Assembly: GCA_028826165.1 (NCBI GenBank)
Contig: JAPDFW010000147.1
Coordinates: forward strand, 186,001-250,000
DNA length: 64,000 nucleotides
Source: Anaeramoeba ignava BMAN
Taxonomy: Eukaryota; Protista; Anaeramoebae
Direction of reading: 5' to 3'
Part shown: positions 1 through 64,000 of the stretch, one piece after another
Layout of the letters: each line of letters starts with the position of its first letter
Numbering within the stretch: position 1 is the first letter of the stretch
The notes under the pieces: generated by a model
What the model saw: only the letters and a program-made list of their open reading frames with translations
What the model was told of the DNA's origin: nothing
Databases searched by the model: none
Translations under genes and position numbers: made by a program

Positions 1-314
1 TTAAATTTTTAATTTTAAACATAGATCAATTTTTAAATTTATTATTTAGAAAATATTCTATTGGAAATATTGTTTTGTTTATTTAAAAATTATTTTAAAA
101 TCTTTATTAAAAAATTTGATTAATTTCTATTTTTGAATTAAATTTATTTTTATGATTAAATATGTTTAAAAGTTGTTTTAAAATTGATATTTAAAGATTA
201 AAAAAAATAAATTAGTAATTTGAAAAAAAAATTAATAATTTAAAAAAAAAATAAAAAAAAAATAAAAAAAGATTTCATTTTTTTTTTAATTTCAAATTTT
301 AAAAAAAGAAAATA

Positions 315-3114
315 ATGTTTTATCAATTCCTTTCAAAAATTTTATTATTAATTTTTTTAATTAAAATTATAAATACTGGAAATGCAAGTGTTTCAGTTTG
401 TGGATTTCTTTTTAGTAATGATTGTTTTCTTTGCAATTATGAATTAAATTGCGGACTTTTTTGTTCAGGAGTAAATTTTATTATTATAAAATAATAAAAA
501 ACTTTTTTTTTTTCATTTAACCATCATTTAAATTATCTTATTATCTTATTACTATTTCTATTTTCATTCTCTTTTCTTTTTAATAAAATTAATATTTGAA
601 ATTAAAATCAAAATTAAAATTAAAATTGAAATTAAAATTAAAATTAAAATTGATTTTAAAATTAATATTTTAATTAAAATTAAAATTAAAATTAAAATTA
701 AAAATTTATTTTAAAATTAAAATTAAAATTAAAATTAAAATTAAAATTAAAATTAAAATTAAAATTAAAATTAAAATTAAAAATTAAAATTAAAATTAAA
801 ATTAAAAATAAAAAATTAAATTTAAATTTAAAAATAAAAATTAAAAAAAAAGAAAATAATGTTTGAATTAAAATTAAAATTAAAATTAAAATTAAAATTA
901 AAATTAAAATTAAAATTAAAATTTCAAAATTAAAATTAAAATTAAAATTCAAAAATTAAAATTAAAATTAAAATTAAAATTAAAATTAAAATTAAAATTA
1001 ATAAAACTTTTTCATTTAAAATTAAAATTAAAATTAAAATTAAAATTAAAATCAAAATTAATTAAAATTAAAATTTCTAAAAATTAAAATTAAAATTAAA
1101 ATTAAAATCAAAATTAAAATTAAAAATTAAAAATTAAAATTAAAATTAAAATTAAAATTAAAATTAAAAATTAAAATTAAAATTAAAATTAAAATTAAAA
1201 TTAAAATTAAAATTAAAATTAAAATTAAAATTAAAATTAAAATTAAAATTAAAAATTAAAATTAAAATTAAAACCAAAAATTAAAATTAAAATTAAAATT
1301 AAAATTAAAATTAAAATTAAAATTAAAATTAAAATTAATATTTAAATTAAAAATCAAAATTAAAATTAAAATTAAAATTAAAATCAAAATTAAAATTAAA
1401 ATTAAAATTAAAATTAAAATTAAAATTAAAATTAAAATTAAAATTAAAATTAAAATTAAAATTAAAATTAAAATTAAAATTAAAATTAAAATTAAAATTA
1501 AAATTAAAATTAAAATTCATTTTTGATATTAAAATAAAAATTAAAATTGATATTAAAATTAAAATTAAAATTAAAATTAAAATTGAAATTAAAATTCATT
1601 TTTAAAATTAAAATTCATTTTTGAAATTAAAATTCATTTTTGAAATTAAAATTCATTTTTGAAATTAAAATAAGGCAACACCATATTGCACAAGTGACAC
1701 AGAATGTTTACTAGATTATTCCCCAGTCAGTCTAGAAAGTTGCACTGCATGGAATAATTTAACAGAATTCGACGGAAATGCAAGTTGCAAAGCATGTATA
1801 CTTCACAATGGAACATTCAACAGCAGCGCAGAAAAATGTATAGAAACAGGAGGAGATATCACAAACTACACAAATTGCCCAACTTTATCACCAGCAGAAT
1901 GTGAAATGTGGCATACATTAATAGAATGCCCAACGGATTCGGGATGTTTTTGGAACTGGACAACAGGAACAAGTTATCCACGATGCACAACAGCTGGAGT
2001 AGCAATATTGAACCCTAATTCACCACCGTGTATCATGGAAGCGACCTGCGAAGAATGCGTTGGGAACGGATGCATGTGGTGTGGAAAGGATGATCAAGAT
2101 TACGGATTCTGCTCTTATAACGATTCAGGTTGCCAGCTCAGTGGATTTGTGGATAAAACATGCAATCCACAAACAGACACTTCGGATTGTTTATCACGAA
2201 CAACTTGTTTAGAATGTTTATCAGACGGATTAGGATGTAAATGGTGCGATTTTGATTACGAAGGAATATCCGGAAGTTGTATTCCTCCGTTGCAAAATTG
2301 CAGCAATGAAGACGAAACAATGATATTTAATACATCATGCAAAGCGTATTTGAATACGGATTGCATGGATAAGGATTGCGAATCCTGTTTTAATAATGCA
2401 ACATGCAATTGGTGCATTACAAATCAAACAACACTTGAAGGGATATGTTTATATTACAACGCAACACAGGCCTTCAACAGCTGCCAAGTCGAGTATCTTG
2501 GCGAATGGGGGATCAATAATAGCTATTGTGCAAGTTCCAACCTCACAAATTGTCTGAGCCAGACATCATGCACCCCATGCCAGGAAAACGAGTGCGCTTG
2601 GTGTCTTCTTCCCAACTCAGACCCTTTATGTCTTACAAACTCATCATGTGATTCAAACCAAGGAATCCAAATTTCTAACTGCAACCACTCAAATCTTGAC
2701 ACTTATAACTGTGAAAATTTATCTAATTGTTCGGATTGCTTTGATCAAGCGCCGTTCTGCAAGTTTATTTACTCCGGCGAAAATTTCACTCAGACAAACT
2801 GCTCTTTATGGTCAATTCCTTTCGATTCACAAGAAGACTACTTTGAAGCTACTACTTGCGACCCCTTTGTTCTTTGTCAGGAAAGAGCAAACTGCTCGGA
2901 TTGTATTTCTCTTTCTGCAGACTTTACTTGTCTTTGGTGCATTTCTGATTTGGATCCTTCAAATACTTCTTGTATTCTTTCTACTCATAATATTAATAAT
3001 TTCACTTGTAATCCAACTTGTCCTTCTAATCCTGAACCAACTCCTTCTATCGCTTCAATTCATATTCTCTCTTTCTTTTCTTTCTTCTTTTTGTTTTTCT
3101 TTCTTTTGTTTTGA
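315..3114 (+). CDS. Cysteine-rich surface/secreted protein with PSI-like (CxxC..CxWC) repeats, ~531 aa, 2 exons
   Basis: Exon 1 is 315-470 (MFYQFLSKILLLIFLIKIINTG.., signal-peptide-like, followed by Cys). The intron is 471-1674 (GTAAAT...TAAG). Exon 2 is 1675-3114, in frame with ORF 1906. Repeated C-xx-C-x(3-6)-C-x-W-C units and many NxS/T sequons; ends in a hydrophobic tail with no cytosolic residues. Confidence 0.8.
596..1670 (+). repeat. (AAAATT)n hexamer microsatellite filling intron 1
   Basis: Visible directly; it is the source of the spurious poly-NF/IL ORF. Confidence 0.95.
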
Positions 3115-3198
3115 TTTTCTTTTTTGATATTTTTATTTCTTTAAAAAAAAATTTTATTTTCAAAAATTTTATTTTCATTTTTATTTTTATTTTCTAAA

Positions 3199-4632
3199 AT
3201 GGAAAATTATTTAAATTTAGAAAAACTTTCAAATGATTTAAAAAATTTATTTCAAAATCAAAATCATGAAGAAAGTTATTTTGATTTTGAAATAATTTGT
3301 GAACAAAATCAAACTTCATTTAAAACTCATAAATCAATTCTTTCTTCAAGAAGTCATTATTTTAAATCTCTTTTCAATTCAAAAATGAAAGAATTTCAAG
3401 AAAATAAATTAATTCTAAAAGATTTTTCAAGTCCAATTATTTCCTCAATTTTGAATTATTTTTATTCAGGAAAAATTGAAATTAATTCAGAAAATGTTGT
3501 TGAAATTTTAATTTTTTCTTCAAAATATTTAATTGATGAATTAACTGAATTTTCTTCAAATTTTATCAAAAACAATTTACAATTTGAAATTGTTGTTGAT
3601 GTTCTTAAATTATCTGAATCAATGAACTTCAAAATATTAATAGATTCTTGTTACCAATTTATTTTTGATAATTTTGATGAATTTATTAAAACTCCTTTTT
3701 TTCTTGAACTTGAAGAAAACCATCTAAATTCAATTTTATCAAATGATTACATTTTAATAAATGAATTTGAGATATTACAATCACTAATAAAATGGGGAAA
3801 ACATAAAATCAATATCAATAAAGAAAACAAAAATTTTGATAAGCAAGAAAAAGAACAATTCCAAAATCAAATTTCAAATGCTATTAAACAGATCAGATTT
3901 ATTGATTTCACAAAAAAAGAACTTGAAACTATTTTGGAAGAAGATTTGATTTCAAGAAGAATTTCTCAAACATTCATCGAATTCCAAATCTTGAAAAACC
4001 AAAAGTTAGAAAGCAAACTCAAGGAATTTCTTCAAAAACATCAAGAAGAAGAACAATTACACATTTTCAAACCAAGAATAAGATTTAAATCAGAAATTAT
4101 TCAAGAAAAAGAGCATTTAATTCTCATAAGAGAATGGATAAATGATGAGGATTTCTTTTCCAAAATGAAAAAGGGATTTTCAGCAAAAAAAGATGGATTT
4201 TCTGCTAAATCTTTTCATGATAAATGTGATAATCAAGGAAAAACATTATTTATTATCAAAACAAAAGATAATTTTATTTTTGGAGGATTTACTCAAGTTG
4301 GATGGATTTCAGGAAGAGGAATATCACACATGAATGATTCACATTCCTTTCTTTTTAGCATCAAAAATCCTACAAATGATGAACCTCAAAAATTCCCAAT
4401 AAAGGAAGGATGTGAAAATATTGCAGTTTGGTATAATCCTGAAAGAGGACCTGCTTTTGGAGGTTATTGTGATATTTGTTTAGATGAAAATCTCACATCA
4501 GGATGGTCTCAATTTGGAAATGCTTATAAAGTTCCTGATGGAATTACACCTTTAACTTATGCATCAAGATGTTATTTGGCTGGTTCTTATAGTGGTTGGA
4601 AAGTTGATGAACTTGAATGCTTTTTTATTTAA
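3199..4632 (+). CDS. BTB/POZ-BACK-TLDc domain protein
   Basis: BTB (DFEIIC..FKTHKSILSSRSHYFKSLF..LNYFYSG), BACK (FLELEENHLNSILSND..EFEILQSLIKW), TLDc (KDGFSAKSFHDKCDNQGKTLFIIKT..FGGFT..SFLFS..GPAFG). Confidence 0.9.
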   Translation: MENYLNLEKLSNDLKNLFQNQNHEESYFDFEIICEQNQTSFKTHKSILSSRSHYFKSLFNSKMKEFQENKLILKDFSSPIISSILNYFYSGKIEINSENVVEILIFSSKYLIDELTEFSSNFIKNNLQFEIVVDVLKLSESMNFKILIDSCYQFIFDNFDEFIKTPFFLELEENHLNSILSNDYILINEFEILQSLIKWGKHKININKENKNFDKQEKEQFQNQISNAIKQIRFIDFTKKELETILEEDLISRRISQTFIEFQILKNQKLESKLKEFLQKHQEEEQLHIFKPRIRFKSEIIQEKEHLILIREWINDEDFFSKMKKGFSAKKDGFSAKSFHDKCDNQGKTLFIIKTKDNFIFGGFTQVGWISGRGISHMNDSHSFLFSIKNPTNDEPQKFPIKEGCENIAVWYNPERGPAFGGYCDICLDENLTSGWSQFGNAYKVPDGITPLTYASRCYLAGSYSGWKVDELECFFI

Positions 4633-4664
4633 GAATTCTTTTCCAAACAACACAAATTAAACAT

Positions 4665-4887
4665 TTTTAATTTTAATTTTAATTTAAATTTTGATTTTAA
4701 TTTTAATTTTAATTTTAATTTTAATTTTAATTTTAATTTTAATTTTAATTTTAATTTAAATTTTAATTTTAATTTTAATTTTAATTTTAATTTTAATTTT
4801 AATTTAATTTTAATTTTAATTTTAATTTTAATTTTAATTTTAATTTTAATTTTAATTTTAATTTTAATTTTAATTTTAATTTTAATT
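4665..4887 (-). repeat. (AAAATT)n on the minus strand, directly after the RCC1-BTB stop codon
   Basis: (AATTTT)n on the + strand. Confidence 0.95.
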
Positions 4888-6678
4888 TTAATTTTGATTA
4901 TTAAATTTAATTAATAAATCAAATAAATTTGGATTTGTTTGATTTAATTGAAAATAATCAATTCCTCTTTCTAATTCATTAATGATTCCTTTTGTAATTT
5001 GAATTTCATCTTTAATTTGATTTGAATAAATCCAATATTCTAATAATTCAAATGATCTATTACTTAATTCACTATAATCTGTAACTTTATTAGAAGTATC
5101 ATTTGTTACAGATAAAAACATTCCTCGATATAATTCACTTCTCATTATTAATATTAATTTTGGAAATTTATATTGTTTTTCTTTTCTTTCAATTATAAAA
5201 TCTTTTTCATTTTCATTTAAATAAATTCTTTTCATTGTTTCTTCAATTTTTTCATTGGAATTTATAATTTCTTTAATTTCAGAATATAATTTTGGATTTA
5301 TTTTGGAATTGTTTGAATAAATCATTTCAAATATTTGATTTGATTCTTTAATTGATTTATTTGAAATAATTTCTTGAAGTTTTTCAATTTCAATTTCATT
5401 TTCATTTTGATTTAATCTATATTTCAATATTAATTTATGAGCTTTAATTATTTCTCCATTTTCTGTTTTAAATGAAATATCACAAAATTCTTTTCTTCTA
5501 AATAATTTTATCAAATCTTCTTCAAGATTGGAAAAAGAAGGAGGAGAATAATAAAGAAATGAATTCTCAAAATTACCACAAAGAACATGATAATTAGAAA
5601 TATTTTCATTAAATCTTAATTTAGGAAGTTCAATTTGAATTGGAATTGGTTTGATCATATATATCTCCAGTTCCTAATTCACCATAATAATTTCTTCCAA
5701 ATCCTATTAATTTCTCTTTCGTTGTTAAAATCAAAGTATGATAACCTCCAACAGAAATTTCAAGAATATTATCATCATTTTCAAATAAAGGTGATTTAAT
5801 TTCAGTAAATTCATAAGTTTTTTGCTCTCTTATATTTTCAGTTTTGCCAAGCTCATTATATAGATAACGACCACATGAATAAAGTTTTCTTTTTGGATTT
5901 TGATTTTGATTTTGATTTTCAATTAACATTATTGAATGAAAATTTCCACATTGAATATCAATTATTTTACCTTTTGGAATATTTTGGATTTGTGTTAATT
6001 TATAGATTTTTGTTTCTTTTCTTGATTCTCCTAATCCAAGTTGACCATAAAATAATTATATCCGCATCCAAATAATTCTTGATTTGAATTTAAAAGAAAA
6101 ACGTGATTTGAAGTATTTCCTGAAAATATTTTAGAAACATTTTTCATTATCAAAATTGGTTTTTCTGTTTCTTTAAGTGTTTCAGAATCAAATCCAAGTT
6201 GACCATAATCATTTGAACCAATTCCATAAACATTTTGATTTGAAGTTAATAAATAAATTGAATGAGCTCCAGAAACAATATCTTCAATTATTCTATCATT
6301 TATATCTTCAATTAATGATGAAATATTGATAAATTCATTTGGATTATTTGGATTAATATATTTTCCTTTGGCAAATACATTTCTTTCTATTGTTAAAATA
6401 GCTTCATTGTAAACACCAACAGTTACTTTTTGAATATTTTCTTCAATTTGAATTTTTTCAGGATTCTGTTTTGAATTTTTTAAGTATTCTATTGCTTTTC
6501 CATTTTCAAAAAGGAAAATTGTTGAAAATCTTCCTGATGAAATTTGTTTAATTTGTTTTTCATTTTCATTTTCATTTTCATTTTCAAATTTAAATTGAAT
6601 TGGTTTTTTTATTTTATTTGGTTCATTTTTGATAAGAGTTGGATATTCATTTTGACCAAAAAATAAAATTTCATTCAT
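4888..6678 (-). CDS. RCC1-repeat + tandem BTB protein, copy 1 (frameshifts near 6050 and 5650; sequence error or pseudogene)
   Basis: ORF pieces 6031-6678, 5630-5929 and 4888-5658 join colinearly with the paralogues. RCC1 motifs GSNDYGQLG, ISVGGYHTLIL, GRNYYGELGTGD; BTB motif CDISFKTENGEIIKAHKLIL. Confidence 0.8.
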
Positions 6679-6747
6679 TTTTAAAAAGAAAAAAATGAAA
6701 AAAATAATTTTGGAATTTTTATTTTAATTTTAATTTTAATTTTAATT

Positions 6748-8549
6748 TTAATTCTGATTATTAAATTTCTTAATTAATAAATCAAATAAATTTGGATTTG
6801 TTTGATTTAATTGAAAATAATCAATTCCAATTTCTAATTGGTTAATTATTTCTTGTGTAATTTGAATTTCTTCTTTAATTTGATTTGAATAAATCCAATA
6901 TTCTAATAATTCAAATGATCTATTATTTAATTCACTATAATCTGTAACTTTATTAGATTTATCTTCAGTTACAGATAAAAACATTCCTCGATATAATTCA
7001 CTTCTCATTATTAATATTAATTTTGGAAATTTATATTGTTTTTCTTTTCTTTCAATAATAAAATCTTTTTCATTTTCATTTTCATTTTCATTTAAATAAA
7101 TTCTTTTCATTGTTTCTTCAATTTTTTCATTGAATTTATAATTTCTTTAATTTCAGAATATAATTTTGGATTTATTTTGGAATTATTTGAATAAATCATT
7201 TCAAATATTTGATTTGATTCTTTAATTGATTTATTTGAAATAATTTCTTGAAGTTTTTCAATTTGATTTTGATTTTGATTTAATCTATATTTCAATATTA
7301 ATTTATGAGCTTTGATTATTTCTCCATTTTTGGTTTTAAATGAAATATCACAAAATTCTTTTCTTTTAAATAGTTTTATCAAATCTTCTTCAAGATTGGA
7401 AAAAGGAGAAAGGAAAGGAGAATAATAAAGAAATGAAGAATGAAAATTACCACAAAGAACATGATAATTAGAAATATTTTCATTATATCTTAATTCAGGA
7501 AATTCAATTTGAATTGGAATTGGTTGATATCCTGTATCTCCAGTTCCTAATTCACCATAATTATTTCTTCCAAATCCTATTAATTTTGATTTGATTGTTA
7601 AAATCAAAGTATGATAACCTCCAACAGAAATTTCAAGAATATTATCATCATTTTCAAATAAAGATGATTTGATTTCAGTAAATTCATAAATTTTTTGCTC
7701 TCTTATATTTTCAGTTTTGCCAAGCCCATTATATAGATAACGACCACATGAATAAATTTTTCTTTTTGGATTTTCATTTTCATTTTCATCTTCAATTAAC
7801 ATTATTGAATGAAAATTTCCACATTGAATATCAATTATTTTTCCTTTTGGAATATTTTGAATTTTGGTTAATTTATAGATTTTTGTTTGTTTTATTGATT
7901 CTCCTAATCCAAGTTGACCATCTCCATTCAAACCAGATCCAAATAATTCTTGATTTGAATTTAAAAGAAAAACGTGATTTGAAGTATTTCCTGAAAATAT
8001 TTTAGAAACATTTTTCATTATCAAAATTGGTTTTTTTGTTTTTTTAAGTGTTTCAGAATCAAATCCAAGTTGACCATAATAATTTGAACCAATTCCATAA
8101 ACGTTTTGATTTGAAGTTAATAAGTAAAGTGAATGAGCTCCAGAAACAATATCTTCAATTATTCTATCATTTATATCTTCAATTAATGATGAAATATTGA
8201 TAAATTCTTTTGGATTTTCTGAATCAATATCAATTCCTTTGGCAAATACTTTTCTTTCTATTGTTAAAATAGCTTCATTGTAAACACCAACAGTTACTTT
8301 TTGAATATTTTCTTCAATTTGGATTTTTTCAGGTTTTTGATTTGAATTTTTTAAATATTCTATTGCTTTTCCATTTTCAAAAAGGAAAATTGTTGAATAT
8401 CTTCCTGATGAAATTTGTTTAATTTGTTTTTCTTTTTCATTTTCATTTTCATTTTCAAATTTAAATTGAATTGGTTTTATTATTTTATTTGATTCATTTT
8501 TAATAAGAGTTGGATATTCATTTGCACCAAAAAATAAAATTTCATTCAT
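6748..8549 (-). CDS. RCC1-repeat + tandem BTB protein, copy 2 (one frameshift near 7130)
   Basis: The start MNEILFFG at 8549 matches copy 1. ORFs 7107-8549 and 6748-7110 are colinear with the paralogues. Confidence 0.85.
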
Positions 8550-8641
8550 TTTTAAAAAGAAAAAAATGAAAAAAATAATTTTGGAATTTTTAATTTTAAT
8601 TAAAAAACGTTTTTTCATTTTTTTCTTTTCAAAAAAATAAA

Positions 8642-10360
8642 ATGAATTTGAATGATTGTTTATTTTTTGGTCACAATGAAAATCCAAAACTTATCAAAAA
8701 TGAATCATTTAGAATAACAAAACCAATTCAATTTAAATTTGAAAATGAAAATGAAAATGAAAATGAAAATCAAAATGAAAATAAAAATCAAATTAAACAA
8801 ATTTCATCAGGTTTCTTTTCAACAATTTTCCTTTTCAAAAATGGGAAAGCAATAGAATACTTCACTGAAGAATATTTATTTCAAAATCCAAAACAAAATC
8901 CTGAAAAAATACAAATTGAAAATATTCAAAAAGTAACTGTTGGTTTTCAAAATGAAGCTATTTTAACAAAAGAAGGAAATGTATTTGCAAAAGGAAAAGG
9001 AATTAATTCAAATAATCCAAATGAATTTATCAATATTTCATCATTAATTGAAGATAAAAATGATAGAATAATTCAAGATATTGTTTCTGGATACAGTTCA
9101 ATTTACTTATTAACTTCAAATCAAAATGCTTATGGAATTGGTTCAAATATCTCAATTAAACTCAATTCTTATTCGGTTGAAAAAAAAGAAAAACCAATTT
9201 TAATGATGAAAAATGTTTCTAAAATATTTTCAGGAAATTTTTCAAATAATACTTTTCTTTTAAATTCAAATCAAGAATTATTTGGATGTACATCAATTCC
9301 GGATGAAAGACTTGGATTGGGGAAATCAAAAGTAGCAAGAAAAACCAATAAATTAACTCAAATCCAAAATATTCCAAAAGGTAAAATAATTGATATTCAA
9401 TGTGGGTGTGCTTATTCAATAATGTTAATTGAAGATGAAAATCTAAAAAGAAAACTTTATTCATGTGGATATTATCAATATAACGGATTAGGAACATTTT
9501 TACATACTTATGAGTTTACTGAAATAGAATCACCTTTATTTCGAAATGATTATATTATTGATTTTTCTGTTGGAAATTATCATAATTTGATTTTAACTTC
9601 CAATTCAAAATTAATAGGATTTGGTTTAAATAATCATGGTCAATTAGGAACTGGAGATACCAAAAACCGAGCAATTCCAATTCAAATTGAACTTCCTAAA
9701 TTAAGATTTAATGAAGATATTTCTAATTATCATGTTTATTGTGGATCTTGGCATTCATTTCTTTATTATTCTCCTTCTTTTTCCAATCTTGAAGAAGATT
9801 TGATAAAATTATTTGAAAGAAAAGAATTTTGTGATATTTCATTTAAAACAGAAAATGGAGAAATAATTGAAGCTCATAAATTAATATTGAAATATAGATT
9901 AAATCAAAATGAAAATGAAATTGAAAAACTTCAAGAAATTATTTCAAATAAATCAATTAAAGAATCAAATCAAATATTTGAAATGATTTATTCAAACAGA
10001 ATAATAAATCCAAAATTATATTCTGAAATTAAAGAAATTATAAACTACAATGAAAAAATTGAAGAAACAATGAAAAGAATTTATTTAAATGAAAATGGAA
10101 AAGATTTTATTATTGAAAGAAAAGAAAAACAATATAAATTTCCCAAATTAATATTAATAATGAGAAGTGAATTATATCGAGGAATGTTTTTATCTGTAAC
10201 TGAAGATACTTCTAATAAAGTTACAGATTATAGTGAATTAAGTAATAAATCATTTCAATTATTAGAATATTGGATTTATTCAAATCAAATTAAAGAAGAA
10301 ATTCAAATTACAAAAGGAATAATTAATGAATTCAAACAAATCCAAATTTATTTGATTTAA
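8642..10360 (+). CDS. RCC1-repeat + tandem BTB protein, copy 3 (divergently oriented; short deletion near the C-terminus)
   Basis: 572-aa ORF with the same motifs (GLNNHGQLGTGD; CDISFK..AHKLIL; FPKLILIMRSELYRGMF). The IDYFQLNQ segment is missing, which shifts the frame of the last codons. Confidence 0.85.
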   Translation: MNLNDCLFFGHNENPKLIKNESFRITKPIQFKFENENENENENQNENKNQIKQISSGFFSTIFLFKNGKAIEYFTEEYLFQNPKQNPEKIQIENIQKVTVGFQNEAILTKEGNVFAKGKGINSNNPNEFINISSLIEDKNDRIIQDIVSGYSSIYLLTSNQNAYGIGSNISIKLNSYSVEKKEKPILMMKNVSKIFSGNFSNNTFLLNSNQELFGCTSIPDERLGLGKSKVARKTNKLTQIQNIPKGKIIDIQCGCAYSIMLIEDENLKRKLYSCGYYQYNGLGTFLHTYEFTEIESPLFRNDYIIDFSVGNYHNLILTSNSKLIGFGLNNHGQLGTGDTKNRAIPIQIELPKLRFNEDISNYHVYCGSWHSFLYYSPSFSNLEEDLIKLFERKEFCDISFKTENGEIIEAHKLILKYRLNQNENEIEKLQEIISNKSIKESNQIFEMIYSNRIINPKLYSEIKEIINYNEKIEETMKRIYLNENGKDFIIERKEKQYKFPKLILIMRSELYRGMFLSVTEDTSNKVTDYSELSNKSFQLLEYWIYSNQIKEEIQITKGIINEFKQIQIYLI

Positions 10361-10734
10361 TAATCAGAATCAGAAACAGAAAAAAAATCAAAATCAAACA
10401 AAATCAAAAAGATCAAAATCAAAATCAAAATCAAAAAAGAAATATCAAAAATCAAAATCAAAAAAGAAAGAAAAGAAAAAAATCAAAATCAAAATCAAAA
10501 AGATCAAAATCAAAAGAAAAAGATCAAAATCAAAAAGAAACAGATCAAAAAGAGAAAGAACAGACAAAAAATTGTTTGATTTTTTGAAAAATTAAATCAA
10601 ATTTGATCACTAAAATTTAAAAAAAAAATATTCATTTAATCCTTATTATGATTGAAAAATTTATTGGTTTAAAATTGAGTACTTATTTTATTGAATTTTT
10701 TTGAAGAGAAAAGAATTAAAGAAAAAAGAAAAAG

Positions 10735-11130
10735 ATTTTGATTTTAATTTTAATTTTAATGATAATTTTAAAAATTTTAATTTTAATTTTTTTAATTTTT
10801 AATTTTAAAATTTAAAAATTTTAATTTTAATTTCCTTATTTTGATTTTAAATTTTATTTTTGATTTTAAATTTTGATTTTTATTTTAATTTTAATTTTGA
10901 ATTTTAATTTGAATTTTAATTTTAATTTTAATTTTAAAAAGAAAAATTTTAATTTTAATTTTAATTTTAATTTTAATTTTTAATTTTAATTTTAATTTTA
11001 ATTTTAATTTTAATTTTAATTTTAATTTTAATTTTAATTTTAATTTTAAATTTTAATTTTAATTTTAATTTTAATTTTAATTTTAATTTTAATTTTAATT
11101 TTAATTTTAATTTTAATTTTAATTTTAATT
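10735..11130 (-). repeat. (AAAATT)n on the minus strand, downstream of RCC1-BTB copy 4
   Basis: (AATTTT)n on the + strand. Confidence 0.9.
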
Positions 11131-12891
11131 TTAATTTTGATTATTAAATTTGTTAATTAATAAATCAAATAAATTTGGATTTGTTTGATTTAATTGAAAA
11201 TAATCAATTCCAATTTCTAATTCATTAATTATTTCTTTTGTAATTTGAATTTCATCTTTAATTTGATTTGAATAAATCCAATATTCAAATATTTGAAATG
11301 ATTTATTACTTAATTCACTATAATCTGTAACTTTATTAGAATTATCTTCTGTTACAGATAAAAACATTCCTCGATATAATTCACTTCTCATTATTAATAT
11401 TAATTTAGGAAATTTATATTGTTTTTCTTTTCTTTCAATTATAAAATCTTTTTCATTTTCATTTAAATAAATTCTTTTCATTGTTTCTTCAATTTTTTCA
11501 TTTGAATTTATAATTTCTTTAATTTCTGAATATAATTTTGGATTTATTTTGGAATTATTTGAATAAATCATTTCAAATATTTGATTTGATTCTTTAATTG
11601 ATTTTTTTGAAATAATTTCTTGAAGTTTTTCAATTTCATTTTGATTTTCATTTTGATTTTGATTTAATCTGTATTTCAATATTAATTTATGAGCTTCAAT
11701 TATTTCTCCATTTTTGGTTTTAAATGAAATATCACAAAATTCTTTTCTTCTAAATAATTTTATCAAATCTTCTTCAAGATTGGAAAAAGAAAAGGAGAAT
11801 AATAAATAAATGATTGCAGATCACCACAAGAAATATGATAATTGGAAATATCTTCATTAAATCTTAATTTAGGAAGTTCAATTTGAGTTGGAATTTCTTG
11901 CATTCTTATATCTCCAATTCCTAATTGACCATAATAATTATTTCCAAATCCTATTAATTTTGAATTGGAAGTTAAAATCAAAGTATGAAAACTTCCAACA
12001 GAAAAATCAATAATATAATCATCTTTTTCAATTAAAGGTAATTTAATTTCAGTAAATTCATAAGTATTTTCATCTTCTTTACCAAGTCCATTAGATTGAT
12101 AATCACCACATGAATAAAGTTTTCTTTTTAGATTTTGATTTTCAATCAATATTATTGAATGAAAATTTCCACATTGAATATCAATTATTTTGCCTTTTGG
12201 AATATTTTGGATTTGGGTTAATTTTTGAATTTTTGTTTCTTCTTTTCTTGATTCTCCTAATCCAAGTTGACTGTATTGATTTCTGCCACATCCAAATAAT
12301 TCTTGATTTGAATTTAAAAGAAAAATATGATTTGAAGTATTTCCTGAAAATATTTTAGAAACATTTTTCATCATTAAAATTGGTTTTTCTGTTTCTTCAA
12401 GTGTTTCAAAATCAAAACCAAGTTGACTAAAAATTTGAACCAATTCCATAAGCATTTTGATTTGAGGTTAATAAATAAATTGCAAAATATCCAGAAACAA
12501 TATCTTCAATTATTCTATCGTTTGTATCTTCAATTAATGATGAAATATTGATAAATTGATTTGGATTTTCTGAATTAATATCAATTCCTTTGGCAAATAC
12601 ATTTCCTTCTATTGTTAAAATAGCTTCATTATGAGAACCAACAGTTACTTTTTGAATATTTTTAATTTGTATTTTTTCAAGATTTTGTTTTGAATTTTTT
12701 AAATATTCTATTGCTTTTCCATTTTCAAAAAGGAAAATTGTTGAAAATCTTCCTGATGAAATTTGTTTAATTTGTTTTTCATTTTCATTTTCATTTTCAA
12801 ATTTAAATTGAATTGGTTTTTTTATTTCATTTGGTTTATTTTTGATAAGTTTTGTGTATTCATTTGAACCAAAAAATATAATTCCATTCAT
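11131..12891 (-). CDS. RCC1-repeat + tandem BTB protein, copy 4 (frameshifts near 12430 and 11790)
   Basis: ORF pieces 12427-12891, 11763-12455 and 11131-11766 are colinear with copies 1-3. Confidence 0.8.
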
Positions 12892-12964
12892 TTTGTTTTT
12901 ATTTATTTATTAATTTTTTAAATTTTGAAAAGAAAAAAAATGAAAAAAAAAAATTTTTGGAATT

Positions 12965-14743
12965 TTAAATGAAATAAGTTTCAAGTTCATCAACAACCCA
13001 AGATTTAGGAGAACCAGCCAAATAAGTATAAGCTTCATTTGTTTCTTCTTTAATTCCATTAGGCAGATTATAACTAGAACCAAAATTTGAATGACCAGAA
13101 TTTAAATTAATATTTAAATGAAAATCTGGCCAATTTCCAAAACCTCCTTCTCCAAACGATGGACCTTCAGTTTCATCATATCCAATAGCATTTTGTTGTT
13201 GATCTTGTCTAATTGAGAACTTTTCAGGTTTTCGGTTATTTTTATCATTTCTTAGTGAAAAAATAAATGAATTTGGATCAATAATATATCCATTTGCAAA
13301 ATTTCGATCTTCTTTTTTCCATTTTGATTTATCATTTGTAAATCCAACTTGAGTAAATCCTCCAAAAATAAAATTTTGTTTTGTTTTGATAATAACTAAT
13401 GTTTTTCCTTGATTATCACATTTATCATGCCATTTTTGACAAGAAAATCCATCTCTTTTTGCTGAAAATCCCTTTTTCATTTTGGAAAAGAAATCATTAT
13501 CGTTTATCCATTCTTGCAATTTCTTAGCATGTTCAATATCTTTGATAATTTCTGAATCTTTTAAACTATTGATCAAATCATTTTCATGTTTGTTTTCAAT
13601 CTCTTCCTTTTTTTGTAGATTTATTTGTATTGCGGATTGTTTGTTTTCCAATTTTAATTTCATATTTTCGTTCGTTTTCTCAATTATTTCTTGATCCCTT
13701 TTCTCAATTTCTGATTTCAAATTTTCGTTTTCTTTTTCTGTCATTCCAATTTTTGTTTCTTTCTCTTTAATTTCCTTTTTCATTTGTTCGTTTTCTTTGT
13801 CTTTCTTATCAAGTTCCTTTTTCCATTTATCTTCAATTTCTGTTTTCAAATTTTCGTTTTCTTTTTTCATTTGTCGATTTTCTTTTTGTTTCACAATAAT
13901 TTGGTTATTCAAAACAACAACTTGTTTTTTTTTGATTTCCAATAAAGGTTTTTCAAGATTAACTAAAAAAGAATTTGGAAGAAAAATCTCAAATTGTTTT
14001 AATTTATCAAAATCTTGTTTTGAAATTGAGTCTTTTTCAAATAATGAAAAAAAAGAATGAAATAATCTTTTCTTTTCAAATTTCTTTTCGTTTTCTTTCT
14101 TTCCTTTTAATGATTTATTTCTTTTTTTAATCCATTGATTTAAAAATTGAAAAAAATCAAAATGAAAAATTTCTTTCTTTTCTTGTTTAAATCGAATAAA
14201 TTTGATAATTTCATCTTGAGTTAAATTGAATAAATTCCCATTATTCTTAATTTGGGAAAAATTTTGATTTATTAATTCAAAACATTTCATTTCCATTTCA
14301 TTTGAATTAATACTTCGATTTTGGAAAAAAAATTGGAAAAAATTTGAATTATTAACTGAATCTGAAATTTTTTTTTGAATAATTTTTTCCAATAAACCTA
14401 ATTTAAAATAAATTGAAATTTCTAATAATTCGAAAAGATTTTCTTGATTCTCAAAAGAAATATTTCCATGATAAATATAACTCAAAATTGATTCCATTTC
14501 TTTTTTATTAAATTGATTTAAAGAAATTTTATCAATATCATTTTCTTCTCTTAAAAACTCATTAAAAAAAGGAGATCTTGAAGATAAAATTGATTTATGA
14601 ACTTTAATTTCAAAAGGATTTGGTTCATTCTCAACAAAAATTGAAAAATCATTAAATGAATTTCCTTTTAAAAGGTTTGAATAATCTTGAATTAAATTTT
14701 TTGTTACCTTTTTTTCTAAATTTTTTTGTAAATTAATTTGCAT
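12965..14743 (-). CDS. BTB - coiled-coil - TLDc protein
   Basis: Likely ATG at 14743 (MQINLQK). BTB motif NDFSIFV..IKVHKSILSSRSPFF, an E/K-rich coiled coil, and a TLDc very similar to that of the 3199-4632 gene (WINDNDFFSKMKKGFSAKRDGFS..FGGFTQVG). Confidence 0.88.
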   Translation of the reverse strand: MQINLQKNLEKKVTKNLIQDYSNLLKGNSFNDFSIFVENEPNPFEIKVHKSILSSRSPFFNEFLREENDIDKISLNQFNKKEMESILSYIYHGNISFENQENLFELLEISIYFKLGLLEKIIQKKISDSVNNSNFFQFFFQNRSINSNEMEMKCFELINQNFSQIKNNGNLFNLTQDEIIKFIRFKQEKKEIFHFDFFQFLNQWIKKRNKSLKGKKENEKKFEKKRLFHSFFSLFEKDSISKQDFDKLKQFEIFLPNSFLVNLEKPLLEIKKKQVVVLNNQIIVKQKENRQMKKENENLKTEIEDKWKKELDKKDKENEQMKKEIKEKETKIGMTEKENENLKSEIEKRDQEIIEKTNENMKLKLENKQSAIQINLQKKEEIENKHENDLINSLKDSEIIKDIEHAKKLQEWINDNDFFSKMKKGFSAKRDGFSCQKWHDKCDNQGKTLVIIKTKQNFIFGGFTQVGFTNDKSKWKKEDRNFANGYIIDPNSFIFSLRNDKNNRKPEKFSIRQDQQQNAIGYDETEGPSFGEGGFGNWPDFHLNINLNSGHSNFGSSYNLPNGIKEETNEAYTYLAGSPKSWVVDELETYFI

Positions 14744-14838
14744 TTTTAATTTGTGTAAAAAAAAAAAAAAAGGAAAAAAATGAAAATAAATTTTCTTTTT
14801 TGAAAACAAAAATTTATTTTTTAAAGAAAAATTAATAA

Positions 14839-16388
14839 TTAACGAATTGAATCCTCTTTTAAATCAAGTAAACTTGTTGCTAAAAACGATTTTTCTAAAA
14901 TTAAAAATAAAAATAAAGCGGAATTTTTGGAAAATTAAATTTTGTTTGTTTGTTTTTAAGAATAATAAACTTACTTCTTGGGAAAAGTTTCCAAAACTTA
15001 ATCTTTTCATCACCTGCACCAGTTACAATATCTTCACCATCAGGAGAAACGGAAAGATACAAAACACGAGAAGAATGGCCAATAAAGCAAGCAATTTTGT
15101 TGAAATCAGGATATTCCCAAACCATGATTTGATTCTGAGAGAAACCATGAGTGCTAACAATTTCGTTAGTATTTTTTGACCAGTATAAATTACAAATTTG
15201 GGATCCAGTATCGATTGAAGAAACAATTTTTCCCGAATCAACGTTCCAAATTTTCAGAGTACGATCGATAGTGCCTCCGCCAGAAGCAAGAAGAGAATAA
15301 GAATGCGGAGACCAAGAAAGAGCTTTAATGGCAGCTTTATGTTCTGTGAAATGATGCATTGGCGCTGACACCTTGCGGATGTCCCAAATACACACTGTGT
15401 TATCATTACTTCCTGATGCCAAATGATGGCCGTTATAAGACCATTTTAAACTGCATATTTCTTGGGAATGTCCTGATAAAACAGCCGCAGAATCGCGTGT
15501 TCTCACGTCCCTAACAATGATATTTTGATCCCGACTTCCCGAACAAAGTAGATTCACATTCCAAGCAACGCATCCAACGCGCGCTTGATGATCTTCAAAT
15601 GTTCGGATCAATTTTTGATTTTCCACATCCCAAAGATGAAGAAACCCGTTTTTGGTTCCTATTGCTATATGCGTTCCCCTTTGGATCCAACTGACAGTGG
15701 AAATTTTGTCATCTGATCCAAGTTCGCAAATTCTTGTCACGCTCCCAGTTTTAACATTCAGTAAAAATACATATTTCGATATTCCAACTGCTATTAAATT
15801 TGTATTGCTCCAATCAACCAAATTCAAATAAAAATCATCTTCTAATGATGGAGCATCCAATATTTTAAACGGAAAAGGTGAAATTTTTCTTGTCTTTTTT
15901 TTTTGATTTGAATTCAATAATTTCTCAGATCTTTTTGTGATCGGAGAAAGTGAGAATTGATCGTAGTTTTGATCTTCGTTTGTTGTTGATTGGAATTTTA
16001 GGATTGAAAGTTCCTTGTTATTTTTTCCTCCAAGAACTTCGTTATTTAATAATTCTGAATATAAATTAATTTTCTTCTTATTTTTTAGATTTTCGTTTGA
16101 ATTGAAATTTTTATCCTTTTTTTTGCTTTTGGGTTTTTTGGTTATTTTTTTTGGTTTTGATTCGAAAATTGGAAGTGGATTTTGTTTTTCAATCAAATTA
16201 TTATAAATAGATTCTCTTTGAGGAATAAATCTATCAAGAAAAATTGGTGAATTTAAATTTGAATTTAAATTTGATTTTGAATTTGAATTTGATTTTGATT
16301 TTGATTTTGATTTTGGAGAATGAAAAATTTCTAAAGATTTTTGAGGAGTATTAAAAGATTTTCTTTTTTTATGAGGAGAATTTAACAT
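14839..16388 (-). CDS. FZR1: APC/C coactivator Cdh1/Fizzy-related (Cdc20 family), ~489 aa, 2 exons
   Basis: C-box DRFIP, KILDAPSLEDDFYLNLVDWS and WD40 repeats. Removing intron 14974-14895 (GTAAGT...TAG) gives the C-terminus KKSFLATSLLDLKEDSIR*, the canonical IR tail. Cdh1 versus Cdc20 is assigned by motif resemblance only. Confidence 0.88.
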
Positions 16389-16592
16389 TTTAAAAAGAAA
16401 AAAAAAAAAGAGGAAAAGAAAATGAAAAAAATTTTTTTATTTTAATTAATTTTTTTATTTATTTTTTTAACGTTTTTTTTTTCTTCTTTTTATTTTTTTT
16501 TCTCCTTTTATTTTTTTAATTACTTTTTTTTCTCTTTTTTTTTAGAAAAACAATTTATCATTTTTTTTTTTCTTCTTTTTTCTTTTTAAAAA

Positions 16593-17492
16593 ATGTCAAA
16601 TCCAAATGAACATCAAGATATCAATCCACAAACCCTTAAATTTAATAAAGTCCTTGGTCAAAAACTTCAGTTTGATATTGCTAAATTAAAACTATGGGAT
16701 ATGAAGTTAAAACGACAAGAAAAACAAATTCAAGAAACGGAACAAAAATTGAAATTAATGGAAAATAAACTTAAAGGACATATTCCTATTGAAGAGATAT
16801 TACCCCAAACTCCCTCAGAAAAACAAACACATAATATCCCAAATGCAACAAATCCTTTACCAAATAACCAACTATCTCCCTCTCAAAACAATATAATCGA
16901 ACAAAATACAAACCAAATTGATCCAAATGAAAATTCACAAAAAAATCAAAATCTGGATCAGTTAACCCAATCTCAGCAAACAGAAAAAGAAACAAAAAGA
17001 CATTATAAAAAGAAGCCAAAGCGCAAAACAAGACAAAACAGTTCGAAAAAAAGGAAAAAAGAGGAGCAAAAAAAAAACGGAAAGAAAAAACGAAAACAAA
17101 AACTAAAAAAAATTCCAACAAAAAATAAAAACGAAGAAAATCTTCAATATTCAACTGAAATGAATGAACGAATAGATCAAGAGTGTTCTGAGTTTATTTC
17201 TAAGAAATTTAAAGAAGAAGATCGAGAAGCAATTCGACCTTTAAATTGGAAAGAAGCAATCCAATTGACGGAAGAAGAAAAAGAACATCGAAGAGTTATG
17301 AAAAGTAGATTAAACGCAAAAAAAGCACGTGCGAAAAAAAAGGAGATCATTAATGAATTGGAAACTGAGGTTATTGCCCTTCGTTCAGAAAATAAAATGT
17401 TGGAATTAAATTTATTAAGATTAAAAACAAATAACAAAAGATTAAAAAAACAATTAAATTCTGTTAAAGGAAATGAAAATAATCAAGATTAA
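16593..17492 (+). CDS. bZIP transcription factor-like protein
   Basis: C-terminal basic region RRVMKSRLNAKKARAKKK followed by a leucine heptad (LETEVIALRSENKMLELNLLRLKTNNKRL). Confidence 0.75.
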   Translation: MSNPNEHQDINPQTLKFNKVLGQKLQFDIAKLKLWDMKLKRQEKQIQETEQKLKLMENKLKGHIPIEEILPQTPSEKQTHNIPNATNPLPNNQLSPSQNNIIEQNTNQIDPNENSQKNQNLDQLTQSQQTEKETKRHYKKKPKRKTRQNSSKKRKKEEQKKNGKKKRKQKLKKIPTKNKNEENLQYSTEMNERIDQECSEFISKKFKEEDREAIRPLNWKEAIQLTEEEKEHRRVMKSRLNAKKARAKKKEIINELETEVIALRSENKMLELNLLRLKTNNKRLKKQLNSVKGNENNQD

Positions 17493-17558
17493 AATTTTCA
17501 TTTTTCATTTTTTTCATTTTTTCTCTTTTTTAAAAAATTTATTTTGTTATTGAAATAA

Positions 17559-20500
17559 ATGAATTGGTTTGAAATAAGTAAATCAATTTATAAAAAAATT
17601 TTTTTTTTACTTTTCAATTAAAAAAATTTAATTTAAAAAAATAGAACATCAAAAAATAGAAATTATAGTTGATTTTGATTCTAATTCTCTTTTTGGAAAA
17701 ACAACCTTTATTTTATTTCCTCAAAAAACAAATTCTTTTCAAAATCATTTATCTTTTTATTTTCCTCAAGGAAAAATCTCTAATATTTCAATTAATAATA
17801 ATCAAGTTCCTTTTCAATTTTATTCATATCTTAAAACTCCAATTTTGGAACATAAATTACCTCAAAAACCTTTAATTTTTTTGGAAAATTTTCTTTCAAA
17901 AAAAAACCAAAAATCTAATTTAATTCTTGATTTAAAAAATTTTCCTTTTCTTCAAATTCAACAAGAATTTTCAGTTACTATTGAATATTCAATTGAAAAT
18001 CCTGAAACAGGAATAAATTTTCTTCATTATAATAACAGAAAATGTATCAAAAGAAGAAATCATTTAAAATTAAAATTTCCAACTCAAAAACTTTAAAAAT
18101 ATTTTTAAAAATATTTATAAAAAAAAAAGTCGTATTTACTCATAATGATGGAAACAAAAACAACTTTTGGTTCCCCATTTTTGAGGCAGAAATGTCTTTT
18201 ACTTGCTTTGATATTTTAATTTCTGTGTTGGAACCTGATTTGTTTGTCATTTCCAATGGAGAATTTATCAGCAAAAATCAAGAAGGAAATCAATTTACAT
18301 CACATTTTCAACTAAAAATTGATTCAAAGCCTGAATCACTTGGCTTTGTTATTGGAGAATTTGAAACCTTAATTCTTCCAATTCAATCCAATTCTGCTCA
18401 AATTTTTCCCAACAATAACATCAATAATCAAAAAAATATTGAAATTGAAAAAAATAATCAAGAATCAAAAGAAGAATTGGAAATCAATGAAAAAATGGAA
18501 GAGGAAATAAAAACTCAATCAATTTGTATTTATTATATCCCAAATTTGCTTTCTGAACAAGAAATCAAACAATATACATCTTCTTTTACTCAAGTATAAA
18601 AACAAAAAAAAATATTCAAAAAAAAAAAATCAATTTAGAAATTAAAATAAAAAATTTCAATTAGATATTCATATTTGTTCAATCAACAACAACACAATAC
18701 ATGTTCTCTAATTTCTCAATTATTTTCCTTCCCAAATTGCTGCAATCTCCTCTTTGTTTTCCTTCTTTTGCAATTTTGGATCATCTTTCTTTAATTTCAT
18801 ATCCACTTAATCCTTTAAAATTGAAAATTGAATTTGCAAAAGTTTGTTCATTTCAATATTTTAGAAATTTTTTGTTTGTTCAGAATGAATTTGATAGTTG
18901 GTTTTTAATTGGGATTTCTGGATATTTTGCGAATATTTATGTTGATAGACATTTGAATTCACAAGAATATATTTTCAGAATTATTCAAGTAAAAAAAAAA
19001 TTTGAATTGAATTTGAAATTTAAAATTTGAAATTTAAAAAATATTTATATTCATTTTTATTTGATGAAGGAAAACGAATTTCTTTGTAATGAAATGCTCA
19101 GAATTCCCAAAATTGAAAAATCTTTAATTGCAATTGATCCATTAACCGGAAGAATATATCAAAATGAATTTCTGACTTCCAAAGCAGAATTGATTTTTTA
19201 TCTTTTAGAAAAGGAAATTGGAAGAGAAAATTTATTGAACATCATTTCCAAGTTATTTGAAGTGGAAAAATTATCAGACAGAATAATTAATATCGATGAA
19301 TTTTTTGACGAATGCCAAAAATTCACAAAATCAAGCATGTTAATGTTTAAAAAGCAATGGATCACTTGGGATTCTCTTCCAAAATTCCAATGTAGTTTGG
19401 AAGTGAAAAAAAACGATTTGGAACTTTTAATTAAACAACATGTAGTAAATGAAAATCAGCATATATTTCAGGTTAGGAATCAAAAATTAGAAAAGAATTT
19501 AAATTTGGATTTAAATTAAATTTTTAAATTTTAAAAGGGAATTCTCAAATTAAGAATTTATTATCAAAATGGAAGTAATGATTTTACAGCAAATATTTCC
19601 CAACCAATTCACGCTTTCAAATTGAATCTTGATCGTTTAGCACATTTAACAGATTCTTATACAGAATCTAAATTACCCCAAATTTCTTCCTCTCCTTTAT
19701 TTTTGGTTGTTGATCCTGATCATGATTGGATTGGCAAATTTATAACAAAACAAAATATTGATCCCTTAGAATATCCTTTTGATTCCAAAATGGATATTCG
19801 AGTTTTATATAAAATCATACATTTTTTGTCAAGATCTTACGGAAGACAAATTCAAACAATTAATTTTCTTATTAGTTTATTTCAAGACAATTCCTTATTC
19901 TTTAAAATTCGAGCTGAAGTTGCTTCTTGTTTAGGAAAAGTACATTTGAATTTATTCAAAACAATTTTTTTTTTTTTTGGATGAAAATAATATTTATTAT
20001 CAAATTTTTTTTTTCTCAAGTATTCAAGCGCAAAAACTGATTGGAAAGGATTAGATTTTGTGATTAATTATTATAAAAATAATTTCCCAGTTTTAAATTT
20101 AAAAGAAAATCCCGATTATCAATATTATTATTTAAGAGATACAATTATGGAAGTTTTGAGTATTATTAAGGATTCAGAAAGAAATACTCCATCAGATATC
20201 TATCATTTATTTCTTGAAATTTTAGATTCACCAATTGATTATGGAAATGATGTAAAAGAAAAAAGCAAAACAAAATTAGATCAAAAACAAAATGACAGGA
20301 TTTTTTTCTCTATTTTTATTTTTAGTTTGTTAATGATTCCTTTAAAACTAATATTGTAACAGCATTGGGAAACACAAACCCTATTCAATTGGAATTCATC
20401 TCATTAATTTTCAACAAAATTAGATCCTTAATGGAAAATGATCTTAGAAAACCATCTTATGAATACATGATTTCGCAGACATGTTTCAGGACTCTATCAA

Positions 20501-21750
20501 GATTCAGCGCAAGAGTGACTTTGGATCCAACAATATTTCATCAATTCTCACAAAATACATCAAAACCAGAAATAAGAATATCTGCAATAACTTCTTATTT
20601 GGTTGCAACGCCACATGAAGAAGTATCAGATTTACTCAAAAAAATACTGGAAAATGTGATTGAAAATCCTGAAAAAGAAGAACCGTTTTTTTACGAAAAA
20701 TTGTTTTCAATTTTGCTCAATGAAACCCTTCCAAATATCGGAAGACAGTTTTTTCAAGCAAATAACCCCTCAAATATCAATTCGGTTTCGTTGATTTGGA
20801 ATTTATTGAATCAAAAATGCAATATCAATATTTATTTGTACTCAATTGTTTATCGTCTCTATTCTTGGATTTGGAATGAGAATTTTGTTTTTCGAAGACA
20901 AGGATTGAAATCAAATACTGCCTTAAAAAGAAAGAAAAATAAGCACAAGAATGAAAGTAACGAGATTGAAAATGGAAATGAAATATTCGATCAATTTGAA
21001 AAGGAAAAAAGTCAAGAAAATATTTCAAAATCTCGAAAAACAAAACCGTTTTCAACTTCGAAAAAGCCAAAAACAAGCAGTGCGAAAAGCAAAACAAAAA
21101 CAAAATCAGTTATCAAACCATCAAGAAATTCCTATCAAGAAACAAGAAGTCAAAAACGAACAAGAAAAAAAATATTTACAAATTCACCAATAATTCAAAA
21201 TTTATCAACAAGTAAAAAATCTCCAATTAAGCAAGAAGAAAATCCAAATTTGGAAGTGAAAGTATTTTCAGAAGATGAAACTTATTCATCAGAAGAAAGA
21301 AAAGAAAAAAATAATAAAAATAAAAATAAAAATAAAAACAAAAATAAAAGTAAAAGTAAAAGTAAAAGTAAAAGTAAAAGTAAAAACAAAAGTAAAAACA
21401 AAAGTAAAAGCAAAAACAAAAACAAAAAAGATATTGAAGTTGAGATTGAAGTTGAAAATGATACTAATGAGAGTGATAGTGATAATGATAGTGATAGCGA
21501 TTTTGATGATGATTATAATGATGATGATTATGATGATAATGGAAGTGATATTGATATTTTTTCAAATAAAAGAAATGAAATGAAATCAAATTTAAAATTT
21601 GTTCTTGATCCACGACCTCTTATTAAATTTAAATTGGATACTACACCTTTATTAGCAAATAAGGATAGAGAACATTTTATTCGTTTAGAATCTCATTCAA
21701 CAACTGATCGAGTTTGTGTTAAGAGATTTTTATATTTAAAGAATTTTTAA
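17559..21750 (+). CDS. TAF2: TFIID subunit 2 (TAF2; inactive M1-aminopeptidase fold), ~1221 aa, 8 exons
   Basis: Exons 17559-17577, 17645-18043, 18130-18593, 18665-18988, 19070-19471, 19538-19939, 20021-20251 and 20326-21750 all join in frame through GT-AG introns. Motifs FEIKHQKIEIIVDF, FWFPIF, VISNGE, WFLIGISG, FQGILKLRI, VDPDHDWI, FFKIRAEVA; K/S-rich and acidic C-tail. Confidence 0.8.
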
Positions 21751-21754
21751 CAAC

Positions 21755-22130
21755 TTTAAAAAGAAATTTAAAAGAAATTTAAAAGAATTTTAAAAGAATT
21801 TTAAAAGAAATTTAAAAGAATTTTCAAAGAAATTTATTAACAAATTTATAAACAAATTTATAAACAAATTTATAAACAAATTTATAAACAAATTTATAAA
21901 CAAATTTATAAACAAATTTATAAACAAATTTATAAACAAATTTATAAACAAATTTAACAAATTTATAAACAAATTTATAAACAAATTTATAATCAAATTT
22001 ATAATCAAATTTATAATCAAATTTATAATCAAATTTATAATCAAATTTATAATCAAATTTATAATCAAATTTATAAACAAATTTATTAACAAATTTATTA
22101 ACAAATTTATTAACAAATTTATAAAGAAAT
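21755..22130 (+). repeat. 12-bp minisatellite (AAACAAATTTAT / AATCAAATTTAT)n
   Basis: Visible directly; it gives the spurious (INLF)n ORF. Confidence 0.9.
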
Positions 22131-22271
22131 TGGAAAGAAATTGAATTTGAATTTTTTCCGATTTTTATTTTTTTTAATTTAAAAAAAAATTTTTTTTCAA
22201 TTTTTTTTTTTCATTTTTTTCACATTTCAATAAATAAATAAAAAATTAAAAAAATTAAAAAAATTAAAAAA

Positions 22272-23940
22272 ATGCAAACACCAAAAACAGTTACATTTAG
22301 AAATGCACAAGCAACAAAAGTTTTAATAGTTTTATTAACAATGACAACATTATTTTCATTGTTACTTCCAGAATTTCAAGCAAATTCAAAATTTACAGAA
22401 AAATCATTCAATGATGTTTTTTCATTTTTTCCACGTTTATTATTAAATCAATTTGTATTTGGTTCAGTTCTTGAAAATTTTTTTGGTGCTCTTTTTCTTT
22501 ATTATTGTAGAGATATTGAAAGAATGCTTGGAACTCGAAAATTTGTTGCTTTTCTTTATTCGATTCTTCTTGCTAATTTTGCTTTACAAATTATTTTCCT
22601 TTCTTTTAAATTATTCATAAATTTTACTGAAACTTTTATTGTTGGACCGTATAAAATCAATTTTAAAATCAAAATTCATTTATAAAATTAAAATTTAAAT
22701 CAAAATTCATTTATAAAATTAAAATTAAAATCAAAATTAAAATTAAAATTAAAATCAATATTGAAATTAAAATCAAAATTAAAATTAAAATTAAAAATAA
22801 AATTAAAATTAAAATTAAAATTAAAATTAAAAATTAAAAATTTAAAATTAAAATCAAAATTAAAAATTAAAAATAAAATTAAAATTAAAATTAAAATTAA
22901 AATTAAAATTAAAATTAAAATTAAAATTAAAATTAAAATTAAAATTCATTTATAAAATTAAAATTTAAATTAAAATTAAAATTAAAATTAAAATTAAAAT
23001 TAAAATTAAAATTAAAATTAAAATTAAAATTAAAATCAATTTTAAAATCAAAAATTCATTTATAAAATCAATTTTAAAATTAAAATTAAAATTAAAATTA
23101 AAATTAAAATTAAAATTAAAATTTAAAATTAAAATTAAAATTAAAATTAAAATTAAAATTAAAATTAAAATTAAAATTAAAATTAAAATTAAAATTAAAA
23201 TTAAAATTAAAATTAAAATTAAAATTAAAATTAAAATCAATATTGAAATTAAAATTAAAATTAAAATTCATTTATAAAATTAAAATTAAAATTAAAATTA
23301 ATATTGAAATTAAAATTCATTTATAAAATTAAAATTAAATTTAAAATTAATATTATAATTAAAATTCATTTATAAAATTAAAATTAAAATTCATTTATAA
23401 AATTAAAATTAAATTAGTTATGGAATACTTTTTGGATTATTCATCCAATTTGTTTTTCAAGTTCCAGGAAATACAATACTCGCAACAATATCAGGATTTC
23501 AAATAACAGATAAATGGATTCCTTATATATTATCAATGGAATTATTTTCATTTTCATTACGATATAATAAATTTTCAGCAATTTGTGGAATTTTATCAGG
23601 AATTCTTTATTTTTTCAACTTTTTTTCACTTCAAAAAACAAAAATTCCAAATTCTTTAATTGATTTCGCAAAAAAATATATTGAACCAGTATTAAATAAA
23701 TTTGAAACTCCAAAAGAAAATACAAGAGAAGAACCAACAGTTAATAGATCTTCAGCTGCTTATTTTACTCCTGATGCTTCTTTTTTTGAACAAATGAATT
23801 TCGATCCAAAATATACTTTTGGTCAAGATCAAGCTTGGGATCATCATTACATTCAAGAAGAAAATTCTAATAATACAATTCAATGGACTGAAAGAACTTC
23901 TCCTTCAGTTAATAATGAAAAAAAAGAAAAAAGAGATTAA
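22272..23940 (+). CDS. UBAC2/Dsc2-like rhomboid pseudoprotease, ~299 aa, 2 exons
   Basis: Exon 1 is 22272-22648, the intron 22649-23417, exon 2 23418-23940. Splicing gives GPYGILFG. Motifs FRNAQATK, RLLLNQFVF, YYCRDIERMLGTRKF and ITDKW..AICGILSGILY. No obvious C-terminal UBA domain. Confidence 0.75.
22655..23414 (+). repeat. (AAAATT)n microsatellite filling an intron
   Basis: Visible directly. Confidence 0.95.
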
Positions 23941-24035
23941 ATTTTTTTTGGATTATTCAAAAAAAACAAAATAAAAAGCGAAAAAATAATTTTTTGGATT
24001 TATTTTTTCATTTTTTTTTTCTCTTAAAAAGTAAA

Positions 24036-27000
24036 ATGGATATTTGGCAAATAATCGAAAACAAAGAAATTGAGATCTTGAAACAAATTGAGTCCATTTC
24101 AAAAAATAATTCACAAAAAAGAAATACACCAATTTTGAATTTTGCAATAGAAAAAAACAATTCAATAGAGATGATTAAATTACTCATTTCAAAAGGTGTT
24201 GACCCAAATTCAGTTGATCAAAAAGGAAGAAATTCATTGCATATTGCAATTATGAATAAATCTGGAGTTGATACATTTAAATTCCTGATTGAAAATGGTG
24301 TTTCTGTGAAATCAAAGGATTATAAACGCCACACAATTCTTGAATACACAATCAAATATTTGAAGAAAGATTTTACGGTTGATTTCCTCAAATATTTGAT
24401 TGAAAAAGGAATTAGTATATATACAAAAAAACCTGATAACTCAACATTATTGCATTATGCTTGTAAATACAATTCAATTGAAGTGATTGAATATTTGATT
24501 TCAAAAGGACTTGATATTAATGCTTTGACAGATGGAAAAGAAAATGTTTTGCATTTTGCTTGCCAAAAAAATTCGATTGGAGTGATTGAATACTTGATTT
24601 CAAAGGGACTTGATATCAAAACTAAAAGCGATTGGAATCAAACATCTTTGCATTATGCTTGTGAGAAGAATTCACTTGAAATGATTGAATATTTGATTTC
24701 AAAAGGACTTGATATTAAAGCTCAAACAAACCATAATCAAACATCTTTGCATTATGCTTGTCAGAATAATTCACTTGAAGTGATTGAATATTTGATTTCA
24801 AAGGGACTTGATATTAATGCTCAAACAAATCAAAATGAAACAACTTTGCATTATGCTTGTCATAATAATTCACTTGAAGTTGTTAGATGTCTTGTTGAAA
24901 AAGGAATTGATATTAAATCTGTGACAAAGCAAAACCAAACCATTTTACATTATGCCTCTCAGAGGAATTCACTTGAGGTTATCAAATATCTTGTTGAAAA
25001 AGGAGTGGATATTTTTGAGCAAACAAAATATCACAACCAAACAGCTTTGCATATGGCTTGCAAATTCAATTCTTTAGATGTTATCGAGTATCTCGTTTCA
25101 AAAGGGCTTAATATCAAAGACACAACGGAAATACAACAGACAACTTTGCATTTGGCTTGCCAATTCAATTCTTTCGAAGTTATCAAATTTCTGGTTAAAA
25201 ATGGGGTTGATGCTAACGCAGTAGCCTATTCAAACAAAACAGCTTTACATTATGCCTGTCGAGATCATTCGCTTAAAGTGATTAAGTATCTAATTAAAAA
25301 AGGAGCAGATATCAAAATAGACACAAGTCAAAATGAAACAGTTCTACATTCTGCTTGTGAAAGTAATACGCTTGATGTGATTAAGTATCTAATTGAAAAA
25401 GGAGCAGATATCAAAGCTAAAACAAACCAAAATGAAACAATGCTGCATTACGCATGCCAATCAAATTCACTTGAAGTTATTGAATATTTGATTTCAAATG
25501 GAATTGATATTAATGCGAAAACAGACAGAGATGAAACAGCTATTCATTTAGCATTCTGGAATAATTCGGTTGAGGTTATCCAGTATTTAATTTCCAAAGG
25601 CGCAGATATATTCGCAAAAACAAATGAAAATGAAACAGTTTTGCATCTTGCTTGTCATTACAACACATTTGAAATTATTACATATCTAATTGAAAAAGGA
25701 AATGTAGATGTAGACGCAAAAACAGACAGAAATGAAACACCCTTGCATTTTGCTTGCCAAAATAATTCACTTAAAATTGTCAAGTACTTGATTGAAAAAG
25801 GAAAGGCAAAAATCAATGAAAAAACAATCCAAAACAAGACAGCTCTTCATTTCGCTTCCAGGCATAGCTCATTTGAAGTTGTTCAATATCTCGTTTCCAA
25901 AGGCGCAGATATAAATGCAAAAACAGATCGAGATGAAACAATTCTTCATTCAGCCTTTTGGAATAGCTCTTTTGAAATTGTTAAATATCTCATTGAAAAC
26001 GGTGCAGATATTAATGCCAAAAAAGATCAGAATGAAACAGTTTTGCATTTAGCTTGTTGGAATAATTCCTTCGAAATTGTCAAATATTTGGTTGAGAAAG
26101 GAACTTTAGATATAAATGCAAAAACAAATCAAAGTGAAACAGCTTTACATTTTGCTTGTCATTATAGCACTTTTGAAATTGTCAAATATTTGATTGAGAA
26201 AGGCAATGCTGATATCAAAGCAAAAACAGATCAAAATCAAACACCTCTTCATTTAGCTTGTTGGCATAACTCGTTTGAGGTTGTCAAATATTTGATTGAG
26301 AAAGGTGTAGAAGTTAATGAAAAAACCAATTTAAATGAAACAGCTCTTCATTTAGCTTGTTGTGATAATTCATTTGAAATTGTCAAATATTTGGTTGAGA
26401 AAGGCAATGCTGACATCAACGCAAAAACAAATATAAACCAAACAATTCTTCATTTAGCTTGCCAATATAATTCATTTGAAGTTGTCAGATACTTGATTGA
26501 AAAACAAAATTTGGACATCAACGCAAAAACAAATAAAAATGAAACACCTCTTCATTTGGCTTGTCAATATAATTCATTTGAAGTTGTCAGATACTTGATT
26601 GAAAAAGGAAGTGATATTAATGCAGAAACAAATAGAAACGAAACAGCTCTTTCATTATCAATCGAAAAAAACAAGAAAAATTTCATCAAATTATTGTTGA
26701 TGAACGACGCAAATTTTTATGATTTGAAAAAAGAAGATTGCACAAATGAATTTTTTGATATGTTTTCTCGAATTTATTCAATTAACCAAGATTTGAGTAA
26801 CTTATTCAAATCAAATGAATTTTCTGATTTTCAGATCCAATCAAATGATTCTTTCAAATTTAATGTTCATAAATTGATTCTATTAACAAGATTTGATAAC
26901 GATGGATCAATTTTATCCAAATTTGTGAATGTTTGTAATCAAACATGCAAAGAAAATGTCCAATCTATTTTAAATTTTCTTTACACAGGATTCTTTGATT

Positions 27001-27527
27001 TTGAAAAAATTTATGGTGATTTTAAATTAAATCATGAATCAAACCAAAAGAAATGGAACAGAAAAATATTTTTGGAACCAAATCAAGAAGTAATTCAAGA
27101 ATATCAAAAATTGGAAAAATTTTTCAATGAAATTGGATTAGATTTAAATTGGATTGAATCAAAAAAGGGAAGAAAAGGAATAATAAAAGATTTTTCAAAA
27201 TTATATCAACAAAATGAGACCAAAGATTTTACAATAATAATTGAAGAAAAAGAAATTAAAATTCATAAATTAATATTAATAATAAGAAGTGAATTATTCA
27301 AAGGAATGTTTCAATTAAATGTTAATGATTCAACAAATCAAGTTCATGATTATTCAAGAAAAGCATTTGAAACAATAAATCAATTAATTTATTTCTTTTA
27401 TAATGATAAATTTAATGAAGGAGAAGAAATAACAAAAGAAATTAAAGAAGAATTTCAAGATATCAAAGATTATTATCAATTAAATCAAAATTCCATAATT
27501 GATTTACTTTTAAAAGATTTAAAATAA
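24036..27527 (+). CDS. Ankyrin-repeat (~26 repeats) + tandem BTB protein
   Basis: ATG at 24036 (MDIWQ). 33-34 aa repeats TxLHxACxxNSxEVxKYLIxKGxDIxA; BTB motifs SDFQIQS..FNVHKLILLTR and KDFTIII..IKIHKLILIIRSELFKGMF. Confidence 0.9.
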   Translation: MDIWQIIENKEIEILKQIESISKNNSQKRNTPILNFAIEKNNSIEMIKLLISKGVDPNSVDQKGRNSLHIAIMNKSGVDTFKFLIENGVSVKSKDYKRHTILEYTIKYLKKDFTVDFLKYLIEKGISIYTKKPDNSTLLHYACKYNSIEVIEYLISKGLDINALTDGKENVLHFACQKNSIGVIEYLISKGLDIKTKSDWNQTSLHYACEKNSLEMIEYLISKGLDIKAQTNHNQTSLHYACQNNSLEVIEYLISKGLDINAQTNQNETTLHYACHNNSLEVVRCLVEKGIDIKSVTKQNQTILHYASQRNSLEVIKYLVEKGVDIFEQTKYHNQTALHMACKFNSLDVIEYLVSKGLNIKDTTEIQQTTLHLACQFNSFEVIKFLVKNGVDANAVAYSNKTALHYACRDHSLKVIKYLIKKGADIKIDTSQNETVLHSACESNTLDVIKYLIEKGADIKAKTNQNETMLHYACQSNSLEVIEYLISNGIDINAKTDRDETAIHLAFWNNSVEVIQYLISKGADIFAKTNENETVLHLACHYNTFEIITYLIEKGNVDVDAKTDRNETPLHFACQNNSLKIVKYLIEKGKAKINEKTIQNKTALHFASRHSSFEVVQYLVSKGADINAKTDRDETILHSAFWNSSFEIVKYLIENGADINAKKDQNETVLHLACWNNSFEIVKYLVEKGTLDINAKTNQSETALHFACHYSTFEIVKYLIEKGNADIKAKTDQNQTPLHLACWHNSFEVVKYLIEKGVEVNEKTNLNETALHLACCDNSFEIVKYLVEKGNADINAKTNINQTILHLACQYNSFEVVRYLIEKQNLDINAKTNKNETPLHLACQYNSFEVVRYLIEKGSDINAETNRNETALSLSIEKNKKNFIKLLLMNDANFYDLKKEDCTNEFFDMFSRIYSINQDLSNLFKSNEFSDFQIQSNDSFKFNVHKLILLTRFDNDGSILSKFVNVCNQTCKENVQSILNFLYTGFFDFEKIYGDFKLNHESNQKKWNRKIFLEPNQEVIQEYQKLEKFFNEIGLDLNWIESKKGRKGIIKDFSKLYQQNETKDFTIIIEEKEIKIHKLILIIRSELFKGMFQLNVNDSTNQVHDYSRKAFETINQLIYFFYNDKFNEGEEITKEIKEEFQDIKDYYQLNQNSIIDLLLKDLK

Positions 27528-27979
27528 TTCAATAAAACATGAATTTCCATATTTCAAAACTAAAAAGGATTTAACAACAATTTAAAAAACAATTTAAAAA
27601 CAATTTAAAAAACAATTCCAAATTTTTTCCTTTAAATAATCAAATAATGAAATAATGAAATAATTAAATAATCAAATAATTAAATAATTAAATAATTAAA
27701 TGATGAAATAATCAAATAATCAAATAATCAAAAATAATTTTTCTTCTTTTTCTTTTTTTTGGATTAATTTTAAGAAAATTTAAATAAAAAATAATTTTAA
27801 TTTTTCAATATTAAATCTTTTAAATTTCCTCAAATAAATAAAATAATAAATAAAGGAAAAATAAATTTTTATTTAAATTATTTCTTATTCCAAATTTTTT
27901 TTTCCTCTTTTTTTTTAATTTTTTTTATTTTCATTTTTATTTTCAAAACAATGTTTAATAAAATGTTTTTTAATTTAAT

Positions 27980-29303
27980 TCAAAAATCGTTATAAATGTA
28001 TTGTTGTTGGAGATTTTGATTCAAAAAAAGTAGAAATGTTAATTACTTATACAAGAAATAAATATCCAGAACAATATGTTCCATCAGTTTTTGATCGTTA
28101 TGTTTCAGATCCGAAGGGGAAACATATCAATTATCTTTATGGAGATGATTATAATCGAATTAGACCTTTAGATTATCCAAAATACATGTTGTTTTAATTT
28201 GTTTTTCTATTGCAAGAAATCAAAAATCATTTGAAAATGTTAAAAAAAATTTGAAGATGAAATTAAAAATTTATATCTCCAAAAGTTCCCAGAAAAGAAA
28301 TTCTTGTTGAACTCAATTCGAATTAAAAATTAGAAAAAAAAGAAGTTTATCTAACTTATCAAAAAGGATTGAAATGGCTAAAAATTTAATGCTTCAAAAA
28401 AATAGAATTGAATGTTCAAACAAGAACAAACAAGAGAAAATTTAAAAAAGTTTTCAAGAATCAAAAAAAAAGAATTTGAGTATGCCGATAAAGGATTATA
28501 AACAATTCAAAAAAAAAAGAAAAAGCAAAATTAAAACAAAAACAAAAAGAAGAACAAAAGAAGAAAAAAGAGGAACAAAAACAAAAAAAAGAAGAATTGA
28601 AGAGAAAAAAAGAAGAAGAGAAATTGAAGAAAAAAAATTTGGATAAATCAATTCCAAAAGTGGAAAATCCAAAAAATCAAGAAAAAGAAAAAGAAAAAGA
28701 AAAAGAAAAAGAAAAAGAAAAAGAAAAAGAAATTATCAAAACAAAATGTGTTGTTTTTGGAGATGAAAATTCTAAAAATGAATTAATATTTGAATTAATT
28801 GGAAAAGAAATATCAAAAGGAAATGAAATTATAAAACCTTTTGGAACTTATCAAAAACAATATATATTTGAAGGAAAAGAAATTGAAATAATATTTCAAA
28901 TACACCTGATAAAATAGATTATGATGGAATTAAACATACATATTATTCTGAAGCAAATTTTTTTTTAATTTGTTTTTCAATAATTTCACTTTCTTCTTTT
29001 GAAAATGTTAAATCAAAATTTATTCCTGAAATTAAACAAAATTTCCCAAATATTCCAATTATTCTTATTGGAAATGAATTTGAAAAAAGAAATAATTCAA
29101 TAATAATTGAAGAATTAAAACAAAATAATTTAGAACCAATTACATATGAAAAAGGAATAAGAACAGCAAAAAAAAGTAAAATGTTAAAATATGTGGAATG
29201 TTCTTTTGAAACTAAAAAGAATTTAACAACAATTTTAGAAACAGTTTCAAGATTAAGTCTTAAATCAAACAATCAAACAGAAAAATCAAATAATCAAAAA
29301 TAA
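27980..29303 (+). pseudogene. Two-domain atypical Rho gene (Rho - K/E-rich linker - divergent Rho-like domain); first domain heavily disrupted
   Basis: YKCIVVGDFDSKKVEMLITY..YPEQYVPSVFD followed by multiple indels. The second domain (KCVVFGDENSKNE..FLICFSI..FENVKSKFIPEI..IILIGNEFEKR..YVECSFE) has one 1-nt deletion near 28900 and a stop at 29301-29303. Confidence 0.7.
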
Positions 29304-30380
29304 TTAAATAATCAAATAATCAAATAATTAAATAATTAAATAATCAAATAATCAAATAATTAAATAATCAAATAATTAAATAATCAAATAATCAAAAATA
29401 ATTAAATAATCAAATAATCAAATAATCAAATAATCAAATAATAAAATAATTAAATAATTAAATAATTAAATAATTAAATAATCAAATAATTAAATAATCA
29501 AATAATCAAATAATTAAATAATGAAATAATTAAATAATTAAATAATCAAATAATTAAAAATAATTAAAAATCAAATAATCAAATAATCAAATAATTCAAA
29601 TAAAAATAAATAATCAAATAATGAAAAATAATTAAATAATTAAAAATAATCAAATAATCAAAATTAAATAATAAATAATTAAATAATTAAATAATTAAAT
29701 AATTAAATAATTAAATAATTAAATAATAAATAATCAAATAATCAAATAATCAAATAATTAAATAATCAAATAATAAATAATTAAATAATTAAATAATTAA
29801 AAATAATTAAATAATTAAATAATCAAATAATAAATAAAATTAAATAATCAAATAATCAAATAATGAAATAATCAAATAATTAAATAATTAAATAATCAAA
29901 TAATTAAATAATTAAATAATCAAATAATCAAATAATTAAATAATCAAATAATAAATAATTAAATAATTAAATAATTAAATAATCAAATAATGAAATAATC
30001 AAATGATGAAATAATCAAATAATTAAATAATCAAATAATCAAATAATTAAATAATCAAATAATCAAATAATCAAATAATTAAATAATTAAATAATTAAAT
30101 AATCCCAAATAATCAAATAATCAAATAAATTAAATAATTAAATAATTAAAAATAAATAATTAAATAATTAAATAATCAAATAATCAAATAATCAAATAAT
30201 TAAATAATCAAATAATCAAATAATCAAATAATGAAATAATGAAATAATCAAATAATTAAATAATTAAATAATTAAATAATCAAATAATTAAATAATTAAA
30301 TGATGAAATAATTAAATAATGAAATAATTAAATAATTAAATAATTAAATAATCAAATGATGAAATAATCAAATAATTAAA
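29304..30380 (+). repeat. Octamer satellite (AAATAATY)n
   Basis: AAATAATC/AAATAATT/AAATAATG units; the same repeat occurs at ~27635-27735 and ~36855-37090. Confidence 0.9.
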
Positions 30381-30497
30381 TAGTTTCTCAAATAATTTCT
30401 TAAATGATCAAAATAAAAAAGCAAAAAAATTTTTCAATTTTTAATTTTCAATTTTTTAATTTTCATTTTTTTCGTTTTTTTAAATCCAAAAATAAAA

Positions 30498-31178
30498 ATG
30501 AAATCAGTTAAATGTGTTGCTGTTGGAAATGTTGAATCCAAAAAAACGGAAATGTTATATACTTACACAACACAACAATGGCAAAAACATTTCGATCCAA
30601 CTTTTCATAATTATTCATGCAATTACCAACTAGATGGAGATTATATAGGTTTAAGTTTATGGGATACAGCAGGTCAAGAAGATTATGATAGACTGAGACC
30701 TTTATCTTATCCAAATACAAATATTTTTTTGATATGTTTTTCTATTGCTAATCAAAAATCATTTGAAAGTATTAAAAATAAATGGATTCCTGAACTTAAA
30801 GAACATGCTCCAAATGTTCCATTTATTCTTGTTGGAACTCAATTAGAAAAAAGAGACAATCCAAAAACAATTAATAAATTAAAAGAAAAAGGTTTATCTC
30901 CAATTACTTATCAGCAAGGATTTGAACTAGCAAAAGAAATTAATTCTTTTAAATATTTAGAATGTTCTGCAAGAAATAAGGTTAATATTAATGAAGTTAT
31001 TGAAGAAGCAGTTAGAGCTGCTCAAAATCAAACAATGTCGAAAAAACAATTGAAGAAAAAAGAAAGAGAACAATTAAAGAAAAAACAAAAAGAAGAGAAA
31101 TTGAAAAAAAAAGAAGAATTGAAGAAAAAAAAAGAGGAAGAAAAGAAAAAAAAGCAAGAAGAGAAGAAAAAAAAATAA
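30498..31178 (+). CDS. Atypical Rho-family GTPase with a polybasic tail and no CAAX
   Basis: LWDTAGQEDYDRLRPLSYP, Rho insert, YLECSAR. The P-loop reads GNVESKKT and G4 reads TQLE. Confidence 0.9.
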   Translation: MKSVKCVAVGNVESKKTEMLYTYTTQQWQKHFDPTFHNYSCNYQLDGDYIGLSLWDTAGQEDYDRLRPLSYPNTNIFLICFSIANQKSFESIKNKWIPELKEHAPNVPFILVGTQLEKRDNPKTINKLKEKGLSPITYQQGFELAKEINSFKYLECSARNKVNINEVIEEAVRAAQNQTMSKKQLKKKEREQLKKKQKEEKLKKKEELKKKKEEEKKKKQEEKKKK

Positions 31179-31185
31179 GAAAAGA

Positions 31186-32215
31186 AACTGAAATCAAAAT
31201 CAAAATCAAAATCAATATCAAAACCAAAATCAAAATCAAAATCAAAATCAAAATCAAAATCAAAATCAAAATCAAAATCAAAATCAAAATCAAAATCAAA
31301 ATCAAAATCAAAATTGAAATTGAAATTGAGATGGTTAAACTACTCCTTTTAAAATTAAAATCATGATTAAAATTAAAATCAAAATCAAAATCAAAATCAA
31401 AATCAAAATCAAAATCAAAATCAAAATCAAAATCAAAATCAAAATCAAAATCAAAATCAAAATCAAAATCAAAATCAAAATCAAAATCGAAAAAATCAAA
31501 ATCAAAATCAAAATCCAAAATTGAAATCAAAATCAAAATCAAAATCCAAAATCAAAATCAAAATCAAAATCAAAATCAAAATCAAAATCAAAATCAAAAT
31601 CAAAATCAAAATCAAAATTGAAATTGAAATCAAAATTAAAATCAAAATCAAAATCAAAATCAAAATCAAAATCAAAATCAAAATCAAAATCAAAATCAAA
31701 ATCAAAATCAAAATCAAAATCAAAATCAAAATCAAAATCAAAATCAAAATCAAAATCAAAATCAAAATCAAAATCAAAATCAAAATCAAAATTAAAATCC
31801 AAATTCAAATCAAAATCAAAATCAAATTCAAAATCAAAATCAAAATTGAAATTGAAATTGAGATGGTTAAACTACTCCTTTTAAAATTAAAATTATGATT
31901 AAAATTAAAATCAAAATCAAAATCAAAATCAAAATCAAAATCAAAATTAAAATCCAAAATCAAAATCAAAATCAAAATCAAAATCAAAATCAAAATCAAA
32001 ATCAAAATCAAAATCAAATTCAAAATCAAAATTAAAATCAAAATCAAAATCAAAATTGAAATCAAAATTGAAATCAAAATTAAAATCAAAATCAAAATCA
32101 AAATCAAATTCAAAATTGAAATTGAAATTGAGATGGTTAAACTACTCCTTTTAAAATTGAAATCAAAATCAAAATGAAAATCAAAATCAAAATGAAAATC
32201 AAAACCAAAATCAAA
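31186..32215 (+). repeat. (AAAATC)n microsatellite containing three copies of a GAGATGGTTAAACTACTCCTTTT cassette
   Basis: Cassette copies at 31328-31350, 31860-31882 and 32130-32152. Confidence 0.9.
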
Positions 32216-32299
32216 AATTCCAAATTTAAAAAAAATAAAAAATTTTGCTTTTTTTTATTTTTCATTTTTCATTTTTCATTTTTTAAAAAAAAAAAGAAA

Positions 32300-34857
32300 A
32301 TGTCAGAAGAAACAAAGAAACAAGTTAAACTAATTATTGTTGGAGATCAAGAATCAAAAAAAACTGAAATGATAATGACTTATGCAAATGGTCAATATCC
32401 AACAGATTATGTTCCAACAGTTTTTGATAATTACGTAAAGAATTTATTTGTTGATGGAAATGAATTTGAATTAAGTTTATGGGATACAGCAGGACAAGAA
32501 GATTATGATATGCTTAGACCTTTAGCTTATCCTGGAACAAATGTTGTTTTAATTTGTTTTTCTATTGATAACAAAAATTCATTTGAAAATGTTAAAAACA
32601 AATGGATTCCTGAAATCAATCAATATCTTCCAAATGTTCCATTTATTCTTGTTGGAACTCAAAGTGAATTAAGAGATGATTTCCAAACTATTAATAAATT
32701 ATCACAAAAAGGATTATCTCCAATTAGTTATCAACAAGGATTTGGTTTATCAATAGAAGTTAAAGCTACTAAGTATATTGAATGTTCTGCTAGAAATCAA
32801 GTTAATATAAATGAAGTTTTTGAAGAAGCAGTTAGAGCTGTTAATTATTCTTCAGAATTTGATACTACAGAAAATTATTCTGAACAACAAAACCCATTTG
32901 ATGTTGGATTTGAAAAACCATTTGATATTGGATTTGAAAAACCATTACAAACCAATGAGACAGCATATCAAGAAGAAACAAAGAAACAAGTTAAACTAAT
33001 TATTGTTGGAGATCAAGAATCAAAAAAAACCGAAATGATAATGACTTATGCAAATGGTCAATATCCAACAGATTATGTTCCAACAGTTTTTGATAATTAT
33101 ATAAAGAATTTATTTATTGATGGAAATGAATTTGAATTAGGCTTATGGGATACAGCAGGACAAGATGATTACGATATGCTTAGACCTTTAGCTTATCCTG
33201 GAACAAATGTTGTTTTGATTTGTTTTTCTATTGATAACAAAAATTCATTTGAAAATGTTAAAAACAAATGGGTTCCTGAAATCAATCAATATCTTCCAAA
33301 TGTTCCATTTATTCTTGTTGGAACTCAAAGTGAATTAAGAGATGATTTCCAAACTATCAATAAATTATCACAAAAAGGATTATCTCCAATTAGTTATCAA
33401 CAAGGATTTGGTTTATCAATGGAAGTTAAAGCTACTAAGTATATTGAATGTTCTGCTAGAAATCAAGTTAATATTAATGAAGTTTTTGAAGAAGCAGTTA
33501 GAGCTGTTAATTATTCTTCAGAATTTGATACTACAGAAAATTATTCTGAACAACAAAAACCCATTTGATTTTGGATTTGAAAAACCATTTGATGTTGGAT
33601 TTGAAAAACCATTACAAACCAATGAAACAGCATATCAAGAAGAAACAAAGAAACAAGTTAAATTAGTTATTGTTGGAGATCAAGAATCAAAAAAAACTGA
33701 AATGATAATGACTTATGCAAATGGTCAATATCCAACAGATTATGTTCCAACAATTTTTGATAATTATATAAAGAATTTATTTGTTGATGGAAAGTGAATT
33801 TGAATTAGACTTATGGGATACAGCACCTCAAGAAGATTATGATATGACTTAGACCTTTAACTTATCCTGGAACAAATGTTGTTTTGATTTGTTTTTCTAT
33901 TGATAACAAAGAATCATTTGAAAATGTTAAAAACAAATGGATTCCTGAAATTCAACATCACTGTACAAATGTTCCTTTTATTCTTGTTGGAACTCAAAGT
34001 GAATTAAGAGATGATTTCCAAACTATCAATAAATTATCACAAAAAGGATTATCTCCAATTAGTTATCAACAAGGATTTGGTTTATCAATAGAAGTTAAAG
34101 CTACTAAATATATTGAATGTTCTGCTAGAAATCAAGTTAATATAAATGAAGTTTTTGAAGAAGCAGTTAGAGCTGTTAATTATTCTTCAGAATTTGATAC
34201 TACAGAAAATTATTCTGAACAACAAAAACCATTTGATGTTGTGGATTTGAAAAACCATTTGATATTGGATTTGAAAAACCATTACAAATCAATGAAACAG
34301 CATATCAAGAAGAAACAAAGAAATCAATTAAATGTGTTTTTGTTGGAGATCAAGAATCAAAAAAAACCGAAATGATAATGACTTATGCAAATGGTCAATA
34401 TCCAACAGATTATGTTCCAACAGTTTTTGACAATTACGTAAAGAATTTATTTGTTGATGGAAATGAATTTGAATTAGGTTTATGGGATACAGCACCTCAA
34501 GAAGATTATGATAGACTTAGACCTTTATCTTATCCAAATACAAATGTTGTTTTAATTTGTTTTTCTATTGTTAATCAAAAATCATTTGAAAATGTTAAAA
34601 ACAAATGGGTTCCTGAAATCAATCAATATCTTCCAAATGTTCCATTTATTCTTGTTGGAACTCAAAGTGAATTAAGAGATGATTTCCAAACTATTAATAA
34701 ATTATCACAAAAAGGATTATCTCCAATTAGTTATCAACAAGGATTTGGTTTATCAATAGAAGTTAAAGCTACTAAATATATTGAATGTTCTGCTAGAAAT
34801 CAAATCAATTTAAATGAAGTTTTTGAAGAAGCAGTTAGAGTTGGTTCTTTTTATTAA
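32300..34857 (+). CDS. Protein with four tandem Rho-like domains (~850 aa if 5 inserted bases are errors)
   Basis: 666-bp unit with starts at 32306, 32972, 33639 and 34309. Units 1-2 are in one open frame. Relative to unit 1 there are extra bases near 33560 (+1), 33794 (+1), 33847 (+1) and 34241 (+2). Each domain has GDQESKKT, YVPT(V/I)FDNY, WDTA(G/P)Q, GTQSELR and ECSAR. Confidence 0.8.
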
Positions 34858-34994
34858 AACTTTTAAAACATTCTTTCTTTTTCTTTCATCATTTTCTTTT
34901 CATCATTTTCTTTTTCTTTTTCTTTTTCTTTCATCATTTTCTTTCATCATTTTCTTTAATTCAAAAAAAGAATAAAAAATCAAAAATCCATTTT

Positions 34995-35303
34995 TTTCTT
35001 TTTGAAAATGTTAAATTAAAATTTATTCCTGAAATTAAACAAAATTTCCCAAATATTCCAATTATTCTTATTGGAAATGAATTTGAAAAAAGAAATAATT
35101 CAATAATAATTGAAGAATTAAAACAAAATAATTTAGAACCAATTACATTTGAAAAAGGAATAAGAACAGCAAAAAAAAGTAAAATGTTAAAATATTTGGA
35201 ATGTTCTTTTGAAACTAAAAAGAATCTAACAACAATTTTAGAAACAGTTTCAAGATTAAGTTTTAAATCAAACAATCAAACAGAAAAATCAAATAATCAA
35301 AAA
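34995..35303 (+). pseudogene. Orphan 3' fragment of the divergent second Rho-like domain (duplicate of ~28995-29303)
   Basis: Near-identical to 28995-29300 but preceded by unrelated sequence. Confidence 0.75.
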
Positions 35304-35558
35304 TAATTTTTCTTCTTTTTCTTTTTCTTCTTCTTTTTTTTGGATTAATTTTAAGAAAATTTAAATAAAAAATAATTTTAATTTTTAATATTAAATCTTT
35401 TAAATTTCCTCAAATAAATAAAATAATAAAGGAAAAATAAATTTTTAATTAAATTATTTCTTATTCCAAATTTTTTTTTCCTCTTTTTTAATTTTTTTTT
35501 TTTCATTTTTTTATTTTCAAAACAAAATTAATAAAAAGAAAATATCAATTTAATTCCA

Positions 35559-36850
35559 ATGCCTGGTTATAAATGTGTTTTTGTTGGAGATAAAGAATCA
35601 AAAAAAACAGAAATGATAATTACTTATTTGAAAGGTGAATATCCAGAAAAATATGTTCCATCAGTTTTTGAAAATCAAGATGTATATGTTGAATTAGAAA
35701 GGAAAACATTTCAATTACGTTTATGGGATACAGGAGGTCAAAATGATTATGATAGACTTAGACCTTTATCTTATCCAAATACAAATGTTGTTTTAATTTG
35801 TTTTTCTATTGTTAATCAAAAATCATTTGAAAATGTTAAAAACAAATGGATTCCTGAAATTCAACATTTTTGTCCAAAAGTTCCATTTATTTTAGTTGGA
35901 ACTGAATTAGATAAAAGAGATGATCAAGAAACAATTAATGAATTAAAAGAAAAAGGTTTATCTCCAATTACTTATCAACAAGGATTGGAAATGGCTAAAG
36001 AATTTAAAGCTTTTAATTATATTGAATGTTCTGCAAGAAAACAACAAAATTTAAAAGAAGTTTTTCAAGAAGCAGTTAGAGCATCTAGAAATCCAAAATA
36101 TTATATACAATTCAAAAAGAAGAAAGAAAAAGAAGAAAAAGCAAAATTAAAACAAAAACAAAAAGAAGAACAAAAGAAGAAAAAAGAGGAACAAAAGAAA
36201 AAAAAAGAAAAAGAAAAGAAAAAGCAAAATTGAAAGAAAAAAATTTAAAATGAAAATCAATTCAAAAAGTGGAAAAAACCAAAAATTTTTAAAATAAAAG
36301 AAATTATCAAAAAGAAAAAGAAAAAGAAAAAAAAAGAAAAAGAAAAAGAAAATAAAAGAAATATCAAAACAAAATAATTGGAATTAAATTTAAAAAAATT
36401 AATATTTGAATTAATTTGAAAGAAATATCAAAAAGGAAATCCTTTTATAAAAACCTTTTTGGAACTTATCAAAAAAATATATATTTGAAGGAAAAGAAAT
36501 TGAAATAATATTTCAAGATAAAACCTGATAAAAATTTAATGGCGAAGCAAATTTTTAATTTATTTTTTGAAATATAGATTTTATTTTCTTTAAAATGTTA
36601 AATCAAAATTTTTAATCTGAAATTAAACAAAATTTCCCAAAATAAATTAAAAAGAAATAATTCAATAATAATTGAAGAATTAAAAACAAAATTTTTGAAA
36701 ACCAATTACATATGAAAAAGGAATAAGAACAGCAAAAATAAAATGTTAAAATAATGGAATGTTCTTTTTAAAAATAAAAAGAATTTAACAAAATTTTTAA
36801 AAACAGTTTAAAGATTTGAATTAAATTCAAATTTAATCAAACAGAAAAAA
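35559..36850 (+). CDS. Atypical Rho GTPase (intact ORF 35559-36233) followed by a disrupted copy of the linker and second Rho-like domain
   Basis: GDKESKKT, YVPSVFEN, LWDTGGQNDYDRLRPLSYP, GTELDKR, ECSAR. Sequence 36234-36850 is colinear with 28620-29300 but full of indels. Upstream 35304-35558 duplicates ~27735-27980. Confidence 0.75.
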
Positions 36851-37339
36851 TAAATAAATTAAATAATCAAATAATCAAATAATCAAATAATTAAATAATT
36901 AAATAATTAAATAATTAAATAATGAAATAATCAAATAATTAAATAATCAAATAATCAAATAATCAAATAATTTTTAAATAATTAAATAATTAAATAATTA
37001 AATTTTGATTAAAAATATAATCAAAAATAATCAAATAATCAAATAATCAAATAATCAAAATATAAATAATTAAATAATTAAATAATGAAAAATCAAAAAT
37101 AATTTTTCTTTTTTTTTTTCTTTTTCTTTTTTTGGATTAATTTTAAGAAAATTTAAATAAAAATAATTTTAATTTTCAATATTAAATCTTAAATTTCCTA
37201 AATAAAAATAAATAAAATAATAAATAAAGTAAAAATAAATTTTTAAATTAAATTAATTTAATTTCAAATTTTTAATTTATTTTTTATTCCAAATTTTTAA
37301 ATTTTATTTTTATTTTCAAAAACAAAATTAATAAAAATA

Positions 37340-37960
37340 TAATAAATAATTTAATTAAATTTATTAAAAATGTGTTTTGATTTGAGTAAAGAATCAAAAT
37401 TTGATAATTACTTTTTAAAATATAGAATATAAAAAAAAATATTTCCATCAAAGTTTTTGAAAATAATTTTTTAAATGTTGAATTAAAAAAAAATTTAATT
37501 AAATTTATTAAAAAGGAAGTCAAGATGATTTGATAAACTTAGACCTTTAAATTATCCTAATTCAAATATTTTTTAATTTGTTTTTCTATTGCTAATTAAA
37601 AATATTTTAAATTTAAAGAAAAATGGATTTGAAATTCAAATTTTTTAAATAAAAATTTCCTTTTATAAGTTGGAACTGAATTAGATAAAAAAGATGATAA
37701 GAAACAATTAATGAATTAATTTAAAAAATTTTTAAAATTACTTTTCAACAAGGATTATAAATTTTAAAAAAATTTTTGCTTTTAATTATATTGAAATAAA
37801 AATTTTAATAAAAAATTTAATTAAATTTTTTAAAAGCAGTTATTGATTAGAATTAAAATTTTATATACAATTAAAAAAAAGAAAGAATTTTAAGAAAAAT
37901 ATAAAATTAAAAACAAAAACAAAAAGAAAACAAAAGAAGAAAAAATTTTCTAAAGAAAAA
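37340..37960 (+). pseudogene. Highly degraded third copy of the 35559 Rho gene (relic or mis-polished consensus)
   Basis: Residual matches AATGTGTTTT..AAAGAATCAAAA, CTTAGACCTTTA..TATCC, TTTGTTTTTCTATTG, GTTGGAACTGAATTAGATAAA and CAACAAGGATT. Upstream 37100-37340 matches the same 5' flank. Confidence 0.65.
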
Positions 37961-38309
37961 TTTAATAAAAAGAAAAATTAAATGAATTAAAAATTAAAAT
38001 AAAATTAATTTTAATTTAATTTCCTTTTTAAAATATAGATTTTATTAAAAAATATAAATTTTAATCAAAATTTTTAATTAATTTTCTAAATAAAAAATTT
38101 AATAAATAATTTAATTAAATTTATTAAAAAATTGATAATTGATTTAAATTAATATTTAATTTAATTTATTTTTTAAAATATAGATTTTATTAAAAAATAT
38201 AAATTTTAATCAAAATTTTTAATTAAATAAAAAAAGCAAAAAAAATTTTTTCATTTTTTTTCTTTTCAATTTTTTTTCTTTAATTTTTATTTAAAACAAA
38301 AAAAACAAA

Positions 38310-41300
38310 ATGAATGAAGAAGATACATTAACAAATATAGGCACAAGAATATTATCACTTCTTCCACATAAAAAAATAGAATTTTCAGAAACTTATTCAG
38401 TTTTTATTCCAAAAGAATTTATAAATAATTCACTTCAAATGGAAAATGATTTACTTGTTTCTTTATCTTTAACAAGATTTAATTCAGTTTTTAAAGTTTT
38501 AACTAATTTACTTGATGATATTTCTTTAAAAAATACTGATTTGGAAAGTCATAAATTAATTCAAGTTCAACGTTCTTTTTTAATTATTTTTGAATTAATG
38601 TTTCAATCTTTGGAAAATTCTTATCAATTAGTATTTGTTTTTATTGAAAAATTCATTTATAAAATTAAAATTAAAATTAAAATTAAAATTAAAATTAAAA
38701 TTAAAATTAAAATTAAAATTAAAATTAAAATTAAAATTAAAATTAAAATTAAAATTAAAATTAAAATTAAAATTAAAATTAAAATTAAAATTAAAATCAA
38801 AATTAAAATTAAAATTAAAATTCAAAATTAAAATTAAAATTAAAATTAAAATTAAAATTAAAATTTAAAATAATTTAGAGTGATCAAGAAATTGAAAATC
38901 TTAAAAATCAAAATCAAACTCAAAATTTAATAGATGATTATTTAGCATTTAGATTTGTTCTTTTATTAATAAATGTTAATTTTGAATTTGAACATGGTTC
39001 TTATTCAAATATGTTTACAGAATATTTTGAAAAACTTATTAGAAGAGTTTCTCATATAAATTATATACAAATTTTTAATCAAGTTATTGAAGCATTACAA
39101 GCAATTAAATCAGGAAATGAAGATGTTCAAATTCGAAAATTAAATTTAATTAAATATCTTGATTATGATAATATAAAATTATCAGAATTATTTCGTGTTT
39201 TAAATCAATATTTTACTTATTTCAAAAAAAATCACACAAAATTAATTTCAGAAGTTTTAAAAGAAGGTTAATTTATTTAGAAATTTATTTAATAATTTAT
39301 TTAAAAATTTATTTAAAAATTTATTTAAAAATTTATTTAATAATTTATTTAAAAATTTATTTAAAAATTTATTTAAAAATTTATTTAATAATTTATTTAA
39401 AAATTTATTTAAAAATTTATTTAAAAATTTATTTAAAAATTTATTTAAAAATTTATTCCTATTTAAAAATTTTTAATAATTTATTTAAAAATTTATTTAA
39501 AAATTTATTTAAAAATTTATTTAAAATTTTTATTTAAAAATTTATTTATTTAATTTTATTTAAAAATTTATTTAATAATTTATTTTTTAATTTATTTAAT
39601 AATTTATTTAAAAATTTATTTAATAATTTATTTAATAATTTATTTAAAAATTTATTTAATAATTTATTTAAAAATTTATAATTTATTTAAAAATTTATTT
39701 AAAATTTATTTTTAAAAATTTATTTAATAATTTATTTAATAATTTATTTAAAATTTATTTAAAAATTTATTTAAAAATTTATTTTAAAAATTTATTTAAA
39801 ATTTATTTAATAATTTATTTTAAATTTATTTAAAAATTTATTTAATTTAAAAATTTATTTAAAAATTTTATTTATTAATTTATTTTAATAATTTATTTAA
39901 TAATTTATTTAAAATTTATTTAATTTATTTAATAATTTATTTAATAATTTATTTAAAAATTTATTTAATAATTTATTTAATAATTTATTTAAAAATTATT
40001 TAAAAATTTATTTAAAAATTTATTTAAAAATTTATTTAAAAATTTATTTAAAAATTTATTTAAAATTTATTTAAAAATTTATTTAAAAATTTATTTAAAA
40101 ATTTATTTAAAAATTTATTTTAATTTAATTTATTTAATAATTTATTTAATAATTTAATAATTTATTTAATAATTTATTTTAATAATTAATTTAATAAATA
40201 ATTTATTTAATAATTTATTTAATAATTTATTTAATAATTTATTTAAAAATTTATTTTATTTAATAATTTATTTAAAAATTTATTTAAAAATTTATTTAAT
40301 AATTTATTTAATAATTTATTTAATAATTTATTTAAAAATTTATTTAAAAATTTATTTAAAAATTTATTTAAAAATTTATTTAATAATTTATTTAATAATT
40401 TATTTAATAATTTATTTAAAAATTTATTTAAAAATTTATTTAAAAATCAGGAATATGGAATTGGATTAATCATCGACCATCACAATTTACAGAATTATCA
40501 CAATCCAAAAAAACAATGGAAGGAAATCCAGATACTTTATTTGATTATTTTCAAAAACATGGACAAGAATTAAAAAAAGAAAGTCATTTATTTTGGCCAA
40601 CAGAAACAATGTTATTAATTTTATGTCCTGATATTTTAATTTCACTTACAATGGGAGATAAACAAGCTTTATCAAGTTCAAAAGGAATATTTTTTAATGA
40701 ATTACAATCTTCTCTTAAATTAAAAGGTGAAATATCCGATATGGCTGCTAGATGTTTAGTTGATTTTTGTCAAGCTTCTACATATGTTTCTAAAGCAGAT
40801 ATTTCTGGTTTAAGATATCTTGTTCCAATTATTAGACCTGATTTAAATGTAGAATATTTTAAACAATTAAAATTAAAATTAAAATTAAAATTAAAATTAA
40901 AATTAAAATTAAAATTAAAATTAAAATTAAAATCAAAATAAAAATTAAAATTAAAATTAAAATTAAAAAAATTAAAAATCCTAAATTAAAATTTTTAAAA
41001 TTAAAATTAAAATTAAAAATAAAAATTAAAAAAAAATTAAAATTAAAATTCATGTAAAAAATCAAAAATTTGTCAAAAATCCCAAAATTAAAATCAAAAT
41101 CAAAATTAAAATTAAAATTAAAATCAAAAATTAAAAATTAAAATCAAATTTAAATTAAAATATTTTAAAAATTAAAATTAAAATTAAATTAAATCAAAAA
41201 TTAAAATCAAAAATTAAAAATTAAAATTAAAATTAAAATTAAAATCAAAATTAAAATCAAAATAAAAATTAAAATTAAAATTAAATCAAAATTAAAATTA

Positions 41301-44300
41301 AAATTAAAATTAAAATTAAAATAAAAATCAAAATTAAAATTAAAATTAAAATTAAAATTAAAATTAAAATTAAAATTAAAATTAAAATTAAAATCAAAAT
41401 TAAAATCAAAATCAAAATTAAAATTAAAATTAAAATTAAAATTAATTTATAAAAATTAAAATCAAAATTAAAATCAAAATCAAAATTAAAATTAAAATTA
41501 AAATTAAAATTAAAATTAAAATTAAAATTAAAATCAAAATTAAAATTAAAATTAAATTAAAATTATAGAAAAAATTATTGGACCAAAGTAAACCTTATCA
41601 AGACCTCGAAATTATTGCTCAATATTTAATTGCTTCATTCAAAATTAATCCAAGAGATTCATTCGATAATTGTAAAGATGAAAATGCTCCACTTTCTTTA
41701 AAATATTCACTAACAAAAGCATTGAGAATAATTTCACAAGAAGAACCACTTCCTTGGAATCCAACAATTTCAGGAGCTTATTCAATTGCATCTTTTATTA
41801 AAAATTTATTCAAAGAAAATATTGCAAACATTCGAGAAATACAATCTAATCAATTAAATTTAGGAAAACCAAAAAATATTTCAAATTTATTAAATTCACC
41901 AACTATTAAAAAAAAAGAAAAAGAACAACTTATTATTGCTCAACTAAGAATCGATTCAATCAATGAAATTATCAAATTATTCTCGTTTGATCCTTCCTTC
42001 TTTTTATATTATCCATTTGATGAAAATCAGGATCAAAATATTCAATTCAAAAAAATGAAAACGGAAGCTAAACAAATGTTCAAATTATTAACCAGTTTTC
42101 TCGATGATTCCTTCAGTAATGAAATCACATATTCAGCAAACCTTGCAATTCGCAATCTTTTTATTCCTGAATATATTGTTAAATGGTGTCCTGATGATAT
42201 TATTCGTGGATTTTTATGAAATTGGATCAATTATTTTCTTTTCGATTGGAAATTTAATTGTTGAATCAATTGAAATTTCACAAGAACATACAAATCTTCT
42301 TCTTGATTTATTGCACTATTTACTTCGCAAGAGAAATGAGTTTTTACTTGCAAATCAAAGTTTTTCTTTTAGTCAAATTCCAGAAAATGTGATTCGCCAA
42401 CACTTCAATTCAAATACACAAATCGAAATTGCATTGCTTATTCTGCTCTGCAATTCAGATCCTAATGTTTGTTCTCAAGCAGCTCAATGTTTTGATTTTT
42501 TATGTGAAGAAGTGAAAATAATTGGAAATTTAGAACATTCAAATAATACTATTGGAACTTTATACAATGAATACAAACAATTATCTCAACTTGGACAATT
42601 AAAAACAGGTCGCATTGCTCAACAAAAAGCAATTCATTCGTTATTTAGAAGAATTGATATCGCAACATTCGGTAATATGCCTGCTTGGAAAAAGATATAT
42701 GAAAGATGGGAATATGCAACTAATATTATCACTTCAAATCTTGAATCAACAATAAATGAAAATATCAGTAAAATCAAGTCAAAACAAAAGGGATCAACAC
42801 AAACAACTTCATCAAAAGAGTTTTCTGATGCTGATTTAAATAGAACCAAAATTGAATGGAATAATTACACAGGATTTTTATGCAGTTTAGCTGCTGTTGC
42901 CAAAAAAATTCCAGAAAGCTCAAAAGAATCTCAACAAAAAGGAAAAATGATGGTTGATTCTTTTATTGAAAAAGTGCTTGATCTTATTATTTGCGATGTT
43001 GATTATATCAAGGAAATTATTATCCAAACAATATCTTGCATTTCACCAGCAGTTTATCATCTTCTTTTTGAAAAAATTGTTGAAAAAATCAATAATAATA
43101 TTATGAAAGATGGAAATGTAATTTCAAGTGAAAAGGCAACTTTGTTTATTGATCAAGTCATTTCATTAATAAAACAAATATTGGATCAACCTTTTGAATT
43201 GGATGATTTTTCTACTATTGATTTGGAGTCTTTAGTTATTTCTATTGTTCATTATTTATCTTATATCACTGTTGATTCTAAAACTCTAAGAATTAAATGT
43301 AAACTCTGTCAACTTGTTGAATTAATGATTAAAAGAAGAGGAAGTTTACTTTTTAGAAATGAAACTAAATTCCGTAATGAACTTGTTGAAAAAATTATGG
43401 AATGGTTTTCAATTTATCAAGATGGATCAGATTCAAACAAAGATAAAACATCAAATAATTCTATGAATGAAATCAATCAAATCAATTCAAATATTTTATC
43501 ACAACAAACAAATGGTGAATATATTTTAATTTTATTATTAATTTTATATTTATATTAATTTTATTACATTTTATTATTGATTTAGATGAAAACAAAAAAA
43601 TATCTTCAAAACTTCAATTTTATTCAAAAGATTCTCTTGAATACAACACTGAATTATCAAGAATGAAAAGAGAACTTGATATTACTGCAATGAGAGTTGT
43701 AGAGACTTTATTAGAAAAATTAGTTCTTCAAAAATATCGAGCAGTTGAAGTAAAACAACAACAAACTGGAGATGAAATTTTGGAACAGAAATCAAAACTA
43801 TTTTCTCAATATTTCCTTTTCTTTTCAACAATGTTATCAAGACTTCAGAAAAAAAAACTTTTGGATGAAGATGCCAAAAAATTATATCAACACACAACAA
43901 TGGCTGTATCAAATATGATACATTCAAATGTTAGCGTTGGATTAAGACATGCATTACCAATGGGATATTCTGCTGATATTGAATCAAGAGCTTCTTTTTT
44001 GGAAGTTTTAACTATCATTTTAAAACAAGGAACAGAATTTGGAAGTTTAAAAGAAACTGTTCAAGATAAATATAAAAATATTATTGATATGATTCTTTCG
44101 GATGATTTGGTTGTTACAAAAGCAATATTTTCAATTACAAAAGTGACAGAATCAGATTTAATCTCAAAATTACTTGTTAGAATAAATGAATATAATGGAA
44201 CAGCAATTAGACTTTTGAAATGGTCTATTCAAGACGAAGTTATAGGTACTCCTCAAGATCAACCGCAAATGCTTTTCAGAAGAAACTCATTTGCAAGTAA

Positions 44301-47300
44301 AATGCTTGGTGTTTATTCAAATATGGTTGGATTGGAGTATTTAAAGAATCTTCTTTCAGATTTAGTCAAGAATTTAACTAATGAATTAACTATCAATCAT
44401 AAAACAATTGAAATTAATAAAGCACTTTTAAAAGAAGGTGAAGATATCAATTCAAATCTTGTCAATCTCCAAAATTTCACTCAACAATTTCTTGATAAAA
44501 TTCTTAATTCTGTGGAAATGATTCCAAAACCCATTTTATATCTTTCAAGTTATTTATCATCAAGTGTTGGAGAAAGATTTCCTGAATATATAAGAATAAC
44601 AGTTGCTGGATTTTTCTTTCTTAGATTTTTATGTCCAGTTATCATTTCACCAGATAATTTTGATATTGTTTCTGATAGAATTTCACCTGATGTTAGAAGA
44701 GCATTGATTTTAATCACAAAAACTATTCAAAATTTAGCTAATAATGTTCTTTTTGGTAAAAAAGAAGAATATATGATTCCTTTGAATACTTTTATTGAAT
44801 CAAATAAAGAGAAAATTGAAGATTTTATTACAAAAATAACTCAACTATCAATTAATGAAAAAGTTGAAAAAATTGAAAATAATTCAAATGTTATGAATGA
44901 TTCTATTCAAAAAACAGAACAACCACAAGTTAAATCACCAACAAAACAAAGAATGTCACCAATTAATTTAGATGAAAATGAAAATGAAAATGAAAAATCA
45001 CCAAAAATAACAACAAGACCTCGATTCCCAAGAGGAAGAATTCCAAGAACAAAAACAGAAAATGAAACAGAACAACAAGAAACAAAAAGACAAGATAATA
45101 TTCAATCAAGAATACCAAGAGCAAGATCAAGAAATGCACAATTATCATCAAGAACAACATCAATAATATCAACAGGAATATCACCAAGAGCAACAAGAAC
45201 ATCAAGAACAACAACAAGAACAGGATTTCAAAGAGCGTCACCAAGATCGAGATTACCTCCAAAAACAACATCACCACCAAGAACAAAATCACCACCAAGA
45301 ACAACATCACCACAAAGAACAACATCACCAAAATTACCACCAAAACCAAAATCACCAGATCAAATATCAAAAAATGAAAATCAAATATCAAAAAATGAAA
45401 ATCAAGATCAAATATCAAAAAATCAAATATCAAAAGATCAAATATCAAAAAATCAAAAAGATGATAAAGATAAATCACTTTTATCATCTTCAATCCAAAT
45501 ATCTAAAGAAGAAATCTCACAAGACTTCTCAACTATTCACTCCTTCTTATACTCAAATATAGAAGAATTATCCCTTTATTTTCAACACCAAAAAGAACAA
45601 AATGTTTCTAAAATTGGTGAAAAATTCCTCTCAATTTTAAATGAACTTGGAAAACCACAAAAACAAGAAAATGATAAACAAAAATCATCACCAAATTTAT
45701 TATCAAATGTATCTTTAACAGAATCTTCAACACTTTCTGAAAATACAAAAAGAAACCGAAAATTTAAAGAATTTATGAATCAAATGAAAGGAAAAAATAC
45801 TTCAAGATTTGAAAATGTTTTTTTCCAAGAAGGAAAATCAAAAAAAGGAGAACTTGTTTTTTATTTTATTCCAAGAAGAATTCAACAATCAGATGATATG
45901 GGAATTCTGGTTTATCATATTTTCAAAAATTTTGAAAGTTATTTCGCAAAAGAAACACAACCTTTTATTGTTGTTGTTGATGGAACAATGTTTTCATCTC
46001 AACATGAAATTCCTAAAACTTGGGTTCTTCAATTATTCAGAAATTTCCCAATTTCATGGATGAATGTTTTAAAGGAAGTTTATATAATTTCACCAACAAC
46101 TGAATTGAAGAAATTTGTTGTTAAAAGAATTGAGAAATTGGTTCCACATTCAGCAATACAAAATATTAAGATATTTGATCAACCAACTCAACTTTTTGAA
46201 TTTATTTCTGAAAAAGAACAAAGTTTACCATCAGAAACACTTGATATTCAATCAAACATCAAATCAAAATTCTCTCAAATTCAATATATTCCTCAATCTT
46301 CAAAACCAAAAGAAGTTTTAATGGCAATTTCTGGCAATTTCCTTCAAATTATTCAAACAAAAGAAACACTTTTCAATTTACAAACTAATTTAATTGATAT
46401 GGTTTATATTTCAAATATCCAAAGTGTTGAATTATCAGATCAACAACAAGACCAATTTGTAATGAGATGCTATATTGAATCCGAACAGAAAACATTAACA
46501 TACAAAAGCCAATTTTGCAAAGAAATAGTTCAAGGAATTGAAGCAACAAAAAAGAAATTTGAATATAATCAAAAAGCTCATCTTCAAAAAAGAGAAATAT
46601 TTGCAGAAATACAGCCATCAAATGTGCCAGGAACACTTCTCAATATTGCATTACTTAATCTTGGACATGAGAATGAAACACTTAGAAAATCAGCTTATAA
46701 TTTAATGACTGTTCTTTGCCAAAATTTCAATTTCTCAACAAAATCTCGTTTATTGGAAACTGAAGGAATATGTATACCTCAATCTCAAACATCATTTATA
46801 GTTGATTTGAGCAAGGAATTGGCTCAAAATGAATCACATTTAACACTTGAATTTCTTCGAGAAAGTTTGAAATATTTTGACAAATCAAGTGTTCATGGAA
46901 AACATCTTTGTTTGGAATACATTTCTCCATGGCTTCCTAATCTTAAGGAATATATTACTTTGTATCTTAGTGATAAAACAAACAAAGATTATGAAGAGAA
47001 ATATCAATTAACTCGAGAAATTCTTACAAAATTACTTGATCTTTCTCTTACAGAAAAACAGCATCTTCCTGCAATTATGATTCATGTTTGGAAGAAAATA
47101 TCCACAGTTTCTGAGATTTTGATTCCTGTATTTGAGATTTTTATTCAACGAAGTATAATTTATGGAGTTGACTCAAGAAATTCTGATATGCTTGCACAAA
47201 TTGCAGTTACAGTTTCATCAACTTATCCAAAACTAATTTCAATTCATTTTTGCAATGAAATGATGAAATTAATTGTTTTATTGAAAGAACAAACAAACAA

Positions 47301-49035
47301 AGATAACTCAAATATTCAAGACCATGAGAAATTCAAGGATATTTTAATCATCATAAGATTTATATTATATCTCAGTTTTGAAAATCTTATTTCTTTAAAT
47401 GATACACTTGCTGATCTTTTAACATTTATTGTTCTTTTATATCCAATTCAATCATTATTTATGAGAACAGCTTTATTATCTCTAGTTGTCAATACAATTC
47501 ATTCTCTTGCAACAAAAGTACCTCCTCAAGGCGATGCAAGCCAAATTAATTTAAGGAAAATTCTTCATGAAGTTACTCAACCAAGATTTAGAGTTTTATT
47601 TTTTGGATCAGGAGGAAAAAAAGGAAATTTTCTATTTGAAAATTTTAGTTCTGTTAGTGCAAGAAAAAGTAATTTATCAACAAATGAATTAATTCAAAAA
47701 TCTACTTTCGAAATGACAAATGCGCTTGTTATTGATCTTACAAAATCGCAAATGCAGAAACTTAAACAAGCAAATATCCAATTAGATTTTCTTGAGAAAA
47801 ATGAAAAAGAAATTAAAATGGAAAAAATTCCTATTCAAAGTATTGAATCTGTTTCACAAGTTTTGCTTGAGGTTATTGATTGTTATAAGGATATGGAACA
47901 AGGAAATATTTGGCATAAAAAATGGAAATCATCCATTCAAGAATTTGCGTTTTCATCGAATTTCTTTCAACAAACATCATTAACAGTTTATGGAGTTTTA
48001 GAAAGATCAACAATATCAAGTCAACCAATTTCTCAGATTCTTGAACATCTTTGTAAACTTCTTCCCATTGAGAAATTAGATGAGAATCAGAAGGATATGA
48101 TAATATCATCCATTATATCTCTATCCCGTTTGTATCCACTTATGAAACCTCAAGAAAATCTCAAGTTGAATATGTTTTGGGTTGCGATATTACTTTTATA
48201 TCTTGGAGACTTGCAATTATTCCCAGTTACTTTGAGACTACTTCATGTGATACTTCAGAATTTAGATGATATTGGAGTTTTTGAAGAAAAAGATATGGAA
48301 AAAGTATTCCAAATATCAAGAAAAAAAAACAAAGATTTGGAACAAAATTTGGATAAATTTGATTCTGAAATTGGAGTTAATTTTAAGGAACATTTTTCTT
48401 ATTCATTTGCATTTATTTTATTATCAGGAAGAAGAATGCCAACTTTTAAAACAGAATTACTCAATTTACTTCAGTGTATTGTTGATGTTTCATGCAAAAC
48501 AGGGATTGATTCAAGTAAATTAGCATATATTATTTTGTTATCTAGTTGTTTGTCAGTTAAAGAAGTATCACAATTAAGAGAAAGACTTGCGAATTATTTT
48601 GATTGGGAAGGAGAACTTGTTCATTTGTTATTCAATCCGAAAATTTGTTCAGATTCAAAAACAGCTAATTTAATAGTTTATCTTTTGACAACTCTTTTAA
48701 TTCAATCTGATTATGATCAAGAACATTTATTTATTTTGGATATTTTAAATTATGCAGTTGAAGTTTTTCCTGATGTTTTTCCTACTGTTTATGGATTATT
48801 AGATCCAAAGTTATTTGGGATATTATCAAGAACTCAAAGCGATCAAGTTCAAAAATCTGTTCTTAAATTAACTAATTTTATGATGTCAGATCTTTCTGAA
48901 TGGAATTCTGATTTTATTTCTTCTGAATTTGGATTTCGAAATTTGGATGATTTTATTATTTTTTCAAATGATAGCAGAAGGATATCAAAAGGAGAATTAG
49001 TTTCTTCTTTAATTCAAAAAGTATCAAAGATTTAA
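38310..49035 (+). CDS. NF1: Neurofibromin (NF1/Ira-type RasGAP) paralogue A, ~2833 aa, 5 exons, catalytic motifs intact
   Basis: Exons 38310-38630, 38879-39266, 40451-40848, 41569-43514 (one extra T near 42213) and 43586-49035. Motifs IWNWIN, WPTETMLLILCP, EWNNYTGFLCSL, LKQGTEF; GAP-domain motifs LFRRNS, FFFLRFLCP, KTIQNLAN; Sec14-PH; VPGTLLNIALLNLG, LTLEFL, KHLCLEYISPWLPNL. Confidence 0.92.
38652..38870 (+). repeat. (AAAATT)n in NF1-A intron 1
   Basis: Visible directly. Confidence 0.95.
39270..40446 (+). repeat. 12-bp minisatellite (AAAAATTTATTT/AATAATTTATTT)n forming essentially all of NF1-A intron 2
   Basis: Almost pure A/T; intron 39267-40450. Confidence 0.92.
40865..41565 (+). repeat. 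(AAAATT/AAAATC)n in NF1-A intron 3
   Basis: Visible directly. Confidence 0.92.
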
Positions 49036-49179
49036 ATTTCAATTTAATTTCAAAATGAAAAGAAAAGGAATTTAATTTAATTTAATTTTAAAATGATTTA
49101 ATTTAAATTGGAATGAAAAGGAATTTTTTTTTTGATATTTTTTTTCAAAAATAAAAAAGCAAAAAAATAATCTATTTCA

Positions 49180-49935
49180 ATTTAATCAATTTAAATCAAA
49201 TCAAATCAAATCAAATCAAATCAAATTAATTTAAATCAATTTAAATCAAATCAAATCAAATCAATTTATTTTATTCAAATCAAATCAATTTAAATCAATT
49301 TATTTTATTTAATCAAATTAAATCAATTTAATTAAACCAAATCAAATCAAATCAAATCAAATCAATTTATTTTATTTAATCAAATCTAATCAAATTATTT
49401 TATTTAAATCAAATCAAATCAAATCAAATCAATTTAATTTATTTAAATCAATTAAATCAATTTATTTTATTATTTAATCAAATCAAATCAAATCAATTTA
49501 TTTTATTTAATCAAATCAAATCAAATCAAATCAAATTAAATCAAATTAAATCAAATCAATTTATTTAATCAAATCAAATCAAATTATTTTATTTAATTAA
49601 ATCAAATCAATTTATTTTATTTAATCAATTCAATCAAATCAATTCAATCAAATCAAATCAATTTAATCAAATCAATTTATTTTATTAAATCAAATCAATT
49701 TAATCAATTTAAATCAAAAATATTAAATCAAATTAAAAAATCAAATCAAATCAAATCAAAATTCAAAAATTTATTTAAAAATCAAATTAATTTTAAAATC
49801 AAATCAAATCAAAATTTTATTTAATTAAACCAAATCAAATTAAATCAAATCAAATCAAATCAATTTATTTTATTTAATTAAATCAAATCAATTTAATCAA
49901 ATCAAATCAAATTAATTTATTTTATTTAATCAAAT
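49180..49935 (+). repeat. (AAATC)n pentamer-based degenerate satellite
   Basis: AAATC runs interspersed with AATTTATTTTATTT. Confidence 0.85.
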
Positions 49936-49952
49936 TAATATATTTTATTTAA

Positions 49953-49970
49953 TTAAATGACGTCATTTAA
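49953..49970. promoter_or_regulatory. 18-bp perfect palindrome containing a CRE/ATF site (TGACGTCA)
   Basis: TTAAATGACGTCATTTAA, ~90 bp upstream of the Rei1 ATG and just before TTTTCATTTT repeats. Confidence 0.5.
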
Positions 49971-50056
49971 AAAAAATATTCAAATTTTTTCATTTTTCAT
50001 TTTTCATTTTTTTCATTTTTTTCATTTTCAAAAAAATAAAAATAATAAAAATAAAA

Positions 50057-51517
50057 ATGGAAAATAATTCAAAACAAAAATCTATTAAAAAATTTACATG
50101 TTATTCTTGTAATACTGAATTTGAAATTAGAGAATTACTTATTGAACATTATAAAACTGATTGGCATCAATATAATCTTTTAAGAAGATCATCAGAAAAA
50201 CAAATAGTTACTTTTGAAGAATATCAACAAATTGCAAAAAATTTACAAGATTTAATTTCAAAAAGAAAAAATAAGAAAAAAAAATTTTTTTTAAAGAAAA
50301 AATCAATAAATACAGAAAAAGCAGAAAGATATAAATTTTTTCAAGAACAAAGAAGATTTTTTAAAAAAGCAAATATGATTGAAGATAATTCACAATTAAG
50401 TGATGATGAAATAATATTAGAAAATGAAATTAAAGAAATGAAAGTTAATTTAGAAGAAAATCAAAATCAAAATCAAAATCAAAATCAAAATCAAATTGAA
50501 AATCAAAATCAAAATCAAAATCAAAATCAAAATCAAAATCAAAATCAAAATCAAAATCAAAATCAAAATCAAAATCAAAATCAAAATCAAAATCAAAATC
50601 AAATTGAAGAAAATGAAAAATTTCAAGATGTTTTAACTCATTGTTTATTTTGTTCAGCAAAATTTGATTCAATTAATAAAGCTCTAAATCATATGAGTTC
50701 AATTCATTCTTTATTTATTCCTGATCATGAATATATCCTTGATCTTCATTCTCTTCTTCATTATTTTTATGATAAAATTGTTATTGGAAATTATTGTTTA
50801 TTTTGCAATAAGAAATTTAATAATATTCAAGCTGTAAGAGCACATATGAGAGATGTTGGTCATTCAAAAATTAATATGGATGAATCAAATTGGGAAGAAT
50901 ATTGTGAATTTTATGATTATACTTCAAGTTATCCTAAAGAAAATCAAATTGAAAATCAAAATCAAATTGAAAATCAAATTGAAAATCAAATTGAAAATCA
51001 AAATCAAAATCAAATTGAAAATCAAAATCAAAATCAAAATCAAATTGAAAATCAAAATCAAAATCAAAATCAAAATCAAAATCAAAATCAAAATCAAAAT
51101 CAAAATCAAAATCAAAATCAAAATCAAAATCAAAATCAAAATCAAAATCAAATTGAAGAAAATAAAGAAATTGATGATAAAATTAAAAAATATATTAAAT
51201 ATTCTAAATTAAATCAAGCTCATGTATCTGAAACTACTAATGAATTAGTTATTAATGGAAAGAAATTAGGTCATCGTGATTTCAATTATATTTACAAACA
51301 AAAAATACAATATTATCCAACAGAAGAAATTCATCAAAATTTAACTAAACAATATAAATCACTTGGTTGGATTGGTCCAGAATATAGTTGGAAAGAAATT
51401 ATTAAACTTAAAAATCAAGATTCAAAAGAATTTAAAAAAAGAAATAAACAAATCCTTTTAACAAGTATTCAATCAAATCCAAAAATTAATTTTACTGGTT
51501 ATGGAACTAAAAATTAA
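50057..51517 (+). CDS. REI1: Pre-60S maturation factor Rei1/ZNF622 with two (QN)n insertions
   Basis: FTCYSC..HYKTDWHQYNLLR, HCLFC..HMSSIHSLFIPD..YILD, CLFC..AVRAHMRDVGHSK, EFYDYTSSY, LGHR..YIYKQ. Confidence 0.9.
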   Translation: MENNSKQKSIKKFTCYSCNTEFEIRELLIEHYKTDWHQYNLLRRSSEKQIVTFEEYQQIAKNLQDLISKRKNKKKKFFLKKKSINTEKAERYKFFQEQRRFFKKANMIEDNSQLSDDEIILENEIKEMKVNLEENQNQNQNQNQNQIENQNQNQNQNQNQNQNQNQNQNQNQNQNQNQNQNQIEENEKFQDVLTHCLFCSAKFDSINKALNHMSSIHSLFIPDHEYILDLHSLLHYFYDKIVIGNYCLFCNKKFNNIQAVRAHMRDVGHSKINMDESNWEEYCEFYDYTSSYPKENQIENQNQIENQIENQIENQNQNQIENQNQNQNQIENQNQNQNQNQNQNQNQNQNQNQNQNQNQNQNQNQIEENKEIDDKIKKYIKYSKLNQAHVSETTNELVINGKKLGHRDFNYIYKQKIQYYPTEEIHQNLTKQYKSLGWIGPEYSWKEIIKLKNQDSKEFKKRNKQILLTSIQSNPKINFTGYGTKN

Positions 51518-51608
51518 GAAATTAAAAAATTCCAAAAATTCCAAAAGAAATTAAAAAATATTTTTTTCATTTTTTTCATTTTTTTCATTTTTCTTTTCAA
51601 AATAATAA

Positions 51609-52389
51609 ATGAATTCAAAAAATAATAAAAATAATAATAAAAATAATAATAAAAATAATAATAAAAATATTCAAAATAATGATGATGATAATTATATTCC
51701 TTCAACTTTAAGAATGATTTTATTTAAAAAAAAACAAATTGAAAATCAAAAAAAAAATCCAAAATTAAAAAATAAAATTAAAAAAAAATCAAATTATAAA
51801 AAAAATAATCAACAAAATAAACAACAAAAAAATCAAGAAAATATATTTCAAAGAAAAATAGATGAGCCTTTAGGGATTTATAGAAATCGAATAAATCAAG
51901 AAACTTCAAAAATATTGAGAAAAGATTTTTTAAAAAATAAAAAAATAACTGAAAAAGAAAAATTTTTGAAAAACAAAAACAAAAATAAAGAAAGAAAAGA
52001 AATTAAAAAAAGGAAAAAATTAGATAAAGAAATTGAAGATGAAGAATCACTTGCAAAACCTGATACTATTAAATTTGGAGAAGTTGTTCAAGAACCTCCA
52101 AAAAAACTTAATGAATTTTTTAATAAAAAAAATATTAAAAAAAAAAGAACAAAAAAAATTAAATTCAAATTCATTAAAAATCAAGAATTAATTAAAAATT
52201 GAAGAAGAAAAAGAAGAAGAAAAAGAATTATCTAAAATAAGAATTCAATTACAAAATAGAGTTATTAAAAATTATAAACGTGCAAATTTTTTAAAAAATG
52301 AAAGAAATAAAAAAAATCAAAATTTAAATTTAAAATCAAATTCAAATTTATATCAAAATTTACAAGATCAACAAAATACTTTATATTAA
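51609..52389 (+). CDS. CCDC137-like basic nucleolar protein (frameshift in an A-run near 52135-52200)
   Basis: IPSTLRMIL and DTIKFGEVVQEPP. It continues in another frame as EEEKEL..LQNRVIKNYKRA to TAA at 52387-52389. Confidence 0.6.
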
Positions 52390-53235
52390 ATAAATAATAA
52401 AGAAAATAGAAATTAAATAGAAATTAAAAATTATTTTTATTTTTAAGTGTTAATCCCCTTTTATTTTTAAAAAGAAAATTTCATTTTTTTATTTTTTTGA
52501 TCTTTAGAAAATTTTTTCAATAAAAAAAATAAATAAAAAATTAAATAATTTTAAATTATTAAATTATTAAATTTCAAATAAAGAAATTCTCTAATTGAAA
52601 AATTTTATTTTAATTTAAAAAATAATGCAGGCAAATACGTGTATTTTGAAAAAAAAATTTTTTTCTTTTTCTTTTTTTTTTCTTTTTTCTTAAACAAAAT
52701 TCAAAAAAGAAATTAAATTAATTATTAATATTAATATTAAAACTTAAAATTAAAAATTAAAATTAAAATAATTCAAATGATCATTTTAATTGTTTATTAT
52801 TTTATTTTATTTATTTTTTTTTGAGAGGGATTAAAAAGAAAAAAAAATTTTTTGTTTTTTTTTTTTCATTTTTCTTTTCACAATTTAAATAAACATAAAT
52901 TCAAATATAAATAAACATAAATATAAATAAACATAAATATAAATAAACAAAAATATAAATATAAAAATATAAATACAAATTAAAATTCGAAATTTTTTTT
53001 ATAAAAGTTTTTTTATTTGCTATGTGATCTTTAATTGTAATTAACAAAAAAACAAAAAATTTTTTTCACCTTTTTTTATTTTTATTATTTTTAAACATTT
53101 TTTTAATTTTATTTTTATTAATTATAATTAATTTTTCTTATTAAAAAACAAATAAAAAAATTTTTTAAATAGGAATTTGAACAAAAGAACAAAAGAACAA
53201 AAGAAAGGAAAAATGAAAAGGAAATTAATTTTAAT

Positions 53236-53296
53236 TTTAATTGGTTGTTTGTGGAGTCTATCCATAAAGGATATTCTTCACAAACAACCAATTAAA
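53236..53296 (+). other. Isolated long stem-loop (28-bp stem, 5-nt loop); candidate ncRNA or cis element
   Basis: TTTAATTGGTTGTTTGTGGAGTCTATCC-ATAAA-GGATATTCTTCACAAACAACCAATTAAA; 25 Watson-Crick pairs, 1 G.U pair and a 2x2 internal loop. Confidence 0.6.
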
Positions 53297-53504
53297 TTTT
53301 ATTTTTTCTTTTTTTTTTCTTTTTTAAAAAAAGAAAAGGGAAATCTGAAATAAATATCGAAGAGAAAGAAGAAGAAGAAGAAGAAAAATAATCTAAAATT
53401 ATGTTAAAATTATTTTTTTTTATGTTCTTTTTTTTCTTTCAAATTAATAAATAAATAAAAATCTTTTTCAAATCAATTTCTTTTCTTTTTCTTTTTAAAT
53501 GATT

Positions 53505-55525
53505 TGAATTAAAATTTTAATTAGATTATTTTATTGAAAAAATTGAATTAAATTTTAAAATAATTTATTTAGAAAAAAATAAGAAAAATTTTAAATAAAT
53601 TTTAAATTAAATCTTATTGAAAATTTATTGAAAAATTTATTAATTAAATTTATTGATTAAATTTATTTGATTAAAATTTTAATTAGATTATTTTATTGAA
53701 AAAATTAAAATAAATTTTAAAATAATTTATTTAGAAAAAATAAGAAAAAATTTTAAAATAAATTTTAAATTAAATCTTATTGAAAAATTATTGAAAAATT
53801 TATTAATTAAATTTATTAATTAAATTTATTTGATTAAAATTTTAATTAGATTATTTTATTGAAAAAATTTAAATAAATTATAAAATAATTTATTTAGAAA
53901 AAAATAAGAAAAATTTTAAATAAATTTTAAATTAAATCTTATTGAAAAAATTGAAAAATTTATTAATTAAATTTATTAATTAAATTGATTTGATTAAAAT
54001 TTTAATTAAATTATTTTATTGAAAAATTGAAATAAATTTTAAAATAATTTATTTAGAAAAATAAGAAAAATTTTAAATAAATTGGAAATTAAATCTTATT
54101 GAAAAATAGAAAAATTTATTAATTAAATTTATTAATTAAATTTATTTGATTAAAATTTTAATTAAATTATTTTATTGAAAAATTAAAATAAATTTTAAAA
54201 TAATTTATTTAGAAAAATAAGAAAAATTTTAAATAAATTGAAATTAAATCTTATTGAAAAATTATTGAAAAATTTATTAATTAAATTTATTAATTAAATT
54301 TATTTGATTAAAATTTTAATTAAATTATTTTATTGAAAAATTGAATTAAATTTTAAAATAATTTATTTAGAAAAATAAGAAAAATTTTAAATAAATTGGA
54401 AATTAAATCTTATTGAAAAAAAATAGAAAAATTTATTAATAAAATTTATTAATTAAATTTATTTGATTAAAATTTTAATTAAATTATTTTATTGAAAAAA
54501 TTGAAATAAATTTTAAAATAATTTATTTAGAAAAATAAGAAAAATTTTAAATAAATTTAAAATTAAATCTTATTGAAAAATTATTGAAAAATTTATTAAT
54601 TAAATTTATTAATTAAATTTATTTGGTTAAAATTTTAATTAAATTATTTTATTGAAAAATTGAATTAAATTTTAAAATAATTTATTTAGAAAAATAAGAA
54701 AAATTTTAAATAAATTTAAAATTAAATCTTATTGAAAAATAGAAAAATTTATTAATTAAAATTTATTAATTAAATTTATTTGATTAAAATTTTAATTAAA
54801 TTATTTTATTGAAAAATTAAAATAAATTTTAAAATAATTTATTTAGAAAAATAAGAAAAATTTTAAATAAATTTAAAATTAAATCTTATTGAAAAATTAT
54901 TGAAAAATTTATTAATTAAATTTATTAATTAAATTTATTTGGTTAAAATTTTAATTAAATTATTTTGAAAAATTGAATTAAATTTTAAAATAATTTATTT
55001 AGAAAAATAAGAAAAAAAATAAATTTTAAATCTTATTGAAAAATAGAAAAATTTATTAGTAAAATTTTAATTAAATTTATTTGATTAAAAATTTAATAAT
55101 TTTATTGAAAAATTGAAATAAATTTTAAAATAATTTATTTAGAAAAATAAGAAAAATTTTAAATAAATTGTAAATTAAATCTTATTGAAAATTATTGAAA
55201 AATTTATTAATTAAATTTATTAATTAAATTTATTTGATTAAAATTTTAATTAAATAATTTTATTGAAAAAATTGAAATAAATTTTAAAATAATTTATTTA
55301 GAAAAAAATAAGAAAAATTTTAAATAAATTTAAATTAAATCTTATTGAAAAAAAAGGTGAAAAATTTATTGATTAAATTTATTGATTAAATTTATTTTGA
55401 TTAAAATTTTAATTAGATTATTTTATTGAAAAAATTTGATTAAATTATAAAATAATTTGTTTAGAAAAAAATAAGAAAAATTTTAAATTAAATCTTATTG
55501 AAAAATTTATTGATTAAATTTTTTT
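53505..55525. repeat. Tandem satellite, ~13 copies of a ~147-163 bp unit, with A/B dimer alternation
   Basis: The anchor ATCTTATTGAAAA recurs at 53611, 53774, 53936, 54093, 54248, 54407, 54567, 54726, 54883, 55030, 55179, 55339 and 55492. Confidence 0.92.
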
Positions 55526-55595
55526 TAATTATTGAAAAAAAAAAAGCAAAAAAAATTTATTTTTCATTTTTCATTTTTTTTAATTTTTTTAAATA

Positions 55596-58500
55596 ATGGA
55601 AGAAGAAGAAGAAAAAAAAACATTAAAAATTTTAAACTCAAAATTATTTTCACAACTTCCTAGTCAAAAACCAGATCCTCCAAAAGAAGATGATTTTGAC
55701 CCACAAAAGTTTTTAATAGCAAATTGTTCACTTGAAATTGAAATATTTATTACACTTTCAAATACAAAACTTGAAGAAGTTTTAAAATCATTATTTTCTT
55801 TAGCAAAAAATTTATCTGAAAATTTAAATACACAAGACAATAATTTATTTATCAAACAAGAGCAATCATTATTAATTATAATTGAGTCAATGAATATGTG
55901 TTTACAATCAAAATTCGAAATGGTATTTATTTTTATTTTTTTTTAATTTATTTTTTTTTATTAAATTTTATTTTTTTTTATTTTTTAGTCAAATGAAGAA
56001 ATATTAAATTTAAAAAAGAAAAATATTCAAATTATTAATGATAATTATTGTGCAAATTTACTTGAATTAATGAACAAAATATTATTTGAAAAAAATCATG
56101 ATAAATTTCATTCAATGTTTGAAGAATATATTGGAAAATTAATAAAAAGATTAAGTCATATAAATTATGATGTGATTTTTAACAAAGTTCTTGAATTTTT
56201 AAAATTATTACAATTATCACAAACAGAAGAAATTGCAATAAATGAAATTCAACTAATAAAATATCTTGATTATAATAAAACAAGATTGGGAAAATTACTC
56301 CAAGAAATTTCCAAATATTTATCAATTTTTCAAAAACAACACCAAAAAATAGTTGCAGATTCTTTAAGATCAGCAATTTGGAATTGGATTAATAGTTGTC
56401 CATCTGAATTCTCACATTTATCAACTTCTCAAGAAAAATTTGATGTAAACATTGATTCTTTATTTGAATCATTTAAGGAATGGAGTTCTTCTTTAAAGAA
56501 GAAAGGATATATTTTTTGGCCAATTCAAACCATGTTATTAATAATAAGTCCAGATATTTTAACTCAAATTTTACATAATGAATCAAATATTCTCAATTCA
56601 ACAAAAGGTCAATTTATAGAAAATTTGCAAAAAAGTTTCTCTTCTAAGGAATCAAGTTCTTCAGTTGCTGCGCAATGTTTATTAGATATTTACAAAGTTG
56701 CAACTTATATTTCCAAATCAAGTAAAACTCCTTTACTTGGATTAGTATTAAAAATTGAGAATATTTTAAAAGTTTGTTTTAAAGAAAAAAAAAACTTGAA
56801 TTAAAATTTTAATTCAATTTAAATATTTTTGAAATTAAATTAGAAACAACTTTTCACTATCACAAAAAATGTGGGAAATACAAAAATATTATCAGATACT
56901 TTAGTTTCATCATTTAGAGTTAATCCAAGAGAAACATTATCAGGAATTTTTACATTTTGTTTGCAAAAATCAACTCCTCATTTATTTAGATTAGCTCTTG
57001 CAAAAGCACTTTATACTCTTGCACTTGAAGAATCACTTCCTTGGAACACTTCTTTTATTGAAGCCTATTCAATCTCGCCTTCAATTAAGAGATTATTCAT
57101 CAAATATTTCCAAGAACTTACTTTGTTACAACAAAAATATTCATGGGATTTTACAACGTTAAACCCATCAAATTTGAAAAAAAGACAAAGAGATCAATTT
57201 GAAACAGCAGAAATTAAATTTCAAACACTTAATGAAATTGCTAAGATTTTTTCTATTGATCCTCAATTTGTTTTTATTTGGGAATTTTCAGATCAACAAC
57301 AACTCAGAAAAAATATATTACAATTTTTCATCAGTCTTGCTTCGTGTTTAAATCCAAATTTTTCTTTTGAATTTCGTTCAAATGTCTCTTCAGCATTGAA
57401 AAAAATTCACGAAATTAAATACATTGAACAATGTTGTTATGGAAACCAAATTGATGCTTATTATTTACTAACATCTCCAATTATTGATTCAATAACAAGA
57501 ATGGCTATTAACAACAAGAATATTGAACCAAGTCAATCAAAACTTTTGGTTTCTTTGTTTAAGGAAATTCTTGAGAAAAGGAATGAATTTCTTGGGTTTT
57601 ATTTGAGACAAATTAAAACATTTAGTAGTGATACAATCATTTTACTTAATAGAGTATCATCAAAACTAGAAATAACACTATTAATTCTTTCATTGAATTC
57701 AGAATCAAGTGTTTCATCTCAAGCATTGAAATGTTTTAATTATATATGCGATGAAATTGAAAATGTTGGATTTATAAATAATTTCTCTCGCGAGGATGAT
57801 ATTGAAAAATCTAAAAATATTATATGCAATAAGCAAATTGAAAATAATACAGTTCTTGTTATGTATCCTTTTTATAGAAAATTGGCACAAATTCCACAAT
57901 CAGCAACAGGAAGACTTGCTCAACAGAAATCAATAAGACAACTTTTGAGAAAAGTCACTACAGCAACAAATTCAAATAAGGATGCTTGGATTAATATTTA
58001 TGAAAGATGGCTTTTGGCAACAAAATTTATTATTGAATACACAATTTCATTTGAAACTAATGAAGAAATGAAGCAAATTTTATTGAAAAAATTGTCAAAA
58101 TCAAGTATTACTTTGGAAGATACATATCAAAACTCAGATTTTGAATTCAACAGATGCAAATCTGAATGGTATAATTACACAGGATTTCTTTGTAGTTTAT
58201 CTTCAGTTGCTTTGTCAATAATGATAAAAGACTTGCCATTTGATACAACAAACTTGAGCAATTTTGATTTCATTTTTGATAATTTAAAATCACCTCAAAT
58301 TATGCAAAAATCAAAACAATCTATAAAAAAAGATTTACAAGAAAAAAAGGAAAATGCTAACAAAAAAAACCAAAGTTTATTATCAGAAAATTTACTTATT
58401 GATGAATTCATCTCTCAATTACTTTCATTAGCTGTTTGCAATAATATTTATTTGAGAGAAACTACTGTTCTTCTGTTAACATCTCTTCCATCTCTTGTTT

Positions 58501-61500
58501 ATTCAAATTTATTTGAACAAATTAAGCAAATTATAAAGAAAAATTTCAAAGATGATGGAAGAATAGAAACTAATGAAGAATCAACAATTTTTTATGATCA
58601 AACAATTTCAATTATCAAGAATATTTTGGATCAACCCCAAATTGTTATTGATTTGTCAATTTTCGATTTTGAAGAATTGATCATTTCTATAATTCAATAT
58701 CTATCTCAACTTTCTCCAGAACAAAATACTATCAGAATGAAAATTAAATTTTGTCATTTGCTAACGCTGATTATTCGCAAAAGAGAATATCTTCTTTTCA
58801 AAGATGAAGATAATTTCCGAAATGGTTTATTAGAAGGAATTGCAAATTGGATTTCTGATGTTCAAAGAGGATTTTCAATTTCATCAGAGAAAATGAAATC
58901 TAAAATGAAAGCAAATTCTAAAGAAGATTTAGATTCTGAAAAATTAGTCAAAGTGGAATTTAATCCAGGTATTATTACAAATAGAATGTGGAATGATCAT
59001 GACTTAGCAGTTATGATGGCAATTGATTCAATAACGAATGGATTAATTATTAAAAAGGCATTTAACATAAAAACAGGTCCAATTCTTCAAACTGAAGATG
59101 ATCTTGAAAAACGTTCCAAATTATTTGGTAGTTATTTCAAATTTTTCACATCAATTCTTCAAAGAATACAACAAGAATCAGATCAAAACAAAACAAACAA
59201 GAAAATTTCTCAACATGTAATCAACATAATTTCCAATTTATTAAATTCAAATGTAAATATTGGTTTGAAACATGCTTTGCCTTTGGGATATTTTAGTGAT
59301 ACAGAAATAAGAGCTTCATTTCTTGATGTTTTCACAAATATTTTGAAACAAGGAACAGAATTCAATTTTGTTGTAGAAACAAATGAATCAAAATATCGAA
59401 GTTTAATTAGAATGCTACTTGATAATGATCTTCATCTTTTGAGAACAATTTTTGTTGCTATTCCTTCTTTGGAAAATAATGATTTGTTCATTTTATCAAT
59501 TTTAAGAATAATTGAAGTTAATGGAGCTTCAATAGATTTATTACATTGGATTTTTGAAAAGGAACTTAATATTTTGGAAAATGAAAAAACATCTTTTTTT
59601 CAAACAAACAATTTCCAAGTTAATGTTCTTAAGATTTACTCACAAATTATTGGTACAGAATATTTACAAAGAGTTATGTATGATTCAATCAAGAATTTGT
59701 GGCAAGAAATTATTGTTAATCAAAGAGAAACTGAAATTGATGTTAGATATGTTAAAGAAACAAAAGATATTGATAAGAATTTGAAAAATTTGGAAATTTT
59801 TACACAAGAATTTTTGGATCGAATTATTGAATCAATTTATCATATTCCAATTCAATTTTTTATTATGACATTCCTTCTCAAAAAGCTTATAAAACATGAT
59901 TCAAATTTGAAAACAAGTGAATGCATATCCAAAATATTTTTCAATAATTTCATTTGTCCAGCATTAATTTCACCAGAAAAATATGATATTTTCACATTTA
60001 GAATACCTTCTGAAGTTAGAAGAGGATTGGTTTTAATATCCAAAACAATCAACAAATTATCATCAAATGAAAAATTTGGAATTGAAGAGGATTATATGAT
60101 TCCAATGAATAAATTCATCAGTCAAAATCGCAAAAATATTGAAGGATTTCTTGAACAACTTTTTGAAATTCCATTTATTGAAGGAGATGCTAAATCATCA
60201 CAAGAAATTACAAAGAAATTGAAAGAATTTTTTGAAGATCCAAAAACAACAATTAAAATTAAAGATATTTTACAAGAATTGAATTTAGTTCCTGAAGGAA
60301 TTTCTCCTAAAACAATCAACAATGATTTCCACACCATTCACAAAGAGTTGATGAATAACTACCAAATTCTGGAAACACATTTTGAAAAGAATCAAGATCA
60401 AAAACAACTTTTTGATTTTGGTAAATTCTTAACACTTATTCAGAATTTAGAAGAATCAATAGATATTTTATCAATTGAAAAGAAATCAGATCAAAAAAAG
60501 CAAAGTGAAAATGAGAATGAAAATGTTTCAATTAGTCTTGAATCATGGCAAATTCAAGTTGAAGAACCAGAAATACGAGATCAAAGAAATCATGATTTTA
60601 TGGCTTCGATGTCAATAATTGGGGAAACTAAAGAATTTGAACCAATTTTCTATACTCATGAATATTCAAAAGCAAAGGAGAAAGTTTTTTATCTTATTCC
60701 AAGAAGAATAGTTCAAATTGATATTTCAGTTCTTATTTATCATATTTTGCATCTTGTTTCAAAACATTCAGAAGAAGATTTTATAATTATAATTGATTGC
60801 ACTTTATTTTCAAATCAAAATGAAATTAATAGAAGTTGGATTAATCGTTTTACAGGATTAGTACCAAGTTATTGGGATAATCATTTGAAAAAAATAATAT
60901 TCATTTCACCTTCTTCAGATTTCCGCAAATTCACAATGAAAATTCTTCCCTATTTTAGAGCATCTGTATTGAAATTGATTCATATTGTTGATAAACCAAC
61001 ACAAATATATGAATATATTGATGAGAAAAATCATTTAATTCCTGAAGGAACAATGGAAACAGAAAAAACAATCAAAGAAAAATTTACAGATATTTATCAA
61101 ACATTCCGAGATCAACGTAAAAATGTTATATTTGAAATTTCTCCGCGTTTACTTCATATAATTTATATTAAGGAATCTTTATTTGATCGACTTGAAAATA
61201 TTGTTGATATTTTCCATATTACTCAAGTTATTAATATTGAACAATCACAAGATAATGAAGAGCAATTCTCAGTTAAAATACACACAAAAAACAGTCAAAA
61301 ATTATTGATTTTCCATTCTCCAAATTCAAAGAAAATTGTGGAAACAATCAAAAATATGAAACAACAATATAATAAATTCCGAGGAATTGTTCACGATTCT
61401 AAATCTTATCGAGATACATTCACAGAAGTATATCCATCAGATGTTCCAGGATCACTACTGAACATTGCATTAATAAATTTAGGAAGTGATTCTGAAACAC

Positions 61501-63980
61501 TCAGAAAATCAGCATATAATTTAGTAACAGCATTATGTCGAAGTTTGAATTTCTCAATCAAATCCCAATTACTTGAAACAGAAGGTCTTTGTATTCCAAA
61601 ATCACATACTTCTCTTGTTGTTAATCTAAGTAAACAATTGGCTTTAACTGAAAAACATCTTACACTTGAATTTTTGGGAGAATGTTTGAAGCATTTTGAA
61701 AGTACAACAATTCATGGAAAACATTTATGTGTTGAATATATGGCTCCTTGGCTTCCTAATTTAAAGGAATATACTTACCATCAATCACCAAAAACAATTC
61801 ATTCAACAAAATATTTAAAGAATCAAGAAATGGAGAAAAGAAATGAGAGTAATTTAAGCACTCTAAAAATGGGAAATAATTATGAATCAAAAATATTGTT
61901 GAAAAAGAAACATGAAGAATACAAAGAAGCAACAAGAATCATTACAGAATTGATCAAAATGACAATTTATCAAAGAGAACTTTATCCTGCAATTCTTGTT
62001 CATACTTGGAAAGTAGTTGCAGGTGTTCATGATTTACTTGGAACAATTCTACTTGTTTTTATCAAACAATCACTTAAATATGGAGTAGATACAACAGAAT
62101 CTGAATTGATATCACAATTGGTAGTTACACTTGCATCACTTGATCCAAGATATATTTCAATGAAATTATGCGATCGAATATTGAGAAGAATTTCATCAGC
62201 ATCTCAATTTAAATCTGAAGATAAAAGAATCGAAAATTATCCAAAATGGGATGAAATTTTGGTTTTAACAAGATTTCTTCACTATCTTTCTTTCGAAAAT
62301 ATTCTAACACTGGAATACACACTTCCAAGTATTCTTCATATTTGTGTTTTGATGTCTCCAACGCATTCTTTGTTTATGCGTTCTGCATTACTTTCTTTGG
62401 TTATCAATTCAATTCATTCTTTGGTAACTAAAATGCCTCCTCCAGATGAGAAAAATCAGACAAATCTCCAAGCTTTATTAGCAGAAGTTACCGAAACAAG
62501 ATTTCGTGTTTTGTTTATGGGAAGTGGAAGTATTATCAAATCAGATAATTTATTGAAAAATATATCAACAAGAATTCTAAGAGGATCATTTATGAATTTA
62601 AAAACAAAAACAATTCCCAAAGTAGTAGAAAAAATATCACTTGAGAAATCAAATAGTCAAGATTCAATAACCCCAGATTCACCAACTAATCAACCATCAA
62701 TGAAAGATATAAATATAATGAAATCAATAGAAAAAAGCAAATCACCCAGATTTAGACTTGAAAGAATTCCAGTGAAAAGTACAGAATCAGTATCAAGATT
62801 ATTTTTGGAAATTATCAAATGCTATCAGCAAACAGATCTTGGGAAACGATGGCAAAAACAATGGTTAGATCTGACAAGAAAATCTGCATTTACACCCTCA
62901 ATTATACAATCACGATCAATGGCAACATTTGGATTACTTTCTGAAAGACCAATTCCACCAAAATTAGTTGGACAAATATTCATATTTATGAAACCACTTA
63001 TTATTAAGGAAAAAATGGTTGAATCAGAAGTTGATTTGTGTATTTCGCTTATTTTGTGTTTGACTCATTTGTATCCTTTATTGGATAAGGATTCTCCACT
63101 TAAAATTAGTTTGTTTTGGGTTGCAATTTCATTGATTCAACTTAGAGATTCAAATTTCTTTCAAGCAGGAATTGAAATGATTGATGTTATTTTAAGAGAT
63201 CTTGAAAAATTAGGAAAATTCGAATCAAATAGTATTGAAAATGTTTTCATGTCTTTCAGAAAACAAAACAAAGATGCAGATCGATTACTATCTAAAATGG
63301 AGAAAATAATTGGAATCAATTTCCAAATTGGATTTTCTTTTGCTTTATCAAGTATTTTATTGCCTGCAAGAAAAATGCCTTTTGTGAAAAGTTCTGTGAT
63401 TTCTTTATTTCGAACCATTGTTGATATTTCTTGCAAAACTGAATCAACAGGATTCCGTTCATCTTATATAACAGCACTAGCTTCATCATTACCAACTAAA
63501 GAAATTGCAGAATTTAAGTCTCATTTGGGGAATTATTTTGATTGGGAAGGAGAAATTGACCAACTTTTATTCAACCAAATTATTCAACACGATCCAATAT
63601 CATCAACTCTTCTTGTTTATTTAATTGCTTCAATTCTTGCTGAATCAGATTATGATTCAGACCAGTTGTTTTTGTTGGAAATTTTATCTCCTGCAGTTGA
63701 ATTGTTTCCTGATTCATTTTCTGCTTTTTATGATTTATTAACTTCCAAATTATTCCATATTATCAGTTATACTCAATCAAAATCTGTTCAAAATTTAGCT
63801 TTAAAATTAACTCATTATTTGATTTCTCGTGATTTGAAAAAGAAAAAAAATATTAATAATTCTGTTTTGCTTTATTTTTCTGGTTTGCATGGTTGTGTTT
63901 CTTTTGCAGAATTGGATTCAAACAAAAAACAATTATTAATTCGATTAGTTTGTCATTTGATGGATAAATCATTATTATAA
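55596..63980 (+). CDS. NF1: Neurofibromin paralogue B, ~2748 aa, 3 exons; RasGAP catalytic residues lost
   Basis: Exons 55596-55922, 55989-56771 and 56844-63980. Colinear with paralogue A (IWNWIN, EWYNYTGFLCSL, LKQGTEF, VPGSLLNIALINLG, KHLCVEYMAPWLPNL), but the arginine-finger position reads FFQTN and the FLR position reads FFNNFICP. Confidence 0.9.
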
Positions 63981-64000
63981 AATCAAAATAATATTTTTTT

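Follow-up and report, generated by a model that had tools for sequence, protein, structure and literature searches.

A birth-and-death tandem cluster of Rac-derived proteins, probably switch-less Rac mimics, in Anaeramoeba ignava

Ten Rac-like domain copies lie at positions 27,980-37,960 of the window, the 64,000-nucleotide stretch of Anaeramoeba ignava contig C137 that was analysed as a whole, and their readable members combine a rewritten nucleotide pocket with an otherwise Rac-like G domain. We propose that they represent a lineage-specific, birth-and-death tandem cluster of Rac-derived, non-cycling, GEF-binding mimics, a reading to which we assign a probability of roughly 0.55. We are highly confident of its descriptive core and consider it likely, judging by the motifs, that the proteins are non-cycling pseudoGTPases, while a role specifically as GEF traps is doubtful. 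With three copies open and selected and the others in decay, the cluster probably encodes switch-less Rac mimics specific to this lineage.

Results

Make-up and state of the cluster

The original prediction had described a cluster of Rho pseudo-GTPases, and a six-frame motif scan found each of its motifs in place. The cluster is a tandem birth-and-death array and not a uniform family, with three open loci, about half of the domain copies broken (5-6 of the ten) and, besides the frame-broken locus predicted as a four-domain gene, three further copies that are plainly dead. Its features are as follows.

27985..29310, plus strand: decayed two-domain pseudogene (Rac-like domain, K/E-rich linker, B-type pseudo-Rho domain)
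30498..31178, plus strand: P0001, open single-exon gene, 226 aa
32174..33568, plus strand: repeat units 1 and 2, open ORF, 464 aa
33569..34300, plus strand: repeat unit 3, internally broken, GDQESKKT at 33675 and DTAPQ at 33817
34312..34857, plus strand: repeat unit 4, GDQESKKT at 34345, DTAPQ at 34486, TQSE
35001..35303, plus strand: B-type pseudo-Rho fragment, C-terminal half only, NEFE at 35070
35559..36233, plus strand: P0024, open single-exon gene, 224 aa
35960..36200, plus strand: high-identity tract, DNA 97-100% identical to the paralogue C83:7564-8214
37530..37900, plus strand: decayed remnant resembling the 35559 gene, in three frames with many stops

Both open single-exon genes have annotated proteins in NCBI/UniRef, for P0001 the exact protein, on an 854,813-bp contig. 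P0001 carries the P-loop GNVESKKT, the G4 motif TQLE and the G5 motif SAR, has one residue deleted from switch I (FDPT-FHNY) and is 52% identical to Rac1 (Pfam Ras, E 1e-39). P0024 carries GDKESKKT, DTGGQNDYDRLRPLSYP, TELD and SAR (Pfam Ras, E 1e-41). The tails of both are K/E-rich and lack a CAAX box. The tract of high identity to C83:7564-8214 covers only part of P0024, the 5' half of the gene being only 50-80% identical to the same paralogue (sliding window, flanks included), and we read it as a probable recent gene-conversion or recombination tract.

The two-domain ORF, whose likely start is Met43 (32300), encodes units 1 and 2, which are about 97% identical and each form a full Rac-like domain with GDQESKKT, YVPTVFDNY, DTAGQ[ED]DYDMLRPLAYP and TQSE; Pfam recognizes two Ras domains in it (E 2.5e-88). 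Alignment of the four units at the DNA level reveals an extra A in unit 2, within an A-run near 33555, and an extra G (33794), A (33847) and TG (34240-34241) in unit 3, and these insertions put units 3 and 4 off frame. By tblastn, unit 3, itself off frame relative to units 1-2, is tracked through frames 3, 1 and 2, and unit 4 (87-89% identical to unit 1) lies in another frame than units 1-2, has no stop codon of its own and terminates in VRVGSFY, with no tail. As assembled, the predicted four-domain gene does not hold up: it is open only through units 1-2, four frame corrections would be needed to restore it, and an annotated protein of 232-738 aa for this multi-domain locus was not found in the protein collection.

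The remaining copies are dead. The pseudogene at 27985..29310 consists of a Rac-like domain (27994-28467) with the P-loop GDFDSKKV, followed by the B-type domain with GDENSKNE at 28759 and NEFE at 29067, an architecture shared with open C83 ORFs of 461 and 615 aa. Read in three frames, this locus lacks a start methionine and WDTAGQ, changes frame and contains several stops; tblastn returned split HSPs, and the stops within its genome-search matches amount to two TGA plus four TAA, and three TGA. Two of the eight P-loop variants that had been listed for the family, GDFDSKKV and GDENSKNE, therefore come from a dead gene. The fragment at 35001..35303 is a near copy of 28899-29300 for which tblastn spans reference residues 90-189 only, the N-terminal half being absent on three-frame reading. 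The remnant at 37530..37900 retains FDKLRPLNYP, LICFSIAN followed by a stop, VGTELDKKDD and FAFNYIE, with the TELD match at 37669 and a stop immediately before VGTELD.

A rewritten pocket in a Rac-like domain

All eight predicted P-loop variants were located: GDFDSKKV (28009), GDENSKNE (28759), GNVESKKT (30525), GDQESKKT four times (32342, 33008, 33675 and 34345) and GDKESKKT (35586). Gly15 of the Walker A motif GxxxxGK[ST] is replaced by lysine in all eight, with K, V, Q, F or E at position 12. The predicted rewriting of G4 ([NT]KxD) was likewise seen in full, as TQSE (four times), TQLE (30831), TELD (35895 and the remnant at 37669) and NEFE (29067 and 35070); no copy retains K116, and four of the five readable domains have also lost D118. 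DTAPQ occurs in the two domains for which it was claimed, units 3 and 4, and Thr/Ser35 and DT[AG]GQ are kept in P0001, P0024 and units 1-2. Lys16, Thr17, Thr35, Asp57 and Gln61 are retained, as is Gly60 in three of the five readable domains. Switch II and the Rho insert are preserved as proposed, DYD[RM]LRPL[SA]YP being present and the insert aligning gap-free with that of Rac1, but for switch I the claim is true only of the four repeat units (YVPTVFDNY), since P0001 has its deletion and P0024 has diverged. In agreement with the predicted absence of a prenylation signal, neither a CAAX box nor a cysteine in the last residues was found in any copy or ORF; canonical paralogues in the same genome end in CSIL, CFIL or CILN.

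All copies match Pfam Ras (PF00071, E 1e-18 to 1e-88), the best solved relative is Rac1 (52-57% identity), and the best PDB sequence matches are all Rac1, Rac2, Rac3, RhoG or Cdc42. Canonical Racs conserve 112 columns at 90% or more; 53 of these are unchanged in all five readable domains, and the departures that these share are concentrated at residues 12-31, 116, 118 and 160. A degenerate DNA pattern for G[DN]x[ED/N]SKKT gave seven matches in the 42.8-Mb genome, six here and one in C83, compared to 0 and 1 for a reversed-pattern control, which argues against a chance clustering of the motif; the exact P-loop is confined, within the genome, to this cluster and the paralogous C83 cluster. In a tree built without the P-loop and G4 columns, as part of the phylogeny with canonical Racs that had been suggested as a check, the five readable domains group as one clade (98/97), sister to C83:7564 and nested in the Rac-like radiation, indicating that these A-type domains have a single origin.

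The original prediction did not recognize the signature from Rnd, RhoH, RhoBTB or Miro, and comparison with each family bears this out. Unlike in GTP-locked Rho proteins of the Rnd/RhoH type, in which G1 and G4 are intact and only the catalytic positions 12, 59 and 61 are substituted, here G1 and G4 themselves are rewritten and Gln61 is kept. By Pfam, no cluster ORF has a BTB match, BTB being carried only by a separate gene upstream (23994-27527), and none has the EF hand of Miro, the only matches being of Ras, Roc and Arf type. Nor did a literature search find a description of these Rac-derived proteins.

Fold and docking models

The AF2 model of P0024 has a Rac fold (pLDDT 88.9, pTM 0.86) with the Rho insert helix at 123-131, as in a canonical control, and Foldseek aligned it to Rac1 with TM 0.88-0.95 and rmsd 1.3-1.5 A, the top 50 hits all belonging to the Rho family. 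The G-domain fold is thus predicted to be retained, in a model driven by an alignment composed mostly of canonical Racs. Structure prediction of the P-loop, another check that had been proposed, placed residues 12-14 in a helical turn, whereas the canonical Rac control formed the phosphate-binding loop from the same alignment.

When P0024 was docked on the DH-PH module of an A. ignava GEF, the score was 0.79, compared to 0.45 for the best control; this mark is attained by 51 out of 78 solved complexes and by 2 out of 108 mismatched pairs. The pass may reflect the model's memory of solved Rac-DH complexes, and docking cannot separate a binding-competent copy from a dead one. Three runs agreed in at least 97% of contacts with a partner pLDDT of at least 89, and the contacts involve P0024 residues 31-41, 52-56 and 59-74, which is the classical switch I/II interface. 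The proposed role as a decoy or scaffold for Rho regulators is compatible with this model. DH matches number at least 127 in the genome, which also contains a single RhoGDI gene and no fewer than four CRIB loci.

Selection and expression

The open copies are under purifying selection, the rewritten P-loop included. A GY+F3X4 codon model gave an omega of 0.20 for the five readable domains, under a single-tree assumption that is violated by gene conversion among the copies, and omega=1 was rejected (2dlnL = 58.6); in the same genome, eight dispersed canonical Rho genes had an omega of 0.16 and a canonical tandem array one of 0.31. The amino acids of ESKKTEM are invariant across seven copies while their codons vary synonymously (ACC, ACT, ACG and ACA for Thr17; TCA and TCC for Ser14). 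P0001, P0024 and the repeat units share only 61-65% protein identity, and in a neutral simulation with AT-biased mutation, 2-3% of ORFs were still open at 5% divergence and less than 0.1% at 10%. The simple NG86 dN/dS is near 1, which we attribute to AT bias, but high NG86 values were also obtained for canonical tandem arrays. The idea of a selected family survives for the open copies and fails for the broken half of the array.

The EukProt protein set, which derives from the transcriptome, includes the canonical Rac and none of the three open genes; this absence carries little weight because another canonical-looking paralogue is missing as well.

Discussion

We propose that, in the common ancestor of the five A-type domains, the P-loop together with helix alpha-1 was rewritten as one block (G12 to K, V or Q, A13E, V14S, G15K, C18E, L19M and changes up to residue 31) and that the residues of guanine specificity were altered as well (K116 to Q or E, D118 to E in four of five domains, and L160R). 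Rac-like sequence would have been kept in the beta-core, at Trp56, in switch II and the Rho insert and also, as far as the four repeat units are concerned, in switch I; CAAX would have been lost, with K/E-rich tails in its place in two genes. Given the bulky lysine in place of the Walker-A glycine and the loss of the NKxD lysine and aspartate, we infer that the proteins are unable to cycle. Most likely they are wholly unable to hold guanine nucleotide and would then resemble class i pseudoGTPases, defined by the absence of both nucleotide binding and catalysis (PMC12490416). As the face for regulators and effectors is kept, they may serve as nucleotide-independent cytosolic binding modules. 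Rac1 G15A binds neither GDP nor GTP and has high affinity for GEFs, and G15A also abolishes nucleotide binding by RhoG (PMC3408411). The mimics would behave like such a permanently 'empty' Rac, tight on DH-type exchange factors, and could titrate or scaffold GEFs (more than 100 DH-type matches in the genome) according to their expression level. The retention of Lys16, Thr17, Thr35, Asp57 and Gln61 is a counterpoint, being unexpected for a long-empty pocket; these residues, along with Gly60, are gone from the genome's B-type domains, which are truly degenerate.

A more far-reaching version, which we think rather unlikely, is that these are selected natural 'empty-state' Rac mimics encoded in the genome and acting as dominant-negative regulators on a network that comprises more than 100 GEFs. 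Non-prenylated and single-domain or concatenated, they would have a self-occluded pocket (E13, K15 and E18 on the phosphate side, E118 and R160 on the base side) and be permanent high-affinity ligands of DH-type exchange factors, and the disabling P-loop cassette would pass between paralogues via short-tract gene conversion.

Alternatively, though this is unlikely, the proteins could be atypical Rho members that bind nucleotide, constitutively loaded and GTPase-dead like Rnd/RhoH, or altered in base specificity (TQxE, SAR), and regulated through their synthesis and breakdown instead of GEFs and GAPs. Lys16, Thr17, Thr35, Asp57 and Gln61, as ligands of phosphate and Mg, are kept under selection, K, V or Q at position 12 recalls GAP-insensitive mutants, and the conservative Asp-to-Glu change in G4, in step with L160R, could re-shape the base pocket without destroying it. 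However, Rnd and RhoH, although non-cycling Rho members with substitutions at position 12, have an intact P-loop glycine (GxxxxGK[ST]) and NKxD, bind GTP and are prenylated, whereas here Gly15 is lysine everywhere and K116 and D118 are both replaced in four of the five readable domains, P0024 (TELD) keeping D118. The helical turn modelled at 12-14 also argues against a loaded pocket, and even the mild G15A substitution removes nucleotide binding from Rac1 and RhoG (PMC3408411).

Quite unlikely is that the whole cluster is dead or dying, the open ORFs being silent, recently disabled duplicates that have yet to acquire stops and the common P-loop merely marking shared descent. This would fit the broken copies, the multi-domain locus with no annotated protein, the EukProt result and the NG86 value. 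It is difficult to reconcile with P0001, P0024 and the units all being open and carrying ESKKTEM at such low mutual identity, when neutral ORFs hardly survive 10% divergence, with the maximum-likelihood omega and with P-loop differences that are synonymous only; moreover, the adjoining copies that are truly dead carry at least six stops per domain. A sequencing or assembly artefact can hardly be credited: in this Nanopore-based assembly, polished by Racon, Nanopolish and two Pilon rounds (PMC11550330), errors could account for part of the four frame breaks in 33555-34241 because near-identical tandem units are hard to polish, but this would explain the frame breaks at most and not the P-loop and G4 substitutions, which, besides being shared by diverged paralogues as originally argued, are multi-nucleotide changes repeated in seven copies differing elsewhere by up to 39%, and nearby long ORFs (1177, 1790 and 2369 aa) are intact.

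Compared to Rac1 and Cdc42, the cluster domains are alike over the whole G domain, including Trp56, the Rho insert, switch II (DYDRLRPLSYP) and, in the repeat units, switch I, and differ in G1 (G[DN]x[ED]SKKT for GDGAVGKT), G4 (TQxE or TELD for TKxD), G5 (SAR for SAL) and the C-terminus. The laboratory GEF traps Rac1 G15A and RhoA G17A have the same Walker-A glycine replaced and the switch surfaces intact, and P0024 is modelled on a DH domain via switch I/II; the cluster proteins, in contrast, occur naturally, have a far larger substitution (Lys) and show additional pocket changes. Class i pseudoGTPases (p190RhoGAP pG1/pG2, the AAGAB psGD, CENP-M and also the second GTPase-like domain of RhoBTB) share the G-domain fold, broken G motifs and a presumed protein-binding role, but have lost nearly all G motifs and are far diverged from any live GTPase, whereas the cluster rewrites only G1, G4 and G5, with G2/G3 intact and more than 50% identity to Rac1. 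A closer class i analogue is found in the B-type domains of C83 (GDENSKKT, IPKPF, DTSDK, NELE, NSLE). The double-GTPase genes of C83 (Rac-linker-pseudoRho; P0272 = KAJ5072106.1 and neighbours) are paralogous, lie in a duplicated segment and resemble the cluster in their K/E-rich tails and in the conversion tract in common with P0024. Their first domain keeps Gly12/Gly15 and has Thr17 changed to Ile or Arg and LKLD as G4. Elsewhere in the genome the SKKT P-loop occurs solely in C83, where it sits in the fully degenerate second domain; in the window it sits in otherwise Rac-like domains.

PseudoGTPases are an already known kind of protein, though their study is young, and the examples known so far are domains of great age and divergence. 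In A. ignava the passage from live to switch-less Rac is visible almost in progress: between them, two paralogous clusters in this one genome contain live Rac, Thr17-mutant Rac, Rac with a rewritten pocket and a Rho domain that has degenerated fully. Should the proteins bind nucleotide, the tolerance of the Walker-A loop would be redefined. If they are nucleotide-free yet stable, they would show that a G domain can be stabilized without its ligand, provide a natural counterpart of the G15A/G17A reagents that capture active GEFs, and add an extra regulatory layer to the unusually large Rho, GEF and BTB repertoire of A. ignava.

An array of Rac-like genes and remnants

The Rho cluster is a birth-and-death array, and its members and its paralogous cluster on contig C83 are listed below (coordinates without a contig or locus prefix are those of the window, G000:C137:186001-250000).

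27985-29310: dead two-domain gene; start codon absent, WDTAGQ deleted, frame changes, many stops
30498-31178: open gene P0001, 226 aa
32300-34857: four tandem repeat units with 92-97% mutual DNA identity; units 1-2 form a 464-aa ORF
35001-35303: B-type (degenerate pseudo-Rho) fragment
35559-36233: open gene P0024, 224 aa
37530-37900: decayed remnant
L031:7564-9776 and L032:1-6900, minus strand: C83 cluster of Rac-linker-pseudoRho double GTPases; its open ORFs measure 461 and 615 aa

A six-frame motif scan recovered all of the P-loop, switch and G4 motifs at the places where the original prediction had put them. The window ORFs match Pfam Ras; among solved structures Rac1/2/3 come closest to them, with 52-57% identity and the Rho insert aligned. 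The lack of a prenylation signal was likewise borne out, as none of the copies ends in CAAX, while canonical paralogues of A. ignava end in CSIL, CFIL or CILN. In the dead gene at 27985-29310 a K/E-rich linker joins a Rac-like domain to a B-type domain that is fully degenerate; the open C83 ORFs have the same layout. The supposed four-domain gene is not a single frame as assembled: units 3-4 are out of frame through an extra A at about 33555, G at 33794, A at 33847 and TG at 34240-34241. The four units were searched and aligned separately, and among the annotated proteins of the collection none of 232-738 aa comes from this locus. The breaks in units 2-3 are either genuine or polishing errors in a near-identical repeat.

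The window is extremely A+T-rich and eukaryotic (GC 8-30%), and the genome comprises 42.8 Mb in 147 contigs; both fit the published BMAN assembly, which has an A+T content of 80.65% and rests on Nanopore reads with Racon, Nanopolish and Pilon polishing (PMC11550330). Long microsatellites, simple A/T-rich repeats that code for (KI)n, (KS)n and (LI)n, lie at 31012-32113 and 38600-38870, where they occupy intergenic spacers and generate spurious ORFs on both strands. The neighbourhood is also rich in BTB genes of the BTB-BACK-TLDc, RCC1-BTB, BTB-TLDc and Ank-BTB types (3199-4632, 7107-10360, 12965-14809 and 23994-27527), and an ankyrin-repeat and BTB gene of 1177 aa within the last of these stretches ends 450 bp upstream of the Rho cluster. 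The idea of a RhoBTB-like "split" was dropped, since BTB genes are very frequent in the window and the 3 kb read beyond the C83 cluster contained no comparable gene; the adjacency does not count as evidence and may be meaningless.

Relatives in the genome and origin of the altered P-loop

The A. ignava genome gave at least 149 Rho-like matches. This huge expansion of the family (for example at C61:204-236 kb, C61:108-114 kb and C60:1204-1209 kb) includes long tandem arrays, the canonical Rac in seven identical copies and one array in which DPTGGE replaces DTAGQE. Nearest to the window copies is the paralogous cluster at C83:7.5-17 kb, which lies inside a larger duplicated segment. Its Rac-like first domains keep Gly12 and Gly15 (loop GDGGIGK[IR] or GDGRIGKI, G4 LKLD), with Ile or Arg substituted for the Mg-binding Thr17, and its B-type second domains lack all five G motifs (GDENSKK[TN], IPKPF, DTSDK, NELE, NSLE). 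The annotated A. ignava protein KAJ5072105.1 (M0811_09485), from the same contig, matches window 38367-38531 at 98%; this model appears to join the last C83 Rho gene to a downstream gene that is a homologue of window 38310-38831.

Further odd P-loops occur on contigs C52/C27, C68 and C82, such as GDDNSQRT and GDVESQKT. One locus, L039 (C52:3055-4275, duplicated on C27 as L048), encodes a two-domain Rho protein with loops GDSKVGQN and GDDNSQRT, G4 motifs NRVE and NQNE and the CAAX end CSIF, and its product would be a prenylated double pseudo-Rho.

A whole-genome search with a degenerate DNA form of G[DN]x[ED/N]SKKT gave seven sites, six in the window and one on C83, against 0 and 1 matches for the reversed control. 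The step from GDGAVGKTCLL to GDQESKKTEMI requires about 15 nucleotide changes within 33 bases. The departures from canonical Racs that the window copies share lie in one unbroken stretch, residues 12-31, and at positions 116, 118 and 160, which points to a single origin. When the P-loop and G4 columns were left out, tree building united the five readable window domains in a single clade (98/97) within the Rac-like radiation, with C83:7564 as its sister (95/83) and the B-type domains elsewhere. This careful tree overturned a quick one that had grouped them with the B-type, C52 and C68 odd-loop domains. The SKKT loop was gained either through convergence or through conversion of a short patch, with an SKKT-type domain as donor. 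Exchange between the two clusters is real and continuing: window 35960-36200 is 97-100% identical in DNA to the C83:7564 gene (L031:7564-8214), whereas identity is no more than 50-80% in the 5' halves and flanks, and such a near-identical tract beside a diverged 5' half indicates recent ectopic gene conversion.

Constraint on the open copies

Pairwise NG86 dN/dS of the window copies is about 1, a value that is not to be read as neutral, because Nei-Gojobori estimates are inflated 2- to 5-fold here relative to a codon-frequency-aware maximum-likelihood model. The method is unreliable at 80% A+T, where most permitted third-position changes are A/T transversions, which are non-synonymous in two-fold codons. 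Canonical tandem arrays give similarly high values, and the F3X4 codon model reverses the outcome; neutrality was therefore set aside.

Codon-model estimates (GY+F3X4; gene conversion breaks the single-tree assumption of the model)
Five readable window domains: omega 0.20; omega = 1 rejected, 2dlnL 58.6
Eight dispersed canonical Rho genes: omega 0.16; omega = 1 rejected, 2dlnL 275.8
Canonical C60 tandem array: omega 0.31; omega = 1 rejected, 2dlnL 24.9
C83 first domains: omega 0.52; 2dlnL 5.7

ESKKTEM is invariant over seven copies, in which Thr17 is written with four synonymous codons and Ser14 with two. In an AT-biased neutral simulation 2-3% of ORFs were still open at 5% divergence and <0.1% at 10%, and the open genes share only 61-65% protein identity. 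Taken together, the omega of 0.20, the synonymous-only variation of the P-loop and the openness of the frames despite this divergence argue that the open copies have been constrained as coding genes ever since they acquired the loop. The proposal of a selected family thus stands for the open copies, for which omega = 1 is rejected, but not for the cluster as a whole, which is partly decayed and includes the dead copies at 27985-29310 and 37530-37900.

Predicted structure and a possible role

An AF2 model of P0024 residues 1-190 has a Rac fold with the insert helix (pLDDT 88.9, pTM 0.86; TM 0.88-0.95 to Rac1). Residues 12-14 form a helical turn in this model and a loop in a canonical A. ignava Rac under the same alignment, a weak hint that the phosphate site may be remodelled. 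The genome has at least 127 DH-domain (RhoGEF) matches, a single RhoGDI gene and at least four CRIB loci. When P0024 was docked on the DH-PH module of one such GEF (L051:1483-2610), the score was 0.79 against 0.45 for the best control. Of solved complexes 51 of 78 attained this docking mark, and of mismatched pairs 2 of 108. Three runs shared at least 97% of contacts, partner pLDDT was at least 89, and the contacting P0024 residues were 31-41, 52-56 and 59-74. Since Rac-DH complexes are already solved, the docking shows a still Rac-like interface and is no proof of binding.

Alanine at the Walker-A glycine (G15A of Rac1 or RhoG) abolishes binding of GDP and GTP and produces a high-affinity GEF ligand (PMC3408411). 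In the window copies this glycine is Lys, and in four of the five readable domains both the lysine and the aspartate of NKxD are replaced. On this precedent, we propose that the open genes encode non-cycling, probably nucleotide-free and non-prenylated Rac mimics, which would engage regulators via their intact switch II and β2-β3 face; the most specific role that we would guess at is the sequestration or scaffolding of GEFs. The main argument against a nucleotide-free state is the retention of K16, T17, T35, D57 and Q61, which keeps alive the alternative that the open proteins are nucleotide-bound but locked. The transcriptome-derived EukProt set, which has the canonical Rac, lacks P0001, P0024 and the two-domain ORF; this is weak evidence, as another canonical-looking paralogue is missing too.

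Occurrence elsewhere

Word-index searches and an exhaustive profile search over 1.84 billion representative proteins yielded no Rho with an SKKT loop from any organism other than A. ignava. This does not imply that A. flamelloides or A. pumila lacks such proteins, given that members can be hidden behind 50%-identity representatives and that canonical Racs swamp the matches. A word-index search with residues 1-45 of P0024 alone recovered nothing but its own query, missing even P0001, and so carries no weight. The Anaeramoeba genome paper (PMC11550330) does not mention Rho, an A. pumila preprint confines itself to Rac1-like genes of the canonical type and to how these were transferred to a symbiont, and the cluster proteins are annotated as "hypothetical".

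Four Rho-like proteins of other eukaryotes (P0149, P0178, P0182 and P0207), one of them a multidomain protein of 1307 aa, carry Glu or Asp in place of Gly15 (GDKASEKT, GDNECEKT, GDKEADKT, GDHDADKT). As these proteins are unrelated, Rho domains seem to have lost Gly15 repeatedly and independently. The A. ignava cluster itself, as judged from its sequence, is best regarded as a real, lineage-specific and partly decayed family that belongs with the pseudoGTPases and atypical Rho proteins.

What the first reader, a model, noticed from the sequence alone, without database searches (positions are those of the whole stretch)
32300..34857. Four tandem Rho-like domains in one gene (poly-Rho)
Seen: a 666-bp (222-aa) unit repeated four times, with no stop between units 1 and 2 and a coding linker between all units. 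The five extra bases that break units 2-4 are small insertions absent from the sister units. The units are near-identical but carry distinguishing substitutions (DML/DRL, AYPGT/SYPNT, NQYLP/QHHCT, TAGQ/TAPQ). Unit 4 shares RLRPLSYPNTNVVLICFSIVNQKSF with the 35559 gene, suggesting gene conversion. Small GTPases are normally single-domain, so a tetravalent, non-prenylated, P-loop-defective Rho would be a multivalent effector sponge or scaffold (inference).
Basis: partly seen in the sequence, partly recalled or inferred. Interest (0 to 1): 0.85.

Follow-up and report, generated by a model that had tools for sequence, protein, structure and literature searches.

The report
Tandem Rac-like pseudo-GTPase array, half broken
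Four near-identical copies of a Rac-like small-GTPase domain with an altered nucleotide pocket lie head to tail in an Anaeramoeba ignava gene cluster, but as assembled only the first two form one open gene (422 aa) and the last two look like decaying copies.

Summary
Four tandem units start at 32303, 32969, 33636 and 34306 (periods 666/667/670 bp, 91-97% identical). Five inserted bases break the frame: A at 33555, G at 33794, A at 33847 and TG at 34240-41. Each unit aligns without gaps to human Rac1 residues 3-178. The P-loop reads GDQESKKT (G15K), G4 reads TQSE (D118E), and there is no CAAX box.

The public record already models this locus as one 888-aa hypothetical protein, M0811_03444. That model crosses each break with a "intron" of coding-like composition (68-80% A+T, against about 92% for real introns). 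These introns delete essential G-domain parts, so I read them as predictor artefacts.

My best reading (about 0.55) is a recently amplified array. It has one intact 422-aa two-domain pseudo-GTPase ORF (32300-33568) and two decaying downstream units. It sits in a birth-and-death Rho cluster with gene conversion, including a 105-nt exact tract shared with the 35559 gene.

Assembly error hiding a true four-domain gene therefore stays at about 0.2. Uninterrupted two-domain Rho ORFs occur elsewhere in this genome, and three-domain ORFs occur on other eukaryotic contigs. Earlier notes of this scan also record a double Rho pseudo-GTPase and large Rho arrays on other pieces of this genome. Tandem Rho domains are real here, but this locus is not a clean example.

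The parts
32300..33568 (+). Intact ORF of 422 aa: two Rac-like pseudo-GTPase domains joined by a 45-aa linker. It ends at the TGA created by the +A frameshift.
   Evidence: Pfam Ras, two stretches, E=1.9e-88
32303..32968 (+). Unit 1: G domain (to about 32851) plus a linker holding a 24-bp x2.4 repeat (PFD[VI]GFEK).
   Evidence: gapless alignment to Rac1 residues 3-178
32969..33635 (+). Unit 2. It is in frame with unit 1 until the extra A in the A5 run at 33555-33559 (sister units have A4). The stop is at 33566-33568.
   Evidence: pN/pS against unit 1 = 0.31; 8 synonymous, 10 non-synonymous
33636..34305 (+). Unit 3, broken three times: +G at 33794 (TGA at 33795-97), +A at 33847 (TAG at 33850-52) and +TG at 34240-41. 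Switch II G60 is replaced by P. A tract at about 33952-33976 (IQHHCT) resembles the 35559-type paralogue.
34306..34857 (+). Unit 4: a G domain with no internal break but no usable start. The first in-frame ATG is at 34372, after the P-loop. Switch II has G60P. The short tail ends in TAA, with no linker and no CAAX.
34504..34608 (+). 105-nt tract identical to 35745-35849 of the neighbouring 224-aa Rho-like gene: a gene-conversion tract.
33467..33536 (+). 'Intron' 1 of the public 888-aa model (70 nt, 73% A+T). It removes helix alpha5 of unit 2, and exon 2 then begins out of frame (KIILNNKN).
33795..33853 (+). 'Intron' 2 of the public model (59 nt, 68% A+T). It removes beta3 and switch II of unit 3 and spans both single-base insertions.
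34241..34320 (+). 'Intron' 3 of the public model (80 nt, 71% A+T). It removes the unit 3 linker and spans the +TG.
34840..34970 (+). 'Intron' 4 of the public model (131 nt, 80% A+T). It skips the unit 4 stop codon and joins unit 4 to the downstream half-domain.
35001..35306 (+). 3' half of a second type of pseudo-Rho domain (FENVK...IGNEFEKRNN...). It is the remnant of the C-terminal domain of a di-Rho gene like M0811_09486 on contig C83, and is used as the last exon of the public model.

Best explanation
The locus is a young tandem array made by unequal crossing-over of a 666-bp (222-codon) unit, which is a Rac-like G domain plus a 45-aa linker. It lies in a birth-and-death cluster of atypical Rho genes in Anaeramoeba ignava. 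Because the unit length is a multiple of three, each added unit at first lengthened one ORF. Today only units 1 and 2 remain in one ORF, giving a 422-aa cytosolic protein with two domains and no lipid anchor. A +1 insertion in the unit 2 linker ends translation. Unit 3 has three further frame breaks, and unit 4 has no start. Units 3 and 4 are untranslated, decaying copies that still exchange sequence with neighbouring paralogues by gene conversion. The public 888-aa model joins the pieces with four artefactual introns. Each domain keeps the Rac fold, the Rho insert and the switch I/II surfaces. It carries G12Q/A13E/V14S/G15K in the P-loop and D118E in G4. It is therefore most likely a pseudo-GTPase with absent or altered nucleotide binding. 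I infer that it acts as a constitutive, bivalent binder (decoy or scaffold) of Rho regulators, above all GEFs, or of effectors. Shown here: the anatomy, the frame status, the motif changes, the conversion tract, the paralogy and the nature of the model introns. Inferred: that the breaks are real, that the 422-aa product is made, and what it binds.
For: Unit structure and insertions. The 422-aa ORF has two Ras-family stretches. Gapless alignment to Rac1 residues 3-178 gives the residue equivalences. Units 1 and 2 differ by 8 synonymous and 10 non-synonymous changes (pN/pS 0.31; binomial p=0.015 against neutral site proportions). Unit 3's private changes outside the conversion tract are 6 non-synonymous to 0 synonymous. 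Units 3 and 4 share G60P in switch II. Three of the four insertion events are not homopolymer changes, and all lie close to unit-specific substitutions, where short reads map uniquely. The assembly had Racon x3, Nanopolish and Pilon x2 (PMC11550330). About 31 kb of long ORFs in this window, including 1790-aa and 2369-aa ORFs, are unbroken. The model introns are 68-80% A+T against 91.86% for real A. ignava introns. They are homologous to sequence the same model reads as exon in sister units, and they delete alpha5, beta3/switch II and a linker. The same cluster holds clear pseudogenes with in-frame stops, a deleted DTAGQ motif and a truncated half-domain. Uninterrupted two-domain Rho ORFs elsewhere in the genome show that the di-Rho architecture is genuine here: 456 and 585 aa on C83, 403 aa on C52, 394 aa on C68, 413 aa on C82 and 436-aa KAJ5076570. 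The ESKKTE-type P-loop is kept in the intact neighbouring genes at 30498 and 35559, despite about 64% identity to the units. Rac1 G15A is nucleotide-free and traps GEFs (PMC3408411).
Against: The base assembly is early R9 nanopore data assembled with ABruijn, and the extra A at 33555 sits in an A run, the classic nanopore error context. All four events are insertions, which is odd for real mutations as well as for errors. Unit 4 has no break in 550 bp. No RNA evidence exists for any product: no listed run is on record as RNA, and no transcript-derived protein matched the units at more than 65% identity. dN/dS among cluster paralogues is 0.7-1.4, which is compatible with relaxed constraint on the whole subfamily, though extreme A+T bias depresses dS. 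The substitution counts are small.
Confidence: 0.55

Rival explanations
1. The five extra bases are residual assembly or polishing errors in a hard tandem repeat. The true gene is one ORF of about 851 aa with four in-frame Rac-like pseudo-GTPase domains, the reader's poly-Rho.
For: Removing the five bases restores one continuous frame through all four units. All linkers are coding-like and the unit is exactly 222 codons. The assembly derives from R9.4/R9.5 reads, ABruijn v1.0 and Guppy 2.3.5. One insertion lies in an A run. Unit 4 is unbroken. Continuous three-domain Rho ORFs exist on other eukaryotic contigs: L010 (786 aa) and L011 (562 aa).
Against: Three insertions are not homopolymer events and are flanked by unit-specific variants, so Pilon x2 should have corrected them. 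No comparable breaks occur in about 31 kb of long ORFs in the window. Unit 3's private changes are all non-synonymous. Units 3 and 4 carry G60P. Neighbouring copies in the cluster are unambiguous pseudogenes.
Confidence: 0.2
2. The whole array, units 1 and 2 included, is a dead by-product of cluster turnover and makes no protein.
For: There is no RNA or protein evidence. The cluster is rich in decayed copies. Paralogue dN/dS is near 1. Key nucleotide-binding motifs are altered.
Against: A 422-codon ORF stays open in a 79% A+T genome, where stop codons arise easily. Units 1 and 2 show an excess of synonymous differences (p=0.015). The same P-loop variant is conserved in two intact neighbouring genes.
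Confidence: 0.2
3. The public 888-aa spliced model (M0811_03444) is right: four short introns are removed and a four-and-a-half-domain protein is made.
For: All four gaps have GT...AG ends and restore the frame. The annotators had RNA-seq data.
Against: Introns 1-3 have coding composition (68-73% A+T against 91.9%). They are homologous to exons of sister units, each sits exactly on a frame break, and each removes core secondary structure. Exon 2 starts with an out-of-frame reading of the linker.
Confidence: 0.03

Closest known systems
Rac/Cdc42 subfamily of Rho small GTPases (human Rac1, e.g. PDB 1mh1, 6x1g)
   Same: Alignment to Rac1 residues 3-178 is gapless (E about 1e-61; roughly half the residues are identical to Rac-type proteins). 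Switch I (YxPTVFDNY), W56, DTAGQ (units 1-2), the Rho insert and CSA are kept.
   Different: The P-loop reads GDQESKKT (G12Q, A13E, V14S, G15K). G4 reads TQSE (D118E). R66 is M. There is no CAAX box or polybasic-Cys tail. Two domains sit in one ORF and four in the array.
PseudoGTPase domains (e.g. the pG1/pG2 domains of p190RhoGAP, PMC5593906)
   Same: The G-domain fold is kept while G motifs are degenerate. The domains occur in tandem inside one polypeptide. The proposed role is scaffolding or regulation rather than switching.
   Different: The p190 domains are highly divergent and lie inside a large RhoGAP. Here the domains are still Rac-like in sequence, are free-standing, and retain K16, T17, T35, D57 and Q61, so altered rather than absent nucleotide binding is possible.
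Di-Rho ORFs of the same genome (M0811_09486, 456 aa, on C83; KAJ5076570, 436 aa; the 403-aa ORF on C52)
   Same: Two Rho-like domains lie in one uninterrupted ORF joined by a low-complexity linker. The C83 cluster is a 65-80% identical paralogous segment of window 27.7-37.5 kb, and its C-terminal domains carry the related GDENSKKTE P-loop.
   Different: Those genes pair two different domain types: an N-terminal near-canonical domain and a divergent C-terminal one. Some end in CAAX. This locus repeats one domain type at 91-97% identity with its own unique linker.
Engineered nucleotide-free Rac1 G15A / RhoA G17A used as GEF traps
   Same: The second P-loop glycine is replaced. The expected result is loss of nucleotide binding and tight binding of active GEFs (PMC3408411).
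   Different: This is a natural G-to-K change with further P-loop and G4 changes. No binding data exist.
Miro (mitochondrial Rho) and bacterial EngA/Der: proteins with two GTPase domains (my own knowledge; Miro also in PMC11012113)
   Same: More than one small-GTPase-like domain sits in a single chain.
   Different: Their two domains are ancient, divergent and functionally distinct, with EF hands or a KH domain. Neither is a recent tandem repeat of one Rac-like unit.

Membership tests
Rho family small GTPase (Rac/Cdc42-like) | Ras-type G-domain homology | tested here: met
   Pfam PF00071 at E=1.9e-88 with two stretches. phmmer to Rac1 chains at E about 1e-61, gapless over residues 3-178.
Rho family small GTPase (Rac/Cdc42-like) | Rho insert helix between beta5 and alpha4 | tested here: met
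   Rac1 residues 120-137 align without a gap (DDFQTINKLSQKGLSPISY against DDKDTIEKLKEKKLTPITY).
Rho family small GTPase (Rac/Cdc42-like) | G1 P-loop GxxxxGK[ST] | tested here: not met
   All four units read GDQESKKT, with the second glycine (Rac1 G15) replaced by K.
Rho family small GTPase (Rac/Cdc42-like) | G3 DxxG (DTAGQ) in switch II | tested here: inconclusive
   Met in units 1 and 2 (DTAGQ). Not met in units 3 and 4 (DTAPQ).
Rho family small GTPase (Rac/Cdc42-like) | G4 [NT][KQ]xD guanine-specificity motif | tested here: not met
   All units read TQSE, with the Asp (Rac1 D118) replaced by Glu.
Rho family small GTPase (Rac/Cdc42-like) | C-terminal CAAX prenylation box | tested here: not met
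   The 422-aa ORF ends ...QQKPI, unit 4 ends ...VGSFY and the 888-aa model ends ...SNNQK. None has a Cys near the end.
PseudoGTPase (G-domain fold without a normal GTP cycle) | G-domain fold kept while one or more G motifs are lost | tested here: met
   See the rows above: homology to Rac1, with G1 and G4 altered.
PseudoGTPase (G-domain fold without a normal GTP cycle) | No nucleotide binding or no hydrolysis, shown biochemically | not testable with these tools
   This needs mant-nucleotide binding, thermal shift and GTPase assays on the purified domain. K16, T17, T35, D57 and Q61 are retained, so binding cannot be excluded from sequence.
Single gene encoding four Rho domains (poly-Rho) | One uninterrupted reading frame, or verified splicing, across all four units | tested here: not met
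   As assembled there are four frame-breaking insertion events. The bridging introns of the public model look artefactual. Whether the breaks exist in the reads could not be tested.

The most novel reading that the evidence does not exclude
The breaks are assembly errors, or one allele is intact, and A. ignava makes a soluble protein with four Rac-like domains of altered nucleotide pocket. This would be a natural multivalent trap or scaffold for RhoGEFs and effectors. It would belong to a wider, undescribed class of multi-Rho-domain proteins, seen here as uninterrupted two- and three-domain ORFs in this genome and on other eukaryotic contigs.
Probability: 0.2. Interest if true: 0.6.

Novelty: new variant of a known kind. 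Interest (0 to 1): 0.35.

Why it matters
Small GTPases of the Rho family are textbook single-domain, lipid-anchored switches. This genome shows that Rac-like domains can be strung together in one chain. It also shows that a subfamily with a specific P-loop change (G15K, the position whose mutation makes laboratory GEF traps) is kept in intact genes. If the 422-aa product is made, it would be a natural bivalent decoy or scaffold in Rho signalling, and a cheap test case for how pseudo-GTPases arise from active ones. The locus is also a practical warning. The public 888-aa protein for it is probably a gene-prediction construct that hides frame breaks behind false introns, and it would mislead domain-architecture surveys.

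Tried and rejected
No reads were laid. 

Exact-product look-ups for the neighbouring gene and for two ORF pieces across the breaks found nothing. Records of the window's own genome appear to be left out.

Protein searches with length limits did not show the locus's own model. It appeared only when a 786-aa three-domain protein was used as the query. The representative library held no near-identical protein.

I looked for real introns in the C61 Rho array for comparison. The gaps there turned out to be in-frame microsatellite insertions, not introns. I relied on the published intron A+T value instead.

Programmed frameshifting was considered and rejected. Four different sites share no slippery motif, and the same sequences are read in frame in sister units.

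Assembly stutter was rejected as the origin of the four units, because each unit has private codon-level changes and conversion tracts.

Literature searches for tandem Rho domains or Anaeramoeba Rho proteins found nothing relevant.

I did not run structure or complex prediction. Rac1 homology already settles the fold, and no partner is known.

Full report
**What is there.** The window is 20.9% G+C. It is G000:C137:186001-250000 of a 42.8-Mb, 147-contig assembly. Contig lengths of C83 (371,713) and C60 (1,651,858) equal those of records named Anaeramoeba ignava, and the locus's own public protein carries that name. An anchor search and a MAFFT alignment show four head-to-tail units starting at 32303, 32969, 33636 and 34306, with periods of 666, 667 and 670 bp. 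Pairwise identity is 0.973 for units 1-2, 0.952 for 1-3 and 2-3, and 0.91-0.93 for unit 4 against the others. Units 1-3 each comprise a G domain plus a 45-aa linker holding a 24-bp x2.4 repeat. Unit 4 stops eight codons after the G domain. The linker occurs nowhere else in the genome.

**Frame status.** From the ATG at 32300, units 1 and 2 are in frame. An extra A in an A5 run (33555-33559; sister units have A4) leads to a TGA at 33566-33568, giving a 422-aa ORF. Unit 3 carries +G at 33794, +A at 33847 and +TG at 34240-41. Unit 4 has no break, but its first in-frame ATG (34372) lies after the P-loop. Removing the five bases restores one frame through all units.

**What the units are.** Pfam Ras scores E=1.9e-88 with two stretches on the 422-aa ORF. 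Unit 1 aligns to human Rac1 residues 3-178 without a gap, Rho insert included. By that alignment:
- The P-loop is GDQESKKT (G12Q, A13E, V14S, G15K; K16 and T17 kept).
- Switch I and DTAGQ are kept in units 1-2.
- R66 is M.
- G4 is TQSE. Q116 also occurs in Cdc42-type TQxD motifs, so D118E is the real departure.
- CSA is kept.
- Units 3 and 4 share G60P, a three-base change.
- No product ends in CAAX.

A back-translated pattern for this P-loop finds it only in this cluster (the four units plus the genes at 30498 and 35559) and once on C83. Replacement of Rac1 G15 by alanine gives a nucleotide-free protein that binds GEFs tightly (PMC3408411). Whether the natural G15K domain behaves the same way is inference.

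**Context.** Window 27.7-37.5 kb is a paralogous segment, 65-80% identical at the nucleotide level, of a Rho cluster on C83. That cluster holds uninterrupted two-domain ORFs of 456 aa (M0811_09486) and 585 aa. Each pairs a Rac-like N-terminal domain with a divergent C-terminal domain carrying GDENSKKTE/L. Further two-domain ORFs exist on C52 (403 aa, ending in CAAX), C68 (394 aa), C82 (413 aa) and as KAJ5076570 (436 aa). Continuous three-domain Rho ORFs occur on two eukaryotic metagenome contigs: L010 (786 aa, 2361-bp ORF) and L011 (562 aa). Tandem Rho domains are therefore a genuine architecture, not unique to this locus. Earlier notes of this scan record a double Rho pseudo-GTPase and large Rho arrays on other pieces of this genome.

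The cluster also holds plain pseudogenes:
- A decayed di-Rho copy at 27982-29298, with in-frame stops, a deleted DTAGQ and a frameshift.
- The 3' half of a C-terminal-type domain at 35001-35306, just downstream of unit 4.

Gene conversion is active. Unit 4 and the 35559 gene share 105 identical bases (34504-34608 = 35745-35849) in a background of about 75% identity. Unit 3 carries a short tract of 35559 type. Variant patterns among the units are mosaic.

**The public model.** M0811_03444 (888 aa, on the 854,813-bp contig) covers this locus. Mapped back, its exons are 32300-33466, 33537-33794, 33854-34240, 34321-34839 and 34971-35303. Its four introns (70, 59, 80 and 131 nt) have GT...AG ends, but their A+T content is 73, 68, 71 and 80%. 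That is like the coding units (72-73%) and far from the 91.86% reported for A. ignava introns. Each one sits on a frame break. The corresponding sequences in sister units are read as exon by the same model. The introns delete helix alpha5 of unit 2, beta3 and switch II of unit 3, and a linker. Exon 2 starts with an out-of-frame reading of the linker. I conclude that at least introns 1-3 are devices of the gene predictor.

**Are the breaks real?** I could not lay reads, so the evidence is indirect.

Points in favour of real breaks:
- Three of the four events are not homopolymer changes.
- All lie close to unit-specific substitutions, where 150-bp reads map uniquely.
- The assembly had Racon x3, Nanopolish and two Pilon rounds.
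- The same window has about 31 kb of long ORFs without a break, including ORFs of 1177, 1790 and 2369 aa.
- Units 1 and 2 differ by 8 synonymous and 10 non-synonymous changes (pN/pS 0.31, p=0.015), whereas unit 3's private changes outside the conversion tract are 6 non-synonymous to 0 synonymous.

Points against:
- The data are early nanopore reads.
- One event lies in an A run.
- All events are insertions.
- Unit 4 is unbroken.
- The substitution counts are small.

I put real breaks at roughly three in four.

**Mechanism and odds.** The best reading (0.55) is an array grown by in-frame unequal crossing-over. It now encodes a 422-aa two-domain, anchor-less Rac-like pseudo-GTPase followed by two decaying units. 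The product, if made, would bind Rho regulators or effectors constitutively and bivalently. The rivals are a true four-domain ORF hidden by assembly errors (0.2), a wholly dead locus (0.2), and the spliced 888-aa model (0.03). There is no expression evidence for any of them. dN/dS among cluster paralogues is 0.7-1.4. That fits fast or relaxed evolution, but extreme A+T bias lowers dS.

**Novelty.** I found no paper on tandem Rho domains or on Anaeramoeba Rho proteins in the library. The protein is in public databases only as a hypothetical protein. I rate it a new variant of a known kind, of moderate interest. The four-domain claim as stated is not supported by the assembled sequence.

Noticed in passing
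window 27982-29298: A decayed copy of a two-domain Rho gene. The N-terminal domain (GDFDSKKVEM P-loop) has in-frame stops and a deleted DTAGQ. The C-terminal pseudo-Rho domain (GDENS-KNEL) is split by a frameshift. Its 3' half is nearly identical to 35001-35306.
   Followed up: partly
window 31191-32216 and L001 4047-4876: A 1-kb (AAATCA)n microsatellite separates the 30498 gene from unit 1. In the paralogous C83 segment the same repeat is read in frame as a QN-repeat tail of a 429-aa ORF that abuts a 228-aa ORF with a pseudo-Rho domain. That pair may be one di-Rho gene split by repeat-length change.
   Followed up: partly
L001 (G000:C83:6500-16499), ORFs 1062-1715, 1892-3262 and 4236-5525: The otherwise canonical N-terminal Rac-like domains of the C83 cluster have the Mg-binding T17 replaced (GKIS, GKRA). 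This is the position of the classical dominant-negative T17N.
   Followed up: no
L007 6728-6997 and 3640-4056 (G000:C61): Rho genes of the large C61 array carry long in-frame microsatellite insertions (QN/IE repeats) in the beta2-beta3 loop, just before the WDT motif. KAJ5076570 (P0200) shows the same feature.
   Followed up: partly
P0121 (Menidia menidia, 643 aa), residues 237-420: A fish gene model fuses Cdc42 to Cdc42-like copies with P-loop GDQESQKT and G4 TQMELRDD. These are the same G12Q/A13E/V14S and D118E changes as in the Anaeramoeba units, apparently by convergence. Siganus models (P0127, P0135) are two-domain with GDAEVEKT.
   Followed up: no
L010 3001-5361 and L011 3001-4689: Uninterrupted ORFs with three Rho domains on eukaryotic metagenome contigs (ENA). 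One has an N-terminal hydrophobic segment and PS-rich linkers.
   Followed up: partly
window 31860-31890 and 32130-32160: A 30-nt motif (GAGATGGTTAAACTACTCCTTTTAAAATT) recurs inside the microsatellite upstream of unit 1. Its meaning is unknown.
   Followed up: no
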